Assembly: GCA_021648145.1 (NCBI GenBank)
Contig: JAKITI010000002.1
Coordinates: 135,888 to 199,887, forward strand
DNA from: Gammaproteobacteria bacterium
GTDB taxonomy: Bacteria; Pseudomonadota; Gammaproteobacteria; JAADGQ01
Length of the DNA: 64,000 bases
Direction of reading: 5' to 3'
The position numbers were made by a program, and so were the translations under genes. Shown here piece after piece: positions 1-64,000 of this stretch (position 1 is the first letter of the stretch; every line of letters starts with the position of its first letter). Below the pieces are notes generated by a model. It had not been told where the DNA came from and made no database searches. It saw nothing but the letters and a program-made list of their open reading frames with translations.

Positions 1-3000
1 AGGCTGGATGGGGGCGAATGATGCCAGTGTTGAAAATGATTGGCGTTGGGTTACTGGCCCTGAAGCGGGTACTGCATTTTGGAGCGGTGTCGCAAACGGC
101 AGTTCGGTGGGTGGGATGTATAATAATTGGAGTTCTGGTGAACCTAACCAGTGGGGTGGTGATGAAGATTATGCCCACTTTTTGAATGGGGGGGCTTGGA
201 ATGATTATCCCCTTTCTTTGTCTAGCATTTCTGGTTATGTCGTTGAATACGGCGGTATGGCAGGTGATCCAACCCTACAAATCACGGGTAACAAAAACGT
301 TAATGTAACGGCCCAAAATGACGCGCCTAGTTTTAGTGCCGGGGCAACATTGGCTGCGGTTAATGAAGATACCCTCTCACCTGTCGGGGCGACGGTGACT
401 GCTTTGCTTAATGGTAATTTTAATGATGTGGATAGTAGTAGCAATTTATCCGGCATCGCGGTGGCAGCGGATACTTCAGTCAGCGGTGTTCAAGGGGATT
501 GGGAATATTCCACTGACAGCGGCAGTAATTGGTTTGATATGGGGTCTGTTTCCACCGCTTCAGCGTTGTTGCTAAACAACAGTACGTTGCTACGTTTTAA
601 ACCTTTTTCAAACTACAGTGGAACACCAGGTTCGTTAACGGTTTTTGCTGTCGACGAGTCGGGCAGTACGACCTATACCAGCAGCGCGACGCGACAGGCT
701 TTTGATACCACCAGTGATGATACCGCGTCACAAATTGCGGCATCTGGTGTTGCGATTGGAACCAGTGTCACAGCCGTCAATGATGCACCTATCTTAACTG
801 CCTTTTCTGCGGTGATTGATAGCACCAATGAAGACACTGAAGTTGAACTTACTCTGGCGGAGTTGCAAGCCCAAGGTGATGAAACCGACAGTGAAGATGG
901 CACCGTGAGCCGATTTGTTATCAAATCCGTTAGTACGGGCAGTTTAAAGATTGGCACCTCTGCCGGAACAGCCACCACTTTTGCCGCAACGAGCAACGAC
1001 ACAATTGATGCTTCGAATAATGCCTATTGGACACCTGTAAGCAATGCCAATGGCAGTTTGAATGCCTTTGCTGCGGTGGTGAAAGATAGCAGCAACGCCG
1101 AGTCTATATCAGCCGTGCAAGCACTGATTATGGTGACAGCCACCAATGATACACCGACCTTAACTGTCTTTTCTGCGGCGATTGATAGCACCAATGAAGA
1201 CACTGAAGTTGAGCTTACCCTAGCGGAGCTGCAAGCCCAAGGCGATGAAGCCGACAGTGAAGATGGCACAGTAAGCCGATTTGTTATCAAATCCGTTAGC
1301 ACGGGCAGTTTAAAAATTGGCGCTTCTGCCGGAACAGCGATGCCTTTTGCTGCGACAAGCAACGACACAATTGATGCTTCGAATAATGCCTATTGGACCC
1401 CCGCAAATGATGCCAACGGCAGCTTGAGTGCCTTTACTGTGGCGGCGGAAGATAGCAGCAACACTGAGTCTATCTCAGCCGTGCAAGCGCTGATTATGGT
1501 GACAGCGGTGAATGATATACCGACCTTAACTGCTTTTTCCTCAGTGATTGATAGCAGTGTTGGCGGTGCTGAAGTTGAACTTACTTTGGCTGAGTTCCAA
1601 GCCCAGGGTGATGAAGCCGATATCGAAGATGGCACGATCAGTCGTTTTGTTATCAAAGCGGTCAGCAGCGGTAGCTTGAAGATTGGTACCTCACCTGGCA
1701 CAGCCAGTGTTTTTGCTACCAGCAGCAACGATACCGTGAATGCGACGAACAATGCTTACTGGACTCCAGCTAATAATGCCAGTGGTGAAGTGAATGCTTT
1801 TACCGTTGTTGCTCAAGATAGCGATAGCGCGGAATCAATTTCAGCCATTCAAGCCAGGGTGAGCGTCAGCTCTTTGCCCTTAGTGGTTTATGATTTTGAA
1901 GATAATGTGAATGATGCCAGTGGCAATGGCAATCACGGTGTTTTGCAAGACACAATTACCTACGACAGTGCGGGACACAGTGGCAAGGCATTGAGCTTGT
2001 CTGGCAGTGGTTATGTCAAGTTGCCTGATGACCTACTTAGGAATAACCAGGATTTTACGGTATCGCTTTGGTTTAAAACGACCTCAACAGGCGGCATTCT
2101 GGGCTATCAAAATAAGGTTGTCGGTGCCACCGCAACATACTGGGTTCCGATCATTTCTATTAATACTCTTGGCAAATTACAAGCGGAGTTGTGGATAGGA
2201 AGCTCAATGCTTATTACGTCAACAAATGCAGTTAATGATGGCCAATGGCATCGAGTTGTGATGACGGCAGACACGACTAATAATATATTGAGTGTTTATT
2301 TGGATGGTGTGGCTATCGGTTCTGCAACAGGTACCATTCAGCACCTCGATATGAGCTTTAATCAACTGGGTTTAAATGACGCTAGAGGTCGTGTCGGCAT
2401 AGATTTACCTAATACAGAAACAAATTATTTTACGGGTCTTTTGGATGAATTTACTTTCTACTCCAATGCCTTATCAGCCGTTGAAGTTGCTAAAACTTCG
2501 CAATCGATATCTTTTCCGGCAATAGCTGACCAGCTTTTAAGTCAGGCAACGCTTAACCTTGCAGCAACGGCATCATCGGCTTTGGGCGTAACTTATACCA
2601 GTACGACGGTTTCTGTATGTACAGTGGCGGCGAGTACCGTCACCTTGCTGTCTACAGGTACGTGTACGATACAGGCTAACCAAGCAGGTGATACCACCTA
2701 TAGTTCTGCCGCTCAGATCACGCGGAGCTTTGATGTAGTTGATAATTTTCCGCCCGTATTGACAATGAGTGGTGGAAATACAGTTTTTGTGGAGGACGGT
2801 GTCGCTGTTGCAATTGATCCCTCGTTGACCATAGTCGAGCCTAGTGCGGGTGCTATCAGTGGCGCTACTGTGGCGATTACAGCGGGCTATGTGAGCACTG
2901 AGGATCAGTTGGTTTATTCGGCAGTAGCGGGAGCGGTGATCAGTGGCAGCTTTAATTCGACGACGGGCATATTGACCCTGACGGGGAGTGCCACGCCTGA

Positions 3001-6000
3001 TGATTATCAAGCGGCCTTGCGCGCGGTTCAATACCAGAATATCAACACAGCAAACCCCGATACTGGAGCACGGACAATTCGCTATGCCCTAGGCAGCTCC
3101 TTGTCATTTGCGGAGAATGGTCATTTTTACGAATTTGTGACCGCCTCGGGCATCTCCTGGACAGCAGCTAAGGATGCGGCAGCGGCCAGAACCTTATTTG
3201 GTTTGCAAGGGTATTTAACAACTGTGACTTCAGCAAATGAGAATGCTTTTATTGCTTCTAAATTGGCTGGACAAGGCTGGATGGGAGCGAGTGATGCAGC
3301 AGTTGAAGGTGATTGGCGCTGGGTCACTGGCCCTGAGACAGGCACGGCATTTTGGAGTGGTCTTGGCAATGGCAGTTCAGTTGGCAGTGAATATGAGAAT
3401 TGGGGTGGGGTCGAACCTAACAATGCGGGTGGTGAAGATTATGCCCATTTTTTAAGTGGGGCTACCTGGAATGATTACCCTCATCAACTGGGGAATATTT
3501 CTGGCTACGTTGTTGAATATGGTGGTATGGCAGGTGATCCGGCACTGCAAATCACGGGCAATAAAACCGTTAATGTAACGGCTCAAAATGATGCGCCTGA
3601 AATTACCAGCGATGGCGGAGGTGTAACGGCTGCACTGAATGCGCTGGAGAACCAAACCGCAGTGACAACGTTGACGAGTACGGATGCTGAAAATCACACG
3701 GTGACTTACAGCCTGACGGGCGGGGCGGATCAGGCGAGTTTTAGTCTCGTTAATGGTGTACTGTCTTTTCTGACTTCCTCTGATTTTGAAGCGCCTACCG
3801 ACAGCGATGTCAACAATAGCTATGTTGTTGAAGTGACGGCGACTGATAATGGCTCCGGAGCATTGACTGACACACAAACGCTGACTGTTAGCGTGACGAA
3901 TGTTAACGAATTTCCTATTGCGGGTGCGGTGACGGCGAATAACGTGAGCCAAAATGATAAGGGGAATACTTCGTACACCTTTACCGTGGCTTATTCGGAC
4001 GTGGACGGTAATTTCGACAGTGCGACAGTTGATACGGCTGATGTCACGGTCAGTGGCGGAGCCTCGGTCTCTGGTGCGAGCTGGGGTGGTAATGGTTCTA
4101 CTGGCATAGCCACCTACACTGTAACGCCGCCAGGGGGGAGCTGGGATGATTCGGATAATGGCACTTACACTATTGCGATTCTTGCTAACCAAGTGACAGA
4201 TACAAATACGGGTTTTGTCGCGGCTAACGCCAGTGCCGCCAGTTTTACGGTATTGATGGATTCAACTGGCCCCACGGTGACAGCGGTGACTTTACCTAAC
4301 AGTGCCATGAAGGTGGGCGATGTGGTTGTGGTGAGTATCACTGCCAGCGAAGCGGGATCAACTTTGTTGTCTGGACTAGTGAATGGTGTTGCCGTAACAG
4401 GTTTTATGGATAACGGTGGCGGAAGCTATAGCGCGACTTACACCATTTTAGATGGCCACAGTGATCGTGCGGCGGGTGATGCGATTCCGGTTTCCTTCCA
4501 ACTGCAAGACAGTGCAGGCAACGTCGGTAATACCTACACCAATGCCATTGTGCAAACTGCTGATGCGATTGACGCTAATAATCCCAACGGTGCAACAGGG
4601 GCGTTAGCCGTGAATGAAAACGCCAGTAATGGCACAACGGTGGGCACTGTTTTAGCCACAGGGGCAAGTATCTACAGCTTGGTGGATGATGCTGGCGGTC
4701 GTTTTGCCATCCATGCCAGCACAGGAGTGGTGACTGTACTTGATGGTAGCTTGTTGGATTACGAAGCGAGTGTCAGTCATAACCTTACGGTGCGTGCTGT
4801 TGATGCTGCAAGCAATGCGATAGATACCGTGTTAACGGTGATGGTGAACCCCGTTAATGAAGCGCCATTAGTGGCGGGCCTTAATGGTGATAACGTGCGC
4901 TTTAATGTCGGTGGAAGTGCTGTGAATCTGGATGATGATCTTGATGCCACACTGACGATGGTGGACTCCATTGACATGGATGGCGGCAACGTGACGGTGG
5001 CTATTGTCGCTAATGCTCAAACGGCTGAAGATGTGCTGCAAGTGGGCGCGGTAGGCAATATTTCCCTCACCAATAGTGATGTTTTTCACAGCGATGGCCT
5101 GATAATTGCGACCGTAGCGGGCGGGACGAATGGTGAAAACTTAGTGTTGACACTTAATGCCAATGCCAGCTTTGATCGTGTTCGAGATCTTGTGTCGGCG
5201 TTGCAGTATGCGGGTTCGGATGACTTAAGTGTTAATACCGCAACACGCACCGTGCGTATTACCTTGGATGATGGTGATGGTGAAAGCTCAACCACGCTTA
5301 ATCAAGAGGTCAGTGTAGTGGTCGTGCGAGCGCCGATTATTGACCTTGATGGTGATGATGGCAGCGGCAATAGCAGCGGTGGTTTCAATGCTAGTTTTAC
5401 TGAAGGTGGCGGTGTTGTGGCCTTGGCAGACAGTGATGATTCAGTGGCCGAAGCGAACGATACGGTGATCACGGATGATGGCAACTTTAAATCTCTGAGC
5501 GTGGTATTGGACAACCGCCCCGATGGCAATGCTGAAGGGCTGAGTTCAAGTTATGGTACGGGTGTGCAGGAGGTTAACGGTGAATCGGTGACGATTTCTG
5601 CCTACGACAGCGCGACGGGTGAGTTGTTGATGACTGTGGACGATAACGCTGCCACGGCGGAGACGATGGAGTTGTTGATCGAATCGCTGCGCTACGATAG
5701 TAACTCTCAAACCCCTGATACCACAGAGCGTTTGATTCGTTTTATCGCCACTGATGATGACGATAATGTGGGGCTTGCTGTGACGGCTTCATTGGTTATC
5801 GTGGCCGTCAATGACGCACCGACAGGCAGTGTGAGCGTGACGGGTGCATTGATTGAAGGCCAGACCTTGGTATCTGATATCTCTACGGTCGTTGATTTAG
5901 ATGGTTTGCTTGCGTTTAGTTATCAATGGCAGCGTGATGGTGTTGATATTAGCGGTGCGACAGGCGCAAGTTATCTGCTGATGGCGGCTGATGTGGGTGG

Positions 6001-8530
6001 TGTGATGACACTTGTCGTGAGCTACACCGACGCGGGCGGTTACACAGAGTCGCTGAATAGTGTGGCCAGCGCTGTTGTTGATGGTGATTTAGATGGTGAC
6101 GGACTGGGTGATTTGACTGATACGGATATTGATGGTGATGGCTTGTCCAATGCCTATGAAGTAGCTAATGGCTTGGATAGTCGTGATAGCTCAGACCGTG
6201 ATGCAGATACCGATAATGATGGCGTGAGTAATTACGATGAGTTTGTTGCCGGTACGGATGCCAGTGCCGATGACAATCCACCCACGCTGTCTGCTCCCGC
6301 AGATATCACGTTAAATGCAATGGGTCTGTACACCGCTGTTGATTTAGGTGGTGCCTCAGCATCCGATGCGACCGACGGTGAATTGACGGCACGCATTACG
6401 CATCTGAATGGTGAGGCCGTATTGGTGACACCAACACACTTTAGCCCAGGGGCTCATGTGATTACTTGGACGGCGAGTGATGAGGCAGGCAACAGTGTGT
6501 CGGCCACACAAAATGTGAACGTGGTGCCATTGGTTGAGTTGAGTAAAAACCAAATCACTACAGAAGGCGCAACGGCTCGTTTCAAAGTGGTTCTCAACGG
6601 TTCAGCAGTGGACTATCCGGTCATCGTGCCCTATAGCGTCTCTGGCACAGCCGCGACAGATGGCTCTGATCATGACTTGGTGGATGGCAGTGTCACGATT
6701 AATAGCCCTGACTTAGAGGCGACGGTTTCATTTGCACTGGTTGATGATGGCGCAGGCGAAGGCATGGAGACCTTGCTTGTCACCATGGGTACACCGAGCA
6801 ATGCGGCGCTGGGATCGAAGGATAGCCATAGCGTTGATATCTACGAGGGCAATGTCGCACCTAGTGTTTTATTGACTGCAGAGCAGGGTTATGGTGTCAC
6901 CCGTCTGGTTGCACAAACTGGTGGTCTTGTGGTCGTGGCAGCAGCGGTGAGCGATGCCAATGTCGATGACCTGCATGGCTACGACTGGTCGGCGACAGAC
7001 AACGTTTTGGTGGATACTGATAGTGATGATGCAATGTTCAGTTTTGATCCGGCAAGTTTGGCCACGGGTGTCTACACACTCAAGGTTGTTGTCAACGATG
7101 GCCTGAATACTGTGGCGACACGACTGGAGTTGAAAGTTGTTGCCTCACTGCCTGCTCTGAGCGTTATCGATAGTGACGGTGATGGGGTTGACGATGCCAC
7201 GGAAGGTTATGGCGATACCGACGGTGATGGTGTGCCGAACTATCTTGATAACAGTAATATTGCTAAAAATGTTGCACAACAGCTTGTCGGAGACATCGAA
7301 ATGTTCTTGATGGAAACGGAATCTGACTTAGTGTTAAGCCTGGGGTCAATCGCCTTTAGTTCAGGGAGCAGCCAGATTGGGGTGAGTGACAGTGAGATTG
7401 AGCAATACGGTAACGATGGTGTGGGTGGTGTTGTTGATGAACACCATGACTTTAACAGCGGTTTGTTTGATTTCAATATTGAAGCGTTGCCTGTGCCGGG
7501 TCAAAGCGTCAGCGTGGTTGTAGTGCAATACGCGCCGATTCCGGCCAGTGCGGTTTATCGTAAGCTGATGCCTTCAGGCTGGCAGGACTTTGTTGAAAAT
7601 AGTCGTAACCATATCTCTTCTACGCAAGGCGTTGAGGGTTATTGCCCTCCACCAGGCGATAGCCGCTTTAGCCCAGGTTTGACTCAAGGGCACTGGTGTG
7701 TGCAATTGACGATTGAAGACGGTGGTCCGAACGATGCTGATGGTTTGGCTAATCAGACCGTCAAAGACCCTGGTGGTGTCGCAGTGCTGTCTTCAACGCC
7801 GATCACAGTGAAGGTGACGGGCAGTGGTGGTGGCAGCGTTTCACTGTGGACTTTGTTTCTGATGGGCTTGGTTGTGGTGGTGACTCGTCTGAGCGGTCGA
7901 GGTCGTCGCCTGGTACTGGCCATATGCTGCGCGGTAAGTGGCCTGGGTGTGGCTAACGCTCAGTCACCGCTTAAACCTGACTATATTGGGATTAGCTATT
8001 TATCTGCAACAAGCGATGAACGTGCCAGTGATTTTCAGTCAGATATTGATGCCCTGGGGCTGACGGCAAGCGTGACGCAAACGGATCTTTCACGTTCGGC
8101 TTGGTCGGGGCACATCGGATATCAAATCGAGAAGCCGCTTGCGTTGGAAATTGGCTATGTAGACTTGGGGAAGAGTAGCACCTCTCTCAACGGTCTGGCA
8201 GCCGATGTTGATCACTTTATAACGAGTGTCGAGGCAGTTTATCCCGTCACGGGTTCCGGGTTTACTTTTAATTTTGTAGGCCGTATCGCGCTGAGTAATA
8301 AAGTTGATGCCTGGGCTAACTTCGGCGTTTTTCTCTGGCAAGCAGAATACGATTTAAGCAGTGAAACGGTCTCGAAAACCTTCAAAGAGCGTGGCTTTAA
8401 TAATACGCTCGGCTTTGGTTTGGAAATGGATGTGGTTGCCCAAGTTCCAATTAGACTTGGTTGGACGATGTATCGCTTGGGCGGCGTTGACGTGAGTGCG
8501 TGGACGCTCGGGGCAGGGTTTCGGTTTTAG
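1..8530 (+). CDS. giant multidomain surface adhesin, 5' end outside window (in-window translation 2840 aa; frame continues from nt 2)
   Basis: Uninterrupted ORF to 8530. The window opens inside a C-type lectin domain (GWMGANDASVENDWRWVTGP...NDYP) that recurs almost intact around nt 3280-3560. In between: three near-identical 120-aa cadherin/Big-like repeats, a LamG/ConA-like module (LWFKTTSTGG...QWHRVV), cadherin repeats (AQNDAPEIT...VTNVNEFP), TSP3 Ca-binding repeats (DGDLDGDGLGDLTDTDIDGDGLSN...DTDNDGVSNYDE), a HYR-like and a Calx-beta-like module, a C-terminal IEDGGPNDADGLANQTVKDPGG motif, and a Gly-rich/TM/RGRR tail. Confidence 0.85.
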   Translation, partial: GWMGANDASVENDWRWVTGPEAGTAFWSGVANGSSVGGMYNNWSSGEPNQWGGDEDYAHFLNGGAWNDYPLSLSSISGYVVEYGGMAGDPTLQITGNKNVNVTAQNDAPSFSAGATLAAVNEDTLSPVGATVTALLNGNFNDVDSSSNLSGIAVAADTSVSGVQGDWEYSTDSGSNWFDMGSVSTASALLLNNSTLLRFKPFSNYSGTPGSLTVFAVDESGSTTYTSSATRQAFDTTSDDTASQIAASGVAIGTSVTAVNDAPILTAFSAVIDSTNEDTEVELTLAELQAQGDETDSEDGTVSRFVIKSVSTGSLKIGTSAGTATTFAATSNDTIDASNNAYWTPVSNANGSLNAFAAVVKDSSNAESISAVQALIMVTATNDTPTLTVFSAAIDSTNEDTEVELTLAELQAQGDEADSEDGTVSRFVIKSVSTGSLKIGASAGTAMPFAATSNDTIDASNNAYWTPANDANGSLSAFTVAAEDSSNTESISAVQALIMVTAVNDIPTLTAFSSVIDSSVGGAEVELTLAEFQAQGDEADIEDGTISRFVIKAVSSGSLKIGTSPGTASVFATSSNDTVNATNNAYWTPANNASGEVNAFTVVAQDSDSAESISAIQARVSVSSLPLVVYDFEDNVNDASGNGNHGVLQDTITYDSAGHSGKALSLSGSGYVKLPDDLLRNNQDFTVSLWFKTTSTGGILGYQNKVVGATATYWVPIISINTLGKLQAELWIGSSMLITSTNAVNDGQWHRVVMTADTTNNILSVYLDGVAIGSATGTIQHLDMSFNQLGLNDARGRVGIDLPNTETNYFTGLLDEFTFYSNALSAVEVAKTSQSISFPAIADQLLSQATLNLAATASSALGVTYTSTTVSVCTVAASTVTLLSTGTCTIQANQAGDTTYSSAAQITRSFDVVDNFPPVLTMSGGNTVFVEDGVAVAIDPSLTIVEPSAGAISGATVAITAGYVSTEDQLVYSAVAGAVISGSFNSTTGILTLTGSATPDDYQAALRAVQYQNINTANPDTGARTIRYALGSSLSFAENGHFYEFVTASGISWTAAKDAAAARTLFGLQGYLTTVTSANENAFIASKLAGQGWMGASDAAVEGDWRWVTGPETGTAFWSGLGNGSSVGSEYENWGGVEPNNAGGEDYAHFLSGATWNDYPHQLGNISGYVVEYGGMAGDPALQITGNKTVNVTAQNDAPEITSDGGGVTAALNALENQTAVTTLTSTDAENHTVTYSLTGGADQASFSLVNGVLSFLTSSDFEAPTDSDVNNSYVVEVTATDNGSGALTDTQTLTVSVTNVNEFPIAGAVTANNVSQNDKGNTSYTFTVAYSDVDGNFDSATVDTADVTVSGGASVSGASWGGNGSTGIATYTVTPPGGSWDDSDNGTYTIAILANQVTDTNTGFVAANASAASFTVLMDSTGPTVTAVTLPNSAMKVGDVVVVSITASEAGSTLLSGLVNGVAVTGFMDNGGGSYSATYTILDGHSDRAAGDAIPVSFQLQDSAGNVGNTYTNAIVQTADAIDANNPNGATGALAVNENASNGTTVGTVLATGASIYSLVDDAGGRFAIHASTGVVTVLDGSLLDYEASVSHNLTVRAVDAASNAIDTVLTVMVNPVNEAPLVAGLNGDNVRFNVGGSAVNLDDDLDATLTMVDSIDMDGGNVTVAIVANAQTAEDVLQVGAVGNISLTNSDVFHSDGLIIATVAGGTNGENLVLTLNANASFDRVRDLVSALQYAGSDDLSVNTATRTVRITLDDGDGESSTTLNQEVSVVVVRAPIIDLDGDDGSGNSSGGFNASFTEGGGVVALADSDDSVAEANDTVITDDGNFKSLSVVLDNRPDGNAEGLSSSYGTGVQEVNGESVTISAYDSATGELLMTVDDNAATAETMELLIESLRYDSNSQTPDTTERLIRFIATDDDDNVGLAVTASLVIVAVNDAPTGSVSVTGALIEGQTLVSDISTVVDLDGLLAFSYQWQRDGVDISGATGASYLLMAADVGGVMTLVVSYTDAGGYTESLNSVASAVVDGDLDGDGLGDLTDTDIDGDGLSNAYEVANGLDSRDSSDRDADTDNDGVSNYDEFVAGTDASADDNPPTLSAPADITLNAMGLYTAVDLGGASASDATDGELTARITHLNGEAVLVTPTHFSPGAHVITWTASDEAGNSVSATQNVNVVPLVELSKNQITTEGATARFKVVLNGSAVDYPVIVPYSVSGTAATDGSDHDLVDGSVTINSPDLEATVSFALVDDGAGEGMETLLVTMGTPSNAALGSKDSHSVDIYEGNVAPSVLLTAEQGYGVTRLVAQTGGLVVVAAAVSDANVDDLHGYDWSATDNVLVDTDSDDAMFSFDPASLATGVYTLKVVVNDGLNTVATRLELKVVASLPALSVIDSDGDGVDDATEGYGDTDGDGVPNYLDNSNIAKNVAQQLVGDIEMFLMETESDLVLSLGSIAFSSGSSQIGVSDSEIEQYGNDGVGGVVDEHHDFNSGLFDFNIEALPVPGQSVSVVVVQYAPIPASAVYRKLMPSGWQDFVENSRNHISSTQGVEGYCPPPGDSRFSPGLTQGHWCVQLTIEDGGPNDADGLANQTVKDPGGVAVLSSTPITVKVTGSGGGSVSLWTLFLMGLVVVVTRLSGRGRRLVLAICCAVSGLGVANAQSPLKPDYIGISYLSATSDERASDFQSDIDALGLTASVTQTDLSRSAWSGHIGYQIEKPLALEIGYVDLGKSSTSLNGLAADVDHFITSVEAVYPVTGSGFTFNFVGRIALSNKVDAWANFGVFLWQAEYDLSSETVSKTFKERGFNNTLGFGLEMDVVAQVPIRLGWTMYRLGGVDVSAWTLGAGFRF
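781..1860 (+). repeat. three tandem 360-bp (120-aa) near-identical intragenic repeats inside the adhesin gene
   Basis: The protein block AVNDAPxLTxFSAxIDSTNEDTEVELTLAELQAQGDExDSEDGTVSRFVIKSVSTGSLKIG...SAVQALIMVTA occurs three times. The repeated DNA also generates three paralogous antisense ORFs (673-1002, 1024-1368, 1390-1752). Confidence 0.85.
7826..7909 (+). other. GlyGly-CTERM / PEP-CTERM-like C-terminal sorting signal (Gly-rich, hydrophobic helix, RGRR cluster) inside the adhesin ORF
   Basis: ...TGSGGGSVSLWTLFLMGLVVVVTRLSGRGRR. The tripartite organisation matches rhombosortase/exosortase-type anchors, which normally end the protein. Here no stop codon follows. Confidence 0.5.
7862..8530 (+). 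other. signal peptide plus 8-strand OmpA-like outer-membrane beta-barrel in the adhesin frame (C-terminal fusion or nested gene)
   Basis: In-frame ATG at 7862 and GTG at 7874/7877/7880. (M)TRLSGRGRR-LVLAICCAVSGLGVANA|QSP has n-region, h-region and AXA cleavage site. The next ~185 aa are alternating amphipathic strands (YIGISY, HIGYQI, LEIGYVDLG, FTFNFVGRIAL, FGVFLWQAEY, LGFGLEMDV, IRLGWTMYRL) ending ...WTLGAGFRF, i.e. a terminal aromatic as in OMPs. Confidence 0.4.
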
Positions 8531-8900
8531 AGACAGTGCAACAACGTCTGCAACGGTGACTAACATGACTGGGTTGGGCCAAATACTGGCCCTTACCTTG
8601 GTTAGCTGGGATCAAGAACTGGCATGAAGATAACCACAGCAATTCTCCTCCTTAGTTGAAACCCATAAAACAAAGAATTTCAGGTGCATTCAGAGTAAAA
8701 ACTTCGTAAACTATGTTCTATTCAATGAGCTAAAAAAGGAATTGCCGTGAGGTTTCCTCATCAATTTTTATCGGTGGGTGAACTGTTGTCCTTCGTTCGG
8801 CGGTGCTTGAACCGTGAAACTTAAACCGTGCCAATCGTCTGATCATGGGGTGATTGCATTATGTCTGGACGGGTTATTTTAGGCTTTTGCTGACAAATTT

Positions 8901-9893
8901 ATGAAGTATTTAGTTAGATCAATGATATTGCTTTTAGTTATTTATAATAGCTCGGGCTGGAGTGCGACCATTGATGGGGAGGCCAGAATTATTGGTGGAG
9001 TCACCGCACCTAAAGATTCATGGCCAGCGATGGTCGCACTGCTGGATCGTGAAACTGTTGAAAAAATTGAGTCTGGGTTTGCCGTTGATAAAAATGATCA
9101 GTGGATTCCAATTTATCAAGCGAATTATCAAGCACAACTTTGTGGTGGTTCACTCATAGCTGCTAGGTGGATAGTCACTGCGGCACACTGCCTGTTTGAT
9201 CAAGCGGGAAGTTTACGAGGAGCCGATGCATTTTATGCTTTAGTGGGCACATCAAATTTAACCCAAGGCGGTGAAAGAAGGGTCGTTGCGAATATTTTTA
9301 TCCATCCTGAGTATAATATTGAATCATTCGATTTTGATATCGCATTATTAGAGTTGTCACAGAATGAAAACCCATCAGCAGAGCCAGTTTCACTATACTC
9401 TGGTTCACCAGAACCGGGTCAGAAAGTGATTGTAGCGGGGTGGGGAGTACGATTTTATTCAAGCTCTGGTACACCTTATGATTTGGAAGATGATGTTTTT
9501 GGTGATCGCCCCGCCAAGCTGGAAGAGGTTGAGCTTTCAGTGATTGATAACGTGCAATGCGGTATTATGAATCAGGGAGGCCGTGTGACTGAAAATATGA
9601 TGTGTGCTGGTTTTGTTGAAGGGGGCAAGGATAGTTGTATTGGCGATAGTGGTGGGCCATTAATGGCATGGCAAAGTGGTGAATACCGCCTTGCGGGGGT
9701 GGTGAATTATGGTTATGGGTGTGCGATGCCGGGAAGGTATGGTATTTACATGCGAGTGGAGCGCTTTCAAGATTGGCTGGCTTCATATACTGGTACTGTC
9801 AGGCCAGATAAAAGTGATTCTGAAACAGGTGCTTTTTATGGGTTATTTGTTTTTTTACTTATTTTTCGGTTAATTATATATAGAAGGAAATAA
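8901..9893 (+). CDS. secreted trypsin-like (S1) serine protease with C-terminal hydrophobic/basic anchor (VesB-like)
   Basis: N-terminal signal peptide. IIGG start of mature enzyme; TAAHC (His), DIALLEL (Asp), GDSGGPL (Ser). C-terminus ...SETGAFYGLFVFLLIFRLIIYRRK is a TM helix plus basic cluster, as in GlyGly-CTERM proteases of Vibrio. Confidence 0.85.
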   Translation: MKYLVRSMILLLVIYNSSGWSATIDGEARIIGGVTAPKDSWPAMVALLDRETVEKIESGFAVDKNDQWIPIYQANYQAQLCGGSLIAARWIVTAAHCLFDQAGSLRGADAFYALVGTSNLTQGGERRVVANIFIHPEYNIESFDFDIALLELSQNENPSAEPVSLYSGSPEPGQKVIVAGWGVRFYSSSGTPYDLEDDVFGDRPAKLEEVELSVIDNVQCGIMNQGGRVTENMMCAGFVEGGKDSCIGDSGGPLMAWQSGEYRLAGVVNYGYGCAMPGRYGIYMRVERFQDWLASYTGTVRPDKSDSETGAFYGLFVFLLIFRLIIYRRK

Positions 9894-18905: not shown

Positions 18906-19024
18906 AACATTGGGTTTGTATACTAAAGGTTGCAGAGCGTGAGCGGCGACAGTAGAATCGGCGGCTGGTTTTTGACTTCTATTTGTTTATAATTGGCATC
19001 ATACATAATATCGGAGATGATTTA

Positions 19025-20239
19025 ATGGCTTGGAATACACCGGGGGATTCCGGAAATAAAGACCCGTGGAGCGGCGGGGGTAATAAAAAAAATGGACAAG
19101 GTCCTCCCGATCTGGATGAGGTGGTTCGTCAGCTTCAGAATAAAGTGACTGATATTTTTGGTGGCAAAAAAAACAGTGGCAAAGATGGTGGTGGTCAAAT
19201 GAATGGCCCAAGCCCTAAAGCTATTGGCTTGCTTGCACTCGTTGCACTCATTATCTGGGGATTGACCGGTATTTATATTGTTGATCCTGCTGAGCGTGGT
19301 GTAGTACTACGTTTTGGTCAGTATGTTGATACAACAATGCCTGGGCCACATTGGCATTTGCCTTACCCGATTGAAACAGTCACTAAAGTTGATGTGGATC
19401 AAGTGCGTACAATTGAAGTGGGATATCGTACCGCAGGTACAACAACAGCTGCAGTACCGCGTGAAGCATTGATGTTGACTGAGGATGAAAATATTGTTGA
19501 TATTGAAGTTGCCATCCAATACAAAGTAAAAAGTGCGCAGGATTATCTCTTTAATGTACGTGACCCTGATCTTACGTTGGGGCAAGCGACAGAGAGTGCG
19601 ATACGTGAAATAATTGGTAAGTCGACAATGGATTTCGTGTTGACAGAAGGGCGTAGTCAGGTTGCAGCAGATACTGAGGTATTGATTCAAATAATTCTGG
19701 ATCGCTACCAAAGTGGCTTGATTGTGGTCAGTGTCAATATGCAAGATGCGCAGCCACCAGAGCAAGTGCAAGATGCTTTTCATGATGCGGTGAAAGCGCG
19801 TGAAGATGAACAGCGTTTGAAAAATATAGCTCAGGCATACTCTAATGATATTTTACCTAAAGCTCGAGGAAATGCTGCACGCCAGCTTGAAGAAGCTAAC
19901 GCTTATAAAGCAAGAGTGGTTGCTGAGTCGGAAGGTCGAGTGGCTCGTTTTGACAGTGTTTTAGCTGAATATAAAAAAGCACCTAAAGTTACGCGTGAGC
20001 GTCTCTACCTTGATTCATTGGAGTCTGTGCTTGCGAATAGCAGTAAAGTGATGATTGATGTTAACGGTGGTAATAATCTAATGTATCTACCTCTGGATAA
20101 AATGATGGGTGGCAGTGGTGTAAGCTCATCATCGTTAGCTCCTGCAGCCGTGGGTTCTTTGTTGCAGTCAGCAGGGGAGCAAGGTCAAGCAAGCAATAAC
20201 CGAAATAGAGAAGATTTCCGCAGTAGGGAGAGACAATAA
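19025..20239 (+). CDS. hflK: FtsH protease modulator HflK (SPFH/band-7)
   Basis: MAWNTPGDSGNKDPW...; SPFH domain; strong SD GGAGATG before the ATG at 19025. Confidence 0.9.
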   Translation: MAWNTPGDSGNKDPWSGGGNKKNGQGPPDLDEVVRQLQNKVTDIFGGKKNSGKDGGGQMNGPSPKAIGLLALVALIIWGLTGIYIVDPAERGVVLRFGQYVDTTMPGPHWHLPYPIETVTKVDVDQVRTIEVGYRTAGTTTAAVPREALMLTEDENIVDIEVAIQYKVKSAQDYLFNVRDPDLTLGQATESAIREIIGKSTMDFVLTEGRSQVAADTEVLIQIILDRYQSGLIVVSVNMQDAQPPEQVQDAFHDAVKAREDEQRLKNIAQAYSNDILPKARGNAARQLEEANAYKARVVAESEGRVARFDSVLAEYKKAPKVTRERLYLDSLESVLANSSKVMIDVNGGNNLMYLPLDKMMGGSGVSSSSLAPAAVGSLLQSAGEQGQASNNRNREDFRSRERQ

Positions 20240-21102
20240 TGATTAAAGTGATAGGTGTTCTGATTGTTGTCGTTGGGCTCATTGCTTCATCCTGTGTGTT
20301 TACTGTTCAGCAATGGGAACTAGCTGTTAAATTTCAATTAGGGGAGATTGTTCGGACAGATTACGAGCCGGGTCTTCATTTTAAATTACCTTTTGTGAAT
20401 AATATTCGTAAGTTTGATGGACGGGTACTGACGCTTGATGCGGAAGCTGAGCGTTACCTGACCAAAGAAAAGAAAAATGTGATCGTTGACTCTTATGTGA
20501 AGTGGCGCATTGCTGATGTTGCAAAATTTTATACAGCGCTGAGTGGTGATGAATCGCTCGCTCTGTCTCGATTGTCTCAGGTTGTTAAAAATGGTTTGCG
20601 TGATGAGTTTGGTAAACGCACCATTCAGGAGGTCATCTCGGGTGAACGACAAGCCATTATGGCATCCATTACAAAGCTCTCGAATATCGCTGCAGAAGAT
20701 TTAGGTTTAAGTGTTGTCGATGTGCGTATTAAGCGTATTGATCTACCCAATGAAGTAAGCAAATCAGTTTACGATCGAATGGTCGCTGAGCGTTCAAGAG
20801 TTGCAAAAGATTTGCGTTCAAAAGGTGCAGAAGCGGCGATGCGAATTACAGCGGATGCGGATCGTCAACGGACGATTATTCTTGCCGAAGCCTATCGTGA
20901 TGCCGAGCGTATTCGTGGTGAAGGTGATGCTAAATCGGCTGAAATTTATGCAAATTCATATAAAAAAGATGCTGAATTTTACTCTTTTTACCGGAGTTTG
21001 ACTGCGTATGAAAAAACCTTCAATAGCAATCAAGACATTCTTGTGATTGAGCCTGATTCAGATTTTTTCAAATACTTTAATGATCCAAAGGGAAGTAAAT
21101 AG
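20239..21102 (+). CDS. hflC: FtsH protease modulator HflC (SPFH/band-7)
   Basis: Start overlaps the hflK stop; SPFH domain. Confidence 0.9.
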   Translation: MIKVIGVLIVVVGLIASSCVFTVQQWELAVKFQLGEIVRTDYEPGLHFKLPFVNNIRKFDGRVLTLDAEAERYLTKEKKNVIVDSYVKWRIADVAKFYTALSGDESLALSRLSQVVKNGLRDEFGKRTIQEVISGERQAIMASITKLSNIAAEDLGLSVVDVRIKRIDLPNEVSKSVYDRMVAERSRVAKDLRSKGAEAAMRITADADRQRTIILAEAYRDAERIRGEGDAKSAEIYANSYKKDAEFYSFYRSLTAYEKTFNSNQDILVIEPDSDFFKYFNDPKGSK

Positions 21103-21134
21103 CTAGCCAGCAATAAAACCATTGGGGCGCTCTA

Positions 21135-21320
21135 ATGTGGAATGATTTGCTAGCCGCATTAGCGCTGGTGCTTGTCATCGAAGGATTACTTCCTTTTTTA
21201 GCCCCTGGTGGTTTACGGCAGACTTGGAAAAGAATGGCAGAGATGGATGACCGATCGCTTCGGATTTCCGGGTTTGTTTGTATGACGGTAGGTTTGATCA
21301 TGCTGTATTTAGTGAGATAA
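21135..21320 (+). CDS. DUF2065 small membrane protein (YjeT-like)
   Basis: 61-aa two-TM protein in the conserved position after hflC. Confidence 0.6.
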   Translation: MWNDLLAALALVLVIEGLLPFLAPGGLRQTWKRMAEMDDRSLRISGFVCMTVGLIMLYLVR

Positions 21321-21340
21321 CCAGTAAAACGAGTCAAGAC

Positions 21341-23852
<2,512 letters not shown>

Positions 23853-23858
23853 TTTACT

Positions 23859-24365
23859 TTGCAGAGCCAATCACTAAATAGCCTGTCTGAACAGGTGGGT
23901 CATGCTTTGAAGGTACGTGGTATGTTACTCGCGACTGCAGAGTCTTGCTCTGGTGGCTGGATTGCTCAGACAGTCACCGCTATTTCTGGAAGTTCCGCTT
24001 GGTTTGACCGTGGTTTTATCACCTATTCTAATGCATCAAAACTCGAAATGTTGGGCGTAAAGCAATCGACACTTCAGCAATTTGGTGCAGTGAGTGAAGA
24101 GGTGGTGCGTGAAATGGCTGAAGGTGCTCTGCAAAATAGTGCAGCTCAATTCAGTGTTGCTGTCAGCGGAATTGCTGGGCCAACAGGAGCCACTGATGGA
24201 AAACTTGTCGGTACGGTTTGCTTTGCCTGGGCTCTAAAAAATTCATCAGTAAAAACAGAGCAACATCTGTTTTCAGGTGACCGTGAATCCGTGCGCTACC
24301 AAACGGTGGTTATGGCATTGAAAGGTGTTGTGGATATTTTAAAGGTGGTTGAGCGCCTAGGTTAG
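23859..24365 (+). CDS. pncC: nicotinamide-nucleotide amidohydrolase PncC (CinA C-terminal domain)
   Basis: LATAESCSGGWIAQTVTAISGSSAWFDRGFITYSN; conserved position upstream of recA. Confidence 0.85.
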   Translation: MQSQSLNSLSEQVGHALKVRGMLLATAESCSGGWIAQTVTAISGSSAWFDRGFITYSNASKLEMLGVKQSTLQQFGAVSEEVVREMAEGALQNSAAQFSVAVSGIAGPTGATDGKLVGTVCFAWALKNSSVKTEQHLFSGDRESVRYQTVVMALKGVVDILKVVERLG

Positions 24366-24449
24366 GCGCTTGAGCACTTTCGTGGGATAATCGCTGAAAT
24401 TTTAACGAAATGATGAAGTTCATCAAATAATTCAGGCTTGAGGAATACT

Positions 24450-25472
24450 ATGGACGACGCTAAACAAAAAGCGCTCAATATGGCGCTAAGTCAAATTGAT
24501 CGCCAGTTCGGTAAAGGCTCTGTCATGCGCATGGGTGATGCTAAAGTGACTGATATTGAAGCTGTTTCCACAGGTTCGTTAGGTCTTGATATTGCCCTGG
24601 GTATCGGTGGTTTGCCGCGTGGTCGTATTGTTGAAATCTATGGACCTGAATCATCAGGTAAAACAACGTTGACATTGCAGGTGATCGCAGAAGCACAGCG
24701 AGCAGGTGGAACGGCTGCATTTGTTGATGCAGAGCATGCGCTGGATCCTTTGTATGCTAAAAAAATTGGTGTGAATGTTGATGATCTGCTGATTTCACAA
24801 CCTGATACAGGTGAGCAAGCATTAGAAATTACCGATATGTTGGTGCGCTCGAGTGCTGTGGATATTATTGTTATCGACTCCGTAGCGGCGTTGACACCTA
24901 AAGCAGAGATTGAAGGTGATATGGGTGACTCCCATATGGGCTTGCAAGCACGTTTGATGTCTCAAGCACTGCGTAAACTCACTGCGAATATTAAACGTTC
25001 AAATACATTAGTTATTTTTATTAACCAGCTTCGTATGAAAATTGGCGTGATGTTTGGAAATCCTGAAACAACAACGGGTGGAAATGCACTTAAATTTTAT
25101 GCCTCGGTTCGTTTGGATATTCGTCGCACGGGTGCGATCAAAAAGGGCGATGAAATCATAGGTAATGAGACTCGTGTAAAAGTGCTCAAAAACAAAGTTG
25201 CCCCACCATTTAAACAAGCTGAATTTGATATTCTTTATGGTGAAGGTATCTCACGTGAGAGTGAAATTGTTGGTTTAGGGGTCAAACACGATTTTATCGA
25301 TAAGTCAGGTGCCTGGTATAGTTACAATGGCGAAAAAATTGGCCAGGGCAAAGAAAATGTACGAACTTACTTAAAAGAACACCCAGAAATTGCTCAGGAA
25401 ATTGAAGGTAAAATTCGTGAATTATTACTGCCAAAACCGGGCGATTCAATTGTAAGTAAGGATGAGTCATAA
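24450..25472 (+). CDS. recA: recombinase RecA
   Basis: [12 protein letters not shown]alker [11 protein letters not shown]1/L2 loops; SD GAGGA before ATG 24450. Confidence 0.97.
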
Positions 25473-25926
25473 GGAAAACAGTCAGCGTCAAAATATACGC
25501 CGTGTTGCAATAGATCTATTATCTCGGCGTGAACACTCATTGTTTGAGTTGAAACGAAAATTAGTGAGCCGTAGTTTTGATGTATCAGAGATTAGTGAGG
25601 TGTTGGCAGAACTTCGAGATGAAGGTTTGCAAAGCGATGCGCGCTTTAGTGAAGCTTATGTTTACTCCAGAACTCAAAAAGGCTATGGCCCATTAAGTAT
25701 TAGGGCTGATTTAAAGCAGCGTGGAATTGACGATGTATTACTCGAAGAGTTTTTAGACCTTCAATCTTCAGGGTGGAATCAACGAGTGATTGATGCTCAA
25801 AAAAAGCGTTTTGGCAGTATACCCCCTGAAAATTACAAAGATTACGCGAAACAAGTGCGCTTTTTACAATATCGTGGTTTTACTGCGGATCAAATAAAAA
25901 AAGCGCTTGGTGAGATTGATTTATAA
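25462..25926 (+). CDS. recX: RecA regulator RecX
   Basis: Overlaps the recA 3' end; helical-repeat RecX family (...[16 protein letters not shown]...). Confidence 0.88.
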
Positions 25927-25940
25927 TAAATAGTGAAAAC

Positions 25941-28550
25941 ATGAAAACCAGTGCAGAGCTACGTACAGCATTTCTGAATTTTTTCAATAAACATGGCCAT
26001 GAAATTGTGCCCAGTGCCCCATTGGTTCCTGGCAATGATGCAACTTTGTTGTTTACTAATGCTGGAATGGTGCAGTTCAAAGAGATATTTTTAGGCCAGG
26101 AGTCATCAAGCTATAAACGAGCAACAACATCTCAACGTTGCGTTCGTGCGGGTGGCAAACATAATGACCTGGAAAATGTAGGTTATACAGCACGCCATCA
26201 TACCTTTTTTGAGATGTTGGGTAACTTTAGCTTTGGTGATTATTTTAAGCATGAAGCCATTCAATATGCGTGGCAATTTTTAACTGAAGAACTCAAAATT
26301 CCTGCTGAAAAGTTATGGGTCACGGTTTTTGATGAAGATGATGAAGCTGCAGATATCTGGTTAAAAGAGATCGGTGTTGATCCGCAGCGTCTGACACGTA
26401 TTGGCGCAAAAGATAACTTTTGGTCGATGGGTGATACCGGACCATGCGGCCCTTGCTCAGAAATATTTTATGATCATGGCTCTACTGTTGCGGGTGGCCC
26501 ACCCGGCTCGTCTGAAGAGGATGGCGACCGCTTTGTAGAGATCTGGAATCTGGTTTTCATGCAATATGATCGTGCGCAGGATGGAACGCTGACTCCACTG
26601 CCTAAACCTTCGGTGGATACAGGGATGGGTCTGGAGCGGCTGGCTGCGGTCATGCAGGAAGTTCACAGTAATTATGAAACGGATCTTTTTCAATATTTGA
26701 TTCGTGTTGTTGCAAAAATGGCAGGCACAGATAATTTGCAGCAAAGTTCACTTCGAGTGGTTGCCGACCATATCCGTGCTTGCTCTTTCCTGGTTGTTGA
26801 CGGCGTGATTCCATCCAATGAAGGTCGCGGTTATGTGCTCAGGCGTATTATTCGTCGTGCGGCAAGGCATGGTCATCAACTGGGGATTAATGGCCTTTTT
26901 TTTCACCAATTGGTTCGCTCTGTTGTGGATGTTATGGGCGATGCTTATCCTGAACTGGTTAAAGCACAAGCACAGGTTGAACGTGTTTTAAAAATGGAAG
27001 AGGAGCGCTTTGCTGAAACATTGGAGCAGGGTCTGAAACATCTGGAAAGTGATATTGCTTCACTCGGTGATAAAAAAGTCATTTCTGGAGAGAGTGTTTT
27101 CCGCCTCTATGATACTTACGGTTTTCCCGTCGATCTAACCGCAGACTTTGCGCGTGAACGTGGTTTGACGATTGATATGGATGCTTTCGACCAGGCCATG
27201 ACAGCACAACGTGAACGTGCGCGCGCAGGCGGACACTTCGGAGTGGACTATTCGCACCGTATTAAGGTCGATGTTGCCACTGAATTTACGGGTTATGACC
27301 GCTTAGAAGATGAATCAGAGGTTGTTGCATTATACCAAAATGGTGAACTTGTTGAACAACTTAATACGGGTGAATCAGGCGATATTATCTTGAAAAACAC
27401 TCCCTTCTATGGCGAGTCTGGAGGGCAAGCGGGTGAGTCAGGGCAGCTGATTGGTGAACATGTAGTTTTTGACGTAAAAGATACGCAAAAACAAGGAGCC
27501 CATACCTATATTCATCATGGCATAGCGTGTGATGGCGTGTTGCGAAAAGGGGATCCAATAAAAGCGGTTGTTAATTCGGAGCAACGTCAGGCTTCCGCAC
27601 TTAACCATACTGCAACTCACTTGTTACATGCAGCGCTTCGTCAAGTATTGGGTGAGCATGTCGCACAAAAAGGATCATTGGTTGATTCAAATCGTTTACG
27701 CTTTGATTTTTCTCATTTTGAAGCCGTCACAAATGAGCAGTTGCAAACCATTGAAACACTGGTTAATGCGCAGGTTCGTAACAATGATGCGGTGGTGACG
27801 GATGAAATGTCACCGGATGAAGCTGTAGCCAAAGGTGCTATGGCACTCTTTGGCGAAAAATATGGTAATTTAGTGCGTGTGGTTGGCGTGGGTGGCTTTT
27901 CTATTGAGCTATGTGGCGGTATTCATGTCAAACGTGCTGGAGAAATCGGGTTATTTAAAATCACTATGGAAACTGGAATTGCAGCGGGTGTGCGACGGAT
28001 TGAAGCAGTGACAGGAGTGACCGCATTAAACTGGATTCAGAAAAATGATTTTTGTTTGACGGTTGTTTCTGAAATGCTCAAAACAGGTCGAGATGAAGTA
28101 AAAGATAAAGTCAAACAGCTTCAAGAGCGTGTACGCAAGTTTGAAAAAGAGATTGAACAACTCAAAGGCAAGCTGGCCAGTAGTCAGGGTGATGAGTTAT
28201 CTAACCTTGCTGAAGATGTGCAAGGTATAAAAGTATTGAGTGTTTGTCTGGACGGTGCTGATGTGAAAACTTTACGTTCAACGCTTGATCAATTAAAAAA
28301 TAAGCTCGGGTCTTCAGTGATTGTTCTTGCTACAAAAACAGACTCTAAAGTGAGCATTGTTGCTGGCGTGAGCAAAGATAATACGGATCGTTTAAAAGCA
28401 GGTGAGGTCGTTAATATGGTGGCGCAGCAGGTGGGTGGCAAAGGCGGTGGCCGACCTGATATGGCACAAGCAGGAGGTAATAACCCTGCGGCATTGGATG
28501 GTGCATTGGCCTCTGTGCTTCCATGGGTGAAAGAGCGCCTTTCATCATGA
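25941..28550 (+). CDS. alaS: alanine--tRNA ligase
   Basis: [27 protein letters not shown]; editing-domain HxxxH...CGGTH; C-Ala domain. Confidence 0.97.
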
Positions 28551-29755
28551 GTTTGATTGTACAAAAATATGGCGGAACTTCTTTAGGAAGTGCTGAGCGA
28601 ATTGCTCATGTGGCTAAAAAAGTCGCTGCGGAGCGTCAAAAAGGTCATCGTGTCGTGGTTGTTGTGTCTGCCATGAGTGGTGAAACAAATCGCTTGATGG
28701 CTTTGGCTCACTCTGTTAATCCAGAGCCAAACGTTCGTGAGCTGGATACACTGCTCTCAACAGGTGAGCAAGTGACCATCGCGCTGTTAAGTCTGGCATT
28801 GGAAAATATCGGTTGTCCCGCTAAGTCATACACAGGTGGTCAGGTCTGTATTCAAACAGACAGTCAGCATACCAAGGCGCGCATTCAAGATATTAATGTA
28901 TCAAAGATGCAGGATGATATCTCGGCAGGGCGAGTGGTTGTGGTCGCTGGCTTTCAAGGCGTAGATGAAAATGGCAACATTACAACACTGGGGCGTGGGG
29001 GGTCTGATACCACGGCTGTGGCTTTGGCTTATGCTTTAAAAGCAGACGAATGCCAGATTTATACAGATGTTGATGGTGTTTATACGACAGACCCTAGAGT
29101 GGTTCCCGAAGCACGTAAGTTGAATCAGCTCACTTATGAAGAGATGCTGGAAATGTCCAGTTTAGGTGCGAAGGTTCTACAAATACGTTCAGTTGAATTT
29201 GCCAGCAAATACAGTGTTCCGTTAAGGGTGCTCTCTTCGTTCGAAGAAGGTGAGGGGACTTTGATTACCAAAGAGGATAAAAGTGTGGAACAGGCATTAA
29301 TATCAGGTATTGCATTTAATCGAGATGAGGCTAAATTGACTATTCTGGGTGTGCCTGATCGGCCTGGCGTGGCTCACTATATTCTAGGCCCCGTTGCGAA
29401 AGCTGGCGTTGAAGTCGATATGATTGTCCAGAACATCGCAGAAGATACGACAACCGACTTTACTTTTACCGTACACAGAAATGATTACAAACGAGCTTTT
29501 GATGTCTTGAACTCGACTGCGAAAGAGCTGGGCGCAAGAGAAGTTAAAGGAGATGACAAAATTGTAAAAATTTCACTTGTGGGTGTCGGCATGCGTTCGC
29601 ATGCAGGCATTGCCAGCACGATGTTTGAAGCATTGGCTAACGATGGAATTAATATCCTAATGATTTCGACATCAGAAATTAAAATATCAGTCGTCGTTGA
29701 TGAAAAATATCTAGAGCTTGGGGTTCGAGCGTTACATTCAGCTTTCGATCTTTGA
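28547..29755 (+). CDS. lysC: aspartate kinase (alpha2-beta2 type, two ACT domains)
   Basis: [12 protein letters not shown]...[17 protein letters not shown] domains; ATGA overlap with the alaS stop. Confidence 0.93.
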
Positions 29756-30010
29756 ATCTTTCATTTAATATATTGACAAGCTCCTAGTAAAAAAGGTCAA
29801 AAATATTTATATTGAGCCGTTATAGTAGTTCTGTAGTTGTATGGAAAGTTTGTACAATCAAAGAATAATCGTAATGGCCTTCTTTTTTTGTGATCGGACT
29901 ACAGTTTTTTATATTTTGGCCGATATAAGGTGCAGCGGTCTAAGCTGACTCTTATTTTATTAGCTTATGGCGCTTTAACTATAAAGTTTTTTAGAGCAAG
30001 GAGAAAAAAT

Positions 30011-30256
30011 ATGCTTATTCTTACTCGACGCGTCGGTGAAACGTTGATGATTGGTGACGATGTTACCGTGACCGTTCTGGGTGTTAAAGGTAATCAGGTT
30101 CGCATTGGGGTTAATGCTCCAAAAGAGATCAGCGTGCATCGCGAAGAGATTTATGAACGCATTCAAAAAGAAAAGCAGCTAAAAGAAGGACAGCTAAAAG
30201 AAGGACAGCTAAAAGAAGGACAGCTAAAAGAAGGACAGCTAAAAGAAGAGGGGTAG
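30011..30256 (+). CDS. csrA: carbon storage regulator CsrA with C-terminal (QLKEG)n extension
   Basis: [52 protein letters not shown] is canonical CsrA. Followed by [37 protein letters not shown] before ATG 30011. Confidence 0.9.
30176..30250 (+). repeat. five tandem in-frame copies of a 15-nt unit (CAGCTAAAAGAAGGA) at the csrA 3' end
   Basis: Four perfect copies then one variant (…GAAGAG), directly visible in the sequence; encodes (QLKEG)5. Confidence 0.9.
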
Positions 30257-30396
30257 ACACATATTTTTAGGGTACGCTGAATAGTTATAAAAATTTATTA
30301 AAAATAATTTTGCGTACTCAAACTATATTAGGTATTCTGTCACCGCTTTTGATTCAGCGGCTCTGAATAGCTGATCAAAGTGATATTTTAACAAAC

Positions 30397-30489
30397 GGAG
30401 AGATGGCCGAGAGGCTGAAGGCGCTCCCCTGCTAAGGGAGTATGGGGTTTATAGCCTCATCGAGGGTTCGAATCCCTCTCTCTCCGCCA
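30397..30489 (+). tRNA. tRNA-Ser (anticodon GCT)
   Basis: 93 nt: GGAGAGA acceptor, anticodon loop CTGCTAA, long variable arm, GGTTCGAATCC, CCA encoded. Conserved position after csrA (the serV equivalent). Confidence 0.9.
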
Positions 30490-30518
30490 TAAGCGAGTTT
30501 AATAAAGTCTATAGATAT

Positions 30519-30554
30519 AAAAAAGCCACAATCCTTTGGAGTGTGGCTTTTTTT
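30519..30554 (+). terminator. rho-independent terminator after tRNA-Ser(GCT)
   Basis: AGCCACAatcctttggagTGTGGCTTTTTTT. Confidence 0.6.
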
Positions 30555-30838
30555 ATATCCAAGGGTTTCTTAATAAGCAACCAAGTAACAGTTGTTTACC
30601 CCTATATCTGGTGGCAACACATCAAATTTTAGCACCCTTTCCGGAAACATTGCCCACTTTGAACATATGCAGCATAGATAGCTATACTTGATTAACAATG
30701 CCTAGAGATTATCCCCCATTTGAAAAATATTTAAACTCGCTTGAAGAGGTTGCGGAAGCTGAGTTGCTAACGGAGCTTTATGTGCCAATAAATTAAAATT
30801 AGTTCCTTAGGAACTGTTGTTGGACAAGGCTTATTTGG

Positions 30839-30880
30839 AAAAAAAACCGGATTGCTAGGATAGGAGGGAGCAATCCGGTT
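30839..30880 (-). terminator. orphan minus-strand intrinsic terminator-like hairpin in a non-coding region
   Basis: AACCGGATTGCT / AGCAATCCGGTT is a perfect 12-bp stem with a 12-nt loop, preceded on the plus strand by A8 (so U8 after the hairpin on the minus strand). No annotated minus-strand gene upstream of it. Confidence 0.4.
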
Positions 30881-31187
30881 CTGGGAATAATTCACGGCGC
30901 TTTAAGAGGGAGGGGGGATAAGCACCGCTACTTTAACCCAGATGTTTATGTTATCGGCGGTTATGGGCGAAAGTTGTGTGAGTCAATCTACATATTTCAT
31001 GAAGACACTGTAAGGTTTTGTTTTTAAGAAAAATATTTTTTGTATGATTTTATGCACCTTTCAGTATTGTTGGTAATAGTTGATATGATGTATTGTATAT
31101 AGCTAGCTCTACTATCAAGCCACAGCCAGTTATAAAAATTTGACGGAAAATATGATCACTGCTGGAGTGCGCTGGGAGATCTAATCA

Positions 31188-32030
31188 ATGTTTATAATAG
31201 GATTGGGCAAGCTGGGGAAGTGTCTTGCCAAACAAGCCTTGGCTTCAGGTGTGCAGGTGTCGGCACTGGTGCGACATGTGAGCGAATGTATTGGTGTCAC
31301 AATGATACTAGGTGATCTCGATTACCCAGAAACGTTAGTCGGACTGCCCTTAAAAAATAGAGAGCTCTACTATTTCGCTCCTCCCCCTAATGGTGGTGTA
31401 TGTGATACACGAATGCGTCATTGGTTGGTGAGTCTGGTGTCTGATAATTTTCCTGAAAAAATTGTTTATATCAGCACGACGGGTGTATACGGAGATTGTC
31501 AGGGGCGGTGGGTGAATGAAGAAGTTTCTCCAAAGCCTGGTACAGATCGGAGCCGACGCCGTCTGGATGCAGAGAATATGCTGCGTCAATGGGGCGTGAA
31601 AAATAGAGTGCCAGTCGTTGTATTGCGTGTGTCGGGTATTTATGGCGTGAATCGTCTGCCCGTTGAGTCACTTCGTAAGGGTCGTCCTGTTGTACGTTCC
31701 GAAGAAGCACCTTTTTCCAACCGTATTCATGAAGATGACCTGCTTCAGGTTTGTCTGGTAGCAATGAAGTACGGGCGGACTGGAGCAATTTATAACGTTT
31801 CAGATGGCCAGCAAACAACGATGACAGATTATTTTTTTGCTGTTGCCGATGCATTGGGTCTACCTCGTCCACCTGAGGTGAGTCATTGTGATGCAGAGTC
31901 ACAATTTTCCCCGGCAATGCGCTCTTATCTGCAAGAATCACGGAGAATTGATAACCGAAAAATGATCCATGAATTAAAGATTATACTGCGTTATCCTGAC
32001 TTGGTTCATGGGTTAGCTTGTTTTGATTGA
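31188..32030 (+). CDS. NAD(P)-binding Rossmann-fold protein (atypical SDR / NAD-dependent epimerase-dehydratase family)
   Basis: N-terminal IIGLGKLG (GxGxxG). ISTTGVYGD resembles the epimerase motif; the canonical YxxxK is not obvious. Confidence 0.65.
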   Translation: MFIIGLGKLGKCLAKQALASGVQVSALVRHVSECIGVTMILGDLDYPETLVGLPLKNRELYYFAPPPNGGVCDTRMRHWLVSLVSDNFPEKIVYISTTGVYGDCQGRWVNEEVSPKPGTDRSRRRLDAENMLRQWGVKNRVPVVVLRVSGIYGVNRLPVESLRKGRPVVRSEEAPFSNRIHEDDLLQVCLVAMKYGRTGAIYNVSDGQQTTMTDYFFAVADALGLPRPPEVSHCDAESQFSPAMRSYLQESRRIDNRKMIHELKIILRYPDLVHGLACFD

Positions 32031-32150
32031 GCATGATCATGTGGCCTTACTCTCAAAAATAGCCTTTTACCAACTGAATTTATTGCAAAAAGTAAAAGCC
32101 TGGGTATATCCTTGTTCCTTTATATCAGAAGTGTTTTAAGTGAGAGTGTG

Positions 32151-33623
32151 ATGAAAAATAACGCTATATTATCATTGTTATTTATTCCTGCCATTTTAGT
32201 GTTAAGCGCTTGTGGCAGTGAAGATCAGGCAGTAGAAGGTCAGAGCAAACCTGTTGCCGTGCAGTATCTGCCAAAGAAAAACAGTATTGTAATCCCTAAA
32301 TCACTGTTAGGTTATCAGGAAGAATCCTCAGAGAGAACATTTCGTGCCATTGATAGTGGTGGTGAAGCAGATTCCGCTTTTGCCAAGGTCAATAATCGTG
32401 TGACCGAAGCGGAAATAATTCGTTTGGGCCATCAAGTGCCACTTTTAATGCTGGATGCAGTCTGGTATGAAATAGAGTCACAGTGCAAGAGTGTCGTAGC
32501 TGAAACAGCCTGTACGATACCTCAAGGGACGATTGCATTGCAGTTAACGGATGACATTATTGCGGCCGAAAAAGTGGCTGTAGAAAAAATAGATACGATT
32601 AATAACAAACAACAGAGTGGGATGTTTGGAGTAAATGAAACTGATGAAATCATCCAGCTACCGACCACTCCAGGTGAAAGTATTGAGCTAGGAACGATCG
32701 TCTACACTGCTTTTTCAGCGGAGAGTGAGTTTCAGTATGAAGTCTCGCTGGATCTCTCTGAAATGGAAAAAATGAGTGGGTTGGTCAGTGATGATGCGAC
32801 AATTTTTTTGCTTAAATGGGCCGCCAATAAACGCAGTGTCGTCTCTTCATATGCTTTTGAAAATAGTGATACAGACTTCATTTATACCTATAGCTATCTT
32901 GATGATGGCAATGATGAGTTGGTGGAAATTAAATATAGTAACTCTGATAATGTGACTGAAAAAATATCGAATACAGAGACAGAAACTATTACATTGAAGG
33001 CTCTTGATGACTCAAACAATACGGCGTTGATCGGGTTTGAAGGACGATATAGTAGTGCACGGGGTCTACAATCTTTTTCTGCTGTGGGTCAGGCAAATAA
33101 TGATTCGGGCTCTTTACAGGCTGATTTTTCTTCTGACTATGGTTCTGAAGGGGAAGCCGAATTAATCAGTTACAGTAAGAGGGAGACTTTTGCTAATAAT
33201 AAGGGTGTTATTAATAGCAAGGTATGCGAAGCAAACTGTGCTAATGAGAGTGCATGGAAATCTGCCAAAGGAGGCGATTCAACAAATTCATCGGGTAATA
33301 CAAATACGATCAATGGTGATAAAAATGAGGTCACTATTACTGAAACAGTGACTGAATCACCTCTTATAAATATTTTTGTTTCAGGGTTAGATGACGGCTC
33401 TTATATCATCGCATCCGATGGGTTTGATGGAAGTATTGAAAATAAGCTGGGGTACGGTTGGGTGGCGGAAGGTATTGCTGAATTCTTATATTGGGGCAGT
33501 GAAGCCGAAATTGAGAGCGCCAAGATTTATACAACTGAGCTTGTTATTGATGGGGCGGAGTATCGCTTTACTTATGTTGAGGTCAGTACGGCTCAAATCG
33601 CCATGGCTGAAGGTGCTCTTTAG
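32151..33623 (+). CDS. large lipoprotein of unknown function
   Basis: MKNNAILSLLFIPAILVLSAC has a lipobox (LSAC). About 490 aa, rich in S/T/D/N/E, with no domain I recognise. Confidence 0.6.
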   Translation: MKNNAILSLLFIPAILVLSACGSEDQAVEGQSKPVAVQYLPKKNSIVIPKSLLGYQEESSERTFRAIDSGGEADSAFAKVNNRVTEAEIIRLGHQVPLLMLDAVWYEIESQCKSVVAETACTIPQGTIALQLTDDIIAAEKVAVEKIDTINNKQQSGMFGVNETDEIIQLPTTPGESIELGTIVYTAFSAESEFQYEVSLDLSEMEKMSGLVSDDATIFLLKWAANKRSVVSSYAFENSDTDFIYTYSYLDDGNDELVEIKYSNSDNVTEKISNTETETITLKALDDSNNTALIGFEGRYSSARGLQSFSAVGQANNDSGSLQADFSSDYGSEGEAELISYSKRETFANNKGVINSKVCEANCANESAWKSAKGGDSTNSSGNTNTINGDKNEVTITETVTESPLINIFVSGLDDGSYIIASDGFDGSIENKLGYGWVAEGIAEFLYWGSEAEIESAKIYTTELVIDGAEYRFTYVEVSTAQIAMAEGAL

Positions 33624-33649
33624 TATTCCGTGCTCGTTCCTTACTGGCA

Positions 33650-35209
33650 TTATCGGTTGTAATTTTTTACCATCTGTTTGATATGTTTGGGGGTGTTATT
33701 ATCGAGCTGCTCCCAATTGAAACGCCAGAGCCAGTTTCCTTCACAAGTACCGGGGGTGTTCATTCTGTGCTCTTCTTTGAGCATTAATATATCCTGCATA
33801 GGAATGATTGCCAGTTTTGCAACGGATGCAAATGCACAGCGAATAATAGGCCAGGGCATGACTTCTTGTGGAAACCCTAAATATTCCTGAATATGTTGTT
33901 GTTGATCAAAGGATAGCGCGTTATACCACCCACAGGTTGTGTTGTTGTCATGTGTCCCACTGTAAACTGCGGAGTCGGTTTCATGGTTGTGTGGGAGGTA
34001 AGGGTTATTGGCATCGCTATCGAAAGCAAACTGGAGTATCTTCATCCCGGGTAACCTGAACTCTTTTCGCAGAGCATCGACTTCATCAGTGATTATGCCA
34101 AGGTCTTCCGCAATAAAAGGCAGTGCTCCGAAATGCTCCTGTAATTTTTTGAAAAGTGCTTGCCCTGGTGCTTTAACCCAGTGGCCATTGATCGCAGTCT
34201 CTTCATTCGCTGGAATTGACCAGTATGCTTCGAACCCCCTGAAGTGATCAATACGCATGATGTCATAGAGTTTAAGCTGGGTTTCGATGCGCTCAACCCA
34301 CCAGGAAAACCCGCTTTTTTCCATAAAACTCCAGCGGTAATGCGGGTTGCCCCAGCGCTGGCCTGTTTCTGAAAAATAATCAGGAGGTACGCCTGCAACA
34401 ATATCAGGTTGACCTTCAGGGGTTAGTTGGAAGCACTCTCGGTGCACCCATACATCGGCACTGTCATGTGAAACAAAGATAGGGATATCGCCAAATAATA
34501 AAATCCCTTTTTTGTTGGCATAGTGCTTTAAGCTTTTCCATTGGTTGAAAAAGAGAAATTGCTCAAATTGAGTTTGAGCAATTTCTTCATGCAACTCATG
34601 GCGCAGCTCAAGCAGTGCATTTGGGTTACGGTCACGTAGTGGTGTGGGCCACTCAATCCATGAAAGACCGTGATGTTTTTGTTTTATGACCCAAAAGAGT
34701 GCGTAATCTACCAGCCAGTGTTTTTCATCGTTAATAAAGTCAGTCAGCATGCTATGAGAAGCTGCATCGGCCTTTTTCTGGAAACAGTGAAAGGCTTTTT
34801 TAAGAAGTTGTTGACGACGTTCTTCTGCAGAGGTATCACTCGCTAGTTGTTGCTCGACTTCGTTGGAAGAGAGCCAGCCGGCATCAATGAGCGCATCAAG
34901 ACTAATCAGTTGAGTGTTGCCTGCATGGGCGGAAAAACAGTTGTAAGGTGAGTGATCTTTGTGTGTTGGACCTAAGGGCAATGTTTGCCATATGCTCATA
35001 CCACTGTCCACTAAAAAATCAATAAAGTGGTAAGCTTCTGAACCCAGATCACCATTTTCCCAGCGGTTCGGTAAAGAGGTGATATGGAGTAATATACCAC
35101 CCCGACGCTTTTCTAGTGGGTCGTGGTGAGTGGTTATTTTAGTGGAAGTGGCATGCAAGTTAATTTTGCTCCTTTCCTGGGCGCATGGCGCCTCCGTGCA
35201 GTGGGTCAC
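33650..35209 (-). CDS. malQ: 4-alpha-glucanotransferase (amylomaltase, GH77)
   Basis: GILLHITSLP...GDLGSEAYHFIDFL...WQTLPLGP; GH77 catalytic region. The first ~16 codons overlap the GH57 gene, so the true start may lie downstream. Confidence 0.85.
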   Translation of the reverse strand: MTHCTEAPCAQERSKINLHATSTKITTHHDPLEKRRGGILLHITSLPNRWENGDLGSEAYHFIDFLVDSGMSIWQTLPLGPTHKDHSPYNCFSAHAGNTQLISLDALIDAGWLSSNEVEQQLASDTSAEERRQQLLKKAFHCFQKKADAASHSMLTDFINDEKHWLVDYALFWVIKQKHHGLSWIEWPTPLRDRNPNALLELRHELHEEIAQTQFEQFLFFNQWKSLKHYANKKGILLFGDIPIFVSHDSADVWVHRECFQLTPEGQPDIVAGVPPDYFSETGQRWGNPHYRWSFMEKSGFSWWVERIETQLKLYDIMRIDHFRGFEAYWSIPANEETAINGHWVKAPGQALFKKLQEHFGALPFIAEDLGIITDEVDALRKEFRLPGMKILQFAFDSDANNPYLPHNHETDSAVYSGTHDNNTTCGWYNALSFDQQQHIQEYLGFPQEVMPWPIIRCAFASVAKLAIIPMQDILMLKEEHRMNTPGTCEGNWLWRFNWEQLDNNTPKHIKQMVKNYNR

Positions 35210-36878
35210 CGCCGCCGTGGCTGATAATTTTTGATAACGATTCGGGTGGCTCTAAATTCAGCATTTGATAGAGGTTCGCCAGATGCATTCGGAAGAGCCG
35301 TTCAAAATCACTGACAGCATCTTGCGAATTATAATCACCGAACCACCAGAACCAGTCTGAGCCTTCACAGATGGCCAGCTGTTTATCAACGGCTTCACGG
35401 TTTTCATCTGCAATTTCGTTGGCAGCGACTTTGGCATCATAAGCATGCTTGGCTTCAATGAGCAGATCCCAGCCCGCATTTTTGTCGGTATCACCGATCC
35501 AGGTTGAAAATGTGCCATAAACCCAACTTCCAGAAACCATTCCTGAGAGTTTTCCTGCTTTAGGTTTTGCATCAAGGCATTCAGAAAAAGTAGTGAGTTC
35601 TATGTTTGGGTGTTCAGACAAACGCTTGTAAAGTGCGCTGAGAAAATGGTAGCCATTATCTGGGTAGTGCTCCCAGGCATTTTCACCATCAAGAATAATA
35701 GAGACAACGCTGTCATGAGCAGATTGACAGGTGACATTAATATTTTCCAGGTGATGAATCAGATCACCGACCGCATCATCGGCATGCCAGTTGGAGTAGG
35801 TGAAGCCAATGAGATCAGAGAGTCCGTCATCTCGAAAAAAACAACGGATATTGCCCGTACCTTTAATGTGATAGGGGTGATAAAGTTCGTGTCCATCATG
35901 AGTGTCTGAGTCAGAGATTCCATGATGCGTCAGGCTGTTATGAAAAACGGACTCTCCTGTTGCGGCCCAGTCAAAGCCGTATTCATTAAGCAGGTGCAAC
36001 GTATCACTACTCACTCCGCCTTCTGAAGGCCAGCAGCCTCGCGGTGTTTTTCCGAAAAATCGTTGAAAAGTATCAATTCCTTTTTCCAGGTGCCACTTCA
36101 ATCGCTCTTGTCCACCAGGGTAAACAGGTGCTTTGGGCAGTGATGCGTCAGGCATCGCATCTTTGGTGCACTGTAAATCTTGCATGAGCGGCATGATTGG
36201 GTGTGCATAAGGTGTCATGGAGAGCTCAATCTGGTTTTTTGCAGAGAGCACACGATAGCGCTCAATGATGCTTGAGAGTTGCTCGCTGATAACTCCCAGG
36301 AGTTTGCGGCGGTCACTCAATGTATAGTTTTGGCCTTTTTCACAGAGCTGCTGTATGCACTTACTTTTTCTGCGAACGGTTTCACCCATCCAGGCAAGAT
36401 GATACCAAACCAGAAGATCCGTCAGGAACTGATCGTCCATATAGATTTTAAGGTCATCATTTTGATGGTACCAGTTCGCCATATCGACCAAACGTCGATA
36501 GTGTGGGAAACGGTTAATTAAGCGCTCTTCATTTGCTCTGAGGCAGGCCTCAATGAGTACCCATCGTTCTTCACTTTTATTGGGAAGTGCTGGCATATCC
36601 AGAGCGGCAAGTAACGGGTCTTTTATAGATCCGCTCCCATGAAGAAAGCTTTTGACCTGAGTGGCGTAATCCTCAATTTGCTCCAGTAGTATCGGTGCAA
36701 AGTTAATGACGGCCTTGGCTTTGGGTGTCTCTTCTAGAATGGATGCCATATCAACATAATCTTTAATGGCATGCAGGTAAGTCCACGGCAATTGGTATAT
36801 ACCATCCATGAGTTCGCGGTATTCAGGCTGGTGCATATGCCAGCACAGAACAACTTTCAATTGGTTTTTATCGGACAT
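35160..36878 (-). CDS. glycoside hydrolase family 57 protein (alpha-amylase / GH57 branching-enzyme-like)
   Basis: [14 protein letters not shown] is the GH57 N-terminal signature; typical GH57 length. Confidence 0.8.
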
Positions 36879-38133
36879 GGCAAATATTAGTCTCCAACAT
36901 TTCAGGGATCACAAGAACAACTCCACCTTCAGATACGTGAAAGCGTTTCGCATCGTCTTCTAGGTTTTCTCCTATCACGGTTCCTTCAGGAATATCACAG
37001 CCTTTGTCAATGACAACTTTGTTTAAGCGGCAATTTCGACCAATGGTAACATCAGGCAGGATGACACAGTCATTCAGTGTGGTGAAGGAGCTTATTCTTA
37101 CATTATAAAAAAGCAGGGAGTGATGAACCTCCGCACCAGAAATAAGGCAGCCTGAAGAGATCATCGAATCAATGGCCATGCCACGACGACCATCATCATC
37201 AAAAATAAATTTTGCAGGGGGCAGCTGAGGTTGGTGAGTCCATATCGGCCATATTTTATCGTAAAGGTTTAATTCGGGTGTGATACCAATGAGCTCCATA
37301 TTGGCCTCCCAATATGAATCAATCGTACCCACATCACGCCAGTAAGGTTGATTACCTGAACTATCACGATAGGCATAAGCGTATGTACGATACTTTTCGA
37401 TGACCGAAGGGATCATATCTTTGCCAAAATCATGGCTGGAGCCTTGAGTCTGAGCATCTTTACTCAGTTGTTCGAATAAAAATTTAGTATTGAAAATATA
37501 AATTCCCATTGAAGCCAAAGCATGACTTTTTTTATAGGATAAAGGGTCGGGGTGATCCGGCTTTTCGCTAAATTTGACAATACGGCTGTCATCATTCACG
37601 GACATCACACCGAATGCTTTAGCCTGCTCAATAGGCACTTCAACACAACCTACGGTCATATCGGCCTGTTTTTCTTGATGGGCTGCCAGCATGGGGCCGT
37701 AGTCCATCTTATAGATATGATCGCCCGCAAGAACCAGTACATATTCAGGGTTAAGGCTGCGGATAATATCCAGATTTTGGAAAACGGCATCAGCTGTTCC
37801 TTCATACCAGTCATCTTTAACACGCTGTTGTGCGGGTACAAGTTCAACAAACTCGCCCAGTTCAGGTCGTTGAAAACTCCAGCCTTGCTGGATATGGCGT
37901 ATTAATGAATGTGATTTGTATTGTGTGAGTACTGCAATGCGGCGGATGCCTGAATTAATGCAATTGGAGAGCGGAAAATCAATAATGCGAAAGTTGCCTC
38001 CAAAAGGAACAGCGGGTTTAGCGCGCCATTTTGTGAGTTGTTTTAGACGTGACCCACGGCCACCTGCTAAAATCAAAGCTAAAGTGTTCTGTGTTAGACG
38101 ACTCACATAACGTTCGGGGGTGTTTGTGGCCAT
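36868..38133 (-). CDS. glgC: glucose-1-phosphate adenylyltransferase
   Basis: [27 protein letters not shown]; left-handed beta-helix C-terminus. Confidence 0.93.
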
Positions 38134-38374
38134 TAGGTCAATCTCCCTTATATTTAGAGTGTTGTTGAGATCATACGTTGTTATTATAGCGCTTATATTT
38201 GTTCATAACACTGCTGGATGTTCATTTTTATTTTTAATTGAACAATGGACGACTTAGCGGTTTGTAGCAAAAATTTCTTTATAGTTTTTTTATAGTTATG
38301 GCGATACCTGTTTAAAATTATTTCGAATACGTTCCTGCTTATGGGGCATAATGATTTAGAGGAAACAGATAAAA

Positions 38375-40555
38375 ATGAATGAAGGACGCAGTATGATTCC
38401 ACATGACATCCAGGTGTTGATTGAAGCACGCCACCACGATCCTTTTTCTGTTTTGGGAAAACACTCTGTTGATGATGGTGACGTTGTACGCGCCTTTATT
38501 CCAAATGCCAGCAAGGTACTGGTGGGCGATGAAAAAATTGCCATGACACGCCTTTATAACTCTGACCTTTTTGAGTGGCGTGGAGCCGCAGGCATCATTC
38601 CCGATCGTTATGTTCTGACGTGGACGAATGGTGAAGGAGAGACGCTTAGTATGCTGGATCCATACTGCTTTCCACCCTGTTTGACAGATTATGATCTACA
38701 TTTATTCAGTGAAGGCAAACACTGGCATGCGTATCGATTTCTAGGGGCGCACCACCATGTTATAGACGGTGTGGAGGGAATGTTGTTTTCCACCTGGGCA
38801 CCTAATGCGAGCCGAATCAGTGTCGTGGGTGATTTTAATCATTGGGATGGGCGGCGCTATCCCATGCGTGCTCGTGGCGGCTGTGGTGTATGGGAGTTGT
38901 TTATTCCCGGTATTGAGTCGGATCATCATTATAAATATGAGGTGCGTGATCGCCATGGCGCGCTTCATATGAAAACGGACCCTTATGCACAACGCTTTGA
39001 ATTGCGCCCTGGGACTGCGGCAATTACACCCTCTAACAGTGTTTACTCCTGGCAAGATAACGAGTGGATGGCAACGCGTAAAGATAATGACTGGATGCAT
39101 AGCCCAGTCTCTATTTACGAGGTGCATTTGGGCTCTTGGCAAAAAGATGAAAACGGTCATTTTTTAAATTATCGTGATTTTGCTGATCGTCTGGTGAGCT
39201 ATGTCGTCGACATGGGTTTTACTCATATTGAGCTGCTGCCCATTACTGAGCATCCATACGATGCATCCTGGGGGTATCAAACAACAGGCTATTATGCTGC
39301 CACCAGTCGTTTTGGTTCGCCCGACGATTTTCGTTATTTTGTGGACTGCTGTCACCAAGAAGGGATTGGTGTCATCCTTGACTGGGTCCCCGCTCATTTT
39401 CCAAAAGATGCGCATGGTTTGGCAAAATTTGATGGCAGCACACTGTATGAACATGAAGATCCACGTTTAGGTGAGCATGCAGACTGGGGCACACTGATCT
39501 TTAATTATGGACGTAATGAGGTTAAAAACTTTCTGATTTCAAGTGCATTGTTCTGGTTGGAAGAGATGCATCTGGATGGTTTGCGTGTTGATGCGGTCGC
39601 CTCAATGCTCTACCTCGATTATTCACGCAAAGAAGGGGAGTGGTTACCTAATATTCATGGTGGACGAGAAAACCTGGAAGCCGTCGAATTTTTACGTGAA
39701 TTGAATGAGGTGACACATAGCCAGCACCCAGGCACGATGATTTTTGCAGAAGAGTCGACTTCATGGCCCATGGTCTCTCGTCCAACCTGGCTGGGTGGGC
39801 TGGGTTTCAGTATGAAGTGGAATATGGGGTGGATGAACGACACCCTGAAGTTTATGAGTCAGGATTCTGTATATCGCAGTTATCATCATAATATGCTCAC
39901 GTTCAGCCAGCTTTATGCCTATACCGAAAACTTTGTTCTGCCATTTTCGCATGATGAAGTGGTGCATATGAAAAAGTCACTGCTTTACAAAATGCCGGGC
40001 GATGAATGGCAAAAATTTGCAAATCTACGTCTTTTATACACCTATATGTTTACCCATCCTGGTAAAAAATTACTCTTTATGGGGTGTGAATTTGCTCAGG
40101 GTGAAGAGTGGGATGATTCCAAAGCACTGGATTGGTATGTGATGGATTATCCCAAGCACAAGGGGGTGCACTCTATGGTTGGAGATCTTAATAAAATGTA
40201 CAAAGATATGCCGCCATTGCATCGCCATGATTTTGATGGAGAGGGGTTTGAGTGGGTCGATTGTAATGATTCAGAGCAATCTGTTCTAAGCTATATGCGT
40301 CGAGATGGGGATGATATTGTTATTGTTATTTTGAACTTCACCCCCGTACCCAGAGAAGGGTATCGTATCGGTGTACCGTTTAATTGCAAATATCAAGAGG
40401 TGTTTAATTCAGATTCCGAGTATTACGGCGGAAGCAACATGGGTAATAACTCTCTTGTTGAAGCTGAGCCAACGGCCTGGATGAATCAATCTTTTTCACT
40501 CTCTTTGACACTGCCACCGCTGTCTGGGGTTGTTCTCAGACCAGTGCGTTCCTAA
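38375..40555 (+). CDS. glgB: 1,4-alpha-glucan branching enzyme (GH13)
   Basis: CBM48 plus GH13 catalytic motifs ([22 protein letters not shown]). Confidence 0.93.
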
Positions 40556-41523
40556 GGTACAGGAACACGTTGCAAGAGCTCATCTATAAAAATATCTGTT
40601 GTAATGCCATCGGCTTCAGCTTCAAAAGAGAGAATGAGGCGGTGGCGTAAAACATCATGCGCTATTGTCTGGATATCTTCTGGGGAGACGTAATCACGCC
40701 CTTGTAACCATGCATAGGCGCGAGCACATCGGTCCAGTGCAATCGTTGCGCGAGGGCTGGCACCAAATCGGTGCCACTGCTGAAGGTCACTGCCATAAGG
40801 TTCTGGATGGCGTGTGGCAATGATTAGCTGTAAAATATACTCTTCCAGTGCTGGCGATAAATGCAACTCCAAAACTTCTTTACGTGCTGCAAAAATAGCG
40901 TGCTGAGAAACTTCAGTGACAGTTTCAGATGTGTGGTCAGATTGTTTTTGAAGCGCTTCATTTCTAGCGAGTTGTAGTATGATTTTTTCTGCATCAATAT
41001 CTGGATAGTCAATCACAACGTGCATTAAAAATCGATCAAGCTGGGCTTCTGGAAGCGGGTATGTGCCCTCTTGTTCAATTGGATTTTGTGTCGCCATGAC
41101 CAGAAACAGGTCAGGTAATGGGTAGGTTGTGCTACCTACGGTAATTTGCCCTTCACCCATCGCTTCCAGTAACGCTGATTGTACTTTTGCCGGTGCACGA
41201 TTAATTTCATCGGCCAGTAACAAATTGTGAAAAAGGGGGCCTTTTTGGAACGTGAATGATCCATCTTGCGGCCGATAAATATCAGTTCCTGTCAGGTCGG
41301 CGGGTAATAAATCAGGTGTAAACTGAACTCGGTGAAACTGGCCTTCAATTCCCGTCGCCAATGTTTTTATTGCTTTTGTTTTGGCTAAGCCAGGCGCGCC
41401 TTCAACGAGTAGATGGCCATCGGCTAAAAGTGCAATAAGCAGCCGGGTGACGAGCTGCTCTTGCCCTATGATTTGCTCGGTAATATGGTTTTTTAACTGT
41501 TTAAAGGTATGTTGTTCTGACAT
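40552..41523 (-). CDS. MoxR-family AAA+ ATPase
   Basis: [39 protein letters not shown]; ends convergently with a 4-nt overlap on glgB. No VWA/DUF58 partner gene nearby. Confidence 0.85.
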
Positions 41524-41689
41524 TTTAAAATAAGCAATTAATTAATTGATGAAGTGGTTACGTTACATTTTTCTGTGTTTTGCTGCAATGTGGGTTTTTA
41601 CTCAGGGTTGATTGTAGCCGAAAACTCTCTGATTTTATGTTATCTTTATACGCATTATTATATTGTTTTTTTGTACTGGGCAGTTATTG

Positions 41690-42640
41690 ATGAATTTTCT
41701 GGATTTTGAACGTCCGATTGCGGATCTTGAAGCTCAAATTGAAGAGTTACGTCACCTGACGGGGGACAACGAGCTTAACATAGGTGATGAGATTTCTCGT
41801 CTTGAAGAGAAGAGTAACTCATTAACTGAGTCAATATTTTCTTCCCTCTCTATTTGGCAGGTGGCTCAGTTGGCACGCCACCCACAACGGCCTTATACGC
41901 TGGATTACATTGAGCGAATATTTACTGATTTTGAAGAGCTGCATGGTGATCGTGCTTATGCAGATGATGAGGCGATTGTCGGTGGCATTGCGCGCTTGGA
42001 GGGGCAACCCGTGATGGTTATTGGTCATCAAAAAGGGCGGGATACTAAAGAAAAAATTCAGCGTAATTTTGGAATGCCGCGTCCAGAAGGGTATCGCAAA
42101 GCAAAACGACTGATGGAGATGGCTGAGCGCTTTAATCTGCCTTTATTAACCTTTATTGATACGCCAGGTGCTTACCCTGGAGTGGGAGCAGAAGAGCGTG
42201 GCCAAAGTGAGGCGATTGCAACAAATCTGAAAATGATGGCAGAACTGGATACGCCAATTATCTGTACCGTGATTGGTGAAGGTGGCTCGGGTGGTGCGTT
42301 GGCCATTGGGGTGGGGGATTGCTTGCTAATGCTGCAATACAGCACCTATTCAGTGATTTCCCCTGAGGGATGTGCCACGATTTTGTGGAAAAGTGCAGAG
42401 AAGGCGTCGGATGCAGCTGAAGCAATGGGGCTTACAGCCGACCGCTTGAAAGAGCTAGGCTTTGTTGATCAAATTATTGATGAGCCTTTAGGCAGTGCCT
42501 ACCGTAACTTTGATGTGGTCGCCCAAAACCTTAAAACAGCGTTGCTTGGAAAGCTTGAAGGGTTGAACGCTAAAAGTTCAGAAGAGTTGCTTGATGAACG
42601 TTACAAGCGTTTGATGGGCTACGGTCAATTCAAAGAGTAA
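41690..42640 (+). CDS. accA: acetyl-CoA carboxylase carboxyltransferase subunit alpha
   Basis: [21 protein letters not shown]...; [18 protein letters not shown]. Confidence 0.93.
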
Positions 42641-43966
42641 ATGTCAGGGTTCTCTTCTCAGAAGTTATTGGCTTTATTACCTCAATCTTCTTCGGTACGT
42701 CGCTACTGGGTTGCCTTCAGTGGCGGTTTGGATTCCCATGTTTTGCTTCATGCTATGGCAGGGCTTAAAAATGATCTCATTGGCACTGAATTATATGCGG
42801 TGCATGTGAACCACTCATTATGCACAGAGGCAAAAAATTGGGCGTTGCATTGTCAAAGTGTGTGTGAAGCGCTGCAAATAAGTTGTCAGCAATTAGTTGT
42901 TGATGCTCGCCCTGAAAAAGGTGAAAGCCCAGAGGCGGCGGCACGTGATGCGCGCTATCAATCCATTGCTCAATATATTGAGCAGGGGGATTTTTTGTTA
43001 ACAGCTCATCATCAGGATGATCAAGCAGAAACGTTATTGTTGCAGTTACTCAGAGGCGCAGGCACACAAGGTTTAGCTGCAATGCCTGCTCAAACTGACT
43101 TTTTTCATGGGCAATTAGTACGACCTTTACTGTCATTTTCCAGGCAACAATTGCACGAATATGCTGAGCATCATCAGCTGCGTTGGATTGATGACCCGAG
43201 TAATGCAGAAACCAATTTTGATCGTAATTATTTACGTCATAAAGTGATGCCGTTGCTTCAATCACGTTGGCCTTCTGCATCAAAAGTGATTGCACGAAGT
43301 GCCAGGCATCAGGCTGAATCATCACAATTACTGGATGTTTTAGCTGAACAAGATTTTAGCGCTGCCGTAGGCAGCCAACCGAATACTTTGTCAGTCAATT
43401 TTATAAAACAGCTGGATGTGGCTCGTCAGCGTCTTTTGTTACGTTACTGGATTAAACAACTCAAACTACCGATGCCCGCGAGTGTTCATATTGAACATAT
43501 TTTGCACGATGTCATCAATGCTGCGCCCGATGCGATGCCTTGTGTCCATTGGCGGGGCGGGGAAGTGAGGCGCTATCAGGGGGATTTGTATGCAATGTCG
43601 CCTTTGAGTATATTTAATCGCGCATTAGAAATTCCATGGAACTTGAACAGACTGTTGAATTTACCAGAAAATAGCGGTTACTTGACAGCTGAAAAGGTCA
43701 AAGGAAAAGGGCTTGATTGTAGTGTTACAGAGGTTATAGTACGCTTTCGTCAGGGGGGTGAATCTTGTCGGCCTGCTGGGTCAGATTACAGCAAATCACT
43801 CAAGAAACTGCTTCAAGAAAAAAATATTCTCCCGTGGTTGCGTGATCGTGTTCCTCTTCTTTATGTGGGGGATCAGTTGGCTGTGGTGGTGGGGGCCTGT
43901 ATTTGTGAGCCTTTCAGCGTGAAGAAAAGTATCGAAGGGTGGCAATTCCAAAAAATCAATCATTGA
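42641..43966 (+). CDS. tilS: tRNA(Ile)-lysidine synthetase
   Basis: VAFSGGLDSHVLLH PP-loop; conserved accA-tilS order. Confidence 0.9.
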   Translation: MSGFSSQKLLALLPQSSSVRRYWVAFSGGLDSHVLLHAMAGLKNDLIGTELYAVHVNHSLCTEAKNWALHCQSVCEALQISCQQLVVDARPEKGESPEAAARDARYQSIAQYIEQGDFLLTAHHQDDQAETLLLQLLRGAGTQGLAAMPAQTDFFHGQLVRPLLSFSRQQLHEYAEHHQLRWIDDPSNAETNFDRNYLRHKVMPLLQSRWPSASKVIARSARHQAESSQLLDVLAEQDFSAAVGSQPNTLSVNFIKQLDVARQRLLLRYWIKQLKLPMPASVHIEHILHDVINAAPDAMPCVHWRGGEVRRYQGDLYAMSPLSIFNRALEIPWNLNRLLNLPENSGYLTAEKVKGKGLDCSVTEVIVRFRQGGESCRPAGSDYSKSLKKLLQEKNILPWLRDRVPLLYVGDQLAVVVGACICEPFSVKKSIEGWQFQKINH

Positions 43967-44043
43967 AATTTTAACGTAAAGAGCAGAAAATCACGGTCTA
44001 CTCTTGTTTCCAATTTCATGCAATCGTAGCAATAACTTGATAA

Positions 44044-45690
<1,647 letters not shown>

Positions 45691-45696
45691 AGCAAT

Positions 45697-46533
45697 ATGA
45701 AATTATGTGGTTTTAACGCGGGTCTAGAGCATCCCTTTTTTTTGATTGCTGGCCCTTGTGTAATAGAAAGTGAAAAGCTTGTTCTGGATATTGCAGAGCA
45801 GATGAAAATGTTGACGGATGAACTGGGCATACCCTATATATTCAAAGCATCATTTGATAAAGCGAACAGAACGTCCAGCAGCAGTTATCGTGGCCCTGGG
45901 CTTGAAGAGGGTTTGCGTATTCTTGAAAAAGTAAAGTCACAAGTCGGTGTGCCGGTTTTGACCGATGTACATGAAGATACGCCGTTAAGCGAAGTTTCTG
46001 ATGTTGTTGATGTTCTACAAACGCCTGCATTTTTATGCAGACAAACAAATTTTATTCAGAGTGTGGCTGAACAAAACTTACCAGTCAATATCAAAAAAGG
46101 CCAGTTTTTAGCGCCGTGGGACATGATCAATGTGGTCGATAAAGCCAGACAGACAGGAAATGAACAGATCATGGTTTGTGAGCGTGGAGTCTCTTTTGGC
46201 TACAACACACTGATTTCTGATATGCGCGGCTTAGCAGAGATGCGTAAAACAGGTTGCCCCGTAGTGTTTGATGCAACGCACTCTGTACAACAGCCCGGCG
46301 GGCAAGGCGGCAGCTCTGGGGGGCAGCGCGAGTTTGTTCCGGTGTTGGCCAGAGCGGCTATTGCCAGTGGTGTTTCAGGTATTTTTATGGAGACACATCC
46401 TGACCCTGAAAAAGCATTGAGTGATGGCCCAAATTCTTGGCCGCTGGCCGAAATGAGACCGTTGCTGGCTGTATTGAAACAGATTGATTTAACGGTAAAA
46501 GAAGCTGGCTTTGCGGAAGAAAATATCAAGTAA
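45697..46533 (+). CDS. kdsA: 3-deoxy-8-phosphooctulonate synthase
   Basis: [13 protein letters not shown]...[11 protein letters not shown]. Confidence 0.95.
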
Positions 46534-46548
46534 GAGAATAGAGACCGC

Positions 46549-47688
46549 TCAATTTTGTTTGTTTAAACGTTTGGGGCGAATGCTTGCCATCATCTCTAGT
46601 TTGATCTTCTGATTTTTACGTATGACTTGAAGCGTGAGTTTATCTGTGGGATGGACTTCCGAAATCATGAGGATCGCACTGACTGGGTCGGTCACCTTTC
46701 GGCTTTGAATATGAGTGATAATATCACTTGGACGCAACCCTGCCTTATGTGCGGGGCCATTTCGAAAAATACCTGTCACAATAACACCTTCTGTATTGGG
46801 TGCATTAAATGATGAGGCAAGCTCAGGCGTGAGCGTTTGCAGCTCAATACCGATCCAGCCACGCAGTGCTTGTCCATATTGAATAATTTGTGCCATCACT
46901 TTATTAGCGATGCTCATAGGGATGGCAAATCCAATTCCTTGTGATCCACCCGATTTACTAAAAATAGCGGTATTGATACCAATCAGTTCACCATCAGGAT
47001 TGATCAGTGCGCCCCCTGAGTTCCCCGGGTTAATCGCGGCATCTGTCTGGATGAAGTTTTCGTAAATGCTAATGCCCAAGCGATTGCGCCCTGTGGCACT
47101 GATAATGCCTTGTGTGACCGTTTGACCAATTCCAAAAGGGTTGCCAATGGCGAGAACGACATCACCCACACGCAAGTGCTCTGCACGGCTGATTGTGATG
47201 CTGGGCAGCTCAGGCAGTTTGATATGTAGCACAGCAATATCAGTATCAGGATCAGTGCCGACTATGCTGGCCTGTGCTATGCGGCCATCGAGTAGTGCTA
47301 CCTGAATTTCACTGGCTCCTGCAATCACATGGTGATTTGTTAAAATATAACCATGCTTGCTGATAATAACGCCTGAACCAAGGCTGGATTCAAGACGTTT
47401 TCGAGGCACGATACTAAGGCGATCACCAAAAAATCGTTTTATAAATGGGTCTTCCAATAAGCGAGGTAATCGCTGCACGACAACTTTTTTTGTATAAATA
47501 TTAACAACGGCAGGTGTTGCGATTGAAACAGCATCCGCATAAGAGGTTGGCGCATTACTATAGCTTGGTTTTGGTGCTGTGGGTTGCAGTGTGGTTTTGA
47601 ACTGAATAAATAATATAATAAAAAGCGCGACAGCAAGCCCGATCACTATGGCTTGAAAAATGAAAAAAAATGTTTTCTTAGAGGGCAT
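46549..47688 (-). CDS. degS: periplasmic serine endoprotease, DegS/AlgW type (S1C, single PDZ)
   Basis: N-terminal TM anchor; HHV (His), GNSGGAL (Ser); one C-terminal PDZ. Start assigned to MPSKK. Confidence 0.8.
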   Translation of the reverse strand: MPSKKTFFFIFQAIVIGLAVALFIILFIQFKTTLQPTAPKPSYSNAPTSYADAVSIATPAVVNIYTKKVVVQRLPRLLEDPFIKRFFGDRLSIVPRKRLESSLGSGVIISKHGYILTNHHVIAGASEIQVALLDGRIAQASIVGTDPDTDIAVLHIKLPELPSITISRAEHLRVGDVVLAIGNPFGIGQTVTQGIISATGRNRLGISIYENFIQTDAAINPGNSGGALINPDGELIGINTAIFSKSGGSQGIGFAIPMSIANKVMAQIIQYGQALRGWIGIELQTLTPELASSFNAPNTEGVIVTGIFRNGPAHKAGLRPSDIITHIQSRKVTDPVSAILMISEVHPTDKLTLQVIRKNQKIKLEMMASIRPKRLNKQN

Positions 47689-47712
47689 AATGAGTTTTTT
47701 TATAAATTGAAC

Positions 47713-48483
47713 ATGGGGCGAACGACTGAAATGGTGCAATTAAACGAGTTAATTTCCTATGTTGATACATTGCTTGATGTTGAAAATTTCCATGATTATG
47801 CGCCGAATGGCTTGCAAGTGGAAGGGGGAAGGCAGGTATCAAAATTAGTCTCAGGTGTGACGGCAAGTATGGAATTATTAGAGGCTGCAATCAAACACGG
47901 CGCTGATACTGTTTTGGTGCATCACGGCTACTTTTGGAAAGGTGAAAACCCATGTGTGACGGGTATGAAAAAGCGCCGCTTAGAGTGTTTGTTAAAAAAC
48001 AATATAAATTTGTTGGCTTACCATTTGCCATTAGATGCGCATCCCGTTTATGGAAATAATGCTCAGTTGGGGAATATGTTTGGGTCAAGTGTTGAAGGTC
48101 GGTTTGCTTCAAGCAACAAACTTGGCATGTATGGCACGTTACAAAAACCGTTATCAGGAGTGGTGTTTGCGGATCATTTGGCAAAAGTATTGGATCGTCA
48201 GCCATTGCATATTATGGGGAATAATCGGCCAATTCATCGTATCGCATGGTGCAGCGGTGGGGCGCAATCCTATTTTGAAGAGGCGATTGCATTGGGTGTG
48301 GATGCTTATGTCAGCGGGGAAATTTCAGAGCATACAACGCATATGGCGAAAGAGTGTGGCGTGCATTACTTTGCTGCGGGTCATCATGCGACAGAGCGTT
48401 ATGGTGTCAAAGTTTTAGGGGAGCATTTAGCGAATAAGTATGGCATTGAGCATACTTTTATTGATATTGACAATCCAGTGTGA
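47713..48483 (+). CDS. ybgI: Nif3-family dinuclear metal-centre protein (YbgI/GTP cyclohydrolase 1 type 2 homologue)
   Basis: Collinear with E. coli YbgI (DYAPNGLQVEG...VLVHHGYFWKGE...LPLDAHP...AAGHHATE). The alternative start MVQL at 47731 is equally plausible. Confidence 0.85.
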   Translation: MGRTTEMVQLNELISYVDTLLDVENFHDYAPNGLQVEGGRQVSKLVSGVTASMELLEAAIKHGADTVLVHHGYFWKGENPCVTGMKKRRLECLLKNNINLLAYHLPLDAHPVYGNNAQLGNMFGSSVEGRFASSNKLGMYGTLQKPLSGVVFADHLAKVLDRQPLHIMGNNRPIHRIAWCSGGAQSYFEEAIALGVDAYVSGEISEHTTHMAKECGVHYFAAGHHATERYGVKVLGEHLANKYGIEHTFIDIDNPV

Positions 48484-48502
48484 GTTTTTCTATTTAAGCC
48501 AT

Positions 48503-48536
48503 AAAAAAAGCCACTCAATCAATGAGTGGCTTTTTT
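48503..48536. terminator. bidirectional rho-independent terminator shared by ybgI(+) and glnA(-)
   Basis: AAAAAAAGCCACTCAatcaaTGAGTGGCTTTTTT. Confidence 0.7.
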
Positions 48537-48551
48537 GTGAGCTTAATAAAC

Positions 48552-49964
48552 TTACAGACTGTAGTACATATCAAACTCAGCAGGATGAGTTGTCATACGC
48601 AGGCGTGTGACTTCTTCCATTTTCAGAGCGATATAGCCATCAAGCATATCGTCAGTGAATACGCCGCCAGCAGTCAGGAAACCACGATCTGCATCGAGAG
48701 CTTCTAAAGCTTGATCCAATGAGTGACATACTGTTGGAATACCTTTCAACTCTTCAGGCGGCAGGTCGTACAGGTCTTTGTCTGAAGCTTCACCTGGGTG
48801 AATCTTGTTTTGAACTCCATCCAGGCCGGCTAGCATCAGTGCAGAGAATGCTAAGTATGGATTGGCTGTTGGATCAGGAAAGCGAACTTCAACGCGACGG
48901 CCGCGTGGGTTTGCAACAAAAGGAATGCGGATAGATGCCGAGCGATTACGGGCAGAGTAAGCCAGTAATACCGGAGCTTCAAAGCCAGGAACCAAACGTT
49001 TGTATGAGTTGGTTGAGGCGTTGGTCAGTGCATTCAGTGCGCGAGCATGCTTGATGATGCCGCCGATATAGTGGAGCGCTGTTTCAGACAGACCACCGTA
49101 CAAGTCACCCGCAAACAGGTTGTTTCCATCTTTTGCCAAAGACATATGTACGTGCATACCTGAGCCGTTGTCACCCACGATTGGTTTAGGCATAAATGTC
49201 GCTGTTTTGCCATAAGCGTGGGCAACATTTTGAACAACATATTTTAGAATTTGGTTCTGGTCAGCACGCTTGGTCAGTGTGTTGAATTTAGTGCCAATTT
49301 CACATTGACCTGCTGTAGCAACTTCATGATGGTGTACTTCAACTTCAACACCCATCTCTTCCATAGCCAGGCACATGGCAGAACGCATGTCGTGAAGGCT
49401 ATCAACAGGAGGGACTGGAAAGTAACCACCTTTAACACCGGGGCGATGCCCCATATTGCCGCCTTCGAATACTTTTTCAGAGTTCCAGCTCGCTTCTTCT
49501 GAATCAATCTTTACGAAAGTGCCGCTCATATCAGCACCCCAGCGAACGTCATCAAGGATGAAGAATTCGGGCTCAGGGCCAAAAAAAGCGGTGTCAGCGA
49601 TGCCGGTAGACTTCAAATAAGCTTCAGCACGTTTGGCAACAGAGCGTGGATCACGTTCGTAACCTTGCATCGTATTAGGCTCAAGGATATCGCAGCGCAA
49701 AATCAAAGTGGTTTCGTCAGAAAAAGGGTCTAAAATGGCTGTGCTCGCATCAGGCATCATGACCATGTCAGATTCGTTAATACCTTTCCAGCCAGAGATG
49801 GAAGAGCCATCAAACATGCGACCATCTTTGAAGTCATCTTCTTCAATTGTGTGAGCAGGAAAAGAGATGTGTTGCTCTTTACCTAGAGTGTCGGTAAAGC
49901 GAAAATCGACAAATTTAACACTTTGTTCTTTAATGATCTTTAATACTGAATCTGACATTTGCAT
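48552..49964 (-). CDS. glnA: glutamine synthetase type I
   Basis: 470 aa with GSI signatures, including the adenylylation-site region NLYDLP. Confidence 0.97.
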
Positions 49965-50023
49965 TCTCCAAACGAATGTTTTTTTAGAGTTTAAGTAAAA
50001 AATATTGTTTTATTCTAGAGTAG

Positions 50024-50257
50024 TCATACCAGCGTGCCTACTTCAACAGTAATTGTCATCTCTTCTTCAGTTGATGAAATGTCAATCACCTTATGGCCAT
50101 TGATTCGGCACCAGGCCGGAATATCGTGCTCCGCACCAGGGTCGGTGCAGATTACCGCTAAGGTGTCACCTTTTGCAAGGTTTTTAATAGAATTTTGTGT
50201 GCGAATCACAGGCATAGGGCATAATAAACGACGTGCATCAAGTGTATGATGGCTCAT
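50024..50257 (-). CDS. tusA: TusA-family sulfur carrier protein
   Basis: LDARRLLCPMPVIRT (CPxP active site); ATG overlaps the upstream gene's TGA (ATGA). Confidence 0.75.
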   Translation of the reverse strand: MSHHTLDARRLLCPMPVIRTQNSIKNLAKGDTLAVICTDPGAEHDIPAWCRINGHKVIDISSTEEEMTITVEVGTLV

Positions 50258-51297
50258 ATATACCACTCCTTACGTATTAATTTTTCAGGCATGGGAGTGA
50301 CTGTTATTTCACTGAAATTGCCTGTTTTATCAGTAATTATAACGTTGACTGTATCAAGGTTTCGACCTTGGCTGTAGCGAGCGGTAATTTGAGCTGCAAG
50401 TTCTAAGTCACTCTCACTGGTTTGGCCATCAAGCAATACCATGGGGCCAGCATGACCATTGACCTGTAAATGAGTAAACATTTTGCGGTAACCCTGCATA
50501 AATTTATTCTCCCCTTCTTCGCGACCAATAATTAATTTAAAGTTAGGGCGAGGGCGCAAGTGACGACCTATTTTAAGCAGCATGATGTCATCCAGCTCAT
50601 AGGTGCGTTCGCCACGGAATTTCCATAAATCAGCCAATTTTGATGAGTAGTGTTCATCGGTTAAGAAACAGCAGCCACCTGCTGGTTGTGCATACTCTTC
50701 AAAACCAAATTGAGCCGCAAGCGCCATCTGTGGTTTGCGAGAGCGACCACTGAAATCGTACAGCTCTTTTCTGTTAACCCAGCCTTCATGTTCAGGCAAT
50801 GTTTCTGGTAGTAATTTGGCGCAGAGTGGGCGAAGTAAAAGGTCATCAATGCCGGAGTCTCGTGAAATAATTGGCATAGTCTCCTTGCGCTGTGATTTTG
50901 GACGTTGCCCTATGACCTCCCCTGTAATAATGAAATCAAAGTTATTTTCTTTCATCCAGTCACGTGCCTTGTTAACCATAAAAATTTTACAATCAAGGCA
51001 AGGGTTCAGGTTGGCTCCATACCCATATTGAGGGTTAATAACCACATCTTTATACTCTTCTGAAATATCGAGAATGTGAAGTTTAATGCCGAGTTTTTCA
51101 GCGACCCACAATGAATTATTGCGTTTGACCTTTTTCTGGTCTTTCTTGCGAATAGCATGAGTATGCCCTTCAACACAAAAGCCTGTAAAAAAGTTAATGC
51201 CTTCAACGTGTATACCCTGATCCTGAGTGACTTTTGCGGCAAGAAGAGAATCCAGGCCACCAGAAATTAATGCGACTGCTTTACGCTGTTTATTCAT
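50254..51297 (-). CDS. PP-loop ATP pyrophosphatase family protein (MnmA/ThiI-like tRNA thiolation-type enzyme)
   Basis: AVALISGGLDSLLAAKV (SGGxDS PP-loop); NPCLDCKIF resembles the MnmA catalytic NPDILCN region; an additional CC pair. Translationally coupled to tusA. Confidence 0.6.
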   Translation of the reverse strand: MNKQRKAVALISGGLDSLLAAKVTQDQGIHVEGINFFTGFCVEGHTHAIRKKDQKKVKRNNSLWVAEKLGIKLHILDISEEYKDVVINPQYGYGANLNPCLDCKIFMVNKARDWMKENNFDFIITGEVIGQRPKSQRKETMPIISRDSGIDDLLLRPLCAKLLPETLPEHEGWVNRKELYDFSGRSRKPQMALAAQFGFEEYAQPAGGCCFLTDEHYSSKLADLWKFRGERTYELDDIMLLKIGRHLRPRPNFKLIIGREEGENKFMQGYRKMFTHLQVNGHAGPMVLLDGQTSESDLELAAQITARYSQGRNLDTVNVIITDKTGNFSEITVTPMPEKLIRKEWYI

Positions 51298-51507
51298 ATG
51301 TTTTGAAGCTGGTTTGTAAACATGTGTTGTGAATGGTATCGTACCTTTTGGGAATTATAATGCAATCTGCAACATTACGCATGCGTGTATTATCAAAGGC
51401 ATGCAAAAAATTGGTTTTGTGGGTGTCTGGCGGTTATCTCATCTTACGAATACAATCATTTTTAGTGAACACTCCTCAGTCTGTATATCAAGCAAGGTCT
51501 AAATTTA

Positions 51508-52485
51508 GTGAATTTTATGTGGTTTAAAAATTTACAAATAGATCGTTATTCAATTTTGTATTTACTCATTTTTAGCTGTATTCCCAGCAGTGCATTTGCA
51601 GCGATGGGGGTGGATTATTCGATACGTTATCAGGCTGGGTATCAGCTAGACCAGCTAGATTGGAATATTTCTGGAAGTATAGATGGTTTGGGTTCACCTA
51701 ATATACTATCTGAGCTACGCTGGGAGAATCTAGATGTTTTTTATGCCGGTGTGGGTGGGAAGTTATTACTTGATAATACGTTGTATATTCGTGGACAGTT
51801 AGCTCGGGGTAACATTACATCAGGGAAAAATCAGGATTCTGATTATTGTAATGATAATCGTACGGGGGAGTTTTCACGCAGTAATAATCAATCACGAGGC
51901 TATTTGGATAATAGTATGTTTGGTGTAGGTGTTTTGTTTGATGGTTTATTAAGTCGTAATATCTTTCTGATCCCTCAAATTGGTTTTTCACGTTATCGTC
52001 AGTATTTAACTATTTTTGATGGACAGCAAACAGCTTCAGAAACTTGTCCATCATTAGGTGTAAACCAAAAGCCAGCAGGAGTGCTTGATGGTCTTGATAG
52101 TAGTTATGAGGCGCTTTGGGAGGGGCAATGGATCGGTGTAGAGTTGTGGTGGGAGCTCAATGCAAAACATGCTTTACTGTATAATGTTGAATATCATCAA
52201 GTGGACTATACAGCCAAGGCTCAATGGAATTTACGTCAGGATTTTGCTCAACCCGTGAGTTTTCGTCACAGCGGTAATGGTATTGGCAGCCTCTTTTCAT
52301 TGACATGGGAATACTGGATGACACCTTATCAAATTGTTTTTGTTGAAGCGCAGTATCAGGCGTGGAATGTCACTAATGGTCTCGATACGGTCTATTTTAG
52401 CAATGGCCAAAAAGCAAGCACACGTTTGAATGAAGTGAACCGCTATTCAAGCAGGATCAGTGTGGGGCTGGAATTTCTGTTTTAA
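51508..52485 (+). CDS. outer-membrane beta-barrel protein of unknown family
   Basis: Signal peptide ...LLIFSCIPSSAFAAMG; alternating amphipathic strands; C-terminal ...SVGLEFLF (terminal Phe). Confidence 0.55.
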   Translation: MNFMWFKNLQIDRYSILYLLIFSCIPSSAFAAMGVDYSIRYQAGYQLDQLDWNISGSIDGLGSPNILSELRWENLDVFYAGVGGKLLLDNTLYIRGQLARGNITSGKNQDSDYCNDNRTGEFSRSNNQSRGYLDNSMFGVGVLFDGLLSRNIFLIPQIGFSRYRQYLTIFDGQQTASETCPSLGVNQKPAGVLDGLDSSYEALWEGQWIGVELWWELNAKHALLYNVEYHQVDYTAKAQWNLRQDFAQPVSFRHSGNGIGSLFSLTWEYWMTPYQIVFVEAQYQAWNVTNGLDTVYFSNGQKASTRLNEVNRYSSRISVGLEFLF

Positions 52486-52545
52486 CCTATCTGTTTCTCG
52501 CGTTATACTCGTGCGCTTTTATTGGTATGTAACGGAAGGTTTGAT

Positions 52546-53484
52546 TTGAACGAAGATCACCCTGAGCAAAATGGGTCAAGCAGCGTCATTACATTTCAGG
52601 GCTTGATTCTGAAACTTCAGCAATTTTGGGCAGAGCAAGGCTGTGCCGTGTTGCAACCTTATGATATGGAGGTCGGCGCGGGCACGTTCCATCCAGCGAC
52701 CTTTTTACGATCGATAGGCCCTGAGCCTTGGCGCGCTGCTTATGTGCAGCCATCACGTCGTCCCACTGATGGTCGTTATGGCGAAAATCCAAATCGCCTT
52801 CAGCATTATTATCAATTTCAGGTCATTCTTAAGCCATCTCCCGATAATATTCAGGAGCTCTACCTGGAGTCTCTGGAAATGTTGGGTATTGATCCATTGG
52901 TTCACGATATTCGTTTTGTCGAGGATAACTGGGAGTCACCGACATTGGGTGCTTGGGGGCTGGGCTGGGAAGTCTGGTTGAATGGCATGGAAGTGACTCA
53001 GTTTACCTATTTTCAACAAGTGGGTGGTTTGGAGTGTCGTCCTGTCACGGGTGAAATCACTTACGGTCTGGAGCGCATTGCGATGTATCTGCAAGGCGTT
53101 AAAAGTGTTTATGATCTTGTCTGGAATGATGCGCAGGGCAAAGCAGGGCAAACCATTACTTATGGCGACGTGTTTCATCAAAATGAAGTTGAGATGTCGA
53201 CTTATAACTTTGAACATGCCGATACGAAAGATCTGTTCCATGCTTTTGATTGCTCTGAAAAAGAGAGTAAAAAACTGATTGAAGCCGGTTTGCCTCTGCC
53301 CGCTTACGAAATGGTGTTGAAAGCCTCTCATACCTTTAACTTGCTGGATGCACGTCATGCCATCAGTGTCACCGAACGTGCACGGTTTATTGGCCGAGTG
53401 CGCACTCTCTCTCGGGCTGTCGCTGAAGCTTATTATAAAAGCCGAGAAGCGTTGAATTTTCCAATGCTGAAGGAGGATAAATAA
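52546..53484 (+). CDS. glyQ: glycine--tRNA ligase alpha subunit
   Basis: Nearly collinear with E. coli GlyQ from [10 protein letters not shown] onward. Start set at TTG 52546 with SD GGAAGG; the ORF track starts at TTG 52522. Confidence 0.92.
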
Positions 53485-55566
53485 GTGTCGGACAAATGTG
53501 ATCTACTGTTTGAGATTGGTACGGAAGAGCTTCCTCCTAAGGCTTTGAAAAAGCTAAGTGAGGCACTTGGCTCGGGTATTACGGATGGTTTGAAAAAAGC
53601 TGAGTTGGTATTTGGTGGGGTGGACTTGTATGCGTCACCACGTCGTTTAGCGGTGAAGATTAAAGATTTAGCAAGCTCTCAAGCGAATCAAGTACAGGAG
53701 CGGCGTGGCCCGGCACTGGTGGCTGCATTCGATGAAGATGGAAACCCAACATCCGCAGTGAAAGGTTTTGCACGTTCGTGTGGTATTGAACCGAGTGATT
53801 TGGAGCGCCTGGAAACGCCAAAAGGGACTTGGCTCGTTTTCCGCTCAACTAAAACCGGACAACAAACAAAAGAGCTGCTGCCCGCTATTATTACAAAAGC
53901 ATTGGCAGGTCTGCCCATCCCAAAACGCATGCGTTGGGGTAGTTCAGATGTTGAGTTTGTTCGTCCTGTGCACTGGGTTGTTTTATTGTTAGATGATGAA
54001 GTTGTGCCATGCCAAATATTAGGTGTGAATAGTGGGCGTGAAACTTATGGTCATCGCTTCCACTGTCCGCAGCGGTTATCCATAGAGAGTCCGGCCGCTT
54101 ATCTTGATCTATTGAAAGATCAAGGAAAAGTGATTGCAGACTATTCGTTGCGACGCAAAATGGTGCGTGATCAAGCCATCAAAGCGGCAAAAGCAGTGGG
54201 TGGTGAGGCGTTTATTGATGATGGTTTATTGGATGAGGTGACCGCTTTGGTTGAGTGGCCTGTTGCTGTGTGTGGCCAGTTTGATACAGATTTTCTGGAT
54301 GTGCCTGCTGAAGCGCTGATTTCCAGTATGCAGGGTCATCAAAAATACTTTCCAGTCAAAGATACTTCGGGTCAGTTACTGCCCTATTTTGTAACGATCT
54401 CCAATATTGATAGCAAAGATCCGAGCAAAGTCAAAGAAGGTAACGAGCGGGTGATTCGTCCTCGTTTAGCGGATGCCGCTTTTTTCTGGAATCAAGACCG
54501 TAAACAGCCTCTTGAAGCATACAGCTCAATGCTCGATTCGGTGGTATTTCAGGCCAAACTAGGGAGTCTGCGAGAGAAGGTTCAGCGAGTATCTGTATTA
54601 GCAAAAACCATTGCAGCTGATTTGGGGGCTGATGTTAAGCACGCAGGGCGCGCCGCACTATTATCAAAAAATGATTTGATGACCGAGATGGTTGGAGAGT
54701 TCCCTGATCTCCAAGGTGTGATGGGGCGTTACTATGCTCTACATGATGGTGAGCCAGAAGGGGTGGCGTTGGCATTAGATGAGCAATATATGCCCCGTTT
54801 TGCTGGGGATCAATTGCCGAGTCAGCCAATTGCACAAGCTCTGGCGATTGCAGATAAACTGGATACTCTGGTTGGGATTTTTGCGGTGGGCTTGATACCC
54901 ACGGGTGATAAAGACCCTTTTGCCTTGCGCCGTGCCGCATTAGGTGTTTTACGAACCGTGATTGAGCAAAAGCTTGAGCTTGATTTGGTTAAACTGCTGG
55001 ATTTGGCTATCGAGTCCACTAAAGAAAAAGTGGGTGATTTAAAGGCCGATTTATCATCACAAATTTATGATTTTATGATGGAGCGGCTGCGTACGTATTA
55101 TCATGAAAAAGGAGTTTCTGCTGACTTGTTTGATGCCGTATTAGCGCGTCGCCCACCATCCCCCTTAGATTTTGATCGACGCATTACTGCGATATTGGCT
55201 TTTCGGCAACTGCCTGAAGCTTCGAGTCTGGCGGCTGCGAATAAACGCATTCGTAATATTCTTAAAAAATCTGACGGAAACATTCCGAGTGCGGTGAATC
55301 ATGAAATTTTAGTCGAACCGGCTGAGAAAGCATTAGCCGAGGCCGTGAATGCATTATCAAAAACAGTATCGAAGTTACTGGATGCAGGTAATTACAATGA
55401 GGCAATGACTCATCTCGCGGGATTACGAACACCCGTCGATTCATTTTTCGATACAGTGATGGTCATGACGGATGATATCCAGCTACGCAATAATCGCCTG
55501 GCGCTTTTGAACCAGATGAATACTCTATTTTTACGCGTGGCCGATTTGTCACGATTACAGGGTTAA
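53485..55566 (+). CDS. glyS: glycine--tRNA ligase beta subunit
   Basis: 693 aa; begins at the glyQ stop; MSDKCDLLFEIGTEELPPKAL. Confidence 0.95.
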   Translation: MSDKCDLLFEIGTEELPPKALKKLSEALGSGITDGLKKAELVFGGVDLYASPRRLAVKIKDLASSQANQVQERRGPALVAAFDEDGNPTSAVKGFARSCGIEPSDLERLETPKGTWLVFRSTKTGQQTKELLPAIITKALAGLPIPKRMRWGSSDVEFVRPVHWVVLLLDDEVVPCQILGVNSGRETYGHRFHCPQRLSIESPAAYLDLLKDQGKVIADYSLRRKMVRDQAIKAAKAVGGEAFIDDGLLDEVTALVEWPVAVCGQFDTDFLDVPAEALISSMQGHQKYFPVKDTSGQLLPYFVTISNIDSKDPSKVKEGNERVIRPRLADAAFFWNQDRKQPLEAYSSMLDSVVFQAKLGSLREKVQRVSVLAKTIAADLGADVKHAGRAALLSKNDLMTEMVGEFPDLQGVMGRYYALHDGEPEGVALALDEQYMPRFAGDQLPSQPIAQALAIADKLDTLVGIFAVGLIPTGDKDPFALRRAALGVLRTVIEQKLELDLVKLLDLAIESTKEKVGDLKADLSSQIYDFMMERLRTYYHEKGVSADLFDAVLARRPPSPLDFDRRITAILAFRQLPEASSLAAANKRIRNILKKSDGNIPSAVNHEILVEPAEKALAEAVNALSKTVSKLLDAGNYNEAMTHLAGLRTPVDSFFDTVMVMTDDIQLRNNRLALLNQMNTLFLRVADLSRLQG

Positions 55567-55570
55567 TCTG

Positions 55571-56116
55571 ATGCGCTTAGTTATATTAGATCGTGACGGT
55601 GTTATTAATGAAAATTCTGACGAACTTATCAAATCACCTGATGAATGGGTCGCTCTACCGGGCAGTCTGGAAGCTATTGTACGTTTGAATCGTCACGGTT
55701 ATTACGTGGCGGTTGCAACAAATCAATCAGGTCTGGCGCATGGCCTGTTTGACCTTGATGCTTTGAATCTGATGCATGACAAAATGCGACAGGAATTGGC
55801 TGATATTGGTGGCTATATTGATATGATTTCTTTTTGCCCTCATAGCTCTGATGATGACTGTGAGTGTCGCAAGCCCAAGCCAGGAATGATCAGGAAAATT
55901 GTCTCTCGTCTTGGTGTGGATTTTCAGGCGATATGGCTGGTCGGTGATTCTTTGCGTGACTTGCAAGCTGCGCAGGCTGTTGGAATTGCACCCATTTTAG
56001 TTCGCACGGGTAAAGGAGAAACAACATTGGAAAAAGATGAAGGGTTGGAAGGAATTCCTGTTTATGATGATTTGGCTGCCGTTGTTGATGTGTTGTTAAA
56101 TGGTGAGGCGGTTTAG
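55571..56116 (+). CDS. gmhB: D-glycero-beta-D-manno-heptose-1,7-bisphosphate 7-phosphatase (HAD)
   Basis: LDRDGVIN (DxDGT/V motif), CxC...C zinc motif; conserved glyS-gmhB order. Confidence 0.88.
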   Translation: MRLVILDRDGVINENSDELIKSPDEWVALPGSLEAIVRLNRHGYYVAVATNQSGLAHGLFDLDALNLMHDKMRQELADIGGYIDMISFCPHSSDDDCECRKPKPGMIRKIVSRLGVDFQAIWLVGDSLRDLQAAQAVGIAPILVRTGKGETTLEKDEGLEGIPVYDDLAAVVDVLLNGEAV

Positions 56117-56119
56117 CTC

Positions 56120-64000: not shown

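Follow-up and report, generated by a model that had tools for sequence, protein, structure and literature searches.

Does the giant adhesin gene that runs in frame through an apparent C-terminal sorting tag, and on into an outer-membrane barrel, encode one natural protein, harbor a second gene nested within it, or reflect a stop codon that was lost? A preliminary description of this gammaproteobacterial locus had placed these three options side by side. In the window, i.e., the whole 64,000-nucleotide stretch of DNA that was analyzed, an ORF scan found frame 2 of the plus strand to be stop-free from base 2 to a TAG at 8528-8530, and the claim that no stop follows RGRR thus held. As no in-frame stop occurs from base 2 onward, the ORF is open at the left edge of the window and comprises more than 2840 aa. 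Pfam and NCBIfam assigned C-type lectin, LamG, cadherin, Calx-beta, TSP3 repeat and choice-of-anchor U domains to the passenger, and the 3' end reads, in order, choice-of-anchor U, tag, internal signal and barrel. Helices and cleavage sites were called with our own scripts. The features are as follows:

2..8530, plus strand: adhesin-plus-barrel giant ORF, with its 5' end beyond the window (domains from Pfam and NCBIfam)
7442..7786, plus strand: choice-of-anchor U (NF041766), the last folded passenger domain
7820..7837, plus strand: GSGGGS, Gly/Ser motif of the GlyGly-CTERM-type tag, where the TIGR03501 alignment begins; predicted rhombosortase or rhomboid cleavage region
7838..7885, plus strand: hydrophobic helix 1, VSLWTLFLMGLVVVVT (AlphaFold2 helix 149-164; in 61 of 61 fused loci); predicted transmembrane helix of the tag and stop-transfer segment
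7862..7882, plus strand: candidate internal starts, in frame (ATG 7862, GTG 7874, 7877 and 7880)
7886..7909, plus strand: basic loop RLSGRGRR, charge +4, between helix 1 and helix 2
7910..7960, plus strand: h- and c-regions of the internal signal peptide, LVLAICCAVSGLGVANA (AlphaFold2 helix 169-179)
7960/7961, plus strand: predicted signal peptidase I site, between ANA and QSP
7961..8527, plus strand: predicted mature OmpA-like eight-stranded outer-membrane beta-barrel, 189 aa, QSP...GAGFRF
8510..8527, plus strand: GAGFRF, C-terminal end of the barrel

The domain just upstream of the tag, left unnamed in the preliminary description, is choice-of-anchor U. It occupies aa 2479-2593, matched NF041766 with 48.6 bits (whole ORF) or 60.3 bits (excerpt) against a cut-off of 32, and folded as a beta-sandwich in the AlphaFold2 model. 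The Gly motif begins 11 residues further on. The adhesin tail had been described as Gly-rich, followed by a helix and an Arg cluster, and this was confirmed at 7820-7909, where GSGGGS, helix 1 and RLSGRGRR show the tripartite GlyGly-CTERM layout. The tag is not at the extreme C-terminus: 206 in-frame residues lie beyond it, before the stop at 8528. Its TIGR03501 score was 10.3 bits in the whole ORF and 14.0 bits in a 170-aa excerpt, and reached 17.1 bits once the sequence was ended after RGRR (cut-off 15.5). True C-terminal tags of relatives passed with 18.9-21.8 bits and two others scored 13.6 and 10.3 bits; the HMM search gave no TIGR03501 match in the fused tags of Cellvibrio and Hahella. 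The tripartite layout is kept in all fused loci, and none of the three tag Gly (G143-G145) varies in an alignment (A1) of 17 fused proteins, which suggests that the tag is still in use in the fused proteins. No rhomboid was found among the 20 window ORFs scanned (64 kb), and neither rhombosortase nor type II secretion genes were present among these ORFs or adjoining the related loci. In the genus-level listing of GlyGly-CTERM genomes by Haft and Varghese, rhombosortase is given as 'none found' for Cellvibrio japonicus (PMC3237569).

The segment behind the tag has the pattern of a Sec signal peptide, with RLSGRGRR as n-region, LVLAICCAVSGLGV as h-region and ANA in front of Q, and the proposed h-region with an AXA site was recovered as helix 2 followed by QSP from 7961. 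RLSGRGRR thereby serves the tag as its positive tail and the internal signal peptide as its n-region. The suggestion that the same ∼30 codons read both as tag and as signal was right for this basic cluster, but the hydrophobic segments are two and separate. Small residues occupied positions -3 and -1 in 56-58 of the 61 second hydrophobic segments, vs. 27 of 61 for helix 1, and the remaining three homologues had the pattern just past the scanned segment. The barrel, also proposed earlier, matched PF13505 with 45.7 bits (cut-off 28.7) and PF01389 with 42.1 bits (cut-off 21), and both scores put the OmpA-like assignment well beyond chance. In the AlphaFold2 model (mean pLDDT 83.8; barrel mostly 82-96, low at 176-188 after helix 169-179) two helices were followed by a barrel, the strands of which numbered eight after joining across bulges. 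Foldseek placed OmpA, Ail, OmpX, NspA and OprF-N at the top (E 1e-9 to 6e-6), with TM-scores by target of 0.63-0.76 for OmpA 9fzd/1qjp, Ail 3qra, OmpX 1qj9 and NspA 1p4t. The protein ends in GAGFRF, a C-terminal aromatic as in the BAM beta-signal; of 61 homologues, 43 had F as the terminal residue and 48 had either F or Y. The peptidoglycan-binding domain OmpA_C is absent from the window protein and present in P0184 and P0231.

The in-frame join was found in 61 of 79 related genome loci, each with the GG motif, helix 1, basic loop, helix 2 with an AXA-type site, and barrel in this order. Isolates among them belong to Moritella dasanensis, Hahella, Cellvibrio, Teredinibacter, Oceanobacter and Allohahella, and the barrels of the fused loci are only ∼30-50% identical. 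In an exhaustive HMMER search of proteins clustered at 50% identity, 76 of the best 150 clusters were long proteins in which the match extended from the GG motif through the barrel at the C-terminus. The choice-of-anchor U motif was missing from about 38 of these 76; the cassette is therefore modular, and it rides on unrelated passengers bearing N-terminal Sec signal peptides. A full-length relative of 2059 aa (P0121), with a tail 72% identical to that of the window protein, carries such a signal peptide. The genuine adhesin-to-barrel fusion that had been listed as one option is thus supported by conservation across deeply diverged species and protein clusters. Judged by this sequence conservation, adhesin and barrel sharing one frame is a real anchoring cassette, apparently undescribed so far.

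The same conservation bears on the option of a lost stop, in which a sequencing or assembly error, or a recent pseudogenizing mutation, joined two genes in this genome only. We give this explanation hardly any credence and reject it, because the join is conserved in many species and recurs in the nearest relatives (L001, 70%; P0121, 72%) as well as in dozens of isolates, MAGs and metagenome proteins of independent origin. In the fused forms, moreover, what is left of the loop is a short basic cluster shared by both signals, not a read-through intergenic spacer. What speaks for an artefact are frameshifts near the join in four MAG loci (L024, L038, L043 and L068) and two loci (L018 and L079) in which a stop follows the basic cluster and an RBS-preceded barrel gene comes next in the same frame. 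This is what the preliminary description had expected of orthologues if the join were artificial; such loci do exist, but they are a minority, apparently in a pre-fusion state, and do not constitute evidence of an artefact. As their barrel gene is in the same frame and one stop codon away, a single mutation would yield the fused form.

The split arrangement was seen in three gene orders. In Ferrimonas and Agarivorans a separate barrel gene follows closely downstream of the adhesin, in the same frame and with one stop codon between, while in Pseudoalteromonas it lies upstream of the adhesin; by locus, the barrel is downstream in L018, L079 and L026 and upstream in L050 and L058. These operons are an independent link between adhesin and barrel. 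Stand-alone barrels with ordinary signal peptides also exist.

Taken as a whole, we consider it probable, with moderate confidence, that the ORF is a natural polyprotein of a Sec-exported giant adhesin and its own outer-membrane partner, for which we infer the following membrane topology and cleavages. An N-terminal signal peptide, located beyond the window and present in full-length relatives, would start export of the passenger until helix 1 of the GlyGly-CTERM-type tag halts transfer in the inner membrane. The short Arg-rich loop would be kept in the cytoplasm, and helix 2 would insert N-in/C-out as an internal signal peptide and restart export. Cleavage by signal peptidase I after ANA (7960/7961) would free the 189-aa OmpA-like barrel, which the BAM machinery would put into the outer membrane. 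Rhombosortase or a related rhomboid may then cleave the adhesin, held by the helical hairpin, at its Gly motif; lipid modification and transfer to the surface would follow, as they do for VesB of Vibrio cholerae, a rhombosortase-processed protein (PMC6219818, PMC13393428; the two also describe the rhombosortase chemistry). Adhesin and barrel would be made 1:1 at the same translocon, and the barrel may well serve as a dedicated docking or anchoring partner of the adhesin in the outer membrane. The basic loop of the fused loci measured 3-28 aa, with a median of 7, and was net positive in all of them, which fits the positive-inside rule for a hairpin. The hairpin model fails for P0034, P0043, P0184, P0224 and P0230, because in these only one hydrophobic stretch separates the Gly motif from the AXA site.

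Such single-helix variants might suit a covalent, uncleaved fusion, in which the adhesin stays joined to the barrel as an autotransporter-like anchor or trans-envelope tether, and a passenger with a C-terminal barrel is indeed the layout of type V secretion. We nevertheless regard this as very improbable. An eight-stranded OmpA-like barrel is too narrow for passenger passage; the basic loop and AXA site are conserved as in cleavable signals; the ∼5-35 residues from helix 2 to the start of the barrel in most loci would be too short to span the distance from an inner-membrane hairpin to the outer membrane; and the split versions, with their ordinary signal peptides, show a barrel that functions as a free protein. 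Autotransporter families gave no match to the window ORF in the Pfam search.

The third option, a nested gene, deserves more weight, although we consider it rather unlikely. Here the adhesin tag and the barrel signal peptide would overlap in the same codons, the barrel precursor would be made mainly from an internal start (ATG 7862, GTG 7874-7880 or one nearer helix 2), and read-through would be a tolerated by-product, cut off and degraded. The in-frame ATG and the three GTGs named in the preliminary description are present in the sequence, but no Shine-Dalgarno (SD) motif precedes the candidate starts in the window, where the best anti-SD duplex (-4.1 kcal/mol) falls among the values obtained for in-frame control start codons and promoter-like sites did not exceed chance. 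Elsewhere the signal is stronger. In the Cellvibrio clade a conserved Gly of helix 1 is encoded by GGA in 10 of 12 loci (GGA makes up ∼10% of Gly codons there), and GGAG or GGAGG stands about 4-10 nt upstream of an in-frame ATG, after which come K-R and helix 2. Across the fused loci strong anti-SD matches are enriched (17% at ≤ -8 kcal/mol vs. 5% expected), the single-helix variants are topologically sensible only with an internal start, and barrels with ordinary signal peptides occur as stand-alone proteins. Against this, most fused loci have no SD motif, three have no ATG, GTG or TTG in the relevant stretch, and useless read-through would tolerate a stop after the tag, yet the ORF stays continuous in 61 loci and in no fewer than 76 protein clusters, with barrels that have diverged to ∼30% identity. 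As the Cellvibrio clade conserves an internal SD and ATG, the barrel may in some lineages also, or instead, arise from an internal start.

The polyprotein reading invites comparison with several known systems. Flavivirus and bunyavirus envelope polyproteins combine a stop-transfer helix, a short cytoplasmic loop and an internal signal sequence, and host signal peptidase releases two membrane or secreted products from one ORF; the membrane concerned, however, is that of the eukaryotic ER. Among bacterial Sec substrates, internal signal peptides that are naturally cleaved are, to our knowledge, rare, and a literature search found no bacterial one of the window's kind. In type V secretion (autotransporters and the fused two-partner type Vd), a single polypeptide likewise starts with a signal peptide, continues as a large passenger and ends in an outer-membrane barrel. 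The barrels of autotransporters are built of 12 or 16 strands, and the linker to the passenger threads the pore, without an inner-membrane hairpin or internal signal peptide. The window barrel, in contrast, has eight strands, is predicted to end up as a protein of its own, and is set apart from the passenger by a two-helix hairpin with a basic loop; EspP and NalP were weak structural matches (Foldseek TM 0.18-0.26), the best being eight-strand barrels.

With the GlyGly-CTERM/rhombosortase system (TIGR03501; VesB; PMC3237569, PMC6219818, PMC13393428) the window protein shares the Gly/Ser motif, hydrophobic helix and basic cluster, the placement of the tag where a secreted passenger ends, with an unstructured linker immediately before it, and a gammaproteobacterial host, and relatives of the adhesin end in tags that pass the HMM. 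It differs in that the tag is internal and lends its basic cluster to a second signal peptide as n-region. With OmpA/OmpX/Ail/AcfA-type barrels (PF01389, PF13505) it has in common Pfam scores above the gathering thresholds, the predicted fold, the terminal aromatic and a preceding signal peptide with its AXA site, but here that signal peptide is internal, at least about 2650 residues into the ORF. TraA of Myxococcus xanthus is a lectin-type, repeat-rich surface receptor that bears a MYXO-CTERM sorting tag at its C-terminus, and it shares an overlapping operon with TraB, an OmpA-family envelope protein needed for the same function (PMC3325183). Beyond TSP3-type repeats (a weak MtsC match), the window ORF showed no sequence kinship to TraA/TraB, which, unlike it, are separate genes with another tag and processing enzyme, and TraB carries OmpA_C. 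By analogy of arrangement, TraA/TraB is the closest functional analogue of the putative adhesin-barrel partnership.

The adhesin gene was read in frame 2 of the + strand, which was open from base 2 to a stop codon at 8528-8530; the window starts already within this giant repetitive surface protein. The adhesin domains encoded in the window were C-type lectin, LamG, cadherin, Calx-beta and TSP3. Immediately upstream of a GlyGly-CTERM-type sorting tag lay a domain that the preliminary description had left unnamed, choice-of-anchor U (NF041766, 48.6 to 60.3 bits, cut-off 32); from its name we take this family to be one that precedes alternative anchoring signals. The preliminary description had proposed that the sorting tag runs in frame into a signal peptide and an OmpA-like barrel, and this layout was borne out, with exact coordinates from GSGGGS at 7820 to GAGFRF at 8527:

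7820-7837, + strand: the Gly motif GSGGGS
7838-7885, + strand: helix 1, VSLWTLFLMGLVVVVT
7886-7909, + strand: the basic loop RLSGRGRR
7910-7960, + strand: helix 2, the internal signal, LVLAICCAVSGLGVANA
7961-8527, + strand: the barrel, from QSP to GAGFRF

The further claim that the same codons serve both as sorting tag and as export signal was correct for the basic cluster only, as the hydrophobic segments were two distinct ones. Elsewhere in the adhesin, a tandem array at 770-1781 repeated a 366-nt unit 2.8 times (81% matches, ~122 aa per repeat), and the lectin-containing module of the window start (aa 1-110) recurred near aa 1085-1195. Two ORFs adjoining the adhesin gene, among housekeeping genes, at 8901-9893 (+ strand, 330 aa) and 12266-13483 (- strand, 405 aa), had no NCBIfam match at E <= 1e-5, and the 405-aa ORF had none at 1e-3 either.

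The barrel matched PF13505 with 45.7 bits and PF01389 with 42.1 bits, both exceeding the gathering thresholds. In the AlphaFold2 model of the C-terminal 376 residues (mean pLDDT 83.8), a beta-sandwich is followed by helices at residues 149-164 and 169-179, by a stretch of low confidence where cleavage is predicted and by a confident barrel. The best Foldseek matches to this model were OmpA, Ail, OmpX, NspA and the OprF N-domain, all eight-stranded barrels. The TIGR03501 score of the tag (cut-off 15.5) varied with context, from 10.3 bits within the whole ORF to 14.0 within an excerpt and 17.1 when the sequence was cut after RGRR. Four of the six true C-terminal tags of relatives that were scored reached 18.9 to 21.8 bits, and the adhesin family thus uses bona fide GlyGly-CTERM tags. 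No NCBIfam model covered the whole cassette, that is, the Gly motif, the two helices with their basic loop and the barrel in one ORF.

A stop codon lost between two genes by a sequencing or assembly error had been put forward as one explanation of the in-frame join. One genome per species was scanned for related loci, and the resulting 79 loci were classified from raw DNA. The in-frame join was found in 61 of them, roughly 255-320 residues past the DGGPND motif; in 14 the adhesin ORF stopped soon after the tag, 61-126 residues past the motif, and in the remaining 4 there were extra cadherin-like domains and then a C-terminal GlyGly-CTERM-type tail. Among the cultured members of the fused set were Moritella dasanensis, three Hahella, several Cellvibrio, Teredinibacter, Oceanobacter, Allohahella, Litoribacillus and Bacterioplanoides. 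The nearest relatives, locus L001 at 70% identity and P0121, a full-length protein, at 72%, had the same join. In a word-indexed protein search, many proteins with an identical order of parts aligned to the 376-aa query over >90% of its length, at 30-49% identity. The 246-residue tail was also searched exhaustively with HMMER, which gave 797 clusters (at 50% identity) at E <= 1e-3 and 169 at E <= 1e-10. The best 150 clusters comprised 76 long proteins whose match extended from the Gly motif to the C-terminal barrel, 47 of them at least 1000 aa, and 51 stand-alone barrels of <= 300 aa. The recurrence of the join in frame, in both the loci and these 76 clusters, led us to reject the artefact. 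The choice-of-anchor U motif was absent from ~38 of the longer hits in the best 150 clusters, nearly all inspected ones of which had the same cassette on other passengers. As the same join occurs on passengers without choice-of-anchor U, it is, judged by this distribution, a modular and widely reused cassette.

An exact-protein look-up of the ORF downstream of the adhesin, aimed at independent assemblies of the same genome, matched no record. In four loci from metagenome-assembled genomes the barrel region was broken by frameshifts or premature stops when compared with intact fused relatives such as the protein P0003 (L024, 4761-5608; L038, 7476-8164; L043, 10289-11036; L068, 2171-2960), which reflects either errors of assembly or decay of the copies. 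The Cellvibrio fontiphilus locus (L062) had two nearly identical fused tails, at ~798 and ~10280, within 21 kb, which indicates that cassette genes can duplicate in tandem.

Comparison of neighbouring genes across the 79 loci showed no universal neighbour, the top clusters being antisense ORFs within the adhesin genes, and revealed separate barrel genes. The adhesin of Ferrimonas sediminum (L018) ends with CRRNLGHQVKRRG and a stop codon, and a barrel gene with its own signal peptide starts 5 bases past this stop, after AAAGGAGG. The Agarivorans locus (L079) was alike with a gap of 24 bases. As the barrel gene lies in the adhesin frame with a single stop between in both, the fused form is one point mutation away. 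In another locus (L026) the barrel gene was farther downstream. Two Pseudoalteromonas loci represent a third gene order for the pair, with a homologous stand-alone barrel gene immediately upstream of the adhesin gene (991-1665 and 1733-11059 in L050; 883-1611 and 1730-11062 in L058); their adhesins had two extra cadherin-like domains followed by a GlyGly-CTERM-type tail. In a neighbour-joining tree of the barrels, most split forms branched close to the base of a large radiation of fused forms, although the long branches make this tree indicative only. Since the pairing persists across varied gene orders and is fused in most lineages, it provides standard evidence for a functional adhesin-barrel partnership, recurrence in both fused and split form being the classic fusion argument.

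Two hydrophobic stretches were present in every one of the 61 fused loci, separated by a loop with a median of 7 residues (range 3-28) that was always net positive. An AXA-type site (AQA, ANA, ASA) ended the second stretch in 56-58 of the 61 loci and the first stretch in 27; in the three remaining loci it lay just past the scanned segment. The hydrophobicity free-energy sums gave rough support only. The terminal residue was F in 43 of the 61 proteins. The three Gly of the tag were invariant in an alignment of 17 fused proteins, which suggests continuing selection on the tag. At the N-terminus, full-length fused proteins had ordinary Sec signal peptides, and they are not type I secretion substrates. 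In the protein P0231 (3295 aa), a cadherin-like, an OmpA_C-like and another cadherin-like domain lay between the hairpin and the barrel, and in P0184 (1423 aa) an OmpA_C peptidoglycan-binding domain came after the barrel; the second product of a polyprotein can therefore exceed the bare barrel.

The most likely mechanism that we infer is the stepwise processing of a polyprotein. Sec would export the passenger until transfer is stopped by helix 1. The basic loop would remain cytoplasmic, where it would provide the tag with its positive tail and the next signal with its n-region, and helix 2 would be inserted as an internal signal peptide. Signal peptidase I would then cleave after ANA and free the barrel for BAM-dependent insertion, while a rhombosortase-type protease would cleave at the Gly motif, after which the adhesin would be lipid-modified and moved outward, where the barrel would be its outer-membrane partner. 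For VesB, the model for the rhombosortase step, such cleavage, lipid modification and outward transfer have been shown (PMC6219818, PMC13393428). An NCBIfam scan of 20 window ORFs found no rhombosortase or type II secretion genes and housekeeping genes only (mobAB, miaA, hflXKC, recX, kdsA and others). Neither kind of gene was found beside the related loci, and a feature screen of 2033 flank ORFs of these loci found no rhomboid. An uncleaved, autotransporter-like adhesin-barrel fusion is unlikely, given that the barrel is eight-stranded and that in most loci the distance from helix 2 to its start is too short for a hairpin in the inner membrane to place it in the outer one.

The barrel may instead be translated from a start inside the ORF. 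The in-frame ATG (7862) and three GTGs (7874-7880) noted in the preliminary description are present, but no Shine-Dalgarno sequence precedes them (best duplex -4.1 kcal/mol), and near the join neither a promoter-like site nor an internal promoter or terminator was above chance. Internal initiation is disfavoured as the general answer: a Shine-Dalgarno sequence was also absent from most fused loci, three loci had no start codon at all in the region, and continuity of the ORF was maintained across very deep divergence. The Cellvibrio clade speaks for internal initiation. In its helix 1 coding region, which lies about 150-210 nt past the DGGPND motif (~10250-10320 in most loci), the codon of the conserved Gly was GGA in 10 of 12 loci (L030, L051, L053, L054, L062, L064, L071, L075, L076, L077), whereas GGA makes up ~10% of the Gly codons in this clade. 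The choice of GGA yields GGAG or GGAGG at ~4-10 nt from a downstream in-frame ATG, after which come K-R and helix 2, and looks like a conserved internal ribosome-binding site within the coding region of a transmembrane helix. TIGR03501 did not detect the fused tags of Cellvibrio (L051) and Hahella (L044). Because the Cellvibrio tag is missed and Cellvibrio japonicus is listed without rhombosortase (PMC3237569), this clade may use the cassette differently. The hairpin model cannot explain five proteins (P0034, P0043, P0184, P0224, P0230) in which just one hydrophobic segment separates the Gly motif from the AXA site, as in GGGSIGWAMLVMLLLLGSFKAYA followed past the site by VDW; their tag helix and signal h-region are identical residues. 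An exported passenger would leave the barrel cytoplasmic, so that an internal start or another route is needed. The contig of P0034 (L080, 1288-2322) had an odd-looking upstream region, and its only SD-like sequence was a GGAGG 16 nt from the ATG.

For polyprotein processing in the cassette as a whole, we tentatively propose a wider role, which we regard as a real possibility: the cassette may be a widespread, unrecognised gammaproteobacterial anchoring unit, a natural polyprotein with an internal signal cleaved by signal peptidase, which delivers each GlyGly-CTERM-type adhesin with a dedicated barrel that docks or retains it at the surface. Outer-membrane retention of processed tagged proteins is only partly understood, and if the proposal is true, the missing outer-membrane partner of this class of sorted proteins would be identified. 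C-terminal sorting tags such as GlyGly-CTERM are by definition the last residues of a protein; here, another export signal and then an outer-membrane barrel follow the tag in frame, an arrangement that recurs on many unrelated passengers, as well as in split operons in either order. Natural internal signal-peptide processing in bacteria is, to our knowledge, rarely documented, and the arrangement points to it. The proposal is testable in cultured Hahella, Cellvibrio, Moritella and Teredinibacter, where one ORF should give two products, cleaved at defined sites in a manner that depends on a rhomboid protease. For annotation, tag-finding rules that demand a C-terminal position will overlook cassette proteins, and the database names of fused proteins are generic ('hypothetical', 'Ig-like', 'large repetitive protein').

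The architecture was not found described in the literature on GlyGly-CTERM with OmpA, choice-of-anchor domains and internal signal peptides of bacterial outer-membrane proteins. A preprint on an Aeromonas adhesin was rejected as a precedent, as it concerns a different domain, choice-of-anchor K. The modules are each known; their conserved combination and the implied processing are undescribed in the literature searched. The closest mechanistic parallel is offered by viral envelope polyproteins, which are processed by signal peptidase. The closest functional parallel to the adhesin-barrel pair is TraA/TraB of Myxococcus, in which the genes of a surface receptor with a sorting tag and of a protein of the OmpA family overlap, and one process requires both proteins (PMC3325183).

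Follow-up and report, generated by a model that had tools for sequence, protein, structure and literature searches.

CsrA, among the most conserved global regulators of bacteria, is usually treated as a fixed module of 61 residues. In the 64-kb stretch of DNA analysed here (the window), a gene of this family ends in a perfect tandem array of 15-nt units, which raises the question of whether such an array is genuine, how it came to lie inside this gene and whether the length of the tail that it encodes is of any consequence to the protein.

The csrA open reading frame was read from an ATG at 30011 to a TAG at 30254-30256 on the forward strand (81 codons). The automatic list of open reading frames begins this frame at an upstream GTG (29930); the true start is ATG 30011, because a Shine-Dalgarno sequence precedes it and because the same start is found in the identical database protein and in all relatives. 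The gene is composed as follows.

29998..30003, forward strand: Shine-Dalgarno sequence AAGGAG, 7 nt 5' of the csrA ATG (seen in the sequence; invariant in the alignment with relatives L001-L005)
30011..30256, forward strand: csrA coding sequence, 81 codons plus TAG (sequence, Pfam CsrA, NCBIfam equivalogs, identical nr protein)
30011..30175, forward strand: conserved CsrA core, residues 1-55, comprising the beta strands and the start of the C-terminal helix (RsmA alignment, 40-sequence alignment)

A reading of the DNA that preceded this work and relied on the letters alone (the sequence-only reading) had taken the first 55 residues for canonical CsrA, and this was borne out by profiles and structures alike. 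The Pfam family PF02599 matches residues 1-53 of the product with 92.5 bits (cut-off 27), the NCBIfam equivalogs NF002469 and TIGR00202 score 120.7 bits (cut-off 73) and 104.1 bits (cut-off 70.1), respectively, and 51 of the 55 core residues (~93%) are identical to those of Pseudomonas aeruginosa RsmA (1VPZ/7YR6) in a structure-sequence alignment where 1VPZ was the best match and Escherichia coli CsrA (1Y00) the next-best solved structure. Positions L2, L4, R6, R7, V42, R44, E45, E46 and I47 are invariant in the 40-sequence CsrA alignment, and all the RNA-binding residues that we checked (L2, L4, R6, R7, V42, R44, E46 and I47, E. coli numbering) are present. The identical 81-aa protein (P0001) is found in NCBI nr as MCF6235134.1, 'MAG: carbon storage regulator CsrA [Gammaproteobacteria bacterium]'. 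Judged by its sequence, the window gene is a canonical CsrA/RsmA with an intact RNA-binding core.

Its surroundings are equally conventional, with the following features next to csrA.

25941..28550, forward strand: alaS, alanyl-tRNA synthetase, upstream of csrA (open reading frame; the syntenic genes of relatives carry tRNA-synt_2c, tRNA_SAD and DHHA1)
28523..29755, forward strand: lysC, aspartokinase, upstream of csrA (Pfam AA_kinase and ACT domains; same order in L001, L002 and L013-L015)
29888..29915, forward strand: promoter-like site (TTGTGA, 16 nt, TATATT) in the csrA leader (consensus scan; the block hardly varies among relatives of 83-95% overall identity; putative function)
30397..30489, forward strand: tRNA-Ser(GCT), directly downstream of csrA (ARAGORN, Rfam tRNA; 100% identical in L001)

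The gene order recA-recX-alaS-lysC-csrA-tRNA-Ser(GCT) is common to the window and to every relative retrieved, and the window csrA is therefore the chromosomal housekeeping copy, not a plasmid or island paralogue. A scan for intrinsic terminators between csrA and tRNA-Ser found none, and a search with Rfam found no RNA family in or around the repeat and nothing of the CsrB/Rsm sRNA type within the window. The csrA leader and promoter (29885-29965, forward strand, e.g. GGCCGATATAAGGTGCAGCGGTCT), which had no Rfam match, are almost invariant across relatives that are 83-86% identical overall, and more conserved than the neighbouring intergenic DNA; this segment may be a regulatory leader, as far as conservation can indicate.

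Synteny with every relative stops just past tRNA-Ser(GCT) (from 30490-30600 onward in the window; L013:5487-7245; L014:5526 onward), where L013 and L015 have Cas1 and an IS1595-type Zn-ribbon gene, L014 directly a KTI12/AAA_33 gene, and the window an epimerase-like ORF (31188-32030) followed by a 503-aa ORF (32112-33623) with no Pfam match. The contigs of several relatives end at this tRNA gene, and the ensemble suggests that its 3' side is a variable region or an integration hotspot. About 3.4 kb downstream of csrA, the reverse strand encodes a 4-alpha-glucanotransferase (GH77) and a GH57 enzyme (33650-36878), i.e. glycogen/alpha-glucan genes whose nearness to a 'carbon storage regulator' is probably a coincidence. 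Elsewhere in the window, a 2840-aa ORF (8-8530, forward strand) with Laminin_G_3, Cadherin and C-terminal OmpA-like domains begins at the window edge, is probably larger, and contains a 366-nt (122-aa) tandem repeat of 2.8 copies at 81% identity (770-1781); it is probably a large repetitive adhesin. A SAH riboswitch (Rfam RF01057, 62.3 bits; 60556-60629, reverse strand) lies directly upstream of the gene for S-adenosylhomocysteine hydrolase (59225-60535, reverse strand) in a textbook layout.

The array itself was detected in two ways. TRF delineated a period-15 array at 30176-30248 with 4.9 copies, 100% matches and no indels (consensus CAGCTAAAAGAAGGA), and a scan at lag 15 gave 58 exact matches in a row, a run of which about 1e-28 are expected by chance in the window (per-base match probability 0.255; GC 44.5%). 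Within the 64-kb window, no other exact short-period array of comparable length was found. The tail is divided as follows.

30176..30235, forward strand: four perfect 15-nt units CAGCTAAAAGAAGGA, each encoding QLKEG (TRF, lag-15 run; absent from sister species)
30236..30253, forward strand: terminal unit of the ancestral type, CAGCTAAAAGAAGAG-GGG; it encodes QLKEEG, the native C-terminus, which every allele retains (same end in L001)

The fifth unit (30236-30250, CAGCTAAAAGAAGAG) differs in its last two bases from the window unit and is followed by GGG TAG; its other 13 nt continue the perfect array after the four full units. Of the (QLKEG)5 tail described in the sequence-only reading, the 15-nt in-frame array is thus real, but the peptide is (QLKEG)4-QLKEEG, with four complete units. 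As the unit is 15 nt long and located at the 3' end of the ORF, neither the reading frame nor the stop codon changes with copy number. The csrA tail array is a real, non-random, in-frame coding VNTR.

A search of 5.8 billion proteins returned three repeat-bearing sequences of the QLKEG type, each on one contig, which together with their closest matches form the following series.

81 aa, five units including the terminal one: P0001 (the window)
71 aa, three units including the terminal one: P0002, contig L001 (GCA_054043885.1)
66 aa, two units including the terminal one: P0003 (compared as protein)
61 aa, a single unit: P0007, P0008 and P0011

Outside repeat number, the 81-, 71- and 66-aa proteins are otherwise identical, and the next matches after them are 61-aa proteins ending in QLKEEG, QQKEEG or QSKEEG. 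Several expectations raised from the DNA alone thereby proved sound: that a canonical CsrA would end about 6 residues past residue 55 (the nearest relatives have 61 aa), that units would be gained or lost in frame (a 61/66/71/81-aa series with identical or near-identical cores), and that a comparison among relatives would uncover repeat-number polymorphism (2, 3 and 5 units, with a single unit in outgroups).

The contig of the 71-aa allele, L001, shares 95.0% identity with the window over 5.6 kb, and the two are collinear on either side of the repeat; by segment, identity is 95.2% in alaS, 97.0% in lysC, 99.4% (nucleotide) in the csrA core and 100% in tRNA-Ser. Single-unit genomes (L002-L007, L013-L015) show 75-86% identity over aligned stretches, and 83-86% on long contigs. 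Because the single-unit genomes are 83-86% identical to the window, as against 95.0% for the genome with the 71-aa allele, the 61-aa single-unit csrA is the ancestral form in this group, and the expansion a recent event confined to a young sub-lineage. Exact-pattern scans of genome and metagenome contigs with ATTCAAAAAGARAAGCAGCTAAAAGAAG matched only single-unit contigs that were already known. With RecA as a guide, named matches reach only ~84-85% identity (a Thiohalophilus sp. MAG, Kaarinaea lacus). One relative at 93% identity carries the label hydrothermal vent metagenome. The best-scoring RecA match to the window, a 459-aa protein (P0121), is encoded on L016 (ENA ERZ27236914 k141_1436031), where htpG, a Tn3-family transposase fragment, a resolvase and a HepT/MNT toxin-antitoxin pair come after recX in place of alaS-lysC-csrA; this contig is either a rearranged relative or chimeric.

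The composition of the arrays bears on their origin. Both full units of L001 are CAGCTAAAAGAAGGG, with a GGG end, and all four of the window are CAGCTAAAAGAAGGA, with a GGA end; the terminal CAGCTAAAAGAAGAG-GGG-TAG is the same in both. The terminal 15-mer is separated by a single A>G change (1 nt) from the L001 unit and by 2 nt from the window unit. The sole synonymous difference between window and L001 occurs in every full unit of each array, and each array is internally perfect; therefore, since the lineages split, either each array must have expanded on its own or contraction and re-expansion must have homogenised its units. Such a pattern is the signature of slipped-strand mispairing, which we infer to be the mechanism. 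On the simplest account, the process would have begun with a duplication of the native-tail 15-mer CAGCTAAAAGAAGAG (QLKEE), continued with one A>G substitution (E>G) in the duplicated unit and ended with slipped-strand expansion of the resulting unit. Further gain or loss of units at replication would lengthen or shorten the tail in steps of 5 residues, with the frame always intact.

What the added residues do to the protein can be approached through structure prediction. An AlphaFold2 monomer model built on the 40-sequence alignment has strands at residues 11-14, 18-26 and 29-35 and a helix at 44-69, with a mean pLDDT of 67.5 and a pTM of 0.44; a model of the monomer is by its nature silent on the domain-swapped dimer. 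Confidence drops along the tail, from a mean pLDDT of 68 in residues 51-60 to 45 in 61-70 and less than 40 further on (residues 63-81 all lie below 50); according to the model, the C-terminal helix would continue, with low confidence, as far as about residue 69 and then give way to disorder. For the modulation of dimer interactions by a charged helical tail, which the sequence-only reading had considered, the model offers no more than this low-confidence extension of the helix. It is near charge-neutral (5 K, 6 E), with Gly at every fifth residue, Leu at a 5-residue period and no heptad pattern. No PDB match to the repeat tail was found, the Geobacillus CsrA chain 5DMB aligning to residues 2-62 only. 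The CsrA C-terminus has been described as unstructured and variable in length, with an extension that differs greatly among taxa (PMC7366521). The stretch after HREEIY ranges from 12 to 69 aa (mode 22) among the 120 best homologues and measures 33 aa in the window, so that the sequence-only reading has to be tempered on this point: a long CsrA tail is not unusual.

Taken together, we assign a probability of about 0.75 to the reading that the locus holds a recent, slippage-driven in-frame VNTR in the tolerant, largely disordered tail of a canonical CsrA. Changes in length would be tolerated because the tail lies outside the RNA-binding surfaces and is predicted to form a short helix extension followed by disorder; tail-length variation would then be neutral or mildly modulatory (stability, solubility, steric reach) and not a switch. 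Near-neutrality is the probable state of affairs, against which two observations weigh. Several sister species share both the length of 61 aa and the final KEEG, which hints at some constraint on the tail. Moreover, transposon truncation of the C-terminal domain of Acinetobacter baylyi CsrA alters competence and growth (PMC12442408), and because of that phenotype it can be argued, by analogy, that gammaproteobacterial CsrA tails can matter. A modulatory role of the QLKEG tail is conceivable on the same analogy.

Tails of this kind are not restricted to the window's lineage. A clade with ~70% DNA identity to the window (L010:987-1244, L011:3001-3243, L012:685-927) includes L010, whose CsrA has 85 aa, and L011 and L012, whose CsrAs have 80 aa; at 97.8% DNA identity, the two forms differ by one exact 15-nt duplication, GAAGGGCAGGCCAAG, in the csrA tail, set in an older and partly decayed (EGQAK/E)n array. 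A search seeded with the protein of that clade revealed a large environmental family of 73-93-aa CsrAs (P0004, P0023, P0079, P0241-P0353) with a tail in three parts, namely a conserved RIKAEEGQ, a hypervariable, low-complexity acidic middle and a conserved QIGNTAEA-like tip, (D/E)Q(I/L/M)GNTAEA in consensus. The middle is made of (EGQ)n, (DQ)n, (EQ)n, (EEG)n or an 11-residue unit present three times; in several pairs the two members are exactly one unit apart, and many tails differ by a single EGQ, EQ or DQ. Two or more tandem copies with an identity of at least 80% are found in 58 of 233 CsrA tails, a sample biased by the fact that both queries bear repeats; the window array is the longest and cleanest among the 233. 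Unit-variable repeat tails have thus arisen independently in a second large CsrA clade.

This recurrence also bears on an adaptive alternative, according to which the number of units sets the activity, stability or partner binding of CsrA and acts as a heritable, reversible and graded tuning knob. Copy number does differ among very close relatives, the variable middle of the second clade is held between the conserved RIKAEEGQ and QIGNTAEA, and tails of RNA regulators can be functional, as in the A. baylyi CsrA already mentioned and in the Hfq of Acinetobacter, where fewer GGFGGQ repeats impair function and lower fitness (PMC11617691). Against it stand the rarity of the QLKEG type, with only three repeat-bearing sequences among the 5.8 billion proteins, each on one contig, and the placement of the tail, which lies at a distance from the RNA-binding residues and is modelled with low confidence; moreover, recurrence is also expected from mutation bias in a tolerant low-complexity region. 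We regard this alternative as unlikely. A broader version, for which the case is distinctly doubtful, would make the CsrA repeats a recurrent and selected 'length dial' in environmental Gammaproteobacteria; by analogy, it would consist of a conserved RNA-binding core, a linker built of repeats whose length can change, and a short conserved tip, which is KEEG in the window and QIGNTAEA in the second clade. Under the preferred reading, the tail reflects tolerated DNA slippage most likely, rather than a new regulatory device.

A further concern is that the repeat, or its copy number, was created or distorted by metagenome assembly. All the csrA repeat alleles come from MAG or metagenome assemblies. 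Perfect arrays of 75 nt exceed the k commonly used in de Bruijn graphs, and assemblers working with short k can collapse or miscount them; the five units of the window are such an assembly count and could be collapsed or mis-resolved. The arrays of 30 and 45 nt, on the other hand, should be short enough to be resolved unambiguously and hence reliable. In addition, the same repeat appears at the same place and in the same frame in three independent assemblies with 2, 3 and 5 units, the L001 array is fixed for a GGG variant of its own, something that no artefact would produce, and the flanks are collinear with relatives on both sides. That the repeat as such is an artefact is very improbable; an error in the exact count is likelier than that. 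As a practical warning, CsrA lengths taken from MAGs may be assembly-dependent.

The sequence-only reading had also drawn attention to AAGGA/GGA in the unit as CsrA-binding-like sites placed in the csrA mRNA itself, from which a cis-acting RNA element (autoregulation or sponge) could be imagined in the 3' part of the message. The tail region of the window does contain four A(N)GGA motifs, its RNA is rich in purines and for the most part unpaired, and GGA motifs are recognised by CsrA (PMC6546359). However, L001, the closest allele, has GGG in every full unit and hence no GGA in its tail as against four in the window, and the four window GGAs are copies of one synonymous codon choice (GGA accounts for 17 of 116 Gly codons in alaS and lysC). 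No hairpin presents a GGA, the array having a minimum free energy of -5.2 kcal/mol (z +0.37 against shuffles; z +1.14 with flanks), and the motifs, which occupy the 3' end of the ORF, are remote from the Shine-Dalgarno sequence where CsrA acts on translation. Because the L001 units end in GGG and the repeat RNA has no structure beyond that of shuffled controls, we rejected a selected cis-acting CsrA site in the repeat, whose probability is minimal, and the former claim is not supported.

The weakest candidate is an antisense ORF that would yield a hydrophobic membrane peptide.

30129..30260, reverse strand: antisense 43-aa ORF, (LLLAV)n, GTG start (ORF list)

Although uninterrupted and opened by a GTG, it is a mere reverse-complement reading of the repeat, lacks a Shine-Dalgarno in the 15 nt upstream, and shrinks or vanishes in relatives with one to three units, while the sense frame is the strongly conserved csrA. 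The consensus scan found no promoter-like site placed to drive it (the sole minus-strand site, 30087-30060, is downstream of the ORF). We discarded this ORF, which the repeat generates as a by-product; its expression is unlikely, and it has practically no chance of being a gene.

As it stands, the csrA repeat tail is a curiosity mostly explained by ordinary slippage. It nevertheless indicates that the tail of csrA can hold a mutable minisatellite polymorphic in copy number, and among the CsrAs of uncultured Gammaproteobacteria, variable-length tails built of repeats are common. Should the length of the tail influence activity or stability, the array would offer a simple heritable way to retune a whole regulon, and if the 'length dial' were true, lineages or subpopulations would be able to set the Csr regulon in graded, reversible steps through slippage. 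If tail length has no effect, the array is a clean natural example of a tolerated VNTR and a potential marker for strain typing.

A search of the literature on tandem repeats or slippage in CsrA found nothing relevant, and the locus is best situated by comparison with systems that share some of its traits. With canonical CsrA/RsmA (E. coli 1Y00, P. aeruginosa 1VPZ; 61 aa) it shares the near-identical core of residues 1-55, R44 and the alaS-(lysC)-csrA-tRNA-Ser neighbourhood; it differs by 20 additional residues, in the form of four extra QLKEG units before the native QLKEEG end. Extended CsrAs are known from Bacillus, Campylobacter and Geobacillus (5DMB), from Pseudomonas (RsmM, RsmH, RsmL), from S. 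meliloti (pMBA19a) and from Acinetobacter, and their extra sequence likewise lies past the conserved helix, in the region that varies across the CsrA family and can serve stability or protein binding (PMC7366521; PMC12442408). Their extensions, however, are unique sequences fixed within a lineage, whereas the window tail consists of perfect repeats whose number varies among near-identical genomes. In the CsrAs antagonised by FliW, the C-terminal extension is the FliW docking site, and fliW usually adjoins csrA in a flagellar operon; at the window locus, neither fliW nor flagellar genes lie beside csrA, its neighbours being lysC and tRNA-Ser, and no homology of the repeat tail to the FliW-binding C-terminus of Bacillus and Geobacillus was found (5DMB aligns with residues 2-62).

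Outside the family, a close parallel is the Hfq of Acinetobacter, which likewise joins the conserved oligomeric core of a global RNA-binding regulator to a disordered C-terminal domain of short repeats. It belongs to a different family, and its repeats are Gly/Phe-rich, in contrast to the K/E/Q/L/G unit of CsrA; they are conserved in the genus and their number affects function (PMC11617691). The QLKEG array, by contrast, expanded recently, occurs in three of the sequences found and is known here from sequence. The core-linker-tip layout of the 73-93-aa CsrA clade also resembles the tails of Hfq and SSB, whose disordered linker and tip are analogous to the layout proposed for a 'length dial'.

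At the DNA level, classical contingency loci switch genes on and off through frameshifts or promoter spacing; the csrA array cannot frameshift and, with its 15-nt unit at the 3' end of the ORF, does not behave as a phase-variable on/off locus. In-frame repeats are typical of surface proteins and not of cytoplasmic global regulators. The csrA array is akin to the bacterial coding VNTRs used as MLVA loci, with which it has in common a perfect head-to-tail arrangement, a unit that is a multiple of three, homogenised units and a copy number that differs between relatives.
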